IMG/VR virus record: IMGVR_UViG_2667527588_000004 | Reading direction: 5' to 3' (one strand) | Origin: a virus | Taxonomy: Duplodnaviria > Heunggongvirae > Uroviricota > Caudoviricetes | Length of the DNA stretch: 32,608 nt | In this document: positions 1 through 32,608 of the stretch, piece after piece | Layout: each line of letters begins with the position of its first letter | Position numbering within the stretch: the stretch's first letter is position 1 | Notes under the pieces: model-generated | The model's database searches: none | The model's input: the letters and a program-made list of their open reading frames with translations, nothing else | Told to the model about the DNA's origin: nothing | Program-made: the position numbers and the translations under genes

Positions 1-114
1 GAAAAAGTAGCGATCCCCGCCTACCTCGGTCAGGTCGATTTCCCAGAGCACCACGCTGGCCGACTGCTCCGCACGGGTGCATTCATTCAGTGTTTCCTGT
101 GGAATATCCTGCAT
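1..114 (-). CDS. L: Minor tail protein L, N-terminal fragment; the gene continues past the window start
   Basis: Minus-strand ATG at 114..112 preceded by AGGAGG; translation MQDIPQETLNECTRAEQSASVVLWEIDLTEVGG matches the lambda gpL N-terminus as I recall it; sits directly downstream of M as in lambda. Confidence 0.8.
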   Translation of the reverse strand, partial: MQDIPQETLNECTRAEQSASVVLWEIDLTEVGGDRYFF

Positions 115-123
115 CAGAGCCTC

Positions 124-453
124 CTATGCCACGACCTGTTCAAAATCTGCCGTTATGGTTATCCACAGCGCCCCCACGCTTGCCGACCATTTACGACAAA
201 CCACCCTGATCGGCTTCCAGTCATAAGGTGGCGTCCACTGAAATGCGCGGACGCCACCGTGCCGTTCCAGAAAGGCTTTTAAAGATGGGTGTTCACATTT
301 ACGAACACGTATCGTCACGCTGTAAATCGACAACTGGTTATTCAGTCCCGCCGCACGACGCTGTTCATAACCATCGCCCAGCTTCACTGTCACCACTTTC
401 GGCTCTGATACCACATTCATATCCGGGCGCACTTTCCAGTGAAACGTCTCCAT
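124..453 (-). CDS. M: Minor tail protein M
   Basis: 109 aa, same length as lambda gpM, with co-linear similarity (WKV.P.M.V...GDGY.QR...FLE.HGG...W.PPY.W...FEQVV); follows the tape measure gene. Confidence 0.85.
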   Translation of the reverse strand: METFHWKVRPDMNVVSEPKVVTVKLGDGYEQRRAAGLNNQLSIYSVTIRVRKCEHPSLKAFLERHGGVRAFQWTPPYDWKPIRVVCRKWSASVGALWITITADFEQVVA

Positions 454-3400
454 TACCGATATGCTCCACTTAACCGACCACCATCACGGGCCTGCTGTTG
501 CATAAAGTCCGCTGCCGCTTTTTTCCCGAGGTCATAAACCACCTTCAGGGCAGCCGGACCTATCTGCCCGTTCGTGCCATCGTTATTGATCTCGATGTTG
601 TACTGCGGGGCAAACATCGCCATACCTGAACCACCAATATCCGCCACAACCCCCAGCTTACCGTCAGCACCACGACGCAGTGGCAGAATGGCTTCAGGTC
701 CCGCTTCCCCCATCACACCCGCGCCTTTTGCAAAAGCAAAAAACGTCGGACGGTTAACCACCGTGCCACTGTAACGACTCAAATCAGCAGACTGATAAAT
801 CCCCCCATTGGCATTCAGGGAAAGGCTGCTGAGATCAAATCTCAGTACACTGCCAATCCCTTTTATCGATTTCATCATGGTTGCCTGCGCCAGGATTTTC
901 GCCATATCTGACAGCACAGAAGAGGTGAAGGATTTGAAATTGAATTTGCCGGTAGTGACAAAAGTTGCCAGGCCATTTCCCATGTTGCTGAAGGCTGACG
1001 AGAACACCTGTTCTGCTGTTCCTGCCGTATTATCTGCATCCACGGTAAAATCCTGAAATGCACGCAGGACTCCGTTTTTCCAGTTACCCTGCACAACTTC
1101 AAGCTGTTGCCAGTAACGGCGATTCTCATTCAGTTGTCGGTTCAGGCTCTCCGTCAGCGCCTGCTCGGCCTTTCTGTAGTCATCCGTGTTATATGTTCCT
1201 TTCTGCTCACTATCCCGCCTCAACTGCTCCAGCTGTTGCTGGTATTTCTGGCGAAGACTCAGTTGTACCTGATATCGCTGCCGCTGCTGATCACCCATAC
1301 CCACCGTGGCGATATCCAGGTCATGTTGCTGACGCTGAGCGCGCTCTTCTTCAGCCAGTTGACTGGTCAGCTGAATTGTTTTTTTCTTCAGCTCGTTGAG
1401 TGCCGTCTGTTTCTGAAGCTCCTGCTGTTTTACATCCAGCAGCGTCAGTGCCTGAATCAGTTCATCTTTACGGGCCAGCACACTCTTTTCATCTGCCGTC
1501 AGTTTTTTCCCGTCCAGGTCGCTGATGCGCTGCTGCAGAGCCAGAAGCTGTTTATGCGCTTCTGTCATCCTTTCCGTGGCAATGCCTGCTGACTGTCTGG
1601 CAGCAGCAATCTGTCCTTCCACCTGTGCCTGTTGCTGACTGTACTGCAGCAATAACCGGGTGGCCTCATCATTACGGGGGTCGCGTGTTTTTTTCTTACC
1701 GGATGCCAGGGCTTTCTCGTAACGTTCATTTTCACGTTGTATCGCCGCATCCCTGACAGCCTGATCGGCGTACTGCATGGAATTAATACGCGCAATTTCA
1801 CGCTGATGTCGTGCTGCTTCCGTTTCATTCATCCGGTTCAGTGCAGCATTTTCAGCATTACGGCGTTTCTGTTGCTCCTGATAATTCCGCTCTGCCTGCT
1901 CTTTTGCATCCTGCAAATCCTTCTGGCGTTTTTTCTCCTGAAGCTCGTTAAGACGCTGCTGATCGTACTCAACCTGAGAAGATGATGCCGTCCAGGGGAG
2001 TCTTTTCGCCCGCGACACTTTCTCCTGTAAAGCGGAAATCTGTTCATCCAGCGAGTCTTCACGACCAATATTCATGGCCGCATCCCAGAAACGACTCCAT
2101 AAATCAGACAGATACTTCAGCGTACTGCCCAGCGCATTGAGGTTATTATCAATATCCGCAGTACGCCGACCGGTTTCCTCTGCCAGTGCAGACATGGCTA
2201 TCCGTGCCGCATCACTGGACCGCCCCTGTTCCCCAAGGACGCGTATCTGCTCAAGCTGAGTGGCAGTAAGAAAATGCAGCTCATTGTCCAGAGCCTTCGC
2301 GGCATTTACAGGATCATCCTTCAGCCGCTTAAACTGATTTATGGTATCGCTGACCGACTGACCAACCGATCGCTCCATCTGTGCGGCAGCTCTCGCCACC
2401 ATACCGATATCGTTTCCACGAAATGCACCACTCCCCACCACCTGAGCCAGCGCACCGGCTGCAGCATGTTGCGTAATACCATTCCCGGAAATAGCACGAC
2501 TGAGCGTCCACAGCTGCCCGGCAGTGACTCCGGCATAATGCCCCGTCAGCGACAACTGGCGGTTAAATTCTTCCCCCTCCTTCTGACCATCATACCAGGC
2601 TTTACCCAGACCATAGACGGCCGCGGCAATACCGCCAATAACCCCGCCCAGCATCATGCCTTTCGGTGACATCAGTGTGTCTATCCATCCGGCACGGTTA
2701 GCCAGCGTTATCCCGGATCCCCTCAGCGCACCTAAATTGCCGCGAGCCAGTTCACCTATCAGAACGCCTATCTCCTGGCGGGCCGCTGCACTTTTCAGAC
2801 CCAGCGAATGCGTGGCTTTTCCTGCCTGCTCCATTTTGCGGATATACACTTCTGCAGCACTGCTTACCCCCAGCTGGGCAGCCTTAGCACGAAGCAACTC
2901 AGAAGAAGAAAGATTCTGGCGGGTTGCCTGCTCTTTAAGCTGACGGATAAACGCCACTTTCTGTCGGGTAGCCTCTGCCTCAGCCTGCGTAAGAACACCG
3001 GTTTTCGCCGTAACCTCAGAAATCAGCGCCAGATAATCCTGCTGACCAATCCCGCCACTGTTTCTGGCCTGTCGGATCTGCTGCTGAATACGCTGTAATT
3101 CCTGCAGTCCCGCACTGGCCTGTTTCACACTGTCAATCTGACGATAAAACGCGGCAGCCGCTTTATCCTGAGCCTCCGCCAGAGCCATGGCCTGCGCCTG
3201 TTCCTCGCGCATTTTCTGGCTCAGTGCCTCCATACGCTGGCGGGTTTGCTCCACCTCGCGGGCCATGCGTTCATGAGCCTGTGCGCTCTTCTCCACCGTC
3301 TGCGCATGGACGGATGCGGCTGTTGCAGCCGAAGAAGCCGCCTGCATTGTCTGCCGGGCGGCCTGAGTCTGACGCTCCATAAAACGCTGCATACGGGCAG

Positions 3401-3518
3401 AAGACCGTTCTGCATCGCTGGCTGCACCATTCAGAAGGTTTTTGATACGGGGAATTTCATTTTTAAACTCTGCCGCATCAATCCCCAAATCAATGACCAG
3501 GTTGGCTATCTGGTCCAT
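453..3518 (-). CDS. H: Tail tape measure protein (lambda gpH-like)
   Basis: Long coiled-coil-rich ORF with C-terminus INNDGTNGQIGPAALKVVYDL matching the lambda H C-terminus; start chosen at ATG 3518 (MDQIANLVIDL) with GGAGG 7-8 nt upstream; the ORF-track start at 3548 overlaps T. Confidence 0.9.
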   Translation of the reverse strand: MDQIANLVIDLGIDAAEFKNEIPRIKNLLNGAASDAERSSARMQRFMERQTQAARQTMQAASSAATAASVHAQTVEKSAQAHERMAREVEQTRQRMEALSQKMREEQAQAMALAEAQDKAAAAFYRQIDSVKQASAGLQELQRIQQQIRQARNSGGIGQQDYLALISEVTAKTGVLTQAEAEATRQKVAFIRQLKEQATRQNLSSSELLRAKAAQLGVSSAAEVYIRKMEQAGKATHSLGLKSAAARQEIGVLIGELARGNLGALRGSGITLANRAGWIDTLMSPKGMMLGGVIGGIAAAVYGLGKAWYDGQKEGEEFNRQLSLTGHYAGVTAGQLWTLSRAISGNGITQHAAAGALAQVVGSGAFRGNDIGMVARAAAQMERSVGQSVSDTINQFKRLKDDPVNAAKALDNELHFLTATQLEQIRVLGEQGRSSDAARIAMSALAEETGRRTADIDNNLNALGSTLKYLSDLWSRFWDAAMNIGREDSLDEQISALQEKVSRAKRLPWTASSSQVEYDQQRLNELQEKKRQKDLQDAKEQAERNYQEQQKRRNAENAALNRMNETEAARHQREIARINSMQYADQAVRDAAIQRENERYEKALASGKKKTRDPRNDEATRLLLQYSQQQAQVEGQIAAARQSAGIATERMTEAHKQLLALQQRISDLDGKKLTADEKSVLARKDELIQALTLLDVKQQELQKQTALNELKKKTIQLTSQLAEEERAQRQQHDLDIATVGMGDQQRQRYQVQLSLRQKYQQQLEQLRRDSEQKGTYNTDDYRKAEQALTESLNRQLNENRRYWQQLEVVQGNWKNGVLRAFQDFTVDADNTAGTAEQVFSSAFSNMGNGLATFVTTGKFNFKSFTSSVLSDMAKILAQATMMKSIKGIGSVLRFDLSSLSLNANGGIYQSADLSRYSGTVVNRPTFFAFAKGAGVMGEAGPEAILPLRRGADGKLGVVADIGGSGMAMFAPQYNIEINNDGTNGQIGPAALKVVYDLGKKAAADFMQQQARDGGRLSGAYR

Positions 3519-3819
3519 AACGCACACCTCCGGAAATACCTTCCCCAAGATGCATCAGTTCTTCGTCCGTTCGCTCCGGTATCCCGTTCTCTTCCGGTAA
3601 AAGGCTGAAATCAGCCACCGCAGCATCACTGCTACCGGACACCATTCTCACGATCAATGCCTTCAGCGAGGCAAACTGCGCATCCATCCACACATCACTG
3701 AAGCTCTGCATCTGGAAATAATCGCCCCATTCACCAAGCTCAGTGGCCGACATTTCCGACAGCATCCGCCGCCAGTCTGCCCGCCGGAACTCCCGGGCAA
3801 GCCGCATGACAAACTGCAT
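3490..3819 (-). CDS. T: Tail assembly protein T, probably made as a G-T fusion by -1 frameshifting
   Basis: ORF immediately downstream of G in the -1 frame; the T frame is open across the end of G through the GGAAAAG stretch (minus strand, 3850..3844). Confidence 0.75.
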   Translation of the reverse strand: MQFVMRLAREFRRADWRRMLSEMSATELGEWGDYFQMQSFSDVWMDAQFASLKALIVRMVSGSSDAAVADFSLLPEENGIPERTDEELMHLGEGISGGVRYGPDSQPGH

Positions 3820-3827
3820 TTCCCGCG

Positions 3828-4256
3828 TCAGGACTTTTCCGGCGTCAGCACCTCATGCTCCAAATCCCCGGCATTCTCAATGGCTCCCATACCGCTCAGC
3901 GACAGAACCATCTCCGCCCCCGCTCCCAGGGCATCATACGACCATGTTGTAATAACGGATGCGCAAAGCGTCTCAACATCCTGAGACTGTTCCGCATTCC
4001 ACAGTGAGCGGGAAACCAGCCAGGCATTGATATCCATCCCCATCCGCAGAAAAGCAATCTGTCGTTCAGCCTCCGGCAGTTCTCCCTCTTCGGCATCAAA
4101 CTTTGCCGTTCGCTGCTGAACAAACGCCAGATATTCAATTCTCTGCAGCCCGGACAGCTCACTGAGCACCACGGACTGCTTTTCATAATTAAACGAGCCC
4201 TGTTTCAGAAACATCATGTTCTCCACCTGCAAAAAAGCCCCGGATAACCGGGGCAA
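3828..4256 (-). CDS. G: Tail assembly chaperone G
   Basis: 142 aa ORF between V and T, as in lambda where G is 140 aa; acidic C-terminus; -1 partner ORF T follows. Confidence 0.8.
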   Translation of the reverse strand: MPRLSGAFLQVENMMFLKQGSFNYEKQSVVLSELSGLQRIEYLAFVQQRTAKFDAEEGELPEAERQIAFLRMGMDINAWLVSRSLWNAEQSQDVETLCASVITTWSYDALGAGAEMVLSLSGMGAIENAGDLEHEVLTPEKS

Positions 4257-4274
4257 ATGATGAGTATCGTCCTG

Positions 4275-5024
4275 TTAACCTGCGGCGCTGACAGCCACCG
4301 CAGCCACGGCCACAAAATCGCCGTCAGAAGTCATGCCCACAATGCTGACACTGCCCTGCTTCACGCCTTTCACCGTGGCCACAAGCCCGTTCAGGGTCAC
4401 CGTGGCAGTCTGTGGATCTGTCGAATGCACACTGATCGCTTTGTCACTGGCTCCGTCAGGTTTTACTGTAAAGGTCAGCGTGGTGGTTGCTCCCACTTTT
4501 ACACTGGCAGATGCCGGTGCCACCGTCAGCCCGGTAACGCTCACTGTTTCAGTGCCTTCCTCTGCCAGATGCGGACGCCCCACACCGCTGATTTTCACTG
4601 TGCGGGTCATCACGTCTTTTGAGGCAATGGTTTTACCCAGTGAGCTCAGCCAGCCACGGAAAACATCAACAGTGCCGTTGGGATATTTGATACGAAACGC
4701 GCAGACTTCACCGGAGTCGAACAACTGAACCAGTTTTTTCTGCCCGCTGTCACCCGGACGCCAGGCCAGCGTCGCCGAAGTATCACCGACGGATTTCTGC
4801 CCCTGGGTTGTCGTTTTCCAGTCTGCATCTTCATCATCGAGATAAGTGTCATCTTCTGCATCAGCGGTCATTTCGCCAGGTTGCAGATCCTTCACCATCG
4901 CAAGACGCAGCCAGTCAGTGTCCGATAAAGGGTTCGCAAACGCATCGCCCTTGCCGGTGTACATCCAGAACGTCGTTCCCGCACCTTTCGTTTTTGCCAG
5001 TGGATTTGGTGTGGTCATTGCCAC
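4275..5024 (-). CDS. V: Major tail tube protein V with C-terminal Ig-like domain
   Basis: 249 aa; size and position between U and G match lambda gpV; C-terminal third is Thr/Val/Ser-rich beta-strand-like, consistent with the Ig-like domain. Confidence 0.85.
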   Translation of the reverse strand: MAMTTPNPLAKTKGAGTTFWMYTGKGDAFANPLSDTDWLRLAMVKDLQPGEMTADAEDDTYLDDEDADWKTTTQGQKSVGDTSATLAWRPGDSGQKKLVQLFDSGEVCAFRIKYPNGTVDVFRGWLSSLGKTIASKDVMTRTVKISGVGRPHLAEEGTETVSVTGLTVAPASASVKVGATTTLTFTVKPDGASDKAISVHSTDPQTATVTLNGLVATVKGVKQGSVSIVGMTSDGDFVAVAAVAVSAAG

Positions 5025-5029
5025 CTCCT

Positions 5030-5443
5030 TTAATTCGTGTACGTGATCTGGTACGTGATTTCCGCCATCGCCCAGGTGGCCATCTCATTATCACGTTGAT
5101 AGTTAAAACCGAGAGGGATCAGGGTGTCGATGAGTCCGGAAAGTGCCGGTATATCATTCAGAGCCGGGAAAATGGTGCTCTCCATCCACATATCCAGCTC
5201 TGAATCCGGTGCCTGTGCCCGGATGAAGACAGCAATATGCAGAACAGCCTGCCAGTCATCTTCATCCGTCATTTTTCCGGTGTACTGAGCATCACTCAGC
5301 CACACCGCCACGGCAGGCAGTTCCTGCGCATCAATAAATGCCGGAAGCCCGTCAAAAAACGTGGCGCTGTCTCCACACTGTTCCCGAAGGCGTGCCAGTA
5401 CGGCCTGGCGGATTTGTGTATGTCGGTTCATCGGGTCAGCCAT
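5030..5443 (-). CDS. U: Tail terminator protein U
   Basis: 137 aa; similarity to lambda gpU (ATFFDG.PA..D...PAVAV.L..A.YTG.......W.A.LHI.VF..AQ.PDSELD.WMES); between Z and V. Confidence 0.85.
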   Translation of the reverse strand: MADPMNRHTQIRQAVLARLREQCGDSATFFDGLPAFIDAQELPAVAVWLSDAQYTGKMTDEDDWQAVLHIAVFIRAQAPDSELDMWMESTIFPALNDIPALSGLIDTLIPLGFNYQRDNEMATWAMAEITYQITYTN

Positions 5444-6006
5444 AACCTCAGTTGTTGTTTCAGTGCATACCCCAGCTGTTTCGGCATTTCCGCAGCAATA
5501 ATGCGGTCGCGGGCATCTTCAAATGCCTGTGTCAGCGGTCCGGACAGCGGGACTTTCACCACATCAATGGGGTAACGATTTTTGCCATCAATACGCCGCA
5601 TCACATGCCAGCGACCATTCGCCAGTTGCTGAATAAACGCATCCCGGAAAAGATATTTACCCACCTTCAGCACACTGCCACGGTACTGCAGTTTTCCACC
5701 ACGCCGGGCCAGTCTGACCCGGGCTGTCCCCAGCTTAATAGCGGGCAGATTGCCCCGGTTAACGCGGATCCTGGCCGTCATTTTTCCTGACGGACTGGCT
5801 TTAAACACCCGGACACGCTGACGTACCAGTTTCAGGGGGATCCCTTTCACCTGGTTATCTCCCGCAACGGTATTCCCGGCAACCTGCCGGGTGGCGACCG
5901 AGACCGCTTTCTGTGCCACACGGTTTATCGCCCATGCGCTGGCCTGTGGCACCATACGGGTATCAAGGCTGTTCAGATTACGGATGGCATTCTCAAGCCC
6001 CTTCAT
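5428..6006 (-). CDS. Z: Tail completion protein Z
   Basis: 192 aa, same length as lambda gpZ; starts MKGLENAIRNLNSL and contains GRWHVM.R..GK.RYPIDVVK, matching gpZ as recalled. Confidence 0.85.
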   Translation of the reverse strand: MKGLENAIRNLNSLDTRMVPQASAWAINRVAQKAVSVATRQVAGNTVAGDNQVKGIPLKLVRQRVRVFKASPSGKMTARIRVNRGNLPAIKLGTARVRLARRGGKLQYRGSVLKVGKYLFRDAFIQQLANGRWHVMRRIDGKNRYPIDVVKVPLSGPLTQAFEDARDRIIAAEMPKQLGYALKQQLRLWLTR

Positions 6007-6017
6007 CCCACACCTCT

Positions 6018-6293
6018 TTACTCAATAAAGATCATTGGCTTACCGTTAAAACGTTCATGCCGTGTGACCGTCCATTGTTGTCCGTCATAAACAACGCGAT
6101 CCCCGCGCCGTGGGCGGTATCCCGAAGAAAACACCACCAGAGATACCGCAGGTCCGGACAGAGCATTCAGCTCTGCCAGTGTTTCTCCCGGGATCACAGT
6201 CATATCGGCATCATTAATCGAGGCTGTCTTTCCCATCTTTCTGACCGTGATCGCATCCATACGCGCTGCCAGCCGGGAAAAGGGATCAGACAT
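6018..6293 (-). CDS. Head-tail connector protein (lambda FII-like)
   Basis: 91 aa; N-terminus MSDPFSRLAARMDAI and RRGDRVVYDGQQWTV resemble lambda gpFII motifs; located between the head genes and Z. Confidence 0.6.
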   Translation of the reverse strand: MSDPFSRLAARMDAITVRKMGKTASINDADMTVIPGETLAELNALSGPAVSLVVFSSGYRPRRGDRVVYDGQQWTVTRHERFNGKPMIFIE

Positions 6294-6609
6294 TGAGTTT
6301 TACCGGCACTTCTTCTGCACTGGTTCCGGCATCTGCCCAGACAACCCCGACCAGCGGATCAGAGCCGCTGTTAGTCAGCTGAACTTTTCCGGACTTCAGA
6401 TAAACCTTCTTACCCGTTTTCATGTCATCCGTTTTCAGCTTAGGCAGCATAAACACACCTTCGGTCATGCCGTCGCCTGTTTCACCCTGTGGAATATCGG
6501 TCAGCGCCACCGCAAAAACATCACCCACCTGCACCAGATCTCCGCTGCTGATGGCTGCACTGGCAACAATCGCCACCGTTTTTCCTTCTTCTACAAAATT
6601 CTTTGCCAT
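6286..6609 (-). CDS. Small capsid-associated protein, possibly a head decoration protein (DUF2190-like)
   Basis: Start chosen at ATG 6609 (MAKNFVEEGK) with GGAG upstream; Gly/Val-rich small protein immediately after the major capsid gene; family assignment from memory only. Confidence 0.4.
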   Translation of the reverse strand: MAKNFVEEGKTVAIVASAAISSGDLVQVGDVFAVALTDIPQGETGDGMTEGVFMLPKLKTDDMKTGKKVYLKSGKVQLTNSGSDPLVGVVWADAGTSAEEVPVKLNV

Positions 6610-6695
6610 AACTGTCTCCGCACAGCCCCGTTCAGGGGCTGATTTCAGGTACAAAAAAAGCCCTTACGGGCCATCAGAGTTGTTGTCTGCGACGT

Positions 6696-8654
6696 TTACG
6701 CCGTACATTTCACCAGACCGCGGTGATCAACTGGCGCGACACCGGCGTCAATACGCACTTTCGTTGTCACGCCATCCACACTGAAGCCCTCCATCTGATC
6801 AATATATGGCGTATCCACACCGTTGAGATAAGCCACTTCAATCGTATCGGAGCCTTTTGACGCAGCCAGGTAGAAGGTGGTCTGGCTGTTATCATCAAGA
6901 CGAGGCTCTGCAATAACGGTCGCAAAATCTTTCACCGGGTTAATAATACCGGCGTTAATGTCAGCCCCCTTGACACTTGAGGAGCGAATGACCTGGTTAG
7001 CAACAGACTCCATCGCCGTCGGTACCAGTACGAACGCAGGACGAATATTCAAATGACGCTCCCCCTCTTTCTGAACGCGCATCAACTGGCGGGCTTTATC
7101 CAGCGATGCCACGTCCATTGCAGCGCTCTCCAGTACGTTTGCATGTTTCGCTTTATCGAACAGACTTACATTATCTGTGGAGATTTTCGGGTTAGACGTC
7201 AGAATGGCATAAACCAGATCGGCAATAGTGGATTTCGCCGCACGGCCCAGCTTCATCGGGACATCGGTCAGCATATTCAGATCATCATTGATAATGGCCT
7301 GACGGGTGATACTGAACAGCTCGCCATAGGTCGCCAGTGCAATAGTGGCCTGTTTATCTCCGGTGGTGACGTATTTATATTCCGCCCCTTCACGCACCTG
7401 ACGCAGAGCACTGAAGCCCCCCATACCCACACGATGGGCAATTTTAAAATCAGACAACTGACCTTTCCGCGTCCACTGTTCATAGGTTTCAGGGGCATCT
7501 TCCCAGCCCTGCAGAATGGCTTTGTTCGCAACATCCAGCAGAATATTACCGAAGTCAGACGTACTGTGTGTGAACGCCGCACCGACCATCTGCATCGGGT
7601 TATAACTGGAAACCCCAATACCCCGTTCAGTCAGTGACATACGGGCATATTCACGCAGGGTCATCCCGTTGTAGACATTATCACGTTCGGTTTTTTCAAA
7701 TCCGGCACGCGCCATCAGCGCCTGGCGGATCCCGTCCCCCACAAAATTACCGTTACCGGCATAAATATGAGCCGGGGTATTTTTATTGGATGGCGTGGAC
7801 TCGCGCCCCATCTCGTTCAACAGCTTTTCGCGGGCCTGCTCCAGCGAACATTCAGGATCGGCAAGACACTGAGCCTGCAGCGTCTGATAACGCCCGCCAA
7901 ACATGGCAAACAGATCATTAATACCGTTTACACGCGCTTTTTGCTCTGCCAGTACTTGCGCACGGATGCTGTTTTCATCCACCACGGGTGCTGCTGCCTG
8001 CACTGGCGTCCGGGAGGCTTCAGGTTCATTATCCTGTACGCGTGGAGCACTGTTGCGTGGCGGAGTAATCATGTTTCGAATGGATTCCGGCATCTTTTTA
8101 AATTCCTCTGTACGTTTTGACTGAATACATGCCATTGCCTTAACGGCTGGCGTTACCTGATCAGCAAATCCATGTGCCAGACATTCGGCACCGGACATCC
8201 AGGTCTCATCCGCCAGCATGGCAGCAATTTCATCGGTGGTTTTCCCGGTTTTCTGTGCATAAGCGGGTAACAGAACCGCCTCAACTTTATCGAGCAGGTC
8301 GGCATAGGTGCGCATGTCCTCCGCATCACCGCCCGTAAAGCCAAATGGTTTATGAATCATCATGAAGGTGTTTTCCGGCATAATGACCGGGTTTCCCACC
8401 ATCGCAATGACCGACGCCATTGACGCCGCCACACCGTCGACATAAACGGTAATGGACGCACCATGTGTTTTCAGTGCATTAAAAATGGCGATGCCTTCAA
8501 AGACATCGCCACCCGGTGAATTAATATGGAGATTAATATGGGTGATATCGCCCAGTGCATTCAGATCACTGATAAACTGCTTCGCTGTAACACCCCAGAA
8601 ACCAATCTCGTCATAAATATAAATATCCGCGTCACTCTGGTGACCAGCCTGCAT
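6696..8654 (-). CDS. Prohead protease (ClpP/S14-like) - scaffold - major capsid protein fusion
   Basis: N-terminal region carries ClpP-like motifs (IYIYDEIG, INSPGGDVFEG, MMIHKP); middle is acidic and coiled-coil-like; C-terminal ~330 aa looks like an HK97-fold capsid protein; start chosen at ATG 8654, 14 nt after the portal stop. Confidence 0.75.
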   Translation of the reverse strand: MQAGHQSDADIYIYDEIGFWGVTAKQFISDLNALGDITHINLHINSPGGDVFEGIAIFNALKTHGASITVYVDGVAASMASVIAMVGNPVIMPENTFMMIHKPFGFTGGDAEDMRTYADLLDKVEAVLLPAYAQKTGKTTDEIAAMLADETWMSGAECLAHGFADQVTPAVKAMACIQSKRTEEFKKMPESIRNMITPPRNSAPRVQDNEPEASRTPVQAAAPVVDENSIRAQVLAEQKARVNGINDLFAMFGGRYQTLQAQCLADPECSLEQAREKLLNEMGRESTPSNKNTPAHIYAGNGNFVGDGIRQALMARAGFEKTERDNVYNGMTLREYARMSLTERGIGVSSYNPMQMVGAAFTHSTSDFGNILLDVANKAILQGWEDAPETYEQWTRKGQLSDFKIAHRVGMGGFSALRQVREGAEYKYVTTGDKQATIALATYGELFSITRQAIINDDLNMLTDVPMKLGRAAKSTIADLVYAILTSNPKISTDNVSLFDKAKHANVLESAAMDVASLDKARQLMRVQKEGERHLNIRPAFVLVPTAMESVANQVIRSSSVKGADINAGIINPVKDFATVIAEPRLDDNSQTTFYLAASKGSDTIEVAYLNGVDTPYIDQMEGFSVDGVTTKVRIDAGVAPVDHRGLVKCTA

Positions 8655-8667
8655 CCTGAACCAGGAA

Positions 8668-10176
8668 TTATTCTTCGGACTGGTCGTCGGTGTGCTGCGG
8701 CTCCTGTCGTTTCGTTGCGGCACTGCTGCCTCCTTTATCACTGGCCGGATCGGTATCAAATACCAGATCCAGCTTGCGGTTTTCATCAATTTCGGCCTTG
8801 CGCCGACGTTTGACATCATCCGGATTACGACCACCAGCACGTACCCAGTCTGATTCTGTCGCCGCTCCACCACGAATCTGGATTTTCCAGGCCTCAGCCT
8901 CCTTAACAGGGTCAATCCACGGCATCACCGGTCCGGAATACACCGCGGTATACAGTGAAGAAAGGTCAAGATCGCGGGGTAGCCTGATAACACCGGATGC
9001 CACAGCCTGTTTCAGCCAGGCACGATACATCGGACGGGTGACGGCACCAATAAACCAGTCCTGCAGGATCAGGTAGCCATCAGTGGATTCAACCAGCTCC
9101 TGACGCTGGGCGCTGTAAGTGCCGTTATAGTTGCGCGCTGTACTGGAAAAACTCAGACGACTGCCCGCCGCCACGGCACGCAACTGACCATTACGAAAAG
9201 TTTCAAGGTTAGGATTTGGGCGATCCGACTTCACCATTCCGATTTCTTCGCCGGGTTTCAGATCATCGTAAATAATGCCTGGCTGAATGGTAAGCTCGCG
9301 TTCCTTATCCTTGCTGCCATTACCATCCGCTTCATAGCTCTGCCCGTCGCCTTTCCGGATGTACATCCCCAGAGCAGCGGCGATCCTTGCTGCAGTCAGC
9401 TCAGAATCTTCATACTCTTTCAGGGCACTGAGGCGGATCAGCACACCGGACAATAAAGACGTCCCGCGCATCTGGTGCAGACGGCGAACAAATTTAAGAT
9501 GCAGCATTCGCTCTGCATCCACTTCTTTGGTTTCCATCTGCCGTCCGGATACGGGACGGCTTTTATACACCAGATATTTTTCGGGACGCCCCCAGTCATC
9601 AACAAACACGCCCTGATTCAGCCTGTTGCTCTCATCACTGGTCATGGGAATAAAGTCCGGCTCGAGCGCCTCCAGCCAGAAATGAACACCGGCAGAAGGC
9701 GTCAGGCTGTTTATGCGCCCGGAAACCATCTGGGCAAACACCTCACCATCGCGCAGCCAGGTACGAAGCATCAGACGTTCCAGCATCGGACGGGTAAACT
9801 GCCCGGTGACTTCCGGGCTGACAGACCATTCACTCCATCGGGTGCGAATCTCCGCAGCCAGGTCACGGGCAATGGCCCCATTGCGTAATACCGGATGTGG
9901 CTCGACAATAATCCCGTTTTTCCCCACCACCCGTTCTTCCAGCTTGTCAAATACACCAATAACCAGATCGTGGTTGTTATCAAGGTAACGGGCCTGCTCA
10001 CGTAACGACACGGCCCCGTACTGGCTTAACTGGTCGGCAGTTCGGTTCTCCCGTCGGGCTTTGTGTGTCCGCGTCGTTTTTACGGCCTCATAAGCCTGGA
10101 TCACCGCACGGGAATGCAGCCTTGCCGCTTTCCATCCTGGTGAAAAAACGCCAATCACATCATCAAGAATTGCCAT
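8668..10176 (-). CDS. Portal protein
   Basis: ~500 aa ORF between gpW and the capsid gene with acidic C-terminal tail; start chosen at ATG 10176 (MAILDDVIGVF), overlapping the W stop as TGATG. Confidence 0.8.
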   Translation of the reverse strand: MAILDDVIGVFSPGWKAARLHSRAVIQAYEAVKTTRTHKARRENRTADQLSQYGAVSLREQARYLDNNHDLVIGVFDKLEERVVGKNGIIVEPHPVLRNGAIARDLAAEIRTRWSEWSVSPEVTGQFTRPMLERLMLRTWLRDGEVFAQMVSGRINSLTPSAGVHFWLEALEPDFIPMTSDESNRLNQGVFVDDWGRPEKYLVYKSRPVSGRQMETKEVDAERMLHLKFVRRLHQMRGTSLLSGVLIRLSALKEYEDSELTAARIAAALGMYIRKGDGQSYEADGNGSKDKERELTIQPGIIYDDLKPGEEIGMVKSDRPNPNLETFRNGQLRAVAAGSRLSFSSTARNYNGTYSAQRQELVESTDGYLILQDWFIGAVTRPMYRAWLKQAVASGVIRLPRDLDLSSLYTAVYSGPVMPWIDPVKEAEAWKIQIRGGAATESDWVRAGGRNPDDVKRRRKAEIDENRKLDLVFDTDPASDKGGSSAATKRQEPQHTDDQSEE

Positions 10177-10394
10177 CAGAACCTCGCCAGCCGATACCCG
10201 GGATGCCCCCGTCGTCGTGTAATCAGAGCCGCAAGGCGGCGCTCCCACTCCTGCCGTCCCTGCCGGATCTCAGATAAGTTTTCCATGGTCATCTGCTGAC
10301 CATTAAAGGTGACGGATTTTCCGTCCAGCACCGCCATTTCAGCTTCCGTATAACGCTGAATCATGGCTTCGATATCATTCTGGTTCATAACCAT
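10176..10394 (-). CDS. W: Head-tail joining protein gpW-like
   Basis: 72 aa ORF between terminase large subunit and portal, as in lambda; ends in an RRRG motif like lambda W. Confidence 0.6.
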   Translation of the reverse strand: MVMNQNDIEAMIQRYTEAEMAVLDGKSVTFNGQQMTMENLSEIRQGRQEWERRLAALITRRRGHPGYRLARF

Positions 10395-12484
10395 CCTCCG
10401 GAAGTCAGCCAGGGGTTAACATCGTCAGTTACTGTTTTCTTCCGTTTTTGTTTTTTAACAGGCGTGGATACCGGTTCCGGTGAGGATGACGGTTCGGTAC
10501 TGTCCGGGACACACTCCAGCCAGGTTTCCCGGCTCGCCCACTCCGGTGCATCCGGCCAGCGGATCTTTTCGTATCCATGCAGAATGACCAGAGCCTCGGC
10601 ATACACCATCAGGTCAAAAGCTTCGTTGGCACCGCGACCCGGCTTACTCCATTTCCCGTCACTGCTCCGCTCTTCATACGTCAGTTCGTCGTAAAACCAG
10701 CTCCCCAGCCAGTCAGGGAAATGCACATAGCCTGGACCTGGCGAGTCACGCCATAACGCGTTATTCACCCGGTCTTTCAGGGCATCCGTCTGAAGAAGCC
10801 AGAGCGGCACATCACCTGCGGCCTGCGCCCGGCGGCCCGTTCGTCCGGTGTTATCAGGGAATGTACGGCTGATCAGTTTTGCGCGCCGGATGCTGTCGCC
10901 CTTAAACAGGTAAATACGTTTACCAAGGCCATCACGACGGCAACGACGCCAGAATTTATAGGCATTATCAGTGACCCCGTCTTCACCGCCGGAGTCCACC
11001 GCCATTGCCATCAGTCGCATTTGTTGAGAAGGATCGGAGGCCAGCGGCCAGCTTTTATGAAAAACATCCGTCAGCAGGACATCCCAGTCTTCCGGATAGC
11101 TGGCCGGATCAATTCGCTGGCTCTCCCCGTCGCAGTCACTGCGCAATGACTGCGTGATGTTGTAACGATCAATAATCCAGCGTTCGCCACGGCTGCCATA
11201 GCCCGTTACCTGAACCACAAAACGGCGATGACGTCCCGCCTGCACATCCACTGTCGCCACAAGGAAATTAACGCCATCTGGCACACTGCGGGAAGGAACT
11301 GGCTCTGCCCGCTGCTCAAGCAGTTCACTTTTTCGTTGCTCCATGCTGGCGCGGGGAAGATAAGGTAATCCCCAGTCGGTGTTGATAACCGCCCTGAGTG
11401 TTTCTTCACTTCCTGTCGCTTCATACTCCTGTTCTGCAGTCAGTAATTTGTAAACCAGTTGCGCCCAGGTCTGATACGCAGCAGCTGGCCCTTCCATCCA
11501 GAAACTGGCGATACGGGAGCGGCGCGGTTCACCGGAAACGTTGCCGTTACGATCAATGACCTGACCTTCACGCAACCAGACTCCTGCACTATTGAGCTCA
11601 CGCTTTTTCTCCGCAGTGATAATGCCGCTGCAGTGCGGGCAAAGTAGATACGCCGCCTCACTGGCTTTAAAGGGATCCGGTTCATTACGGTAGCCGGTCA
11701 TGGCATCCATAGCTGGCTGAAAATATTCACCGCAGTGCGGACATGGCCAGTACCAGCGGCGGCGGTCACCACGATTGTAAAGGGAAAGAATACCAGTCGT
11801 CGGTGGCGCTTCATGAGGCGACTTACGTCGCCATTTGCTGTCGCAGATGTCACGTCCCGGCGAGCTCTCCACCAGAGTCATCCCGGCGGACATAAATGTG
11901 GTGGTACGTTTTGAGGCCAGGGAGAAACCATCACCCTCGCTGTCGATATTCTCCGGAAAACGGTCGTAATCGGTTAAGGCGACAAACCGGTAATCCGACG
12001 ACGACATAATGTTGACCGAGGGCCAACCAATTTTAAGGAACGAGCCATCCCTGAACGTCTTATCATGGACATTATTGTCGTTACGACGTGGACTCATTCT
12101 TTTCTTTACCGCCGCACTGCTTCTGAACGTTCTGTCGAGGCGCTTTTTAGAATGCTCGCGGGCCTTATCTTCGGTCATCTGCACAACGAGCATGTCCGAA
12201 GGATCGCAAACGATGGTATAGACAATCCATCCATCGATCAGACCAATGGTCTTCCCTGTTCGCGCAGGACCAACAAAAATCACCGCATCGTATTCACGCG
12301 ATGCCAGGCAGTTCATGGGCTCAATGATGTAGGGTGTCAGTTCAGGATCCCATGGCACCGAGTTACCAGCCCCCTTGGGAACACGCATGAATTTTTTAAC
12401 AGCCTCCGAAATCGGCATGCGACGTGGTGGGGAAAATCCTGCCGATATGTCCCTTCCCAAATTTCGGGCTGATGAAAAACCCAT
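10385..12484 (-). CDS. A: Terminase large subunit (lambda gpA family)
   Basis: 699 aa; Walker A-like VGPARTGKT; CPHCG zinc-finger-like motif; sits between the small subunit and gpW. Confidence 0.9.
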   Translation of the reverse strand: MGFSSARNLGRDISAGFSPPRRMPISEAVKKFMRVPKGAGNSVPWDPELTPYIIEPMNCLASREYDAVIFVGPARTGKTIGLIDGWIVYTIVCDPSDMLVVQMTEDKAREHSKKRLDRTFRSSAAVKKRMSPRRNDNNVHDKTFRDGSFLKIGWPSVNIMSSSDYRFVALTDYDRFPENIDSEGDGFSLASKRTTTFMSAGMTLVESSPGRDICDSKWRRKSPHEAPPTTGILSLYNRGDRRRWYWPCPHCGEYFQPAMDAMTGYRNEPDPFKASEAAYLLCPHCSGIITAEKKRELNSAGVWLREGQVIDRNGNVSGEPRRSRIASFWMEGPAAAYQTWAQLVYKLLTAEQEYEATGSEETLRAVINTDWGLPYLPRASMEQRKSELLEQRAEPVPSRSVPDGVNFLVATVDVQAGRHRRFVVQVTGYGSRGERWIIDRYNITQSLRSDCDGESQRIDPASYPEDWDVLLTDVFHKSWPLASDPSQQMRLMAMAVDSGGEDGVTDNAYKFWRRCRRDGLGKRIYLFKGDSIRRAKLISRTFPDNTGRTGRRAQAAGDVPLWLLQTDALKDRVNNALWRDSPGPGYVHFPDWLGSWFYDELTYEERSSDGKWSKPGRGANEAFDLMVYAEALVILHGYEKIRWPDAPEWASRETWLECVPDSTEPSSSPEPVSTPVKKQKRKKTVTDDVNPWLTSGGWL

Positions 12485-12492
12485 TATTCCTC

Positions 12493-13020
12493 CTAGAGAC
12501 TCTCTCCTTCCTCATCAGGAATTAATTCAGCAGCACAAGCCTCGTAGGATTTTTCCTGAAGAGTGTATCGCAGGTCATCAATGGCCTGCTGTACAACGCC
12601 GACGGCCTGAGGAGTCAGGGCGCAATCGCGTTCAAGAACATCCGGAATTGTCTCCAGAACCTGGACGACAGCCTTTCTCATGGACGAATAGACGATGACT
12701 ACTTCATCAACTGGGATGAGTTTTCGCTGCTCCTTTTCCAGCTTGATCCTTTCATTTTCAGACTGGTACCAGTCCTTTCTCTCTTTCGGCTCCATACGGG
12801 ATGGATCATGAACAGAGTCTGCTGCCTCATGCTTCACACTAAACAGGGCGGGCCCGACATGCTGCAGGGCGTAAACGGGGTTCCCCCTGACAGTCGCAGC
12901 CACAGGAGTGTTGGCCGCGAGGAGCCGTTTTTTTACTGTGTCCCGGTGAAGCCCAAAGGCCTCGGCGATTTTAAAAACACTCCAGTAATAAGCATCACCG
13001 ATCCCGCTCACATTTGACAT
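12493..13020 (-). CDS. Terminase small subunit (Nu1-like)
   Basis: First gene of the packaging operon; start chosen at ATG 13020 (MSNVSGIGD) with GGAG 8 nt upstream; HTH-like N-terminus and acidic C-terminus typical of small terminases. Confidence 0.7.
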   Translation of the reverse strand: MSNVSGIGDAYYWSVFKIAEAFGLHRDTVKKRLLAANTPVAATVRGNPVYALQHVGPALFSVKHEAADSVHDPSRMEPKERKDWYQSENERIKLEKEQRKLIPVDEVVIVYSSMRKAVVQVLETIPDVLERDCALTPQAVGVVQQAIDDLRYTLQEKSYEACAAELIPDEEGESL

Positions 13021-13483
13021 AAGCAACTCCATCTGGCAGGTGAAAATCAGGTTTATTTATATATTTCAATTAATTGCAAACTGGTCTAATGACAGGGAGA
13101 AAAAAATATTGTACAGGTGAAAAGAGAAATAACTTTTAATTATCAATAAATTACCAAACATGCTGCCGCCGCCATGGAAATGCAAAAACTAGTCTTTTTC
13201 CGCGACGCTCCCGCCCCGTGGCAGGCCACCCCACCGGAAGGACCCGCCAAAATGAGAGTGATTATCACCATTGCTGATGAATAAATTGATGAAAATCATT
13301 GAAACGCCTTTCAGCAAGATAACGGCGACGGTCGTTGTTGAACTCCGTAACTCTGCTACTAAGGTTAAAAGCATGGCCATCTTTTGCCACCGGCAAATCT
13401 TCAATGGATTTCCCCTGCCGGTTTTTTATTCCTCACATTATCGCAGCCCCTCAGTGAAGGGCTGCTGTAATGCCTGCTGTTAC

Positions 13484-13846
13484 TCAGTAACGACCGCGCC
13501 TTCCGGTAATTTCATACCGGCAAATACCGGACAGCCCGGGGATCGTTATCCGCAGCTGGTTAGCCAGGGAGTTAATCTCAGCGACCAACACTGGCTTCGT
13601 ATAGCGCCATGCCGCCAGCCCTTGTCCACAGAAGCTCGCCATATCTTTTTTCTGATCAAATTCATGACACTTCATATTGAGCTGCGCACTTAAGCTGTTG
13701 CGATGCTGAAGTTCTCCGGTGAAGTAGTCATCCAGGACTTTATAGGCTGCATATTTAAATCCGGGGTTTAGCCATGCTGCATAATCATAAGCAACAAACT
13801 TCCCGCCATATGTTCCACCGTGTACACCGCGCTCAGTAAAAACCAC
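13484..13846 (-). CDS. Hypothetical protein with a KilA-N-like motif
   Basis: 120 aa ORF downstream of Rz; segment FVAYDYAAWLNPGFKYAAY resembles the conserved aromatic-A-x-W-L-S-P-E-F core of KilA-N/APSES domains; may be an N-terminally truncated remnant. Confidence 0.35.
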   Translation of the reverse strand: MVFTERGVHGGTYGGKFVAYDYAAWLNPGFKYAAYKVLDDYFTGELQHRNSLSAQLNMKCHEFDQKKDMASFCGQGLAAWRYTKPVLVAEINSLANQLRITIPGLSGICRYEITGRRGRY

Positions 13847-13867
13847 AGATTCGTGTTTTTTCTCCAG

Positions 13868-14335
13868 CTACTTAATGCGCTGGGTGCGGATATATTCCTG
13901 CGCCCCTTCCAGTTGCTTCTGCATCGTCATCAACCGTTCTCTGAGGGTGAAATAATCCCGTTCAGCGGTGTCTGCCAGTCGGGGGCTGGTTGCATTATCC
14001 ATGCTGGTGGGTCCGGTGGCTTCACGCACGGCTGCGGAGCAACTGGCATTGACCCGCAGGCGCTTACGACCAGCGGCAACATCAGCGCGCAGAGTTTCAT
14101 TTTCAGTTTTCGCATCGGCTAACTCCTTCGTGTATTTTGCATCGATCGCAGCAACATCACGCTGACGCTGCTGCATGTCAGCGATGGTGGCGGTCGCCTG
14201 CTTCAGCTCACTGACTTTTTTATCACGATGTTCTTTGTAGGCGATGGCGTTATCACGGTAATGATTCAGCCCCAGACTAAGCACAACACAGGCCACCAGC
14301 AGCATAGCAATCACTACATACAGAACACGGTTCAT
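13868..14335 (-). CDS. Rz: Rz i-spanin
   Basis: Start at MNRVLYVVIAMLLVACVVLSLGL (N-terminal TM helix) followed by a coiled-coil periplasmic domain; contains the embedded Rz1 ORF. Confidence 0.85.
   Translation of the reverse strand: MNRVLYVVIAMLLVACVVLSLGLNHYRDNAIAYKEHRDKKVSELKQATATIADMQQRQRDVAAIDAKYTKELADAKTENETLRADVAAGRKRLRVNASCSAAVREATGPTSMDNATSPRLADTAERDYFTLRERLMTMQKQLEGAQEYIRTQRIK
13930..14115 (-). CDS. Rz1: Rz1 o-spanin (outer-membrane lipoprotein), embedded in Rz in the +1 frame
   Basis: 61 aa with lipobox LPLVVSAC and Pro-rich body; C-terminus WQTPLNGIISPSENG closely matches lambda Rz1. Confidence 0.85.
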   Translation of the reverse strand: MRKLKMKLCALMLPLVVSACGSMPVAPQPCVKPPDPPAWIMQPAPDWQTPLNGIISPSENG

Positions 14336-15037
14336 ATCACCACCAACGGATTGCCCAGACCAGAACAGCGACCGCCACAAGGCGAATTGCAAAGGCCGTT
14401 GCCCGAATAAAATCAGCACTCATCTGTTTAAATAAATTGTTGTGTATGCAACCAGTGCAGTACAAATAATCCATGCAACTGGCGTCAGTATATGTCTGAT
14501 GCCCCGGCATACCGCGATGATTTTTGCGGCATCGTCAGCACCCTGCGAAGTTGTTTCTGCTTTTATCATCAGTTGCCATGTCCCTCATGACACCCATCAC
14601 CACTCACGATTTCAGAGCAACAATCAATTTTGCCAGCCCATACAGCATCGGAGACACGGCGATGCCAACCGCCACCCACTTAATGGCAAAAGCCACCGCC
14701 CGGATAAGGCAGAGATTCGCCGTATTTTCTGTCTTATCTACAAACATATGCTATCGCTGCAACCGCAAAACCAATTGCCCCGATCATTGCCGATAATGCA
14801 AGAATAATTCCGGCAATATTTGCTGCTTTAGGTGTCATACTGCACCCTATACTCAGAAAGGTTTTATTGTTATCCTTTACCTGCATGAATTATATCCATG
14901 TCTGATTTGTCAAAATGCAACCCCGGACTGTTCCCCCAGCCGGGGTTTTACTTTTATTCACTTACCTTTTGCCAGTTTGCAGGATTTCGTGTTATCCGCT
15001 CGCGGGAGCACACGCCATTTTTCAGCAAAATATTCTG

Positions 15038-15571
15038 CTAGCTGTCGATACCCCAGCACACCAGTGCCGCTTCCTGGTCACGGCGAATAACCTGTCCATA
15101 GCAGTTATTTGAACGTATGCGGCAATCGCGCCCACCATCTTTTATCCACCAGCGAATCGCCTCGCATGCACCCTTACGATCACCGGCATTCAGCCGCTTA
15201 TAAAACGTCGACGGGAAACACTTACCGGGGCCAATGTTATAGGGACAAAATGACGCTATACCCGCTTTCTGTGGTTCGGTCAGTGGTACTTTAATATTGC
15301 GCTCCACCCATGCCAGCGCCTTATCACGTTCAATAGCGTTAACCTGGTCGCATTCTTCCTTCGACAGCTTCATTCCCGGTATGACGGGCTTACCATCCAC
15401 CATTGTGGCACCACGACAGATGGTCCATATACCGGAACCATCGCGGTATGCCGTAGTGTGGTTACCCTCTTTTTCATCCAGAAACTGGTCAAGTATTTGA
15501 GGAGCAGACGCGCCTGCAGCAATCAGCGCCAGAACAGCAGCTGACAGGCCGTATTTGATTTTTGCGCTCAT
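15038..15571 (-). CDS. R: SAR endolysin (phage lysozyme)
   Basis: 177 aa; N-terminal weakly hydrophobic Ala/Gly-rich signal-anchor-release segment (LSAAVLALIAAGASA) followed by a lysozyme-like catalytic region (EGNHTTAYRDGSGIWTICRG); resembles P21 R21. Confidence 0.85.
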   Translation of the reverse strand: MSAKIKYGLSAAVLALIAAGASAPQILDQFLDEKEGNHTTAYRDGSGIWTICRGATMVDGKPVIPGMKLSKEECDQVNAIERDKALAWVERNIKVPLTEPQKAGIASFCPYNIGPGKCFPSTFYKRLNAGDRKGACEAIRWWIKDGGRDCRIRSNNCYGQVIRRDQEAALVCWGIDS

Positions 15572-15626
15572 GGATATTTATCAGGATGCTACCAATGAAA
15601 GATACTGGAAAGCCAACTGCAAAAAG

Positions 15627-15941
15627 CTAACAACCCGTAATCGAGTTATCAGAACTGTTAATTTTTATGGTATACCGCGCCTCTGAACAGGGGCGCGTTT
15701 CTGGCAACAGCTCGTCCCCTTCACATAACCCGGCAGCAACATCCAGGAAGACCTGTCTGATGCTCCTTCTGGCTGCTGCCTCATAAAACTCCAGCGCTGC
15801 ACCTTCAACACGGTCCAGCGAGATGTCCAGGTCAAAAATTTCACCGTCAAAGCGTTTTTTGTCCCGTAACGCTAAAGTTACCGTAACTTTATTCTCAAAA
15901 TTGCGGATCCCTTTCACAATCAGTTCATAGTTTTGAGTCAT
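15627..15941 (-). CDS. Hypothetical protein between holin and endolysin (possibly YdfR/DUF1327-like)
   Basis: 104 aa ORF filling the S-R intergenic position; the Qin prophage has a ~103 aa gene here; family assignment from memory. Confidence 0.4.
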   Translation of the reverse strand: MTQNYELIVKGIRNFENKVTVTLALRDKKRFDGEIFDLDISLDRVEGAALEFYEAAARRSIRQVFLDVAAGLCEGDELLPETRPCSEARYTIKINSSDNSITGC

Positions 15942-15945
15942 TGAA

Positions 15946-16161
15946 TTACTCTCCCCGTGCAGCCTTACGCTTGTCTTCTCTGATTTTGAAGTACAGATTT
16001 GTCAGATAAGTCAGGAAGCCCAGAACCAGACTCCCCAGTACACCAATCGCAGCCCACTGTGACGGACTGACCTGATCAAGCCACTGTAAAAACCAGTAGC
16101 CAGCACTGCCTGCGGAGGTGCCATAGGCAATGCCCGTTGAAATTTTGTCCATGGATTTCAT
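15946..16161 (-). CDS. S: Class II holin / pinholin (S21-like) with dual-start motif
   Basis: 71 aa [27 protein letters not shown]..., essentially matching phage 21 S21 as recalled; two in-frame Met codons (M1, M4) as in the antiholin/holin pair. Confidence 0.9.
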
Positions 16162-16220
16162 AGCCTCACCTCCGCAAATAACGGATGGCGTAGTTTTACA
16201 CTGAGAAATGAAAGGGATTT

Positions 16221-16246
16221 GAAAAGAAAAGCCCGCAAAAGCGGGC
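16221..16246 (-). terminator. Rho-independent terminator between the tRNA cluster and the holin gene
   Basis: Minus-strand hairpin GCCCGC-TTTT-GCGGGC followed by TTTTCTTTTC. Confidence 0.6.
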
Positions 16247-16453
16247 GAAACAATATATACAGTAAGGAAAGCACTCTATCCAACAAACCACCCACAGTTA
16301 ATCGGAATAAAAGCAGAGTGCTTATGAATGATCGCCTGCCCGAAGGTTAGTATTTCTGCACAGCAATTTTGCAAAAAAAAGCGATCATTCATAACTTAAA
16401 CGTCTTTCAGTCACTCCGGGATTTCCCATCATCGCAGACTGAAAGACTCTAAC

Positions 16454-16528
<75 letters not shown>

Positions 16529-16531
16529 ATA

Positions 16532-16607
<76 letters not shown>

Positions 16608-16609
16608 AC

Positions 16610-16686
16610 TGGACCGCCACCGGGGACTCGAACCTCGCACACTCAACTTAAAGGGTTGACGCTCTTTCCTGATGAACTGGTGACGG
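16610..16686 (-). tRNA. Atypical tRNA-like gene, anticodon loop CCTTTAA (UUU, Lys-like); possibly a pseudo-tRNA
   Basis: 77-nt sequence with acceptor stem CCGTCAC/GTGGCGG (one G-U), perfect anticodon stem TCAAC/GTTGA, T-loop TTCGAGT, 3' CCA; has C at position 33 and an A-C mismatch in the T-stem. Confidence 0.45.
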
Positions 16687-16687
16687 T

Positions 16688-16763
16688 TGGTGGCCCTTGC
16701 TGGATTTGACCCAGCGACCTGTCGATTATGAGTCGCTCGCTCTCACCACTGAGCTAAAGGGCC
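16688..16763 (-). tRNA. tRNA, anticodon CAU (tRNA-Ile2 lysidine type or Met; ileZ-like)
   Basis: 76-nt sequence GGCCCTTTAGCTCAGTGGTGAGAGC...CTCATAA...GCTGGGTCAAATCCAGCAAGGGCCACCA; resembles ileX/ileZ-type tRNAs as recalled; anticodon stem and T-loop are imperfect. Confidence 0.65.
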
Positions 16764-16799
16764 GGGAGCAGAATAATAACGGTCCATAATTAATTCCGC

Positions 16800-16826
16800 A
16801 ACAAAAAACCCGCTCGGCGGCGGGTT
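16800..16826 (-). terminator. Rho-independent terminator downstream of the late promoter (tR'-like)
   Basis: Minus-strand hairpin AACCCGC-CGCCGA-GCGGGTT followed by TTTTGTTG. Confidence 0.6.
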
Positions 16827-16873
16827 GTAGAAACTCTTCTAACGTCAGGCATAAAACGCCCATCGTTATGACG

Positions 16874-16901
16874 AATTTACCACAGATTCCGGAAAAATCA
16901 A
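16874..16901 (-). promoter_or_regulatory. Candidate late promoter (pR'-like) immediately after the Q stop codon
   Basis: Minus strand TTGATT - 16 nt - TGgTAAATT (extended -10-like), beginning 6 nt downstream of the Q gene stop. Confidence 0.45.
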
Positions 16902-16906
16902 CCTTG

Positions 16907-17728
16907 TTACCTAGTTACCTTTTTTAACTGCCGCTCAGCCCATGCTTCTTCAATATCAAACCGGGTCACCAGCGCATCATAGAATTTCTTAACTGTTTTT
17001 TCCCATGACGCGCGTGTTATCTGGTTTGTCACCTCGCATATAGCATTAAATGCCTCCGTTGATGGTAGTCTTTCATAGCCACGACCACCACAACGCTGGC
17101 AGTCTCTGATAACAGGCATACCACGTTTTACCGACTCTTCACGATGAATGGCGACACCACGCCCACGGCAATCCTTACAGGCGGTGGAAACCTCACCCTT
17201 TCCACCACACTCCGGACAGGCAACTTTTACCACCTCCCTGACTTTTTTCCATTCTTCCCAGTAAGACGGATACACACCTTTCGTACACTTTGCCCATACC
17301 GGCGGCTTACCATCCGGATACTGGACCTTGTTTGTAAAAACTACGCTTTCAATAAATTTTTCCCCATAGCAACAAGGGCACTGCTTTTTACTCGCTGCGC
17401 TGCGGGCATAATCCTCAAAAGCGTACGAAGCCATAATGCGCATCACTAACGGTTTTATTTCTGCCGGAAGTTTTCTCAACGCCGCCACACGATCGCACCG
17501 ACTGAGTGCATAATCTGCCAGTAATTCTGTTGCCCGCGCCCTGTCATTCATACTGATGCCCATTTTCCCCAGGAACGCAGAAAACCCCATCTCAGCCCGA
17601 TTCTGTGTCATGCCCTGCGCGGCCATCACATCAGTGATACTCAGCGCATCTTTTGACGTTGAGGCCGATGCATCGGTCAGGCAAGGTGATTTTGGGGAGT
17701 AGTATTTCGGTAAATCTTCCAGTTTCAT
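16907..17728 (-). CDS. Putative late-gene antiterminator Q (QuuQ-like) with DnaJ-type zinc-finger repeats
   Basis: 273 aa ORF between rusA and the late promoter/tRNA/lysis region; repeated CxxCxGxG motifs (CPECGGKG, CKDCRGRG, CQRCGGRG); function assigned by position plus recollection of the Qin quuQ size. Confidence 0.55.
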   Translation of the reverse strand: MKLEDLPKYYSPKSPCLTDASASTSKDALSITDVMAAQGMTQNRAEMGFSAFLGKMGISMNDRARATELLADYALSRCDRVAALRKLPAEIKPLVMRIMASYAFEDYARSAASKKQCPCCYGEKFIESVVFTNKVQYPDGKPPVWAKCTKGVYPSYWEEWKKVREVVKVACPECGGKGEVSTACKDCRGRGVAIHREESVKRGMPVIRDCQRCGGRGYERLPSTEAFNAICEVTNQITRASWEKTVKKFYDALVTRFDIEEAWAERQLKKVTR

Positions 17729-18099
17729 TTTTTGACCTGCTCTTCATGCATTATGGGGTAAATCTTCACCCCCAGACGTCCACCAGATACTGGCTGACCA
17801 CGAACGATATTGATTTCATCAAACTGCTCATCGTCCATTAACACTCCCGCATGCGTCAGCGCATCCAGCGGTGCTTTCAGGATATTGTCCAGGTCGCGAC
17901 GACGCTTATCCGGTGGCTCTGCAATCACCTTTATCGCCAGCCTTCCGGACAGGCTTAATTTCAGCCGCTGCTGGCGAACAATAAGCGCCACAGCCCGGCG
18001 ATAACGCTTTCCCTCCTCCGAGATAAAATATGTGCTGCCACGGCGTCGCCAGTAAGTGTTCACCGTCGGCGGGTAAGGTAAAACCAAATCTATGAGCAT
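17725..18099 (-). CDS. rusA: Holliday junction resolvase RusA
   Basis: 124 aa; LPYPPTVNTYWRR N-terminus and RRRDLDNILKAPLDAL acidic catalytic motif typical of RusA; Nin-region position. Confidence 0.85.
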   Translation of the reverse strand: MLIDLVLPYPPTVNTYWRRRGSTYFISEEGKRYRRAVALIVRQQRLKLSLSGRLAIKVIAEPPDKRRRDLDNILKAPLDALTHAGVLMDDEQFDEINIVRGQPVSGGRLGVKIYPIMHEEQVKK

Positions 18100-18111
18100 C
18101 AGTCACCTCTT

Positions 18112-19161
18112 TTACCCAAGCACGCCAGTTGCAAAGGCGTGATCAAGAAAACGAAAAATTAAATCAACCTGAGAACCATGCTTTTCTTCGAACGCCAGAG
18201 GATCCGCATGAAGCTCGTTGTGATGCTCCCGACACAGCGGTAGCGTGAAAATATCGTGAGATTTTGTCCCCATTCCGCCCTGACCATGACCAATCAGGTG
18301 ATGGGGATCGTCGGCTGGCTTACCACAACACGCACACGGCTGTGTCTTCACCCAGCGTGTGTATTTCTCGTTAACCCAGCGGCGACGTTTAGGTCGTTTC
18401 ATGAAAGATTCCGGAGACTCAGGATCAACGGCAATGCTGACCACCGTCTTTTCCTGTGGTGGGTTCTGTTGCTGGTGGGCGTGAGGCAGCGGCGCAAGAT
18501 TTTTTGTGCGCTGTTTCAGTATGCTGGTGGCGGTCTGCTCTCCCGGTACGATGTCGCTTTCACGGTACATTGAGCGGATTTTTTCCGCACGCAACCCCAG
18601 CGAACCACGTAATACCGCTTCCGGTAGCGCGTCCGCCACCTGATTGCGGACCGCCCACCAGGATAATTCAGCCAAAGATAATTCACGCTCCTGCGTACCG
18701 CTTATTGCGTGACCGATGACGTCAATCATCCATGCTGACAGGTTTTGATGAGCAAGTTGCTCGAGTGATTCGGATGTCTGGTCACGCAGCTGGTTGTCGC
18801 AGTGCCAGCACAACACCATTGCGCCGGTACCATAACGGTGAATGACGGTTTCGCTGTGATGATAATCGCCGTGTGGCCACTGGCAGGATTTAATATGGCG
18901 CAACAGCCAGTCAGACAATGCACCAGCACCACCAGCAGCACGAATTACCCGTGCGTTACTGAAAAACGGCAGCAATGTTTTGTCTTCCACCAGCGGCTGG
19001 CGAACGGCAGGAACGACCCCGGACGGCAGATTACGCATGCTTTTCGGTTCCGGCTCCACCAGTACCCGGGTATTGTGGAATACCGGCATGGATTCACGGC
19101 CCGGCTTAACGACCACCAGCCCGAGTTCCGGTACCAGAACAGGTCGAAGTAATACCCGCAC
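18112..19161 (-). CDS. DUF968-type protein (YdfU-like) with C-terminal HNH-like motif
   Basis: 349 aa, the length of Qin YdfU; C-terminal CACCGKPADDPHH...CREHHNELH resembles an HNH/zinc-binding nuclease motif. Confidence 0.55.
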   Translation of the reverse strand: MRVLLRPVLVPELGLVVVKPGRESMPVFHNTRVLVEPEPKSMRNLPSGVVPAVRQPLVEDKTLLPFFSNARVIRAAGGAGALSDWLLRHIKSCQWPHGDYHHSETVIHRYGTGAMVLCWHCDNQLRDQTSESLEQLAHQNLSAWMIDVIGHAISGTQERELSLAELSWWAVRNQVADALPEAVLRGSLGLRAEKIRSMYRESDIVPGEQTATSILKQRTKNLAPLPHAHQQQNPPQEKTVVSIAVDPESPESFMKRPKRRRWVNEKYTRWVKTQPCACCGKPADDPHHLIGHGQGGMGTKSHDIFTLPLCREHHNELHADPLAFEEKHGSQVDLIFRFLDHAFATGVLG

Positions 19162-19162
19162 G

Positions 19163-19441
19163 TTACCTCCAGATGCGTTGCTGGAATGTACGGGACGGAC
19201 GCGGTGGGCGTTCGGAGTAAGGCAATCTGACTGAGATTATCCAGTGACGGTAGTCGAGACTAAGAGCTTTCTTAACCTCGTATCCGCGCCTGCGGTAACA
19301 CTGAATTATCCATTCAGCCTGCTCTTCAGTGCATGGAGGGTGCTGGAACCATTCAGACTTGAATGCGTGAGAATACCGCTCGTGCGTGCAGGCAAGAACG
19401 GGCGAATTATCAGAATTGTAATATTTTACGTTGCGTGCCAT
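19163..19441 (-). CDS. Hypothetical protein
   Basis: 92 aa ORF tightly packed between the Rem-like and DUF968 genes; no recognisable motif. Confidence 0.4.
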   Translation of the reverse strand: MARNVKYYNSDNSPVLACTHERYSHAFKSEWFQHPPCTEEQAEWIIQCYRRRGYEVKKALSLDYRHWIISVRLPYSERPPRPSRTFQQRIWR

Positions 19442-19507
19442 CGGTTTTCTCCGGTGGCACGGTGTTACTCAGCGGGAGTTCAGCCCCGCGCAAGATTGTA
19501 GATGAGT

Positions 19508-19759
19508 TTATTCTTCTGAAAAAGCAGAAAAGCCAGCTTTCATTCCGATCTCTTTCAATGCCTGTAATGAAGTGACAAACTCACTGTCGCGCAAGATAAA
19601 TCCGTCCGTCACTCGGGCATTCACAAAATTAATTAACGCAGCCCCATTTTTTTGCAAACACACAATGCGGTAATGACTAACAATATTTCCATTTTCAACG
19701 CACACAGCATAGAGGCCATCTTCACAAAAAATTTTACGCAGTTCTTCGATGTTCATCAT
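19508..19759 (-). CDS. Rem-like small protein
   Basis: 83 aa ORF directly downstream of hok, matching the size and position of rem in Qin (from memory). Confidence 0.45.
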   Translation of the reverse strand: MMNIEELRKIFCEDGLYAVCVENGNIVSHYRIVCLQKNGAALINFVNARVTDGFILRDSEFVTSLQALKEIGMKAGFSAFSEE

Positions 19760-19875
19760 CAGAATCCTTCCGGATAATTAGCTCTCCCCTTTAAGGGACC
19801 ATCCCTCTTATCCCTGCGCGCTACTTAAGTATTTTTGATTCTATTCCGGCACCGTCCAGAACTTCAAACGCGTTG

Positions 19876-19907
19876 AAAATAAAAACAAAAACCCGCCGAA
19901 GCGGGTT
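19876..19907 (-). terminator. Rho-independent terminator at the 3' end of the hok mRNA
   Basis: Minus-strand hairpin AACCCGC-TTCG-GCGGGTT followed by TTTTGTTTTTATTTT. Confidence 0.7.
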
Positions 19908-19975
19908 AAGTGCGGGTGCGTTGAGGATGCCTGCCACATCAGAGGTGGCGAGGGATTTCTCCCTCGCCGGGTCTC

Positions 19976-20131
19976 TTACTCCTCAGGTTCGTAAGCTGTG
20001 AAGACAGCGACCTCCGTCTGGCCGGTTCGGATTCGTACCTCGCAGAGGTCTTTCCTCGTTACCAGTGCCGTCACTATGACGGTTAAACAGATGACGATCA
20101 GGGCGATTAACATCGCCTTTTGCTGCTTCAT
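19976..20131 (-). CDS. hok: Hok/Gef family type I toxin (HokD/RelF-like)
   Basis: 51 aa MKQQKAMLIALIVICLTVIVTALVTRKDLCEVRIRTGQTEVAVFTAYEPEE; TM helix plus conserved RK.LCE..IR....EVA.F.AYE core; an in-frame upstream ATG at 20188 gives a 70 aa mok-like frame. Confidence 0.9.
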   Translation of the reverse strand: MKQQKAMLIALIVICLTVIVTALVTRKDLCEVRIRTGQTEVAVFTAYEPEE

Positions 20132-20342
20132 AGCCTGCTTCTCCTTGCCTTTCGGCACGTAAGAGGCTAACCTACATGTGTCTAGCATGAAATTGGCCTC
20201 AGATTAATGTTAAGCGTCTTGCAGGACGCGTAATGTTAACTGGGGCTTTTCTCTATCTGCCGTTGGTGTTCATGCCCGAGGCAGATAGCCTCAAGCACCC
20301 GCAGCCATTCTACTTAACTACCGTTACCTCGCCAATGTGAAA

Positions 20343-20432
20343 TCAGTCAGAAAGGCGATCCATAAGAACAATAGCAAGACAATAAATCGCCATTACAGCC
20401 GTAATAGCCAGCGCACATTTGAGAACCAGCAC
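20343..20432 (-). CDS. Candidate small hydrophobic peptide (29 aa), possible type I toxin-like sORF
   Basis: GTG start preceded by AGGAGG with a 5-nt spacer; translation (M)LVLKCALAITAVMAIYCLAIVLMDRLSD is one predicted TM helix with a charged C-terminus. Confidence 0.3.
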   Translation of the reverse strand: MLVLKCALAITAVMAIYCLAIVLMDRLSD

Positions 20433-20674
20433 CACAACCTCCTGTATTGGACGTACACCGGTCCTGATGAATATGAGGCTGTCTCGTCAGTGATTCAATA
20501 CAACTATTGGGTATAGTTTCTCTGATTTTTTCTGTGGAAATGGGGCTCAACCACTAGTCATTTAATACGCAAAGTCCGATACAAGCTAACCTTCTAGTCC
20601 GCTTTGAGCGAAGAGCGGACATTGCTAACAGCATCCTGTGTGAATCATTACGATCAAATCGATGACTAGATAAG

Positions 20675-20711
20675 TACAAACCGGAAAAGGGGCCTACTGA
20701 CGAAGTAGGCC
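20675..20711 (-). terminator. Terminator-like hairpin after the three-gene operon
   Basis: Minus-strand hairpin GGCCTAC-TTCGTCA-GTAGGCC followed by CCTTTTCCGGTTTG, 18 nt after the gene C stop. Confidence 0.45.
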
Positions 20712-20728
20712 TGAGTTCCTTATATATT

Positions 20729-21385
20729 TCACAAAATTCTGAGAGTTTCTAAGATGGATAAAAGTGTTGGAAGCTGACTCTCTCTCACACGGAATCTACC
20801 CGTCCTAGATAATTCCGTTTCAATTCCGTTAACGAAGAAATGTACGGAATCAAAAACGGCCGAACTATTCATGTATTTATTCTGATAAATTTCTTGGAGA
20901 TTCTTTGAGCTTACTATTTTTGTCTTTGCTAAAGTAAAAGGATCAACAGAGATATTAGATAGAGACATGGATTTTATCTTGATGTCAAAGCCCTCAGAAA
21001 GACCATTTACAATTTTTCTCAGATCAAATTCTACTGGTCTCAAGCCACTATCTTCACCAAATAGTTTTTGCACCATAGTATAAGGCACTTTCATACTTAA
21101 TGGAGGATTAGTGGCATATAGTATGATTTTTTTCCCTTGTCTGACGCCAAAGTCCACATTTAAGTAAGTTGCTATTTCAACCTCTGAACGCTCGCCATTA
21201 GCATATTCTAAGCTTTGCTTGCTAATGCTTCTCATGGTAAATCTTAGTTTAAGCACTTCAGAGTTATTAATGATTTGAAAACCATATCCTTTATCTTCAT
21301 CATAGAGGTTGTCATTTACTTTATGTAATAACTCACTTTTAGTTATATCCTTTTCTGCTTTATAAATTTTTACCTTTATCATCAT
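20729..21385 (-). CDS. Hypothetical protein C of the AT-rich three-gene operon (218 aa), unknown function
   Basis: ATGATG start at 21385 overlaps the gene B stop as ATGA; AGGAGG 4 nt upstream; AT-rich codon usage unlike the flanking phage genes; no motif recognised. Confidence 0.8.
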   Translation of the reverse strand: MMIKVKIYKAEKDITKSELLHKVNDNLYDEDKGYGFQIINNSEVLKLRFTMRSISKQSLEYANGERSEVEIATYLNVDFGVRQGKKIILYATNPPLSMKVPYTMVQKLFGEDSGLRPVEFDLRKIVNGLSEGFDIKIKSMSLSNISVDPFTLAKTKIVSSKNLQEIYQNKYMNSSAVFDSVHFFVNGIETELSRTGRFRVRESQLPTLLSILETLRIL

Positions 21386-22629
21386 CCAGCCTCCTGATTC
21401 AAAGTCTCGCAAGACATAGCTTTCGTTACTGGGTATCGCTTGGTATGCTCTTCGATAATAAAGTCATTAATCAAAAATATTTTATCTTCTAATTGTTTCA
21501 TGACTTGATCAAAGTCTGCGTCACTGAGTTTTTCTCTCTCTGCGGATGCAGAGTTGCTTTCTTTGTATAACGCTCTGAATTTTATATTTTTCCCAAGATA
21601 TTTATCATCGAAACTAAGTTCAAAAGTTATAGTATGATTCTTAACTACTGAGGAAAATGACTTCCATCGAATTAAGCTTCGATAAAACCCATCACTGCAC
21701 AGTTCCTTAATTTGAGGTGCGTTCACTAATGATAGGCCATCATACGCGGCATTGTTAATGTTAAAAGTTAGGTTTTCATCATCGTCAGATGCCATTTCCT
21801 GATTATTAATGTCATCATCATTTTCGTTATCTGTAGAAGGTGAAATCTTGTTTAATAACTCTTGTGTTTCTTCATTATTATTTCCTTCGAGATTATCTCC
21901 ATTAATATCCAGAGATGTTTTTATTCTGCTTACTCTAACCTTTTCAAGACCAGCATATTCGAGTCCTGTTTTTTTATAATTTCCATCAAAATCATAAAGA
22001 TGAACAGCAAAAATATTCCTAAGATCTGTATCGACGATACTTGATAAATCTATTTCGTTGACAACTATGTTGTTACAAACTGTTGATGAATATGTATCAA
22101 TTATTTGCTTGAGAATTTCTGAAATGCGTGGCGTATAGTTATATCTTACTGAAACATATCCTTTTTTTACTATAAAAACTATACTCCCACTGTACAATTT
22201 TTTCTGCTGAAACTTACCCCTTCTAAAATCAAACTCAGTATAATCAATAGATATATGATAGGTTTGCAAGCCTGAGTAATGATCAATTTTCTCATGCCCT
22301 AGCAACTTGGGTCTATTTTCTTTCACTTTGTTTACAACGTCATAGAGTTTCTCTATATCAAATTCTTCATATATACGTTTTACTGAGAAGACGTCTTGGC
22401 TGGGTTTGGTTGCCAGTTTATCTTGTACTTCTCTGATGTGATTATATGAAAATGGCAGGTCTGATAATTTTTCTATCAATACCTCTTTTGATAAGTTAGA
22501 TGGGAAAATTATCCCTCTATTGAAGGCGATTTTCCTTAATGTAACATCTGTGATTTTTGCACTGTTAGAGTGGAGGGCGGTATAAATGTCACTTTCGTTT
22601 GAAAACAACGTAGCTTGATATTTATTCAT
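21382..22629 (-). CDS. Hypothetical protein B of the AT-rich three-gene operon (415 aa), unknown function
   Basis: ATG at 22629 with AAGGAG spanning the gene A stop; contains an Asn/Asp/Glu-rich low-complexity linker (NNNEETQELL...DNENDDDINNQEMASDDDEN); no Walker A or other motif recognised. Confidence 0.8.
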   Translation of the reverse strand: MNKYQATLFSNESDIYTALHSNSAKITDVTLRKIAFNRGIIFPSNLSKEVLIEKLSDLPFSYNHIREVQDKLATKPSQDVFSVKRIYEEFDIEKLYDVVNKVKENRPKLLGHEKIDHYSGLQTYHISIDYTEFDFRRGKFQQKKLYSGSIVFIVKKGYVSVRYNYTPRISEILKQIIDTYSSTVCNNIVVNEIDLSSIVDTDLRNIFAVHLYDFDGNYKKTGLEYAGLEKVRVSRIKTSLDINGDNLEGNNNEETQELLNKISPSTDNENDDDINNQEMASDDDENLTFNINNAAYDGLSLVNAPQIKELCSDGFYRSLIRWKSFSSVVKNHTITFELSFDDKYLGKNIKFRALYKESNSASAEREKLSDADFDQVMKQLEDKIFLINDFIIEEHTKRYPVTKAMSCETLNQEAG

Positions 22630-22639
22630 GTCATACTCC

Positions 22640-23731
22640 TTATGAAAAGTGACATTTTCTATTCACCTGCTTGCTGGCAACCTGGTACTCAAATATAGAT
22701 AGCTTTTGATTAACAAAAGGAATGGATACTATTTTTTCCTTTAACGTTTCTATATGAGATTGAGTGAAAGAATATATTCCTATGTAATCATTAATGGCGG
22801 ATTGCAAATGAATGCTTGAGTGTGATGAGAACGGAGTTATAACAAATATTTTGTCAAATTGATTGAGTAATTGATAGTTAAATATATACTCTAAAAGAAA
22901 TATAAAGTGGTTACTGGAATCAACCTCTTCCTTCCAGAATATATTCAATATTTTATTTCTTATTCTATCGCCACCATCATTTCTAATATATTCGTGTTCA
23001 TATGAGTAAAAAATCATCCCAGATGTTATCATTTCAATTGTGGCTGGAAGAATTTTCCCTTTCGTTGCTATTTTATTATGTTTGTCAGGGTAAAAATATG
23101 TACAGTTCTCTATCTCAGGAATTTTTTGCCATAACATATTTGTTTCTTGTGTTACTTTGTCAGTAATTCCTCTTCTAGTCTCGATGTGTTCTGTAACATC
23201 TAGTAAAAATCTGATCATAGTTGGGTCAAAAACGGCAATCACAGAGTTCTCTGGAAAATCATAACTTGCTGTGGCTGCTCCATTTAATTTCTCAATTAAA
23301 TCAGAGTCATATTTATTGTCATGATTATATATAAAAAGTAGGCCGTTAACTTGATATTTCTCATTTGTGCTGTCAACAAATAGACGCCGCCACTCAGGAC
23401 TTCTTGGCGCGCAAGCTACCTGTTGTGATAAACTTCGTACAGTGTTCAATATTGATTTTGTACCGTCAAGCGTGCTGGCACAATAAGATTTTAAATCTGT
23501 TTGTATATACTGAGTTATATCTGAATAAGGATCTTTATATTTGAAGACTACATCCGTAGGATGAGTTTTTTTTGGGTTTTCAGATAAAAGTTGTTTAGCG
23601 TTTAGATGAGATCTCAAACAACAGTCCCAACTTATATCCGTTGTATTTTGGGTTTTCCAGCCTAACTCATCAAAAATTCTACTGGAAATGATACCTGCAA
23701 TCTCATCAATATTCTTAGTTTCGCCGCCCAC
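22640..23731 (-). CDS. Hypothetical protein A of the AT-rich three-gene operon (363 aa), unknown function
   Basis: GTG start at 23731 with GGAGG 4 nt upstream; first gene of a translationally coupled A-B-C operon; no recognisable catalytic motif. Confidence 0.8.
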   Translation of the reverse strand: MGGETKNIDEIAGIISSRIFDELGWKTQNTTDISWDCCLRSHLNAKQLLSENPKKTHPTDVVFKYKDPYSDITQYIQTDLKSYCASTLDGTKSILNTVRSLSQQVACAPRSPEWRRLFVDSTNEKYQVNGLLFIYNHDNKYDSDLIEKLNGAATASYDFPENSVIAVFDPTMIRFLLDVTEHIETRRGITDKVTQETNMLWQKIPEIENCTYFYPDKHNKIATKGKILPATIEMITSGMIFYSYEHEYIRNDGGDRIRNKILNIFWKEEVDSSNHFIFLLEYIFNYQLLNQFDKIFVITPFSSHSSIHLQSAINDYIGIYSFTQSHIETLKEKIVSIPFVNQKLSIFEYQVASKQVNRKCHFS

Positions 23732-24050
23732 ACTTCCTCCATAGTTCGTTGTTTTATCTAGTGAAGATCTGATTCATGGTTTTCCAAGCCCATGCGCAAA
23801 ACAATTAATCAAGTAAGAATAATCTTAATCAATTTAATCTTTTTTATTTGAATCATCAAGAGCCCCATTACTGATAGGCATCAGTTGGTGGTATCTCTGC
23901 TCAAGCTTCAGTAAAATCTGGTTTGCTACTTCCGCTCCTGGCACAAAGCGGACAACCACGCCAGATCTACCCTGTGCCATGAAAAATGAGAATGTCAATT
24001 CACTCCTGAACTAATGCTTTTTAATCTAGTAACGTCTAAAATACCTAACA

Positions 24051-24452
24051 TTATCCCTGATAAAATGCCAGTATGCGCTGCATAACTTCACTCATCCGGC
24101 ACTCGCGACAGATTATGTTTAGGCGACTGTCGTAGCGACGTATTTCTCCATCAGGTAACGACCAGATAAGGTCCGGATCAACCACAGCTGTTTTCTTCAC
24201 CTTTGCCCTCGATAGTTTTTTGCGGGCGTTTTGCCAGTCCTTACGCGCCTGTTCAGACGGGAATAACCCGTAGCCGGAGTTGTATACATCGCCACTGGCT
24301 ACCAGCTCTCTGGCAAGAACGCTCATCAGATATCTAGTCGCACCTGTTTTAGCTTCCAGTTGCCGTAACGTCTCACGACCGCTCTGGCGCACGAGTTCCA
24401 CCACCTGCCCTTTAATTTTTTCCCGCTCTTCTTGTGTAAAAACTTTTGCCAC
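24051..24452 (-). CDS. Hypothetical phage protein
   Basis: 133 aa ORF downstream of the replication gene with typical phage-like GC content; basic; function unknown. Confidence 0.5.
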   Translation of the reverse strand: MAKVFTQEEREKIKGQVVELVRQSGRETLRQLEAKTGATRYLMSVLARELVASGDVYNSGYGLFPSEQARKDWQNARKKLSRAKVKKTAVVDPDLIWSLPDGEIRRYDSRLNIICRECRMSEVMQRILAFYQG

Positions 24453-24492
24453 AAGTCCCCCTTAAAATTACCTCATGACCTGAAATCAAAAC

Positions 24493-25458
24493 TTATCCTC
24501 TGAAACCAGGCGGAATTTCTGTATCCGGTTCAGAAATATGATTCACACAACGCTGTACAGGTGAACGTCCCAGGCGGATGACCAGTTCGTCCCATTTTTC
24601 GCGGAGTTTTGACGGGCTCATGATGTTTTTTACCCAGAATGGATCCCGCTGTACCCGACCAAACATTTCGCAAATTTGTCTGTGGCTTCTGCCATCCAGC
24701 ATCCGCATTGTGCGCACGTCATTGGCCCAGGCTGTCCAGTTAGGCTCTTTTGGTCGCATGATCTCTCCATCGTCGCTGGCAGCCTGTTCGTAAAGGTTCA
24801 CGATCCGCCCCCAAATCCACTGCGCACACGCCAAATCCTCCCTGCTACCCCACTGGCGTTTTTTCACACTAAACACAACCGCGTCGGGGTTCCGGGTTAA
24901 AAAATCCTGTTCAGTCGTCTGCGGGTCCGGTTGCGAAGCTTCCGGACGAAAAGTGTTTTTATTCTCTGTAGTAATCTCTGTTGTATTCTCTGTAAGATCA
25001 TCAGGCCATTTTGACCCGATGACATTGGGTCGTTTTGAACCAATGGAGCGTTTCATTTTGACCTCTTCCATCGTGTCATTTTGACCTGATGGAGCGGCGC
25101 ATTTTGAACCGATGGATTCGTTCAATTTGCCACCATCTAAAAGCTCGCTCCCATAGTTGATCGTGTAGAAATTGGTCATATCGCGCTTTGATTTATTGAG
25201 CTTTTCACAACGCAAAAGCCCCAGCGTTTTCAGACTTGCAAACGCGCGTTTTAACGTTGACTCTGACCAGAATGGGAACTGTTCCAGCCATTGTTCCGTT
25301 GTGTTATAAATCCAGCGAACACCATCACATTCCATACCGGAGTTGGTATCTCTCAACCAGTAGTGCAGTTGTTGCAAAACAATGGCTTCGTTTAAGCCGA
25401 TTTTCATTGCCAGCTGCGTGTTTATAACCAGTGGGCGTTCAGCAAAAAGAAGACTCAT
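24493..25458 (-). CDS. Replication initiation protein (lambda O-like replisome organiser) with the origin embedded in the gene
   Basis: Start chosen at ATG 25458 (MSLLFAERPLV); N-terminal DNA-binding-like region, then a segment encoded by 5-6 direct DNA repeats (iterons, 25017-25147) giving repeated SIGSK peptide units. Confidence 0.7.
   Translation of the reverse strand: MSLLFAERPLVINTQLAMKIGLNEAIVLQQLHYWLRDTNSGMECDGVRWIYNTTEQWLEQFPFWSESTLKRAFASLKTLGLLRCEKLNKSKRDMTNFYTINYGSELLDGGKLNESIGSKCAAPSGQNDTMEEVKMKRSIGSKRPNVIGSKWPDDLTENTTEITTENKNTFRPEASQPDPQTTEQDFLTRNPDAVVFSVKKRQWGSREDLACAQWIWGRIVNLYEQAASDDGEIMRPKEPNWTAWANDVRTMRMLDGRSHRQICEMFGRVQRDPFWVKNIMSPSKLREKWDELVIRLGRSPVQRCVNHISEPDTEIPPGFRG
25017..25147. 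repeat. Iteron array, putative origin of replication inside the O-like gene
   Basis: Direct repeats of about 23 bp: CATTTTGACCCGATG..., GTTTTGAACCAATGGAGCG, CATTTTGACCTCTTCC..., CATTTTGACCTGATGGAGCG, CATTTTGAACCGATGGATTCG, TTCAATTTGCC. Confidence 0.7.
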
Positions 25459-25960
25459 AATTCCATCCAGCTTTTTGTTGGTATTGCTGTCGATACGCAA
25501 GCTTGAAAGCAATTGCTTTTTCTATAAGTTCGTCAGTTTCACGATCTACAACGGCAGGATCTGCAAAAAGCAGTCCAGATTCCACCACATCGCCATATTC
25601 TTTATTTAACCCGGCGATCATGTACGTAATACTTTTTCCATCACTGATCTCACGATACAACCTGAAATCACTAATCCGGATAGCCTCCATAATTGCAGGC
25701 ACTAGCGCTGTGAACTTTTCACGCTTATCCCTGGTGTCGATAGCCTTCCAGCGTTCGAATATCTTCACTCGATTAACGCTAAGCGCTCGCTGATCAACCG
25801 CGCCACCTTCATATGTGACACGCTGAACATCGATGTTCGGGCGCTCTTTCAAAGCCCAGAATGCTTCAGTGATTAATATCGTCGCCTGCTCCTGTGTCAT
25901 TCCTGGTCGACATATCCAGGCATCCAGAGCCTCACGAGCTTGTTCAGGAGTGATTTTCAT
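25439..25960 (-). CDS. Putative early regulatory protein (CII-like or YdaT-like), uncertain
   Basis: 173 aa ORF between the cro-like dicC and the replication gene; assignment is positional only. Confidence 0.4.
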   Translation of the reverse strand: MKITPEQAREALDAWICRPGMTQEQATILITEAFWALKERPNIDVQRVTYEGGAVDQRALSVNRVKIFERWKAIDTRDKREKFTALVPAIMEAIRISDFRLYREISDGKSITYMIAGLNKEYGDVVESGLLFADPAVVDRETDELIEKAIAFKLAYRQQYQQKAGWNYESSFC

Positions 25961-26171
25961 TGTTCAACCGCCCCGTCCGCTTCGTCTTACGATATTCGTC
26001 ATAAACTTTGGGATCATACTGAAGCTCCCCGCCAGATGCCTCCTGTAGACGCATCGCGCGACCTTCAGGAACCAGTATCCCCCAAGCAGCAACACTTGCC
26101 AGTCTCACTCCTGCGGCATTGGCAAGCTTTGTTTTGCTGCCAAAAAAAGTAATTGCGTCAACTTTAAGCAT
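25944..26171 (-). CDS. dicC: DicC-like Cro-type regulator
   Basis: About 75 aa transcribed divergently from the repressor gene; GAGGGGG 6 nt upstream of ATG 26171; ...LVPEGRAMRLQEASGGELQYDPKVY... matches DicC as recalled. Confidence 0.7.
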   Translation of the reverse strand: MLKVDAITFFGSKTKLANAAGVRLASVAAWGILVPEGRAMRLQEASGGELQYDPKVYDEYRKTKRTGRLNNENHS

Positions 26172-26184
26172 CAAAGCCCCCTCT

Positions 26185-26202
26185 TGTTAGACTTTTCTAA
26201 CA
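26185..26202. promoter_or_regulatory. Palindromic operator in the dicC-dicA intergenic region
   Basis: TGTTAGA-CTTT-TCTAACA perfect inverted repeat, just upstream of the dicC ribosome binding site. Confidence 0.55.
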
Positions 26203-26251
26203 TTATTGTGCGCGGGATACCTAAGTCAAGAAAAATTAGAATTACCTAACT

Positions 26252-26659
26252 ATGGATACAAGAACCCTAGGCCAGCGAGTTCTGGCGCGACGAAAAGAAT
26301 TACGCTTAACACAACGAGAAGCTGCGCGCCTCGCTGGAGTTGCTCACGTCACAATTTCACAATGGGAAAGAGACGAAACCCAGCCAGTCGGAAAACGATT
26401 GTTTGCTTTAGCGGATGCTCTGAAGTGCTCACCTACATGGCTAATGTTTGGTGATGAAGACAAGGCACCAGTGCCTGCACAAGAACTTCATGTGGAAACA
26501 GAGCTAACTCCCAACCACAAAGAATTGATCGAATTATTCGATGCTCTTCCATCTTCCGAGCAGGAAGCCTTGCTGTCTGAAATGCGCGCAAGAGTAGAAA
26601 ACTTCAACAAACTCTTCGAAGAAATGCTTAAAGCGCGTAAAAATAAATCAATAAAATAA
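26252..26659 (+). CDS. dicA: DicA-like HTH (XRE family) repressor
   Basis: 135 aa; HTH segment LTQREAARLAGVAHVTISQWERDETQP and C-terminal SPTWLMFGDEDK...RARVENFNKLFEEMLKAR closely parallel E. coli DicA as recalled. Confidence 0.85.
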   Translation: MDTRTLGQRVLARRKELRLTQREAARLAGVAHVTISQWERDETQPVGKRLFALADALKCSPTWLMFGDEDKAPVPAQELHVETELTPNHKELIELFDALPSSEQEALLSEMRARVENFNKLFEEMLKARKNKSIK

Positions 26660-26694
26660 CATTCTTTTCAAGTGATTAGTTGCGCCCACTCTTT

Positions 26695-26714
26695 TTGTTA
26701 GACCAACCTAACAA
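26695..26714. promoter_or_regulatory. Second palindromic operator upstream of the ydfA-dicB operon
   Basis: TTGTTAG-ACCAAC-CTAACAA inverted repeat sharing the TTGTTAG half-site with the 26185 palindrome; a further TGTTAGG half-site lies at ~26731. Confidence 0.5.
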
Positions 26715-26827
26715 AAAACACTTGCCTCTCATGTTAGGTTATTCTAAATTACTTTCCATCAAGACACCGCACGGTGTTCTCAGCAAACAGTTCCGCTACC
26801 CCGGCGTTAAGGGGAAATGAGGTCAGC

Positions 26828-26980
26828 ATGGATACTATCGATCTTGGCAACAGCGAATCTCTGGTATGTGGCGTGTTCCCCAACCAGGACGGTACGTTCA
26901 CCGCGATGACATATACCAAAAGCAAAACGTTTAAAACCGAATCTGGCGCGCGTTGCTGGTTAGCCAGAAACACTGACTGA
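26828..26980 (+). CDS. ydfA: YdfA-like small protein (DUF1391)
   Basis: 50 aa from ATG 26828 (GAGG upstream): MDTIDLGNSESLVCGVFPNQDGTFTAMTYTKSKTFKTESGARCWLARNTD, matching Qin YdfA as recalled. Confidence 0.7.
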   Translation: MDTIDLGNSESLVCGVFPNQDGTFTAMTYTKSKTFKTESGARCWLARNTD

Positions 26981-26991
26981 TGAGGCTGACG

Positions 26992-27357
26992 ATGGAATTT
27001 AAAGATTTACCGTCTGATGTACAGAAAACAGCAGCTCATACATTGCATTCTGTGCTGCGAGAAATCGGGAAAGATATTGCAAGCGAGCCAGCAAAAGATC
27101 TGGCCCGGAAAATCAAGACCGCTTTCGTTGAGCTTTATAATGTTGGCACTGACTCTGAAACTGTCGAGACCAAGACCGTAAGTTCACCAATATTCTCACT
27201 TGAGCCAGGCGTATTATCAGGTGAAATATGCGCCGAGATTTCCAGCGAACTGCTTCCGGTAATACGAGAAGCAATTTGCCGTCGCGGTTTGGATGGAAGT
27301 TACGATCATGACGTCCTGCAAGTTCTCAGGACAATGGTAACTTCACTGGGGATTTGA
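26992..27357 (+). CDS. Hypothetical protein in the dicB operon
   Basis: About 121 aa from ATG 26992 with GAGG 5 nt upstream; occupies the ydfB/ydfC position of Qin but is larger; no motif recognised. Confidence 0.5.
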   Translation: MEFKDLPSDVQKTAAHTLHSVLREIGKDIASEPAKDLARKIKTAFVELYNVGTDSETVETKTVSSPIFSLEPGVLSGEICAEISSELLPVIREAICRRGLDGSYDHDVLQVLRTMVTSLGI

Positions 27358-27526
27358 TCCCTGCGTCCTCTAACCTTTTGATATAGCGGTCCTCCAAGAA
27401 GCGGTAAATTTTGTCGAAATCATCTTTCCCCTCTGGTTTATTCAGAGGATTACAGGACCCGTAAGTAGCGGCATACATTTCAACCGTTTTATCAAAAATA
27501 TAAGAGACAAATTCTTCTTTAGTCAT
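27326..27526 (-). CDS. Small hypothetical protein (66 aa) antisense to the dicB operon
   Basis: ATG 27526 with AAGGA 8 nt upstream; MTKEEFVSYIFDKTVEMYAATYGSCNPLNKPEGKDDFDKIYRFLEDRYIKRLEDAGIKS...; region is locally AT-richer. Confidence 0.4.
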   Translation of the reverse strand: MTKEEFVSYIFDKTVEMYAATYGSCNPLNKPEGKDDFDKIYRFLEDRYIKRLEDAGIKSPVKLPLS

Positions 27527-27801
27527 ATAGATTTCCTTCTTGGTTATTCGGGATAAGAAGGATACCACCTCGCCTGACGTGGTTAAAAGCAGGCACACAA
27601 CACGAAAGCGCACGGCGAAGTTCGTCTCACTGTACGGTGTCGTTAAATTTAATTCGACCGTGCGCTTCCGGTTGTGGCAACCCGCGAAATGGCGCGGCGG
27701 TAAGTATGGCGGGGTTATTCCTTCCCCGTTGAGGACACCGAGTTGTCAGGTTGACCATACGCTTAAGTGACAACCCCGCTGCAACGCCCTCTGTTATCAA
27801 T

Positions 27802-27855
27802 TTTCTGGTGACGTTTGGCGGTATCAGTTTTACTCCGTGACTGCTCTGCCGCCGT
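27802..27855 (+). ncRNA. dicF: DicF small regulatory RNA
   Basis: TTTCTGGTGACGTTTGGCGGTATCAGTTTTACTCCGTGACTGCTCUGCCGCC followed by TTTTT matches the ~53-nt DicF RNA as I recall it; lies just upstream of dicB as in Qin. Confidence 0.75.
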
Positions 27856-28028
27856 TTTTAAAGTGAATTTTGTGATGCGGTGAATGCGGCTAAGCGCACG
27901 CGGAACAGTTAAAACCAAAAACAGTGTTATGGGTGGATTCTCTGTATCCGGCGTTAATTGTTAACTGGTTAACGTCACCTGGAGGCACCAGGCACTGCAT
28001 CACAAAATTCATTGTTGAGGACGCGATA

Positions 28029-28217
28029 ATGAAAACGTTATTACCAAACGTTAATACGTCTGAAGGTTGTTTTGAAATTGGTGTCACTATCAGTAACCCT
28101 GTATTTACTGAAGATGCCATTAACAAGAGAAAACAAGAACGGGAGCTATTAAATAAAATATGCATTGTTTCAATGCTGGCTCGTTTACGTCTGATGCCAA
28201 AAGGATGTGCACAATGA
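28029..28217 (+). CDS. dicB: Cell division inhibitor DicB
   Basis: 62 aa from ATG 28029 (GAGGA upstream): MKTLLPNVNTSEGCFEIGVTISNPVFTEDAINKRKQERELLNKICIVSMLARLRLMPKGCAQ, matching DicB as recalled. Confidence 0.85.
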   Translation: MKTLLPNVNTSEGCFEIGVTISNPVFTEDAINKRKQERELLNKICIVSMLARLRLMPKGCAQ

Positions 28218-28405
28218 ATTCAGCATTTGCGCTTGTTCTGACAGTTTTTCTTGTTTCCGGAGAGCCAGTTGATATTGCAGTCAGTGTTCACAGGACAATG
28301 CAGGAGTGTATGACTGCAGCAACCGAACAGAAAATTCCCGGTAACTGTTACCCGGTCGATAAAGTTATTCACCAGAATAATATCGAAATCCCGGCAGGTC
28401 TTTAA
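28214..28405 (+). CDS. ydfD: YdfD-like small membrane protein
   Basis: 63 aa from ATG 28214, overlapping the dicB stop (ATGA); MNSAFALVLTVFLVSGEPVDIAVSV... N-terminal TM segment; matches Qin YdfD in size and position. Confidence 0.7.
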   Translation: MNSAFALVLTVFLVSGEPVDIAVSVHRTMQECMTAATEQKIPGNCYPVDKVIHQNNIEIPAGL

Positions 28406-28497
28406 AACAGTTCCGTAATAAATATCCGGTTTCATTCTTATATGCCAGCAATGGCAGGGATTTGTTCATCCTTAAATCTGTCATGAGGTAAAAAAAA

Positions 28498-30969
28498 ATG
28501 AGTAAAGTCTTTATTTGCGCCGCTATTCCTGACGAACTGGCAACAAGGGAAGAAGGCGCGGTGGCTGTAGCCACAGCCATTGAAGCTGGCGACGAACGCC
28601 GTGCTCGAGCAAAATTTCACTGGCAGTTCCTGGAACATTATCCGGCTGCTCAGGACTGCGCTTATAAATTTATTATCTGCGAGGATAAACCTGGCATACC
28701 CCGCCCTGCCCTCGATTCATGGGATGCTGAATATATGCAGGAAAACCGCTGGGATGAGGAGTCTGCTTCTTTTGTCCCCGTTGAGACTGAATCCGATCCG
28801 ATGAACGTCACTTTTGACAAGCTGGCCCCTGAAGTACAGAACGCTGTCATGGTTAAGTTCGACACATGTGAAAACATCACCGTTGATATGGTTATTAGCG
28901 CACAGGAATTGTTGCAGGAAGACATGGCAACATTCGACGGACATATCGTTGAAGCGTTGATGAAAATGCCAGAAGTTAACGCCATGTATCCGGAGCTTAA
29001 GTTGCACGCCATTGGGTGGGTTAAGCATAAATGTATTCCTGGTGCTAAATGGCCCGAAATTCAGGCAGAGATGCGCATCTGGAAAAAACGTCGCGAAGGT
29101 GAACGCAAGGAAACCGGAAAATACACGTCTGTTGTTGATCTCGCCCGCGCCAGAGCCAATCAACAGTACACTGAAAATTCAACAGGAAAAATCAGCCCGG
29201 TCATTGCTGCCATTCATCGCGAATACAAGCAGACATGGAAAACACTGGATGACGAACTGGCCTACGCTCTCTGGCCTGGTGATGTGGATGCCGGAAACAT
29301 TGACGGCAGCATCCATCGCTGGGCAAAAAAAGAAGTTATCGACAACGACCGCGAAGACTGGAAGCGTATCTCGGCATCAATGCGCAAACAGCCTGATGCC
29401 CTTCGCTACGACCGCCAAACTATTTTTGGCCTTGTCCGTGAGCGTCCGATCGACATTCACAAAGATCCCGTAGCACTGAACAAATATATCTGCGAATACC
29501 TGACGACAAAGGGCGTGTTTGAGAATGAAGAAACAGACCTGGGCACTGTTGATGTTCTCCAGTCATCAGAAACACAAACTGATGCAGTGGAAACTGAGGT
29601 ATCTGATATCCCAAAAAATGAAACCGCACCGGAAGCTGAACCATCTGTAGAGCGTGAGGGGCCGTTCTATTTCCTCTTCGCAGATAAGGACGGAGAAAAA
29701 TACGGTCGCGCAAACAAACTTTCTGGTCTGGATAAGGCACTGGCTGCTGGCGCCACTGAAATCACAAAAGAAGAATATTTTGCCCGAAAAAATGGCACAT
29801 ACACGGGCTTACCGCAAAATGTAGATACCGCTGAAGATTCAGAACAACCAGAGCCGATAAAAGTTACCGCTGACGAAGTAAACAAAATTATGCAGGCAGC
29901 CAATATCAGCCAGCCTGACGCCGATAAGTTGCTTGCTGCATCACGTGGTGAATTTGTTGAAGGGATTAGTGACCCGAATGATCCGAAATGGGTTAAGGGG
30001 ATCCAGACCCGCGATTCTGTGAACCAGAACCAGCATGAATCGGAACGGAACTACCAAAAAGCGGAACAAAACAGCCCAAATGCGTTACAAAACGAGCCAG
30101 AAACGAAACAGCCTGAACCAGTGGCGCAACAGGAAGTGGAAAAAGTCTGCACCGCCTGCGGTCAGACCGGCGGCGGCAACTGCCCTGATTGTGGCGCGGT
30201 GATGGGCGACGCAACATACCAAGAAACATTCGATGAAGAGTATCAGGTTGAAGTTCAGGAAGATGATCCGGAGGAAATGGAAGGCGCTGAACATCCACAC
30301 AAGGAGAACACTGGCGGCAATCAGCATCACAATAGCGATAATGAAACTGGCGAGACGGCAGATCACTCAATTAAGGTGAACGGTCATCACGAAATCACAT
30401 CCACCAGCAGGACGTGTGACCATCTAATGATCGACCTTGAAACCATGGGAAAAAATCCTGATGCCCCGATCATCTCAATAGGTGCAATATTTTTCGATCC
30501 GCAAACCGGAGATATGGGACCGGAATTTAGTAAGACTATCGATCTGGAAACTGCTGGCGGAGTCATTGATCGGGACACCATTAAATGGTGGCTTAAGCAA
30601 TCACGCGAAGCGCAATCTGCCATTATGACCGATGAAATCCCGTTAGATGATGCACTGTTACAATTGCGGGAATTTATCGACGAAAACTCCGGTGAATTTT
30701 TTGTTCAGGTTTGGGGAAATGGAGCCAACTTCGACAACACGATTTTGCGCCGTTCATACGAACGGCAGGGGATCCCCTGCCCGTGGCGTTACTACAACGA
30801 TCGCGATGTACGCACAATCGTTGAGCTGGGGAAAGCCATAGACTTCGATGCCAGAACGGCTATTCCATTCGAAGGTGAGCGCCATAATGCACTTGATGAC
30901 GCCCGTTACCAGGCAAAATACGTTTCAGTTATCTGGCAAAAACTGATCCCGAGTCAGGCTGATTCTTAA
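28498..30969 (+). CDS. Large YdfE-like protein with central zinc ribbon and C-terminal DEDD-type 3'-5' exonuclease domain
   Basis: 823 aa; GAGG upstream of ATG; central CTACGQTGGGNCPDCG; C-terminal ~190 aa carries DnaQ-like motifs (MIDLETMG, WGNGANFDNTIL, ERHNALDDARYQ); occupies the ydfE position after dicB-ydfD. Confidence 0.7.
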   Translation: MSKVFICAAIPDELATREEGAVAVATAIEAGDERRARAKFHWQFLEHYPAAQDCAYKFIICEDKPGIPRPALDSWDAEYMQENRWDEESASFVPVETESDPMNVTFDKLAPEVQNAVMVKFDTCENITVDMVISAQELLQEDMATFDGHIVEALMKMPEVNAMYPELKLHAIGWVKHKCIPGAKWPEIQAEMRIWKKRREGERKETGKYTSVVDLARARANQQYTENSTGKISPVIAAIHREYKQTWKTLDDELAYALWPGDVDAGNIDGSIHRWAKKEVIDNDREDWKRISASMRKQPDALRYDRQTIFGLVRERPIDIHKDPVALNKYICEYLTTKGVFENEETDLGTVDVLQSSETQTDAVETEVSDIPKNETAPEAEPSVEREGPFYFLFADKDGEKYGRANKLSGLDKALAAGATEITKEEYFARKNGTYTGLPQNVDTAEDSEQPEPIKVTADEVNKIMQAANISQPDADKLLAASRGEFVEGISDPNDPKWVKGIQTRDSVNQNQHESERNYQKAEQNSPNALQNEPETKQPEPVAQQEVEKVCTACGQTGGGNCPDCGAVMGDATYQETFDEEYQVEVQEDDPEEMEGAEHPHKENTGGNQHHNSDNETGETADHSIKVNGHHEITSTSRTCDHLMIDLETMGKNPDAPIISIGAIFFDPQTGDMGPEFSKTIDLETAGGVIDRDTIKWWLKQSREAQSAIMTDEIPLDDALLQLREFIDENSGEFFVQVWGNGANFDNTILRRSYERQGIPCPWRYYNDRDVRTIVELGKAIDFDARTAIPFEGERHNALDDARYQAKYVSVIWQKLIPSQADS

Positions 30970-31041
30970 TGTTCAACTGTCGCCGGTTGTGACTGGTATT
31001 TTGCAACCGGCGCTCGTCTGATGTAAGAGATAAAGAAATCG

Positions 31042-31293
31042 ATGAGCGAAGTAATCATGATTGTCTCTCCCGGCAAATGGGTATCCGAAGAGCAGTTAAT
31101 TGCGCTGAAAGGAATAAAAAAAGGTACGTTAAAAAAGGCCCGGGAAAAATCGTTTATGGAAGGAAGGGAATATAAGCATGTCGCTCATGACGGTATGCCA
31201 TGGGATAACAGTCCATGCTTTTACAACCTAGAAGAAATTGATCGCTGGATTGAGCGCCAGGCATCAGCGAGACCAAGACGTCATCTTACTTGA
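31042..31293 (+). CDS. Excisionase-like / small DNA-binding protein
   Basis: 83 aa ORF immediately upstream of the integrase; basic; assignment is positional. Confidence 0.5.
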   Translation: MSEVIMIVSPGKWVSEEQLIALKGIKKGTLKKAREKSFMEGREYKHVAHDGMPWDNSPCFYNLEEIDRWIERQASARPRRHLT

Positions 31294-31312
31294 CTAAAAG
31301 CCACACTAACTA

Positions 31313-32608
31313 ATGAGAGAAGTTGAAATGAAATATCCGACAGGCGTGGAAAACCATGGAGGGAAATTACGTATCTGGTTTGTTTATAAAGGCGTAAGAG
31401 TCAGGGAAAATCTGGGGGTTCCTGACACAGCAAAAAACAGGCGCGTTGCAGGTGAACTACGCGCCTCTGTTTGTTACGCAATAAAAACTGGTGTTTTCGA
31501 CTATGCAAAACAGTTTCCCTCCTCACGCAATCTGGAAAAATTTGGTGAGGCCCGACAAGATTTAACCATAAAAGAACTGGCTGAAAAATTTCTGGCACTG
31601 AAAGAAACTGAAGTCGCCAAAACATCACTCAACACATACCGTGCCGTCATCAAAAATATCCTGAGCATAATCGGTGAAAAAAATCTTGCCTCATCGATTA
31701 ATAAAGAAAAATTACTGGAGGTTCGTAAAGAGCTACTGACTGGATACCAGATCCCCAAAAGTAACTATATTGTTACACAACCAGGGAGATCGGCTGTAAC
31801 TGTAAATAATTACATGACAAATCTTAACGCCGTGTTCCAGTTTGGTGTTGATAACGGTTACCTGGCAGATAATCCGTTTAAGGGGATCTCGCCATTAAAG
31901 GAATCAAGAACCATTCCGGATCCTCTTTCGCGGGAGGAATTTATCCGTCTTATCGATGCGTGCAGAAATCAGCAAGCAAAAAATTTATGGTGTGTTTCTG
32001 TTTATACTGGCGTTCGCCCTGGTGAGCTGTGTGCACTTGGATGGGAGGACATAGATCTGAAAAATGGAACAATGATGATCAGGAGAAATTTAGCAAAAGA
32101 CCGTTTCACGGTACCAAAAACACAGGCGGGAACCAATCGGGTCATTCATCTTATTAAGCCAGCAATCGACGCTCTCCGGAGTCAGATGACATTAACGAGA
32201 CTGAGCAAAGAGCATATCATTGATGTTCACCTCAGAGAGTATGGCAGAACAGAAAAACAAAAATGCACCTTTGTTTTTCAACCTGAAGTGTCAGCGAGAG
32301 TAAAAAATTATGGTGACCATTTTACCGTTGACTCAATAAGGCAGATGTGGGACGCAGCGATAAAACGTGCCGGACTCCGCCATCGAAAATCATATCAGTC
32401 GAGACATACTTATGCCTGCTGGTCGCTGACAGCTGGTGCTAACCCGGCATTTATAGCAAACCAGATGGGCCATGCAGATGCGCAAATGGTATTTCAGGTA
32501 TACGGAAAATGGATGTCTGAAAACAATAATGCACAGGTAGCTTTGTTAAATACACAGTTAAGCGAGTTTGCCCCAACCATGCCCCATAACGAAGCAATGA
32601 AAAATTAA
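31313..32608 (+). CDS. int: Tyrosine-type site-specific integrase
   Basis: 431 aa; C-terminal catalytic region with conserved R...HxxR...Y elements (RHRKSYQSRHTYACW, MGHADAQMVFQVYGKW); alternative start at ATG 31328; stop codon is the last 3 nt of the window. Confidence 0.9.
   Translation: MREVEMKYPTGVENHGGKLRIWFVYKGVRVRENLGVPDTAKNRRVAGELRASVCYAIKTGVFDYAKQFPSSRNLEKFGEARQDLTIKELAEKFLALKETEVAKTSLNTYRAVIKNILSIIGEKNLASSINKEKLLEVRKELLTGYQIPKSNYIVTQPGRSAVTVNNYMTNLNAVFQFGVDNGYLADNPFKGISPLKESRTIPDPLSREEFIRLIDACRNQQAKNLWCVSVYTGVRPGELCALGWEDIDLKNGTMMIRRNLAKDRFTVPKTQAGTNRVIHLIKPAIDALRSQMTLTRLSKEHIIDVHLREYGRTEKQKCTFVFQPEVSARVKNYGDHFTVDSIRQMWDAAIKRAGLRHRKSYQSRHTYACWSLTAGANPAFIANQMGHADAQMVFQVYGKWMSENNNAQVALLNTQLSEFAPTMPHNEAMKN

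Follow-up and report, generated by a model that had tools for sequence, protein, structure and literature searches.

Judged by its sequence, the minus-strand segment from 19881 to 20335 of the window (the whole 32,608-nucleotide stretch of viral DNA analyzed here) holds every part of a hok/mok/sok type I toxin-antitoxin cassette. The cassette belongs to the hokW-sokW/hokD lineage and appears intact and probably functional; that it is an intact member of the hok/mok/sok type I family which would operate by the classical hok/sok mechanism seems to us very likely. Its carrier is an E. coli prophage of the Qin-like lambdoid kind, within which it occupies the early-right (nin-like) region. An initial annotation had proposed a complete hok/mok-type locus with fold-back elements, a proposal that agrees with the open reading frames, the Rfam leader match, the tac/fbi helix, and the terminator described below, but its boundary at 20310 was drawn too short, as the hok promoter reaches 20335. 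The unusualness that it implied finds no support: the full-length form without relBE is the majority and ancestral one, and the cassette is annotated in phage 933W and has been tested in the Sakai prophage Sp5. As such, the cassette is already known, and the finding is correct but ordinary.

Over 901 bp, the hok region matches a Qin-like prophage of E. coli strain 200177 with 100% identity; there, PGAP names the gene hokD and gives it the same protein accession as K-12 HokD. The region shares 99.8% identity with phage mEp460_ev081 and 94% with 933W. The window can be recognized as a Qin-like lambdoid prophage by the combination of DicF, the tRNA genes, dicB, ydfD, rem, the DUF968 gene, rusA, and Q. 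The DicF small RNA matches with 72.5 bits at 27803-27854 (+). Three tRNA genes, annotated as Ile, Thr, and Gly in the identical genome, occupy 16457-16763 (-), 3' of the Q antiterminator gene and before the lysis genes.

The toxin gene, of the HokD/HokW type, spans 19976-20131 (-) and encodes the 51-aa protein MKQQKAMLIALIVICLTVIVTALVTRKDLCEVRIRTGQTEVAVFTAYEPEE. The Pfam family HOK_GEF (PF01848) matches it over all 42 model positions (1-42) with E=1.2e-23 and 82.9 bits, the cut-off being 22, and PHROG 251 ("MokW-like host killing") matches with E=2.8e-33, in line with the 51-aa Hok/Gef toxin recognized initially. The protein is WP_000813254.1, the same RefSeq protein as K-12 HokD, and HokD, identical to the Hok of the window, has served as a known toxic control (10.1101/2025.08.07.668861). 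A Shine-Dalgarno sequence, AGGAG, can be read at 20141-20145 (-), 9 nt before the hok ATG. As also noted initially, an ATG at 20188 opens a 70-codon mok-like frame (19976-20188, -) that is present in the list of open reading frames and runs in frame with hok; its own Shine-Dalgarno sequence, GAGG, lies 8 nt upstream at 20197-20200. The exact 70-aa mok product occurs on at least 1000 contigs, where it is named Hok/Gef family or HokC/D.

The mok and hok lengths of 213 and 156 nt reproduce the geometry of mokW/hokW of 933W, and the in-frame mok extension of 57 nt (19 codons) is that of K-12 mokC/hokC (210/153 nt). K-12 mokC and hokC share one stop codon and differ in length by 57 nt, and the same is true of mokW and hokW. 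Going by these pairs, an in-frame mok is standard geometry. K-12 mokB and hokB have different stop codons, and mokB is therefore not in the reading frame of hokB. In plasmid R1, mok is likewise in a different reading frame from hok. Within hok, a UACG motif at the Tyr47 codon (19990-19993, -) has the form of a TadA A-to-I editing site; in K-12 hokD mRNA, editing at the position aligned with Tyr47 is reported to convert Tyr to Cys at a level of 6% (PMC12214031). A second UACG in hok spans codons 32 and 33, where editing would be synonymous.

A sigma-70-like consensus scan places the promoter of the hok mRNA, TTGGCG-17 nt-TAGAAT, at 20307-20335 (-) with 9/12 matches. Its -10 hexamer is kept in all aligned prophage copies, and 7 nt separate the end of the promoter from position 1 of the Rfam leader model. 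We infer that transcription starts at G20300. The Rfam model RF01794 matches 20300-20126 (-) over its positions 1-157 of 157, with 115.3 bits (gathering score, 59) and E=8e-26. Although named "sok antitoxin," RF01794 matches the hok strand and stops at the hok AUG; it models the leader of the hok mRNA rather than the antisense RNA, so that a strand taken from the match alone would misplace Sok. The 3' end is defined by an intrinsic terminator found by a terminator scan at 19881-19907 (-), AACCCGC-TTCG-GCGGGTT plus a T-run, with a 7-bp stem (19907-19890) that is also seen as a hairpin in the minimum-energy fold. The strong terminator initially assigned to the gene thus follows the 3' UTR. With its 5' end taken from RF01794 position 1 and its 3' end from the terminator, the predicted full-length hok mRNA measures about 420 nt (19881-20300, -).

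The two ends of this mRNA had been described as nearly complementary, by way of the strings GGGTGCTTGAGGCTATCTGCCTC and GGCATCCTCAACGCACCCGC, which are found at 20300-20278 and 19931-19912, respectively. In the minimum-energy fold, transcript nucleotides 1 to 12 (20300-20289) pair with 19914-19926 in a helix of 12 bp with one bulged C, every pair having a probability of 0.97-1.0. This helix joins a predicted tac element, 5'-GGGUGCUUGAGG (20289-20300, -), to its fold-back partner fbi, 5'-CCUCAACGCACCC (19914-19926, -), the former assigned from the pair probabilities and the latter from the predicted fold and its conservation. The 421-nt transcript (20300 to 19880) as a whole folds at -173.3 kcal/mol (z=-8.0), and 0 of 100 shuffled sequences are as stable. 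The complementarity is therefore confirmed as a stable, conserved 5'/3' pairing, as the initial annotation had anticipated for a folded transcript.

Eight related loci whose 3' end is intact show this pairing at the corresponding place. The distance between the two partners is unchanged in 933W, three other Qin-like prophages, PPompW, a P1-like phage, and the hok locus of an IncHI plasmid, the last with a weaker duplex. The tac sequence is identical in 9 of the 10 hok loci compared. K-12 hokB keeps the pairing through two compensatory double-sided changes, at tac position 7 (U-A in the window, C-G in hokB) and tac position 12 (G-C in the window, A-U in hokB); close relatives are invariant in tac and fbi, and covariation is informative from this hokB comparison only. 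Taken by itself, the terminal duplex is modestly unusual, and it is its conservation that makes the predicted pairing convincing. In a plasmid copy of hok (pTB-nb1, 313-960), IS421 sits just downstream of hok and the fbi partner is lost, and in K-12 hokC, IS186 sits just downstream of hok. Insertion of an IS element 3' of hok looks like a recurrent way to disable the fold-back lock.

Shortening the transcript from its 3' end in silico releases other structures. A predicted 5' hairpin between nt 3-13 and nt 19-29 (20272-20298, -), which could hold tac in the nascent or trimmed transcript as a metastable hairpin, is the minimum-energy structure of 374-nt and 360-nt truncations (duplex, -19.7 kcal/mol). 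A predicted alternative partner of tac in the 3'-trimmed mRNA is ucb, 5'-AAGCCCC, at mRNA nt 52-58 (20243-20249, -). The Rfam consensus pairs model positions 1-8 with this stretch, and the same tac/ucb stem is the minimum-energy structure of a 368-nt truncation; the open fold thus appears at one of three arbitrary 3' truncation lengths (368 nt, not 374 or 360). The mok start region can form a Sok-target hairpin (20163-20200, -), which is the third hairpin of the Rfam consensus and is present in the 368-nt minimum-energy fold. In it, the mok Shine-Dalgarno sequence GAGG (nt 101-104) pairs with GCCUC (dcb, nt 134-138), and the mok AUG lies in the stem beside a loop with a CUAG (YUNR-type) motif. 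A metastable 5' hairpin and alternative conformations have been described for the hok mRNA of R1 (PMC9841398), and the closed, open, and 5'-hairpin forms modeled here, each of minimum energy in some 3'-length variant, are consistent with the R1 model. A helix between 20159-20165 and 19973-19979 was considered as ucb/dcb and rejected, as both the Rfam consensus and the R1 work (PMC9841398) put ucb at nt 52-58 and dcb at nt 134-138.

Opposite the leader, a Sok antisense RNA of 71 nt is predicted at 20180-20250 (+), mapped without indels from the sokW misc_RNA of AF125520. The initial expectation of a Sok-like RNA on the plus strand is thus supported by homology to sokW, but the interval 20140-20220 that had been suggested for it was off by about 40 nt. 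The predicted RNA has a free single-stranded 5' tail, a 9-nt overlap with the mok start, a long terminator hairpin, and a final UUUU, and it folds at -30.6 kcal/mol (z=-5.6). Its putative promoter, TTGCCT-17 nt-TAACCT (20145-20173, +), is likewise predicted by homology, the region being base-for-base identical to the sokW promoter of 933W/Sp5. The search for a plus-strand promoter that had been proposed therefore succeeded by this route only: a generic sigma-70 consensus scan did not report the promoter, because its -10 hexamer TAACCT matches 3/6 consensus positions. In Sp5, a sokW -10 mutant lost antitoxin activity (PMC8621323).

On the strength of this alignment, the cassette is an ortholog of mokW/hokW/sokW of the Stx phage 933W/Sp5. 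The 933W record (AF125520) annotates a mokW of 213 nt, a hokW of 156 nt, and a 71-nt sokW RNA whose overlap with the mokW start is 9 nt; VT2-Sakai/Sp5 (Sakai prophage 5) carries the identical stretch. Between promoter and fbi, the window and 933W differ by 30 substitutions in 424 nt, with no indels (94% identity over a 416-nt BLAST match), and no change at all falls in tac, fbi, or the Sok promoter. The proteins differ in four residues at the C terminus of Hok (FTAYEPEE in the window versus FVDYESEK in HokW); HokW is identical to the Hok of the window at 47/51 positions and has 44% identity to R1 Hok (PMC8621323). Both cassettes are carried by lambdoid prophages, but that of the window is located between the replication genes and rem/ydfU/Q, whereas that of 933W is near the right genome end, and the sequence beyond fbi differs between the two. 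Six of the substitutions relative to 933W/Sp5 are clustered within 14 nt (20182-20195), in the Sok 5' tail and the mok start. A single substitution falls in the remaining 105 nt of the leader. With a median of 2 leader copies per E. coli genome, and as many as 9, this cluster fits a divergence of antisense specificity between co-resident hok/sok copies.

Experimentally, hokW-sokW of Sp5 has been shown to be a pair of toxin and antisense antitoxin that requires RNase III and Hfq; upon treatment with mitomycin C, sokW disappears and HokW is made, promoting lysis and phage release (PMC8621323). K-12 hokC/mokC/sokC (gef) resembles the cassette of the window in its in-frame mok, the 9-nt overlap of Sok with the mok start, and a homologous leader (Rfam, 118 bits), but SokC measures 59 nt, without the extra hairpin extension of about 16-18 nt in the predicted Sok of the window, and IS186 directly downstream would remove the 3' region of hokC. 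The hok/mok/sok (parB) locus of plasmid R1, which acts in a plasmid stabilization context, follows the same logic, with tac/fbi closure, 3' processing, and a tac/ucb switch, and with Sok acting at the mok start and cleavage by RNase III (PMC9841398, PMC1635323). In a plasmid search in "distant" mode, R1-type hok loci matched over about 80 nt, too short for a full-length alignment.

By analogy with these systems, the weak constitutive promoter at 20335-20307 would make the mRNA of about 420 nt, in which tac would first be held in the local 5' hairpin and then be locked to the 3' fbi. This lock would hide the mok ribosome-binding site, leaving the full-length RNA stable, untranslated, and unbound by Sok. 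Slow trimming of the 3' end would remove fbi, upon which tac would move to ucb and the mok start region would form the target hairpin. The short-lived 71-nt Sok could then pair with the target region and block translation of mok, and hence the coupled translation of hok, and RNase III would destroy the duplex between Sok and the mRNA. Once Sok synthesis stops, be it through loss of the element, a shut-off of transcription, or prophage induction as in Sp5, the stored mRNA would be translated and the 51-aa Hok would depolarize the inner membrane. The sequence elements, alternative folds, homology, and distribution behind this scheme come from the present analysis; for the processing, the turnover of Sok, the RNase III cleavage, and the killing, it draws on the R1 and Sp5 literature.

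The initial annotation had also remarked on the absence of a RelE/RelB-like open reading frame upstream of hok. This applies to the window in its entirety, as neither RelB nor RelE is encoded anywhere in it (tblastn; best E=2.6), and in the 100%-identical genome the interval from the dic genes to hokD is annotated without relBE. Nor does the locus have the makeup of a relBEF operon: relB and relE are missing upstream, and a promoter, leader, mok, and sok of its own are present. K-12 hokD (relF of the relBEF operon in Qin) encodes the identical 51-aa protein WP_000813254.1, is followed by the same genes (rem, a small open reading frame, and DUF968/ydfU), and has 91% DNA identity to the window from the hok Shine-Dalgarno sequence onward, fbi included. 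However, K-12 has no hok promoter, tac, ucb, or mok start and neither the Sok gene nor its promoter, and relB-relE plus ydfV and flxA sit where the window has the leader side. The breakpoint at 20145/20146 cuts through the Sok -35 hexamer immediately before the hok Shine-Dalgarno sequence, so that K-12 hokD retains only the Shine-Dalgarno sequence, the open reading frame, and the 3' UTR with a partnerless fbi. Homology to K-12 resumes beyond 25681, the intervening 5.5 kb being different. Among 5426 complete E. coli genomes, the leader (at least 80% coverage) is found in 4279, about four fifths, and the K-12 relE-hokD junction is found in 1170, which makes the intact leader form about 3.7 times commoner. 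It has been reported that integration of relBE truncated an ancestral 70-codon hokD (PMC6379469), and the account in PMC12214031, citing Pedersen and Gerdes (1999), attributes the lack of canonical components in K-12 hokD to genomic rearrangement. A locus without relBE represents the ancestral and commoner state, K-12 Qin being derived by replacement of the sequence 5' of the hok Shine-Dalgarno sequence, and relBE is therefore not a missing "partner." The locus offers a clean example of how a derived reference, here the relBE-hokD of K-12, can make the ancestral form seem odd.

The opposite polarity, in which the locus would have come from the K-12 relB-relE-hokD operon by losing relBE, its natural "partner," would draw on the contiguity of relB-relE-hokD at the syntenic position in K-12 Qin, with rem and ydfU downstream. 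We consider it very improbable. The leader of the window is homologous over its full length to those of hokC, hokB, the P1-like phage, and plasmid hok loci (Rfam, 89-118 bits), which makes the leader the ancestral part; K-12 homology stops abruptly within the Sok -35 hexamer, the intact form is the more frequent by the factor given above, and the published direction is that of relBE entering hokD (PMC6379469). Even less can be said for the idea that the 5'/3' complementarity and the upstream ATG arose by chance around an ordinary small open reading frame. The terminal duplex alone (-21.5 kcal/mol) is indeed within reach of chance, since a partner of equal stability for the G+C-rich 5' segment of 14 nt turned up in 23 of 2000 shuffled versions of the G+C-rich 3' UTR, about 1%. 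Yet chance would have to account as well for a covariance-model match with E=8e-26, a whole-transcript z score of -8, and a pairing that keeps its positions in every related locus whose 3' end is intact, including the compensatory changes in hokB. The Rfam match, the fold z score, and the conservation effectively refute it, and we give it next to no credence.

More weight is due to the view that the cassette, for all its intact sequence, is physiologically silent: a permanently repressed hitch-hiking relic with no measurable contribution to prophage or host. We hold this to be unlikely, yet to deserve some room, because native chromosomal hokA, hokB, and hokC show no post-segregational killing, a result of Pedersen and Gerdes as summarized in 10.1101/2025.08.07.668861. 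An intact sequence thus need not mean a measurable phenotype, and the copy number noted above (median, 2; up to 9 per E. coli genome) also suggests redundancy. Against silence, every regulatory element is kept without indels relative to the functional Sp5 locus, and decay by IS elements, as in K-12 hokC (IS186) and pTB-nb1 (IS421), is not seen in the copy of the window. Moreover, deletion of hokW-sokW from Sp5 had a phenotype in lysis and phage release (PMC8621323). We therefore favor an intact and probably functional cassette, with the qualification that a measurable phenotype of this copy is less certain than its family membership and its intactness.

Directly upstream of hok, where the initial annotation had pointed to a small open reading frame and an AT-rich island, both are indeed present. 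The island (20729-23731, -) consists of three adjacent genes in the order Hp1-Hp2-Hp3, with PADLOC matches to Hp1 at 22640-23731 (-; 5e-41), Hp2 at 21382-22629 (-; 9.6e-11), and Hp3 at 20729-21385 (-; 3.8e-11); a Pfam search returned no match for the three proteins. We take the PADLOC families Hp1 to Hp3 to represent the 3HP (Rst_3HP) anti-phage system, and by these matches the island is probably a 3HP defense system. Systems of this type are reported to be borne mostly by prophages (10.1101/2021.09.02.458658, PMC11305592). The island occupies a slot between a DUF977 gene of the replication module and the hok leader (about 20440-23750 in the window), the content of which differs in each Qin-like prophage examined: PD-T7-1 in phage mEp460_ev081 (E=4e-157); relBE, ydfV, and flxA in K-12; two unknown proteins in strain N44, one of them with a weak HEPN/RES N-terminal match; an integrase fragment and an unknown protein in EC21Z-078; and IS1 in TW01221. 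PADLOC gave no match for the slot cargo genes of strains N44 and EC21Z-078. The slot looks like a cargo-exchange site, a defense or moron hotspot bordered by hok/sok, and it is flagged here as a place where prophages exchange defense genes. That hok/sok is a fixed border with a functional link to the hotspot, either stabilizing the adjacent defense cargo or providing a shared killing output, strikes us as quite doubtful.

Between the island and the hok promoter, a 29-aa hydrophobic open reading frame, MLVLKCALAITAVMAIYCLAIVLMDRLSD, occupies 20343-20432 (-), with AGGAGG 5 nt before its GTG start codon, and stops 8 nt short of the hok -35 hexamer. Three prophages that have diverged by about 7-9% keep the frame intact, with a mixture of synonymous and conservative changes. 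Databases contain the product as "hypothetical protein" only, and PGAP leaves the frame unannotated. The product aligns weakly with the C-terminal membrane segment of L0139 of 933W and may therefore represent either a remnant or a small membrane protein; an undescribed small membrane protein belonging to the hok/sok module is one possibility.

What the first reader, a model, noticed from the sequence alone, without database searches (positions are those of the whole stretch)
20343..20432. Unannotated 29-aa hydrophobic sORF with a strong ribosome binding site upstream of the hok locus
On the minus strand AGGAGG-ttgtg-GTG opens a 29-codon frame encoding (M)LVLKCALAITAVMAIYCLAIVLMDRLSD: one predicted TM helix with a charged tail, the architecture of type I toxins and small membrane modulators. 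The 67-aa ORF in the six-frame track overlaps it in another frame and looks like Cys/Gly-rich noise, so the short frame is the more plausible gene.
Basis: inference. Interest (0 to 1): 0.45.

Follow-up and report, generated by a model that had tools for sequence, protein, structure and literature searches.

The report
Small prophage membrane-protein gene beside hok
The 29-codon frame is very probably a real, overlooked gene for a tiny single-pass membrane protein that sits just upstream of the hok/sok toxin locus in many E. coli and Shigella prophages; a distant relative is already known to be translated, and what the protein does is unknown.

Summary
On the minus strand, AGGAGG (20443-20438), 5 nt and GTG (20432) open a 29-codon frame ending at TGA (20345-20343), 7 nt before the -35 of the hok promoter.

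It is very probably a real gene:
- The frame is open in all 49 full-length copies of a hok-anchored sample.
- In a sample anchored on the ORF's 3' half, the unconstrained 5' half is intact in 117 of 118 copies.
- dN/dS is 0.22-0.40 (p about 1e-5 to 1e-4). The overlapping 67-aa frame is neutral (about 1.1).
- GGAGG, the 5-nt spacer and the start codon are kept in all 24 distinct upstream contexts.
- A sigma-70-like promoter (TTGAAT-N17-CATATT) sits at a fixed distance in 21 of 24 contexts, with unrelated spacers.

A 50%-identical 34-aa relative (RefSeq WP_001278450.1) occupies the same place upstream of hokD in O157:H7. It is the published RIBOseq-supported gene XECs145.

RefSeq does not annotate the 29-aa form, although about a third of complete E. 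coli genomes and Shigella pINV plasmids carry it.

It fits no known type I toxin family. I found no sign of an antisense RNA and no structured leader. The function is unknown. My best guess is a small inner-membrane accessory protein that travels as a cassette with hok/sok.

The parts
20343..20432 (-). sORF coding sequence: 29 codons plus TGA, product (M)LVLKCALAITAVMAIYCLAIVLMDRLSD. Predicted membrane helix at about residues 6-23, tail MDRLSD.
   Evidence: Frame open in 49/49 and 117/118 relatives. dN/dS 0.40 and 0.22.
20438..20443 (-). Shine-Dalgarno sequence AGGAGG, 5 nt upstream of the GTG start.
   Evidence: GGAGG (GGAG in one group) with a 5-6 nt spacer in all 24 distinct upstream contexts. 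All AGGAGG-plus-start sites in the window lie on the coding strand.
20470..20498 (-). Putative sigma-70 promoter of the sORF: -35 TTGAAT (20498-20493), 17-nt spacer, -10 CATATT (20475-20470). Inferred transcription start near 20463.
   Evidence: TTGNNN-N17-CATATT lies 36-37 nt from the start codon in 21 of 24 distinct contexts, with at least 5 unrelated spacers. It scores 8 of 12, below the 9-of-12 cut-off of the scan. The start site itself is inferred.
20502..20518 (-). Inverted repeat AACTAT-N5-ATAGTT, ending 3 nt upstream of the -35. A possible regulator binding site.
   Evidence: Read from the sequence. Conserved in Qin-type contexts and degenerate in pINV. Function not tested.
20445..20626 (-). 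Conserved block upstream of the sORF. It begins with the hairpin GTCCGCT...AGCGGAC (20620-20597) and marks the right-hand boundary of the variable cargo slot.
   Evidence: Homology among the window, mEp460, G12, Evi and Tritos starts here, while the cargo upstream differs in each.
20307..20335 (-). hok promoter: -35 TTGGCG, 17 nt, -10 TAGAAT. The -35 starts 7 nt after the sORF stop codon.
   Evidence: The hok mRNA 5' end near 20299 is inferred from my recollection of the plasmid R1 hok mRNA 5' sequence.
20126..20300 (-). hok mRNA leader and sok antisense region.
   Evidence: Rfam RF01794 sok, 115.3 bits, E 1.2e-26.
19976..20188 (-). mok/hok reading frame. Hok (51 aa) is encoded at 20131-19979 and matches RefSeq HokD.
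19882..19907 (-). Intrinsic terminator of hok (AACCCGCTTCGGCGGGTT followed by a T-run). It is the first credible intrinsic terminator downstream of the sORF promoter.
   Evidence: The only other terminator-like site called between the sORF promoter and this one is a weak 3-GC stem inside the sORF coding sequence.

Best explanation
This is a genuine, translated gene for a 29-residue single-pass inner-membrane protein. It belongs to a family restricted to Escherichia and Shigella, whose 34-aa branch is RefSeq WP_001278450.1 (the published small gene XECs145).

In this Qin-like lambdoid prophage the gene has its own sigma-70-type promoter, a short unstructured leader and a strong Shine-Dalgarno sequence. 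It is therefore probably made in the lysogen. No credible terminator lies before the hok terminator, so its transcript should run on through the hok promoter into mok/hok. The sORF and hok/sok thus form a compact cassette at the right-hand edge of a variable cargo slot that here holds a candidate defence system.

Shown here: the ORF, the translation signals, purifying selection on the protein, and the synteny. Shown by others: translation of the homologue.

Inferred: promoter activity, the transcription start, read-through into hok, and membrane insertion.

Guessed: the activity. Like other proteins under 50 aa with a single membrane helix, it most likely acts inside the membrane by binding a partner through its conserved helix (IYCL) and tail (LMDRLSD). 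Because it moves together with hok, the Hok module is the first candidate partner. A host membrane protein is the alternative.
For: - **Open frame.** The frame is open in 49/49 full-length copies of a hok-anchored sample; the one indel is an in-frame 3-nt deletion. In a sample anchored on the ORF's 3' half, the unconstrained 5' half is intact in 117/118 copies.
- **Purifying selection.** Along a minimum spanning tree of 18 alleles, Sd is 33.5 and Nd 38.5, giving omega 0.40 (p = 9e-5). The other sense frames give 0.73 and 1.11. The antisense 59-aa ORF is interrupted by stops in 4-6 alleles. The unbiased N-terminal half of the second sample gives omega 0.22 (p = 1.3e-5), with about 1 in the other frames.
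- **Distant relatives keep the frame.** The pINV copy is 78% identical in DNA and has an ATG start. The 34-aa branch is 50% identical in protein, with many synonymous codon changes.
- **Translation signals.** GGAGG, a 5-nt spacer and the start codon are present in 24/24 contexts. TTGNNN-N17-CATATT sits at a fixed distance in 21/24 contexts, with unrelated spacers.
- **Homologue is translated.** XECs145 in O157:H7 Sakai has RIBOseq RPKM 346, ribosome coverage value (RCV) 4.35 and coverage 0.99 in LB, and is predicted to be an inner-membrane protein with one helix (PMC5597208, S2 and S8 tables).
- **Hydrophobicity.** The best 18-residue window scores 2.62, at residues 6-23.
- **Synteny with hok.** hok lies downstream in 116/116 assessable loci of the 34-aa branch and in 104/114 loci of the 29-aa branch. 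This holds in two different prophage contexts: after DUF977 plus cargo, and after Ea22/DUF551.
- **Prevalence.** 1,881 of 5,426 complete E. coli genomes carry at least 80% of the region.
Against: - There is no direct expression or localisation data for this 29-aa allele. The RIBOseq evidence is for a relative that is 50% identical, sits in a multi-copy prophage region, and was called by the authors with a longer upstream start.
- The promoter scores only 8 of 12 and was not called by the consensus scan.
- dN/dS is moderate, and most amino-acid changes are A/V/I/T swaps. Any hydrophobic frame would tolerate those.
- The gene is dispensable for hok/sok. Cargo replacement truncates it in O104:H4, O45:H2 and TUM13064 while hokD stays intact. 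About a third of sampled hok loci have no small hydrophobic ORF upstream.
- Conversely, 10 loci and the pINV plasmids keep the sORF without hok. A functional tie to Hok is therefore not required in either direction.
Confidence: 0.7

Rival explanations
1. The sORF is itself a membrane-damaging type I-like toxin, or a second toxin of the hok/sok module, kept silent by an RNA not yet seen.
For: It is a short hydrophobic peptide with a charged tail. It lies next to a bona fide type I system and is probably co-transcribed with it. Prophage type I modules with two small toxins on one transcript are known (yonT/yoyJ/SR6 of SPbeta; from my own knowledge). In B-A-hok loci such as L030, a hairpin followed by a T-run faces the antisense direction upstream of the sORF.
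Against: No known toxin family matches at E up to 10. There is no Rfam hit and no antisense promoter-like site in the window. The leader is about 30 nt without conserved structure, and the Shine-Dalgarno sequence is strong. The homologue is well translated in growing cells (RCV 4.35). The tail is net acidic rather than basic. The antisense-facing terminator is absent from the window's context.
Confidence: 0.12
2. The peptide is a protein-level partner of Hok. It would act either as an antagonist that protects the lysogen or the phage's own lytic cycle from Hok, or as an enhancer. The prophage hok/sok locus would then be a three-part cassette.
For: Adjacency to hok is retained in two branches that have diverged to 50% protein identity. 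It is retained across different intervening sequence (44 nt, or 80 nt with a palindrome) and in different prophage regions. An unrelated 27-aa hydrophobic ORF (MTWPEAF...) occupies the same spot upstream of hokW in Stx phages. Both proteins would sit in the inner membrane.
Against: The evidence is purely positional, and 44-80 nt leaves little room for recombination to separate the two genes. hok loci without the sORF are common, as are truncated sORFs next to an intact hokD. The sORF persists without hok on pINV and in 10 viral contigs. Plasmid hok/sok loci match only the hok part of the region.
Confidence: 0.2
3. The frame is incidental. The DNA is conserved as the upstream regulatory region of hok, or as a homology arm for cargo exchange, or the ORF is a cis-acting leader whose peptide sequence does not matter.
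For: The ORF stops 7 nt before the hok -35. The block is the constant right flank of a highly variable slot. PGAP never calls the ORF. The region does not fold into a significant RNA structure (z = -1.3).
Against: There is a synonymous excess in this frame only. The frame, the start codon and the Shine-Dalgarno sequence are kept at 78% DNA identity (pINV) and at about 60% DNA identity (my rough reading of the two sequences) in the 34-aa branch. The single indel is in frame. The homologue shows ribosome occupancy. A neutral region of this length with about 72 substitutions should have picked up stop codons; I estimate about 3, and none is seen.
Confidence: 0.08

Closest known systems
WP_001278450.1 / XECs145: a 34-aa hypothetical protein of E. 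coli O157:H7 prophages (Huecker et al. 2017, PMC5597208)
   Same: A homologous helix and tail: ALA[IV]xAVxx[IV]YCLxxxLMDRLxx, 50% identity over 28 residues. Both lie immediately upstream of the hokD promoter on the same strand. Both have a strong Shine-Dalgarno sequence. XECs145 is predicted to be an inner-membrane protein with one helix.
   Different: - The window protein lacks the acidic N-terminal extension MSDDISLAMEG and starts with GTG.
- It stops 7 nt before the hok -35, whereas the 34-aa form is about 80 nt from the hok 5' end, with a 22-nt palindrome in between.
- It has its own promoter, whereas the 34-aa form follows a 27-aa ORF in an Ea22/DUF551 operon.
- RefSeq annotates the 34-aa form but not the 29-aa form.
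Type I toxins of enterobacteria (Hok/Gef, TisB, Ldr, Ibs, ShoB, DinQ, ZorO)
   Same: A peptide under 60 aa with one hydrophobic helix and a short polar tail. It is carried on a prophage and lies beside hok/sok.
   Different: No sequence match to any of these families. No antisense RNA signal. A short unstructured leader with an exposed strong Shine-Dalgarno sequence. The homologue is translated in normal growth.
Small single-pass membrane regulators of E. coli and Salmonella (MgrB, AcrZ, MgtS, MgtR, CydX; from my own knowledge)
   Same: Similar size, a single helix, conservation concentrated in the helix and the residues next to the membrane, and expression in growing cells.
   Different: No homology to any of them. 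No partner is known. It is encoded by a prophage and restricted to Escherichia and Shigella (one search found it in only E. albertii and E. ruysiae among species representatives, plus two MAG contigs).
The 27-aa ORF MTWPEAFTTVGIAMAVALVVYSICRWG upstream of hokW in Stx and other lambdoid phages
   Same: The same position relative to the hok promoter, a similar size and hydrophobicity, and a strong Shine-Dalgarno sequence. It occurs in tandem with the sORF family in some prophages, in the order 27-aa ORF, sORF, hok.
   Different: No detectable sequence relationship. Its ATG overlaps the stop codon of the preceding DUF551/Ea22-like gene (ATGA), so it has no promoter of its own. It is absent from this window.

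Membership tests
Type I toxin-antitoxin toxin | Small hydrophobic peptide with one membrane helix | tested here: met
   29 aa, GRAVY 1.74, best 18-residue window 2.62 at residues 6-23.
Type I toxin-antitoxin toxin | A cis- or trans-encoded antisense RNA antitoxin overlapping or flanking the toxin mRNA | tested here: inconclusive
   No Rfam match between 20300 and 20620 at E up to 1. No promoter-like or terminator-like site on the plus strand over the sORF. These scans are weak, so an unknown sRNA cannot be excluded.
Type I toxin-antitoxin toxin | Translation held off by a long structured 5' UTR or a sequestered Shine-Dalgarno sequence | tested here: not met
   The inferred leader is about 30 nt. 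The consensus fold of 10 diverse leaders is -2.3 kcal/mol, with one covarying pair. AGGAGG lies at optimal spacing. The homologue has RCV 4.35 in LB.
Type I toxin-antitoxin toxin | Sequence membership in a described toxin family (Hok/Gef PF01848, Ldr, Ibs, TisB, ShoB and others) | tested here: not met
   No such family at E up to 10 in Pfam, NCBIfam or PHROGs for three alleles. Only chance-level hits to ATP synthase subunit c and CoxIIa.
Type I toxin-antitoxin toxin | Growth arrest or membrane damage on expression | not testable with these tools
   Needs inducible expression.
WP_001278450.1 / XECs145 small-protein family | Sequence homology over the helix and tail | tested here: met
   tblastn of the 34-aa protein against the window hits 20429-20346 with 50% identity over 28 aa, E 9e-7. 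Alignment A2.
WP_001278450.1 / XECs145 small-protein family | Position directly upstream of a hokD-type hok/sok locus, on the same strand | tested here: met
   In the window, the stop codon lies 7 nt before the hok -35. hok is downstream in 116/116 loci of the 34-aa branch and 104/114 loci of the 29-aa branch.
WP_001278450.1 / XECs145 small-protein family | Translated in vivo | not testable with these tools
   RIBOseq exists only for the Sakai homologue. This allele has not been measured.
Cis-acting leader peptide / upstream ORF | Position and length conserved but peptide sequence free to vary | tested here: not met
   The peptide is under purifying selection: omega 0.22-0.40 in this frame only.

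The most novel reading that the evidence does not exclude
Prophage hok/sok loci are really three-part cassettes. A tiny inner-membrane protein is encoded immediately upstream: this family, or the unrelated 27-aa MTWPEAF protein in Stx phages. It would act on Hok at the protein level, either as an immunity factor or a co-toxin. That would be the first protein partner described for a type I toxin-antitoxin system.
Probability: 0.15. Interest if true: 0.65.

Novelty: new member of a known kind. Interest (0 to 1): 0.37.

Why it matters
About a third of complete E. coli genomes, and essentially all Shigella and EIEC invasion plasmids sampled, carry a conserved and probably expressed membrane-protein gene that RefSeq leaves out. 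Pangenome, transcriptome and proteome analyses therefore miss it.

Its constant pairing with hok/sok at the edge of a prophage cargo slot that here holds a candidate defence system gives a cheap, testable hypothesis about how phage-borne Hok is used or restrained.

If it proves to be just one more small membrane protein of unknown role, the practical gain is limited to an annotation fix and a defined family.

Tried and rejected
- The search for homologous proteins rejected the 29-aa query because the minimum is 40 aa.
- I used degenerate DNA patterns instead.
- **Representative-protein search and structure prediction not run.** Only the 30-aa window sequence would have been accepted. It could recover only near-identical proteins, or return a trivial helix.
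- **Species representatives.** The genome-contig scan found the core motif only in E. albertii, E. ruysiae and two MAG contigs. This gave no leads outside Escherichia and Shigella.
- **Literature.** Full-text searches for the peptides of all three small ORFs found nothing. The retapamulin profiling preprint that includes BL21 holds no supplement as text. Searches on hokD with small proteins and prophages gave nothing relevant.
- **Structured RNA rejected.** The region folds no better than shuffled sequence (z = -1.3) and the leaders share no structure.
- **67-aa ORF rejected.** Its dN/dS is 1.1.
- **Antisense 59-aa ORF rejected.** It has stop codons in 4-6 alleles.
- **Terminator-like stem inside the coding sequence (20408-20389).** I treated it as a chance match. 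It has 3 GC pairs and its arms change with amino-acid substitutions.
- **3' remnant of the DUF977 gene rejected.** In BL21 the DUF977 gene does read into this region, but in a different frame and through a deletion fusion.

Full report
**Where we are**

The window is a Qin-like lambdoid prophage of E. coli. The region around the finding is 100% identical to strain 200177. On the minus strand the order is:
- replication genes and a DUF977 gene;
- three cargo genes;
- a conserved non-annotated block of about 430 nt;
- hokD, rem, a hypothetical gene, DUF968, rusA and the Q antiterminator.

Rfam finds sok at 20126-20300 with 115 bits. Hok is encoded at 20131-19979. The hok promoter is TTGGCG-17-TAGAAT at 20335-20307.

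**The observation**

The sequence is exactly as described. AGGAGG (20443-20438), TTGTG and GTG (20432) open 29 codons, (M)LVLKCALAITAVMAIYCLAIVLMDRLSD, ending at TGA (20345-20343). The stop lies 7 nt before the hok -35.

An ORF of this size is not remarkable in itself. The ribosome binding site is. AGGAGG followed by 4-8 nt and a start codon occurs at six sites in the 32.6-kb window, all on the coding strand. The other five open ORFs of 218-699 codons or run off the window end. The identical RefSeq region has no feature here. None of the 60 RefSeq hits listed has one either.

**Is it a gene?**

I collected relatives in three ways:
- annotated E. coli genomes and phages;
- IMG/VR contigs anchored on the hok mRNA 5' end, a choice that is blind to the sORF;
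- IMG/VR contigs anchored on the 3' half of the sORF, which leaves the 5' half unconstrained.

The results:
- In the hok-anchored set, 49 loci carry the full region and all 49 keep the frame. The only indel is an in-frame 3-nt deletion.
- In the sORF-anchored set, 117 of 118 copies have an intact 5' half.
- Counting substitutions along a minimum spanning tree of 18 alleles gives dN/dS 0.40 in this frame (p = 9e-5). The other two sense frames give 0.73 and 1.11. The 1.11 frame is the 67-aa ORF.
- The unbiased 5' half of the second sample gives 0.22 (p = 1.3e-5) in this frame and about 1 in the other frames.
- The antisense 59-aa ORF is broken by stops in 4-6 alleles.
- The copy on Shigella-type pINV plasmids is 78% identical in DNA, has an ATG start and an intact frame, MLVLKGTLAIAAVMTIYCLIVVLMERFSD. 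Its protein is identical in 134 of 139 plasmid records across four Shigella species and EIEC.

**A divergent branch, and published translation evidence**

Upstream of other prophage hok loci lies a 34-aa ORF, MSDDISLAMEGALAVIAVVGVYCLVVFLMDRLGN. It is 50% identical to the window protein over the helix and tail, and many shared residues are encoded by different synonymous codons. At least 120 IMG/VR contigs and 674 of 5,426 E. coli genomes carry it.

RefSeq annotates it as hypothetical protein WP_001278450.1 in O157:H7 EC4115. Huecker et al. 2017 (PMC5597208) list it, with a longer upstream start, as novel gene XECs145 of strain Sakai. In LB its transcript RPKM is 79, ribosome-footprint RPKM 346, ribosome coverage value 4.35 and footprint coverage 0.99. 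It is predicted to be an inner-membrane protein with one helix.

The family is therefore translated in uninduced lysogens. For the 29-aa allele itself this is inference by homology.

**Expression signals**

Across 24 distinct upstream contexts, GGAGG (GGAG in one group) lies 5-6 nt from the conserved GTG or ATG in every case. The codon before it, which ORF listing takes as the start, is not conserved.

In 21 of the 24 contexts, TTGNNN-N17-CATATT sits 36-37 nt upstream of the start codon. At least five mutually unrelated spacer sequences occur. This is the pattern expected of a working sigma-70 promoter. In the window it is TTGAAT at 20498-20493 and CATATT at 20475-20470. It scores 8 of 12 and fell below the cut-off of the consensus scan.

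The inferred leader of about 30 nt has no conserved fold (-2.3 kcal/mol), and the whole region folds no better than shuffled sequence.

Downstream, the first credible intrinsic terminator on this strand is the hok terminator at 19907-19890. A transcript from the sORF promoter should therefore read through the hok promoter into mok/hok. The transcription start and the read-through are both inferred.

**Relation to hok**

- hok follows the 34-aa branch in 116 of 116 assessable loci.
- hok follows the 29-aa branch in 104 of 114 assessable loci.
- The pair occurs in two different prophage settings. One is after DUF977 plus variable cargo, as in the window. The other is after Ea22-like and DUF551 genes, where a second, unrelated 27-aa hydrophobic ORF (MTWPEAFTTVGIAMAVALVVYSICRWG) precedes it.
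- In Stx phages that 27-aa ORF alone sits directly upstream of hokW.

Against a strict dependence:
- Cargo replacement cuts into the sORF in O104:H4, O45:H2 and TUM13064 while hokD stays intact.
- About a third of sampled hok loci have no hydrophobic ORF upstream.
- Ten viral contigs and the pINV plasmids keep the sORF and its promoter without hok.

The pairing is real, but it may reflect nothing more than the 44-80 nt that separate the two genes.

**What it is not**

- No Pfam, NCBIfam or PHROG family matches, including the type I toxin families.
- No Rfam family and no antisense promoter or terminator lies over the sORF.
- The leader is short and open.
- The homologue is translated in normal growth.

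The type I toxin reading is therefore not supported, though toxicity was not and cannot be tested here.

**Best explanation**

This is a real gene for a small single-pass inner-membrane protein. It is expressed from its own promoter, probably co-transcribed with hok, and belongs to a family restricted to Escherichia and Shigella that already has one annotated, RIBOseq-supported member. I put the probability that it is translated at about 0.85.

Its activity is unknown. My working guess is that it acts in the membrane through its conserved helix and tail, with the neighbouring Hok module as the first candidate partner (about 0.2) and a host membrane protein as the alternative. Being a toxin in its own right is less likely (about 0.12).

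**Novelty**

The family is known only as 'hypothetical protein' and as one line in a supplementary table. The 29-aa branch is missing from RefSeq despite its prevalence: at least 80% of the region is present in 1,881 of 5,426 complete genomes. Full-text searches of the held library for the peptide sequences, and for hokD or hok/sok together with small or small-membrane proteins and prophages, returned nothing relevant.

This is a new member of a known kind, and of modest interest unless the link to Hok proves functional.

Noticed in passing
window 20729-23731 (minus strand): The three cargo genes just upstream (363, 415 and 218 aa) have no Pfam domain but match three consecutive PADLOC models: Hp1, Hp2 and Hp3 (PDLC03004-03006; E 5e-41, 1e-10 and 4e-11). 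They are a candidate three-gene anti-phage system.
   Followed up: partly
window about 20626-24050, compared with loci L002, L005-L007 and L009-L013: The slot between the DUF977 gene and the conserved sORF block holds different cargo in each genome: a RelA/SpoT-domain protein, SIR2, QueH, an alpha/beta hydrolase, a SEC-C-domain protein, an acetyltransferase with a regulator, or a large gene on the opposite strand. From my own knowledge of K-12, relBE sits directly upstream of hokD there. The slot looks like a prophage defence or moron hotspot whose right edge is the hairpin at 20620-20597.
   Followed up: partly
Loci L022, L030 and L035 (IMG/VR), Stx phages such as 933W; not in the window: A second unannotated small ORF, MTWPEAFTTVGIAMAVALVVYSICRWG (27 aa). 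It has a strong Shine-Dalgarno sequence, and its ATG overlaps the stop codon of the preceding DUF551/Ea22-like gene (ATGA). It lies directly upstream of the hokW promoter and is found in 93 phage records. RefSeq does not call it in EC4115.
   Followed up: partly
L008 (pINV of E. coli RMDEC364) 1543-1632, and Shigella plasmids: On invasion plasmids the sORF, the hok promoter and about 70 nt of degenerate hok leader survive about 290 nt upstream of icsP, but hok itself is gone. The hok promoter remnant points toward icsP.
   Followed up: partly
L003 (E. coli BL21) 2704-3063: In BL21 a deletion fuses the DUF977 gene to this region. Its reading frame runs across the sORF's Shine-Dalgarno sequence and first 13 codons in another frame, and the sORF promoter is lost. 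The sORF itself stays intact.
   Followed up: partly
L021, L032, L040 and L253, between the 34-aa ORF and the hok promoter: A perfect 22-nt palindrome, CGATATGGGAATTCCCATATCG, follows the 34-aa ORF. The 34-aa ORF plus palindrome is bracketed by two similar copies of TAAAAACG(G)TT(T)GC(G)GG, as if inserted between the 27-aa ORF and the hok promoter.
   Followed up: no
L030, L087, L069 and L117, between the 27-aa ORF and the sORF: A GC-rich hairpin followed by a T-run on the strand opposite to the sORF (CCCCGCA...TGCGGGGCGTTTTTT). This terminator faces antisense to the sORF. It is not present in the window's context.
   Followed up: no
window 20502-20518 (minus strand): An inverted repeat, AACTAT-N5-ATAGTT, ends 3 nt upstream of the sORF -35. 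It is conserved in Qin-type contexts and is a possible operator.
   Followed up: no
window 19886-19972 (minus strand): Weak, sub-threshold Rfam matches to isrK (25.7 bits against a gathering score of 50) and rsmX over the hok 3' end and terminator. They are probably just the shared terminator hairpin.
   Followed up: no

What the first reader, a model, noticed from the sequence alone, without database searches (positions are those of the whole stretch)
20675..24050. AT-rich, translationally coupled three-gene operon of unknown function inserted between the replication module and the hok/Nin region
Three minus-strand ORFs (A 363 aa, B 415 aa, C 218 aa) form a tight operon: GGAGG before a GTG start for A, AAGGAG across the A stop for B, and an ATGA stop-start overlap with AGGAGG for C. 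A hairpin terminator follows C and ~320 bp of AT-rich non-coding DNA precedes A. By eye the block is far lower in G+C than the ~50% flanking phage genes and uses AT-rich codons (many Asn/Lys/Ile/Tyr), implying recent acquisition from a low-GC donor. It sits where Qin-type prophages carry variable cargo (relBE, flxA and similar). I recognise no Walker A, nuclease or other motif, so the proteins match no family I can name. A strongly expressed, foreign, multi-gene cassette in a prophage moron position is the classic signature of an anti-phage defense or superinfection-exclusion system, so this is the top candidate for an undescribed system.
Basis: partly seen in the sequence, partly recalled or inferred. 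Interest (0 to 1): 0.85.

Follow-up and report, generated by a model that had tools for sequence, protein, structure and literature searches.

The report
3HP anti-phage operon on mobile cassette
The three AT-rich genes are a divergent copy of the already described "3HP" anti-phage defence system (a DNA-cutting enzyme plus two ring-type DNA-binding proteins), carried on a small cassette whose conserved end sequences may help explain how defence genes move between viruses, plasmids and chromosomes.

Summary
In detail: three translationally coupled minus-strand genes (363, 415 and 218 aa) at 33.5% G+C sit in a roughly 50% G+C Qin-like prophage. It is not an undescribed system. All three proteins match, in order, Hp1/Hp2/Hp3 of 3HP (Rst_3HP), which Rousset et al. 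2022 showed protects E. coli against phage P1. Identity to the validated proteins is only 22-33%, so this is a divergent member. The trio is present in every evaluable locus among 84 from many phyla.

Side finding: the operon is a 3,357-bp unit with the same boundaries in a lambdoid prophage, a P2-like prophage and a plasmid. It ends in two recombinase-site-like palindromes, L and R. L/R pairs bracket at least nine other cargos, form arrays, and co-locate with a conserved 200-aa tyrosine recombinase. This may bear on how defence systems move between unrelated mobile elements, but the recombinase-site link is inferred only.

The parts
23921..23953 (.). R end of the mobile cassette: a 33-nt terminal inverted repeat arm. 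The core site is 23930-23953 (GTCCGCTTT-GTGCCA-GGAGCGGAA on the minus strand), i.e. 9-bp inverted arms around a 6-bp spacer (TGGCAC/GTGCCA).
   Evidence: the repeat finder I1. Pattern search gave 3 matches against 0.00 expected. The boundary is the same in the P2-like prophage and the plasmid.
23732..23920 (-). Cassette-borne upstream non-coding region, AT-rich near the gene (G+C 0.30 over 23732-23860). The operon's own promoter is presumed to lie here but was not identified.
   Evidence: This region travels with the genes into the P2-like prophage and the plasmid. No consensus sigma-70 site was found. It is not conserved in orthologous cassettes of other genera.
22640..23731 (-). hp1 (protein A, 363 aa): PD-(D/E)xK nuclease of the GAPS4a type, the predicted effector. 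Conserved E4, H57-P58-x-D60 and T78-D79-L80-K81. The fold of the C-terminal half (about residues 146-363) is unknown.
   Evidence: PADLOC Hp1 5e-41. 33% identity, E 9e-49, to validated Hp1. PF26115 on all 71 homologues. Motif conservation.
21382..22629 (-). hp2 (protein B, 415 aa): a basic N-terminal four-helix domain (12-72, faintly HeH/SAP-like), an RdgC-fold body, and a disordered acidic linker at 244-282 (pI 4.05 over 244-285).
20729..21385 (-). hp3 (protein C, 218 aa, pI 9.2): a compact RdgC/Iml3-fold protein with invariant basic motifs (A153-K-T-K156, R194-T-G-R-F-R199).
20691..20711 (-). Terminator-like hairpin (GGCCTACT-tcgtc-AGTAGGCC) followed by CCTTTT.
   Evidence: Sequence. DNA fold -8.0 kcal/mol, z = -3.7. 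Not flagged by the terminator scan because the T-run is short.
20597..20629 (.). L end of the mobile cassette: a 33-nt terminal inverted repeat arm. The core site is 20597-20620 (GTCCGCTTT-GAGCGA-AGAGCGGAC), followed by ATTGCTAAC.
   Evidence: the repeat finder I1 and D4. Pattern search. Hairpin -9.4 kcal/mol, z = -3.3. Same boundary in three backbones. Related L sites occur in 438 of 5,426 E. coli genomes.

Best explanation
The operon is a divergent member of the 3HP (Rst_3HP) anti-phage defence family, carried as cargo in a Qin-like lambdoid prophage.

Shown:
- Hp1, Hp2 and Hp3 are homologous one-for-one to the experimentally validated system.
- The three genes always occur together, in this order.
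- Hp1 has the conserved catalytic residues of a PD-(D/E)xK nuclease of the GAPS4a type.
- Hp2 and Hp3, unrelated in sequence, both model as the RdgC/Iml3-Chl4 fold. That fold forms DNA-encircling or DNA-cradling dimers.

Inferred mechanism:
- Hp2 and Hp3 form a heterodimeric RdgC-like ring or clamp that binds DNA through its basic surfaces.
- Hp1 docks on it, plausibly on the N-terminal helical domain of Hp2. This is how GAPS4a is predicted to dock on the GAPS4b ring.
- Hp1 is kept inactive until the ring engages a phage-specific DNA state, such as free double-strand ends, injected linear DNA or replication intermediates.
- Hp1 then degrades DNA, stopping the phage directly or by abortive infection.
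- The acidic disordered linker of Hp2 may act as an autoinhibitory DNA mimic in the DNA-binding groove.

The operon with its own upstream region and terminator is a 3,357-bp self-contained cassette (20597-23953), bounded by two recombinase-site-like palindromes.
For: Family membership:
- PADLOC Hp1/Hp2/Hp3 at 5e-41, 9.6e-11 and 3.8e-11.
- Hp1 33% identical to validated Hp1, E 9e-49.
- Hp2 and Hp3 profiles match validated Hp2 and Hp3 at hhalign 98.9% and 98.3%.
- The validated system protects against P1 (PMC9122126).
- A phage relative is annotated Rst_3HP Hp1-3.

Unit conservation:
- Hp2 is found in 82 of 84 loci and Hp3 in 81 of 84. Genes abut or overlap. The only misses are contig ends.
- Consecutive locus tags in Yersinia, Vibrio and Shewanella.

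Nuclease:
- Invariant or near-invariant E4, H57, P58, D60, D79, L80 and K81.
- PF26115 PDDEXK_GAPS4 at E <= 1e-5.
- GAPS4a uses HGxD...SxK with catalytic D59. It works with a ring-forming partner as a DNA-break-triggered DNase (10.1101/2025.09.07.674715).

RdgC fold:
- Foldseek agrees for C.
- RdgC rings bind DNA in a basic pore. Iml3-Chl4 are heterodimers on DNA. The phage exclusion protein RexA shares the fold (PMC11077077).

Charge: C has pI 9.2, the Hp2 N-terminal domain and core have pI 9.05 and 8.6, and the linker has pI 4.05.

Mobile cargo context.
Against: - No experiment exists on this variant. It is only 22-33% identical to the tested system, whose spectrum was narrow (P1 only, among eight phages).
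- Complex formation is not shown. No multimer model could be run.
- No Hp1-Hp2 or Hp2-Hp3 fusion appears among the 150 best Hp2 representatives.
- B and C show no sequence relationship to RdgC (hhalign 0.2% and 1.1%) or to each other (0.5%). The resemblance rests on AF2 models. B's model is only moderately confident (pLDDT 75.7).
- I could not compare GAPS4b with Hp2 or Hp3 because I had no GAPS4b sequence. PADLOC gave no hit other than Hp1-3 at E <= 1.
- The HeH/SAP-like signal is below threshold.
- The fold of the Hp1 C-terminal half is unknown.
- The trigger is entirely inferred.
Confidence: 0.6

Rival explanations
1. Toxin-antitoxin-like abortive module. Hp1 is a constitutively active toxic nuclease, held in check stoichiometrically by Hp2 and/or Hp3 acting as protein antitoxins or chaperones. 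Phage infection shuts off host synthesis or degrades the inhibitor, which frees Hp1. DNA sensing by the RdgC-like proteins is not required.
For: Tight translational coupling fixes the stoichiometry. The cassette sits next to hok/sok here and next to hok and relE on the plasmid. Many PD-(D/E)xK defence effectors act abortively, GAPS4 included.
Against: Two different RdgC-fold proteins with conserved basic motifs are more than simple neutralisation would need. All three genes are retained in every evaluable locus across phyla. Rousset et al. report no toxicity for 3HP in the text I read.
Confidence: 0.2
2. A recombination or replication accessory module for the prophage itself. A nuclease plus RdgC-like modulators of RecA or replication restart would be comparable to the Orf/Rap/NinH functions encoded in the same Nin-region neighbourhood. 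It would not be a defence system.
For: The operon lies between the replication genes and the Nin/RusA region. RdgC itself modulates RecA and replication restart (PMC11077077).
Against: A homologous trio gave phage defence when cloned alone (PMC9122126). The same cassette occurs in P2-like prophages, plasmids and non-phage chromosomal contexts in many phyla. It is present in only 11 of 5,426 E. coli genomes, whereas about 1,300 share the flanking phage DNA. There is no sequence homology to RdgC.
Confidence: 0.07
3. RexA-like exclusion or regulatory function. The RdgC-fold proteins act mainly as DNA-binding regulators or sensors that alter host or prophage physiology, as lambda RexA does, and the nuclease plays a secondary role.
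Against: There is no membrane partner equivalent to RexB. None of the three proteins has a transmembrane-like segment (maximum Kyte-Doolittle 19-residue mean 1.04). The catalytic residues of Hp1 are invariant or nearly so across the family, which argues that nuclease activity is central.
Confidence: 0.08

Closest known systems
3HP / Rst_3HP (Rousset et al. 2022, Cell Host Microbe; plasmid pFR109, E. coli E1114, P2 gpA-gpQ hotspot)
   Same: Three genes in the same order with abutting or overlapping reading frames. Each protein is homologous to its counterpart. Hp1 starts MGGET and carries HPxD...TDLKSY. The system is prophage-borne and AT-rich (the Klebsiella P2-like phage copy is 0.364 G+C against 0.54 in its flanks).
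   Different: Identity is only 33%, 22% and 23%. Hp1 is 363 aa against 333. Hp2 is 415 aa against 359, with a much longer acidic disordered linker. This subclade is small: only 12 of 421 Hp2 cluster representatives score E <= 1e-30, and it is confined to Enterobacterales and Vibrionaceae. It sits in a lambdoid prophage slot, the P2 tail-fibre/sheath junction or plasmids, not in the P2 gpA-gpQ hotspot. Its phage spectrum is untested.
GAPS4 (Mahata et al.; bioRxiv 10.1101/2023.03.28.534373 and 10.1101/2025.09.07.674715)
   Same: The nuclease belongs to the same Pfam family (PF26115, PDDEXK_GAPS4). It has an N-terminal H-[GP]-x-D ... x-K motif at nearly the same positions (D59 against D60). It is partnered with a non-enzymatic protein that is predicted to form a ring.
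   Different: GAPS4 has two genes (or one fused gene) and a homodimeric GAPS4b ring in a 2:2 complex. 3HP has two different ring-fold proteins. Homology of GAPS4b to Hp2 or Hp3 was not tested. Triggering by DNA breaks is shown for GAPS4 only.
RdgC, the yeast Iml3-Chl4 (human CENP-L/CENP-N) heterodimer, and lambda RexA
   Different: There is no detectable sequence homology and no Pfam RdgC hit. None of these proteins is coupled to a nuclease.
Shedu and Hachiman (PD-(D/E)xK defence nucleases that respond to DNA ends or aberrant DNA states)
   Same: The proposed logic is the same: a sensor of DNA state licenses a PD-(D/E)xK nuclease. The GAPS4 authors draw this parallel.
   Different: The sensor modules are unrelated (SduA N-terminal clamp, HamB helicase). 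No homology was tested or claimed here.
For the cassette ends only: integron gene cassettes (IntI/attC) and Acinetobacter pdif modules (XerC/D). This comparison is from my own knowledge.
   Same: Promoter-containing or promoterless gene modules are bounded by short recombinase-type sites, lack target-site duplications, occur in arrays, and turn up with the same boundaries in unrelated replicons.
   Different: Each unit here has two different sites (L and R) with a 9-6-9 layout that resembles neither attC nor dif. The associated recombinase is a 200-aa tyrosine recombinase, not IntI or XerC/D. Its activity on these sites is untested.

Membership tests
3HP (Rst_3HP) | Three co-directional, abutting genes in the order hp1-hp2-hp3 | tested here: met
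   The same order is found in every evaluable locus among 84.
3HP (Rst_3HP) | Hp1 homologous to the validated Hp1 | tested here: met
   PADLOC PDLC03004 at 5e-41. BLASTP 33% identity over 318 aa, E 9e-49.
3HP (Rst_3HP) | Hp2 homologous to the validated Hp2 | tested here: met
   PADLOC PDLC03005 at 9.6e-11, N-terminal 57% of the profile. hhalign 98.9%, 302 columns. PHROG 6531 full length at 4.6e-27.
3HP (Rst_3HP) | Hp3 homologous to the validated Hp3 | tested here: met
   PADLOC PDLC03006 at 3.8e-11. hhalign 98.3%, 201 columns.
3HP (Rst_3HP) | Confers phage resistance (P1 for the type system) | not testable with these tools
   Only the E1114 system has been tested (PMC9122126).
GAPS4 | PD-(D/E)xK nuclease of the PF26115 type with an N-terminal HxxD...xK active site | tested here: met
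   The precomputed PF26115 hit is unmarked, meaning E <= 1e-5. Conserved H57-P58-x-D60 and D79-x-K81. The local Pfam copy lacks this model.
GAPS4 | Two-component system, GAPS4a plus GAPS4b, in tandem or fused | tested here: not met
   There are always three genes. No fusions appear among the 150 best Hp2 representatives.
GAPS4 | Partner protein homologous to GAPS4b | not tested
PADLOC returned only Hp2 and Hp3 for B and C at E <= 1.
GAPS4 | DNase activity triggered by DNA breaks or linear DNA | not testable with these tools
   Shown for GAPS4 only.
RdgC family (Pfam RdgC) | RdgC fold | tested here: met
RdgC family (Pfam RdgC) | Sequence-level membership | tested here: not met
   No Pfam hit. 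hhalign against E. coli RdgC gives 1.1% for C and 0.2% for B.
RdgC family (Pfam RdgC) | Ring-shaped dimer that binds DNA in a basic pore | not testable with these tools
   No multimer prediction was available. The only support is indirect: basic pI and conserved basic motifs.
Integron gene cassette (considered for the cassette ends) | IntI-type integrase with attI, and one attC per cassette | tested here: not met
   The window encodes no such recombinase. Each unit has two different 24-nt sites, L and R, not one attC. The associated recombinase elsewhere is 200 aa.

The most novel reading that the evidence does not exclude
The 3HP operon here is one cassette of a previously undescribed site-specific cassette-exchange system in E. 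coli mobile elements.

The observations behind this reading:
- Cargo units of 1.2-3.4 kb, many of them defence or defence-like (3HP, PDC-S15/FRG, HEPN, WYL-regulated genes, DUF2971; a restriction endonuclease lies beside a lone L site), are each bounded by two heterospecific 9-6-9 core-type sites.
- The sites are L (GTCCGCTTT-GAGCGA-AGAGCGGAC) and R (GTCCGCTCC-TGGCAC-AAAGCGGAC).
- Units are joined in arrays by a conserved R-18 nt-L junction.
- They would be moved or swapped by a conserved 200-aa tyrosine recombinase that lies inside such arrays.

This would give a concrete mechanism for the unexplained transfer of near-identical defence systems between lambdoid phages, P2-like phages, plasmids and genomic islands.

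Alongside this, 3HP and GAPS4 would form one mechanistic class: an RdgC-like DNA ring coupled to a PDDEXK_GAPS4 nuclease.
Probability: 0.35. Interest if true: 0.8.

Novelty: new member of a known kind. Interest (0 to 1): 0.55.

Why it matters
Two things still matter.

First, no paper in the searchable library gives a mechanism for 3HP. The assignment of Hp1 to the GAPS4a nuclease family, and of both Hp2 and Hp3 to the RdgC/Iml3-Chl4 DNA-ring fold, yields a specific and testable model. It also links 3HP to GAPS4, which senses DNA breaks.

Second, the operon is a precisely bounded cassette found in three unrelated backbones. Its end sites also bracket many other cargos and co-locate with a small tyrosine recombinase. 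A September 2026 study (PMC13586616) states that the mechanism by which near-identical defence systems move between P2/P4 and other mobile elements is unknown. These sites offer a direct experimental handle on that question.

Tried and rejected
- Pfam, NCBIfam and PDB sequence or profile searches gave nothing for any of the three proteins. The local Pfam copy lacks PF26115.
- B and C are not detectable paralogues (hhalign 0.5%), and neither is a sequence homologue of E. coli RdgC.
- The HeH/SAP-like signal in the Hp2 N-terminus stays below threshold (6 of 63 members, best E 0.0035). I treat it as a hint only.
- The AFDB50 fold library was unavailable.
- A search for fusion proteins as evidence of a complex found none among the best 150 Hp2 representatives.
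- The cassette's upstream region shows no consensus promoter and is not conserved with orthologous cassettes in other genera. No regulatory element can be proposed.
- Rfam finds no RNA family inside the cassette.
- The window's protein accessions are not in the stored parts of the Rousset hotspot tables, which were truncated on storage.
- A plasmid tblastn search meant to find two-gene GAPS4-type relatives found only three-gene 3HP relatives.
- The 54-codon ORF at 23834-23998 spans the cassette/backbone junction, so I do not consider it a gene.
- I considered an IS200/IS605-type or MITE-type origin for the ends. No transposase, no target-site duplication and no conserved target sequence were seen. 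The 9-6-9 layout and the co-located recombinase fit site-specific recombination better, but this is unproven.
- The literature holds no match to the end sequences apart from one chance match in a fish genetics paper.
Full report
**1. The observation**

The window carries three minus-strand ORFs: A at 22640-23731 (363 aa, GTG start), B at 21382-22629 (415 aa) and C at 20729-21385 (218 aa). Reading the minus strand directly shows the following:
- GGAGG, 4 nt, then the GTG of A.
- The TAA stop of A embedded in TAAGGAG, 7 nt before the ATG of B.
- AGGAGG followed by an ATGA stop/start overlap for C.

After C comes a hairpin, GGCCTACT-tcgtc-AGTAGGCC (20691-20711), then CCTTTT. It folds at -8.0 kcal/mol with z = -3.7. 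The T-run was too short for the terminator scan to flag it.

G+C is 0.335 over the coding block, against 0.52 to the left and 0.46 to the right. The upstream non-coding stretch is 319 bp, with no consensus promoter on the operon strand. The claim of strong expression is not supported by anything beyond good ribosome-binding sites.

**2. Context**

The window is 99.2% identical to a prophage of E. coli strain 200177, integrated next to rspB/ynfA. The prophage has a Qin-like early region: DicA/DicC-type repressors, DicF RNA at 27803-27854, DicB, YdfD, a YdaT-family gene and a DUF977 gene at 24051-24452. Downstream of the operon lie sok (20126-20300) and hokD, then rem, DUF968, RusA, Q, three tRNAs and the lysis genes.

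The operon is rare. It is complete in 11 of 5,426 complete E. coli genomes, whereas about 1,300 genomes share the adjacent DUF977 sequence.

**3. Identity**

PADLOC matches A, B and C to Hp1 (5e-41), Hp2 (9.6e-11) and Hp3 (3.8e-11), in that order. These are the components of 3HP (Rst_3HP). Rousset et al. [quoted passage not shown] Their Table S2A gives the tested proteins (pFR109, E. coli E1114).

Direct comparison with those proteins gives:
- A against Hp1: 33% identity over 318 residues, E = 9e-49. Both begin MGGET.
- The B-family profile against Hp2: hhalign probability 98.9% over 302 columns.
- The C-family profile against Hp3: 98.3% over 201 columns.

A Klebsiella P2-like phage carries the canonical cassette between its portal and gpA genes. 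A Vibrio phage relative is annotated Rst_3HP Hp1-3. PHROGs holds all three families as "unknown function". The operon is therefore a divergent member of a described and validated defence family, not an undescribed system.

**4. Conservation as a unit**

A scan of one genome per GTDB species found relatives of A in 237 species genomes. They span Pseudomonadota, Verrucomicrobiota, Acidobacteriota, Myxococcota, Desulfobacterota and others. I examined 84 loci, the 80 fetched in that scan plus four earlier ones. After profile iteration, a B homologue immediately follows A in 82 loci and a C homologue follows B in 81. The only misses are loci cut off by contig ends.

The Hp2 family has 421 clusters (at 50% identity) at E <= 1e-3. 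Only 12 reach E <= 1e-30, about seven of them in the window's long-Hp2 subclade, which is confined to Enterobacterales and Vibrionaceae.

The cassette has lower G+C than its flanks in 76 of 78 loci, by a median of 8.5 points. AT-richness is therefore a property of the family and not evidence for a recent low-GC donor.

**5. What the proteins are**

*Hp1.* In 67-69 aligned homologues, E4, H57, P58, D60, D79, L80 and K81 are invariant or nearly so. This is a PD-(D/E)xK active site. All 71 homologues carry a precomputed Pfam hit to PF26115 (PDDEXK_GAPS4) at E <= 1e-5. PGAP now names the protein a PD-(D/E)XK nuclease domain protein. The local Pfam copy lacks this model, which explains my empty scans.

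GAPS4a has the motif HGxD...SxK with catalytic D59. It forms a 2:2 complex with GAPS4b, whose dimer is predicted to be ring-like. [quoted passage not shown]

*Hp2 and Hp3.* Neither has a Pfam, NCBIfam or PDB sequence match. The AlphaFold2 models have pLDDT 75.7 for B, with a disordered linker at 244-282, and 92.5 for C.

What this fold does is documented in PMC11077077:
- RdgC forms ring-shaped dimers that bind DNA non-specifically in a basic pore.
- Iml3-Chl4 are RdgC-fold heterodimers on centromeric DNA.
- RexA is an RdgC-fold DNA-binding phage-exclusion protein.

The resemblance is at fold level only. hhalign against RdgC gives 1.1% for C and 0.2% for B, and B against C gives 0.5%.

C is basic (pI 9.2) with invariant AKTK and RTGRFR motifs. 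The N-terminal helical domain and the core of B are basic (pI 9.05 and 8.6), while its linker is strongly acidic (pI 4.05). A weak HeH/SAP-like signal in the N-terminus of B stays below threshold. None of the three proteins has a transmembrane-like segment.

**6. Proposed mechanism (inferred)**

Hp2 and Hp3 form a heterodimeric RdgC-like ring or clamp. Hp1 docks on it and is licensed to cut DNA when the ring engages phage DNA, most plausibly at free ends or on linear DNA, by analogy with GAPS4. The acidic linker may occupy the DNA groove until then.

What is shown: homology to a validated defence system, strict co-occurrence of the three genes, the nuclease active site, and the RdgC fold in the models. 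What is not shown: complex formation, DNA binding, the trigger and the target. No fusions that would support a complex were found.

The rivals are a toxin-antitoxin-like arrangement, a phage recombination accessory module, and a RexA-like regulatory role. I consider all three less likely, for the reasons given under rival explanations.

No paper in the searchable library links 3HP to RdgC or gives a mechanism.

**7. The cassette and its ends (outside the original finding)**

The same DNA, window 20596/7-23953/4, occurs in three other settings:
- At 99.76% identity in a P2-like prophage of strain MDK9L1, between the tail-fibre assembly and tail-sheath genes.
- At 96.8% identity in the leading region of a MOBP plasmid of Enterobacter hormaechei.
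- In a Rac-like prophage of strain ES5.

The boundaries agree to within one base in all of these. The unit ends in 33-nt imperfect inverted repeats at 20597-20629 and 23921-23953. The core pattern occurs only at these two places in the window, against 0.00 matches expected.

Each arm contains a palindrome with 9-bp inverted arms around a 6-bp spacer. L is GTCCGCTTT-GAGCGA-AGAGCGGAC and R is GTCCGCTCC-TGGCAC-AAAGCGGAC. That is the layout of tyrosine-recombinase core sites (my inference). No target-site duplication is seen.

L-like sites occur in 438 of 5,426 E. coli genomes, always in intergenic DNA. In the loci I inspected, L/R pairs bracket other cargos:
- Two unknown genes (ATCC 11775) and one unknown gene (CFSAN061769), both in the same hokD-DUF977 slot.
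- Two unknown genes, plus a WYL-HTH regulator with an SDR enzyme (2012EL-2448).
- One unknown gene beside a type I R-M/DarTG island (NCTC86).
- An FRG-domain protein that matches PADLOC candidate PDC-S15 at 1.7e-97 (ET82).
- A HEPN protein and an unknown gene in tandem at tRNA-Pro (CH468).
- A DUF2971 protein with an unknown gene (NDM_11.16372).

Tandem units are joined by a conserved R-18 nt-L junction.

A 200-aa tyrosine recombinase with an intact HxxR...H...Y signature is present at full length in 773 of 5,426 genomes. In all six loci sampled it lies among L/R sites, where shuffles give none. This includes the same prophage slot in E. coli 042 and in NWU_4. The window itself has no copy.

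The sample is small and was selected by motif or recombinase hits. Recombinase activity on these sites is untested.

The September 2026 NAR study of P2/P4 hotspots states that the mechanism by which near-identical defence systems are exchanged with other mobile elements is unknown (PMC13586616). These sites are a candidate answer.

**8. Verdict**

The finding is real and is very probably an anti-phage system, but it belongs to the known 3HP family. I classify it as a new member of a known kind.

Its value lies in two things. The first is a testable mechanistic model: a GAPS4a-type nuclease plus two RdgC-fold proteins. The second is the site-bounded cassette architecture noticed in passing, which deserves its own follow-up.

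Noticed in passing
window 20597-20629 and 23921-23953; also L086 5997-9353, L091 8779-12135, L085, L092-L098: The 3HP operon is a 3,357-bp unit with the same boundaries in a lambdoid prophage, a P2-like prophage and a plasmid. It ends in two palindromic 9-6-9 sites, L (spacer GAGCGA) and R (spacer TGGCAC). L/R pairs bracket at least nine other cargos in E. coli prophages and islands. There is no target-site duplication. L-like sites occur in 438 of 5,426 genomes.
   Followed up: partly
L085 3499-4101; L099/L102 7001-7603; L101 7001-7603; L103 7001-7573: A conserved 200-aa tyrosine recombinase (full length in 773 of 5,426 E. coli genomes) lies among L/R sites in all six sampled loci. In strains 042 and NWU_4 it occupies the same prophage slot as the window's cassette. 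The window has no copy. It is a candidate cognate recombinase for the cassettes.
   Followed up: partly
L099 4877-4942, L101 9584-9649, L094 8708-8773, L100 4020-4085: Tandem cassettes are joined by a conserved composite junction: an R site, 18 nt (GATATCACTGAGCTGAAG in CFT073 and 042), then an L site. This suggests integron-like arrays.
   Followed up: partly
L086 about 5988-5996 and 9354-9362; L093 right flank; L096 left flank: Outside the L and R sites, the P2-like, NCTC86 and NDM_11.16372 contexts share a further flank (AATCTGACA | ... | TGTCAGATT) that extends the inverted symmetry. The lambdoid and plasmid contexts lack it. Its meaning is unknown; it could be a docking site or a split hairpin.
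   Followed up: no
window 23834-23998 (minus strand): A 54-codon ORF (47 codons from its ATG) spans the junction between the phage backbone and the cassette R end. It is probably not a gene and is unannotated in RefSeq relatives.
   Followed up: partly
window 20126-20300 (-), 27803-27854 (+), and 16457-16763 (-): Rfam finds sok antisense RNA next to hokD, DicF sRNA in the immunity region, and three phage tRNA genes (Gly, Thr and Ile by RefSeq annotation) upstream of the lysis genes.
   Followed up: no
L091 7915-8432 (plasmid CP043768) compared with window 19976-20300: On the Enterobacter plasmid the cassette lies next to hok and relE in the leading region (psiB, ardA, parB). In the window it lies next to hokD/sok. 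From memory, this is the position that relBE occupies in K-12 Qin.
   Followed up: no
L031 8984-10076: In one Acinetobacter MAG, hp2 is split into two ORFs. This is a probable frameshift or pseudogene, and the only disrupted copy among the 84 loci.
   Followed up: no

Follow-up and report, generated by a model that had tools for sequence, protein, structure and literature searches.

A probable Qin/mEp460-type immunity switch and early-left dicBF operon in a lambdoid prophage of Escherichia coli

Genes and RNA features of the locus

The window is the whole stretch of DNA analysed, 32,608 nucleotides in length. It contains an apparently complete lambdoid prophage, with terminase to tail genes, lysis genes, Q, rem, replication genes and xis/int. 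The integrase gene is adjoined by rspB. Attachment site and integrase are the same as in the K-12 prophage Qin, and the last 1.16 kb of the window (31449-32608, integrase end) is 99.6% identical to K-12 Qin intQ.

The gene dicC (25944-26171, minus strand) is annotated as a CDS by PGAP and encodes a Cro-like protein of 75 aa, 84% identical at the amino acid level to K-12 DicC. It is matched by NCBIfam NF007282 (164 bits versus a curated cut-off of 130) and by Pfam PF14549, P22_Cro (5e-12, 45.8 bits versus 30.2). Adjacent and divergent, beyond a spacer of 80 bp, lies dicA (26252-26659, plus strand), encoding an HTH_3 repressor of 135 aa. DicA scores 224.7 bits with NF007257 (curated cut-off 101) over residues 1-134 of 135, and 1.5e-14 with PF01381 (HTH_3). 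PF01381 was the only match of DicA in the Pfam search, without Peptidase_S24. Amino acid identity with K-12 DicA is 55%. The divergent dicC/dicA pair of the original prediction is confirmed; both proteins exceed the curated NCBIfam cut-offs. The dicC end first placed at 26174 falls on an upstream TTG; PGAP and K-12 both start at the ATG at 26171.

The first gene of the dicBF operon is ydfA (26828-26980, plus strand), encoding a DUF1391 protein of 50 aa (PF07151, 4e-27), 84% identical to K-12 YdfA. A long hairpin at 27603-27670 (plus strand), with arms CGAAAGCGCACGGCGAA and TTCGACCGTGCGCTTCCG, is the counterpart of the K-12 RNase III site. It is present in both the MFE and the centroid fold, is near-identical to that of K-12 and shows a compensatory change in comparison locus L007. 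Processing by RNase III as well as RNase E has been shown in K-12, where the RNase III site gives a 190-nt DicF precursor (PMC10448788). The precursor region at 27654-27854 is near-identical to K-12, and by analogy its transcript would be processed here as well. The sRNA gene dicF (27802-27854, plus strand) is 53 nt long and has a terminator hairpin and a U-run. It matches Rfam RF00039 at 27803-27854 (72.5 bits versus a gathering score of 48, E = 2.5e-14, positions 1-52 of 52). Identity with K-12 dicF is 52/53 nt; the sole change, C to G at 27854, is in the unpaired last base after the stem, and the U-run is kept.

Downstream, dicB (28029-28217, plus strand) encodes a MinC-dependent division inhibitor of 62 aa (PF05358, 1.9e-40, 136.8 bits, positions 1-62 of 62), 100% identical to K-12 DicB (62/62 aa). 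The start of ydfD (28214-28405, plus strand) overlaps the dicB stop (ATGA). Its product is a DUF1482 lysis protein of 63 aa (PF07358, 5e-26), identical to K-12 YdfD in 61/63 aa (97%). The distal operon gene (28498-30969, plus strand) is an intact form of the K-12 pseudogene ydfE; it encodes 823 aa with a C-terminal Rv2179c-like 3'-5' exoribonuclease domain (PF16473, 2e-67). Within the operon, no antiterminator of the N type was recognised. Identity with K-12 is 97% from the RNase III hairpin through ydfD, and 98% for 27585-29264, as far as the IS2 insertion. The earlier reading of a Qin-type module, with ydfA, a DicF-like sRNA upstream of dicB, dicB and ydfD, is borne out by family and Rfam matches and K-12 identities for all named genes; the named elements were all found exactly where predicted or within 1-3 nt.

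The gene rem (19508-19759, minus strand; 'protein Rem' in PGAP) is located outside 25944-28405 and is part of the control circuit. Its product is 90% identical to K-12 Rem, which is the DicA antirepressor and relieves DicA repression (PMC10448788).

Putative operators and promoters

The core TTAG-N6-CTAA was searched in the whole window and matches five times, four times inside 26184-26750, against 0.20 expected by chance. The extended palindrome TTGTTAG-N6-CTAACA is exact at 26184-26202 and 26695-26713. With at most one mismatch it gives 4 hits in the window (each palindrome on both strands) against 0.03 expected, a count reached in 0/100 shuffles. The two originally predicted palindromes sharing the TTGTTAG half-site are real, and the matching sites at both promoters support the proposal that one repressor would control both. 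Two operator-like sites beyond this pair bring the number to four. One pair flanks the dicC promoter and dicA start, and the other brackets and overlaps the -35/-10 of dicBp.

The predicted dicC promoter, a pR analogue (26202-26229, minus strand), consists of -35 TTGACT (26229-26224), a 16-nt spacer and -10 AATAAT (26207-26202), with 10/12 consensus matches in a consensus scan; the K-12 arrangement reads alike. The site at 26184-26203 (TTGTTAG ACTTTT CTAACAT), the putative equivalent of K-12 Oc, adjoins the -10 and extends across the predicted start site. The second site, at 26233-26252 (AAATTAG AATTAC CTAACTA), overlaps the dicA ribosome-binding region and start codon. Its position is kept in K-12 (L002 7916-7935) and in comparison locus L008 (2656-2675). 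The putative operator at 26695-26714 (TTGTTAG ACCAAC CTAACAA) is a perfect palindrome, 8 bp upstream of the dicBp -35, and its K-12 counterpart is degenerate (ATGTTAG CTATAG CATACAA). The predicted dicBp, a pL analogue (26722-26750, plus strand), has -35 TTGCCT (26722-26727), a 17-nt spacer and -10 TAAATT (26745-26750). It was located by alignment with the K-12 dicBp region TTGACC-17-TAATCT; a K-12 start about 7 nt past the -10 agrees with the RNase III cleavage published for +813/814 and with the DicF species of 190 nt (PMC10448788). The site at 26731-26750 (ATGTTAG GTTATT CTAAATT) is placed between and over the dicBp -35 and -10 and is conserved in K-12 (8412-8431) and L008 (3192-3211). As in lambdoid switches, operator-like sites overlap a predicted -35, -10 or start site at both the pR-like and the pL-like promoter. 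In the literature each control region has three operators; two clear sites are present in each here, and a third was not found in the window at up to one core mismatch.

The 7-bp half-site TTGTTAG is identical to that of the K-12 DicA operator Oc, TTGTTAGTCATAACTAACAA, despite only 55% identity of the repressors, and occupies the same positions relative to the promoters. In vivo, K-12 DicA binds Oc but no longer does so once CTAA carries an A-to-C change (PMC3441716). It is improbable that DicA here is heteroimmune to K-12 DicA, with other bases or sites being read and the resemblance to Oc superficial. Such a reading is favoured by the low identity of the two repressors, by a different HTH helix 2, and by L008, where the recognition helix is as in the window, yet the outer bases of the dicC-proximal operator differ (TCCTTAG...CTAAGGA). 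However, the recognition helix AHVTISQWER differs from the K-12 SHVSVSQWER by conservative substitutions, and a truly different helix, that of phage mEp460_ev081, is paired with truly different palindromes at the same positions (TTGAG-N4-CTCAA). Operator positions are kept across three immunity variants with DicA 55-66% identical, and in the fourth variant, mEp460_ev081, the putative operators change together with the recognition helix. Affinity and Rem sensitivity could differ because of the 55% identity. Yun et al. found that K-12 DicA bound Oc alone in vivo and not the predicted operators Om and Oa (PMC3441716), so cooperativity may be needed at the two weaker sites (26233-26252 and 26731-26750), or these may serve DicC instead.

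The cassette in the ydfB/ydfC slot

No DNA counterpart of 26972-27584 is present in K-12 Qin, and ydfB/ydfC are replaced, as predicted, by an ORF of 121 aa and a convergent ORF of 66 aa. PGAP annotates the two ORFs in identical genomes. The cassette is about 0.6 kb long, with boundaries at 26992 and about 27601-27613. The 121-aa ORF (26992-27357, plus strand; phrog_33007, 5e-82) encodes a protein whose N-terminal part of about 50 aa is a conserved helical hairpin and whose C-terminus varies; residues 1-55 match four other PHROGs. The 66-aa ORF (27326-27526, minus strand; phrog_34441, 2e-49) has the ribosome-binding site AAGGA 7 nt before its ATG. Its product is modelled as a two-helix hairpin (pLDDT 73) and has 14 relatives among 1.84 billion representatives. 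Both PHROGs are without assigned function. The two proteins gave no Pfam, NCBIfam or PADLOC match, hence no assignment to anti-phage defence or toxin-antitoxin systems, no significant fold in Foldseek (best E 1.6 in PDB, 0.68 in BFVD) and no significant hit in a PDB profile search (best E = 0.055 over 28 residues).

The cassette occurs in about 400 of 5,426 genomes, and K-12-type ydfBC in 2,280/5,426. It recurs downstream of S24-type CI repressors (L004, L007) in Enterobacter and other non-E. coli lambdoid prophages that are without DicF. The 66-aa gene is found alone, opposed to cro/cII, in L005 and L006. The ydfB/ydfC replacement is a discrete mobile cassette.

A putative promoter of the 66-aa gene (27559-27586, minus strand), with -35 TTAACC (27586-27581), a 16-nt spacer and extended -10 TGgTATCCT (27567-27559), was read from the sequence and not picked up by the consensus promoter scan; L004, L007 and L009 keep this block. 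The 66-aa gene is most likely a prophage-expressed 'moron' with an apparent promoter of its own, pointing against pL-type transcription. A convergent gene within the operon, for which K-12 offers no precedent, could lower read-through from dicBp to dicF/dicB. Full decoupling of dicF/dicB from DicA control, by transcription collision or antisense RNA, is unlikely; it would leave DicF and DicB largely insulated from dicBp or dependent on another promoter downstream of the cassette. The 66-aa gene is real, under selection and oriented against dicBp; its plausible extended -10 promoter is conserved, the gene's 3' end shares 32 nt with the 121-aa ORF, and in other prophages it always opposes early lytic transcription. 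Against decoupling, no intrinsic terminator is predicted on the plus strand from ydfA to dicF, the RNase III hairpin for the long dicBp transcript is intact directly 3' of the cassette, and no internal promoter was found upstream of dicF or dicB in K-12 (PMC10448788). The functional phage mEp460_ev081, which presumably needs pL-type read-through to reach xis/int, has the same arrangement.

It is very unlikely that one or both ORFs are chance or decaying frames in a spacer that recombination left behind. For this reading, neither ORF has any family annotation, confidence in the 121-aa AF2 model is low (pLDDT 57; residues 53-85 are predicted to be disordered), the 121-aa dN/dS of 0.38-0.53 indicates moderate constraint at most, and Cedecea keeps the 66-aa gene and about 90 nt downstream of it and nothing else of the cassette. 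Against it, the two frames remain uninterrupted in other genera, where aa identity is 75-88%, each ORF has a good ribosome-binding site and a PHROG family, 397/400 carrier genomes conserve the cassette at 99% or more, and dN/dS of the 66-aa ORF is 0.10-0.27 with dS reaching about 2; the value of 0.10 goes with a dS of about 1.4-2.1. Both cassette ORFs are under purifying selection.

Proposed switch and comparison with known systems

Very probably, the region comprises the immunity switch together with the pL-type, early-left operon of an E. coli lambdoid prophage of Qin/mEp460 type, located beside rspB. The analysis established what every part is, how the operators are arranged, that they are conserved and co-vary, and that the structure is mosaic; for binding, repression and processing of the RNA, and for what DicF, DicB, YdfD and Rem do, the proposed explanation draws on K-12 experiments. 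DicA, a short non-cleavable HTH repressor, would bind as a dimer to inverted repeats of 20 bp whose core is TTAG-N6-CTAA. Bound at 26184-26203, by the dicC promoter, it would keep Cro-like DicC and the rightward early genes off. At 26695-26714 and 26731-26750 it would occlude dicBp, and ydfA, the 121-aa gene, dicF, dicB, ydfD, the exonuclease gene, xis and int would be silent. Since DicA is without an S24 autoprotease domain, induction would proceed by the antirepressor Rem, not by RecA-stimulated cleavage (PMC10448788). Removal of DicA, most likely via the prophage's own Rem, would activate dicBp. RNase III, acting at the 27603-27670 hairpin, and RNase E would cleave the polycistronic RNA and free the 53-nt DicF. 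DicF would block ftsZ and other mRNAs, DicB would recruit MinC and block FtsZ rings, and YdfD would promote lysis. DicC would keep dicA off, making the switch bistable. Repression of dicBp by DicA is 22-fold, and repressor/Cro mutual repression and bistability are reported for K-12 and O157:H7 (PMC10448788).

The exact 2.5-kb module is present in 187/5,426 complete E. coli genomes, among them BL21(DE3), which carries the same DNA at 99.6%. Systems of dicBF are known from several prophage contexts with variable flanks (PMC5069750), and the functional phage mEp460_ev081 has been noted as carrying dicAC, dicF, dicB and rem (PMC10448788). The Qin-type dicBF system with variable flanks is thus already described; the present variant is common and not new in kind.

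With the cryptic K-12 prophage Qin (Kim; b1569-b1577) the locus shares the chromosomal site next to rspB, the gene order dicC, dicA, ydfA, dicF, dicB, ydfD, ydfE, xis/int, the TTGTTAG half-site at the same promoter positions, the RNase III hairpin, rem and hokD/sok. It differs from K-12 Qin in the immunity core (26073-26760), only 42-76% identical at the DNA level with DicA at 55%, in the convergent 121-aa/66-aa cassette in place of ydfB/ydfC, and in the perfect palindrome of the dicBp-distal operator, degenerate in K-12. Unlike the K-12 remnant, the prophage has intact copies of ydfE and int and the full genes for replication, lysis and morphogenesis; the dicBF module here is not a stranded 'cell-division module'.

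The temperate phage mEp460_ev081 (LR597641.1) has the same early-left operon of ydfA, dicF, dicB, ydfD, exonuclease gene, xis and int, and the same cassette (121-aa and 66-aa products 99% and 98.5% identical). It covers 69% of window positions 20000-32608 at 96.6% identity. Its immunity specificity is different: phage DicA is 50% identical, with the recognition helix SGSSISLWES and palindromes TTGAG-N4-CTCAA.

The layout resembles P22 immC (C2/Cro) and lambda CI/Cro-pL/pR in the divergent repressor and cro genes and in pR-like and pL-like promoters overlapped by putative operators. Between the DicA N-terminus and P22 C2, identity is 45%, and DicC belongs to the P22_Cro family. Unlike the P22 and lambda repressors, DicA is only 135 aa long and has no S24 autoprotease domain. 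The host-division inhibitor on the pL-type operon is analogous to lambda kil.

Composition of the module and genomic context

The module at 25944-28405 carries the genes expected of a Qin-type cell-division locus. Family scans identify DicC (25944-26171, minus strand; P22_Cro; NF007282, 164 bits, cut-off 130), DicA (26252-26659, plus strand; WP_000381212.1; HTH_3 only; NF007257, 224.7 bits, cut-off 101), YdfA (26828-26980, plus strand; DUF1391), DicB (28029-28217, plus strand; PF05358) and YdfD (28214-28405, plus strand; DUF1482). The DicF sRNA (27803-27854, plus strand) is a full-length Rfam match that scores 72.5 bits, where the gathering score is 48. It aligns to K-12 DicF at 52/53 nt; the single change is the unpaired base after the terminator stem. 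The elements first noticed are confirmed, and the original prediction of a Qin-type module is supported. The sequence-testable defining features of DicF, DicA, DicC, DicB, YdfD and YdfA are all present, and the ydfB/ydfC content is the only K-12 Qin feature that is missing.

Identity to K-12 Qin is mosaic: 96–100% at 25823-26072, 42–76% at 26073-26760 (dicC N-terminal half, both control regions, dicA), 86–98% at 26761-26960 and 96.8% at 27585-28519. Segment 26972-27584, which K-12 Qin lacks, contains the 121-aa and convergent 66-aa ORFs, as had been noticed for the ydfA-to-dicF interval. Protein identities to K-12 are 55% for DicA, 83–84% for DicC, 84% for YdfA, 100% for DicB and 97% for YdfD. 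Rem (19508-19759, minus strand), the DicA antirepressor of K-12, shares 90% identity with its K-12 counterpart, against only 55% for DicA, its presumed target. The most conserved DicA stretches, CSPTW..FGDEDK and the C-terminal EMRARV.NFNKLFEE.LKAR, may be the site of Rem action.

The prophage adjoins rspB, the site of Qin in K-12. Its rightward early and late genes comprise a cII-like ydaT, genes for an O-like replication protein and a DUF977 protein, hokD/sok, rem, rusA, the gene of a Q-type antiterminator, three tRNA genes, and the lysis and terminase-to-tail genes; leftward are an intact 823-aa exonuclease gene, xis and int. K-12 Qin, a remnant, differs from the window prophage in this respect. 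What was termed the 'cell-division module' is thus, in the window, the immunity region together with the early-left (pL-type) operon of a lambdoid phage that appears complete. A 2,551-bp stretch is 100% identical in two complete E. coli chromosomes and occurs at ≥80% coverage in 187 of 5,426 complete genomes, BL21(DE3) and relatives (99.6% identity) among them. PGAP annotates the same genes in the matching genomes.

The 823-aa gene (28498-30969, plus strand) is the intact form of the K-12 pseudogene ydfE, which is disrupted by IS2. In its product, a long N-terminal part of acidic, low-complexity sequence precedes a Rv2179c-like 3'-5' exoribonuclease domain at the C-terminus (PF16473, 2e-67). 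The sok antitoxin RNA (RF01794, 115 bits) lies beside hokD at 20126-20300 (minus strand). The tRNA genes (16457-16763, minus strand), downstream of the Q-type antiterminator gene, are Ile, Thr and Gly by the annotation of an identical genome. Three adjacent unannotated genes (363, 415 and 218 aa; 20729-23731, minus strand) are flanked by the DUF977 gene and hokD/sok, a place taken in K-12 Qin by relBE-ydfV-flxA. No Pfam domains were found in their products, which match, in order, the consecutive PADLOC candidate-defence models PDLC03004 Hp1 (5e-41), PDLC03005 Hp2 (1e-10) and PDLC03006 Hp3 (4e-11). From these matches and this position, the genes are probably a three-gene anti-phage defence cargo.

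Operators and repressor specificity

The two palindromes previously proposed to share a TTGTTAG half-site are both exact (TTGTTAG-N6-CTAACA at 26184 and 26695; 0.03 expected in the window). The core TTAG-N6-CTAA has five matches in the 32.6-kb window against 0.20 expected. Four are predicted operators. The site at 26184-26203 borders the -10 of what is predicted to be a strong dicC promoter (TTGACT-16-AATAAT) and covers the predicted start site; that at 26233-26252 overlaps both the start codon of dicA and its ribosome-binding region. Of the two sites at dicBp, the pL-like promoter of the ydfA-dicF-dicB-ydfD operon, the one at 26695-26714 is 8 bp upstream of the -35, and the one at 26731-26750 overlaps the spacer and -10 (TTGCCT-17-TAAATT). 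The fifth match, at 21198 inside an unrelated gene, is taken as chance. Each control region has two clear sites, where published accounts give three.

Oc, the K-12 DicA operator, TTGTTAGTCATAACTAACAA, has the same half-site. K-12 DicA binds Oc in vivo and no longer does so after one A-to-C change inside CTAA; for the other two predicted K-12 sites, each tested alone, Yun et al. saw no DicA binding (PMC3441716). In K-12, dicBp is repressed 22-fold by DicA (PMC10448788). The comparison of four immunity variants (K-12, the window, the immunity locus L008 and the functional temperate phage mEp460_ev081, LR597641.1) serves as a natural test of the operators. DicA proteins of K-12, the window and L008 are 55–66% identical to one another, share the recognition helix (A/S)HV(T/S)(I/V)SQWER and have TTAG-N6-CTAA cores at equivalent positions, with diverged surrounding spacers. 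In mEp460_ev081 the helix is SGSSISLWES and the palindromes at the same positions are TTGAG-N4-CTCAA. Replacement of the palindromes together with the recognition helix supports the operator assignment and, with conservation of the core across repressors of 55–66% identity, the definition of the DicA operator. The comparison also suggests a single operator class for the window prophage and K-12 Qin.

DicA-type immunity regions comprise at least four specificity variants of one architecture (loci L008 2598-3287 and L009 3160-3836). L008 has the recognition helix of the window, yet the outer bases of its dicC-proximal operator differ (TCCTTAG...CTAAGGA); outer positions may be read by DicA residues outside helix 3. 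Genomes contain a median of 2 co-resident dicBF loci, and given a common half-site in 55%-identical DicA proteins, such loci may cross-regulate.

DicF processing and the cassette in the ydfB/ydfC slot

K-12 DicF derives from the dicBp polycistronic transcript, in which no internal promoter was found; RNase III, cutting at +813/814, yields a 190-nt species, and RNase E yields the 53-nt DicF (PMC10448788). A long hairpin nearly identical to that of K-12 is kept at 27603-27670 (arms CGAAAGCGCACGGCGAA and TTCGACCGTGCGCTTCCG) and is seen in MFE and centroid folds. A 190-nt species with its end at ~27855 would start at ~27666, within the 3' arm. The swapped cassette stops a little short of this hairpin on its upstream side, so that, as judged from sequence, DicF processing signals are intact in the window.

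The cassette (26992 to ~27613) is discrete and fills the ydfB/ydfC slot. It consists of the 121-aa ORF (plus strand; phrog_33007) and the convergent 66-aa ORF (minus strand; phrog_34441), which overlap by 32 nt and each have a good ribosome-binding site. A candidate promoter is predicted 5' of the 66-aa gene, with a conserved extended -10 (TGgTATCCT, 27567-27559) and TTAACC at 27586-27581. The cassette is present at ≥99% identity in about 400 of 5,426 complete genomes, of which 2,280 contain K-12-type ydfBC and 566 the window-type immunity core. Diverged copies (74–88% aa) occur in Enterobacter, Salmonella, Hafnia and Cedecea. dN/dS is 0.10–0.27 for the 66-aa ORF (dS up to ~2) and 0.38–0.53 for the 121-aa ORF. 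The 121-aa family has an invariant N-terminal ~50 aa and interchangeable C-termini; the gene in the corresponding slot of L008 resembles it in the N-terminus only (32% identity).

In two non-E. coli lambdoid prophages, L004 and L007, the pair lies directly downstream of an S24-type CI repressor gene. In two Cedecea loci, L005 and L006, the 66-aa gene stands alone between cro and cII, opposed to early lytic transcription. DicF is absent from all four loci; obligate travel of the cassette with DicF is rejected by L004 and L007. Both of these (3640-3967 and 4569-4900, respectively) have the cassette and short dicF-dicB spacer boxes (window 27876-27902 and ~27978-27995) but lack the ~190 bp holding DicF (window ~27684-27875), so that DicF, tentatively and from short matches, looks like a separate indel module set in a pL-operon leader of wider conservation. 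L007 retains the upstream hairpin with a compensatory change, ACGG/CCGT to ACTCC/GGAGT. Related non-E. coli prophages (L004 6625-6813, L005 759-846) carry C4 antisense RNA (RF01695), and L004 also isrK (RF01394), near Phage_ASH/Rha-type antirepressor genes; this is P1/P7-like antirepressor control, unlike Rem.

Possible role of the cassette and comparison with known systems

Pfam, NCBIfam and PADLOC searches with the cassette proteins gave no match, and PHROGs matches are to 'unknown function' families only. AF2 models are small helical proteins of modest or low confidence (121-aa protein, pLDDT 57). For the 66-aa model, Foldseek searches of PDB and BFVD returned nothing below E = 0.68. The sole match in PDB profile searches, a likeness to the archaeal histone HMfB (28 residues, E = 0.055), was rejected as insignificant. 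Exhaustive HMMER searching with the 66-aa protein gave 14 relatives; 3 of these, repetitive proteins of 1,315–1,402 aa matching in multiple stretches, are regarded as compositional noise. A literature search on BL21 protein accessions and locus tags returned nothing. An arginine-rich N-terminus is the mark of N proteins; the 121-aa sequence has none, and an N-like antiterminator is rejected on composition.

The orientation and mobility of the cassette fit a prophage-expressed 'moron'. Braking of dicBp read-through is possible; strong decoupling of dicF/dicB from dicBp is opposed by the intact RNase III hairpin and by the same arrangement in the functional phage mEp460_ev081. A self-contained mobile moron is a speculative and rather improbable full reading: the 66-aa gene would be lysogen-expressed from its own predicted promoter against pL-type transcription. 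Its expression might give the host a new phenotype, for instance by excluding other phages or countering their defences, or might, as a convergent-transcription brake, make accidental DicF/DicB expression from leaky dicBp less likely by raising its threshold. The 121-aa protein, with its conserved N-terminal hairpin and swappable C-termini, would be the early-lytic partner. If so, control or cargo modules of the dicBF operon are swappable and differ by strain, and their effect on DicF/DicB output would have been overlooked because all the experimental work consulted was done in K-12 or O157:H7. The cassette is a selected convergent two-gene unit that might modulate expression of DicF and DicB, and BL21(DE3) offers an easy host in which to study it.

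The dicAC-dicBF system of the window is already known, and such systems have been under study since the 1980s. The same cassette is present in mEp460_ev081, with proteins 99% (121-aa) and 98.5% (66-aa) identical. Published work already describes dicF and portions of the operon in several prophage settings, where the neighbouring genes are not conserved (PMC5069750), and mEp460_ev081 is a functional phage that carries dicAC, dicF, dicB and rem (PMC10448788).
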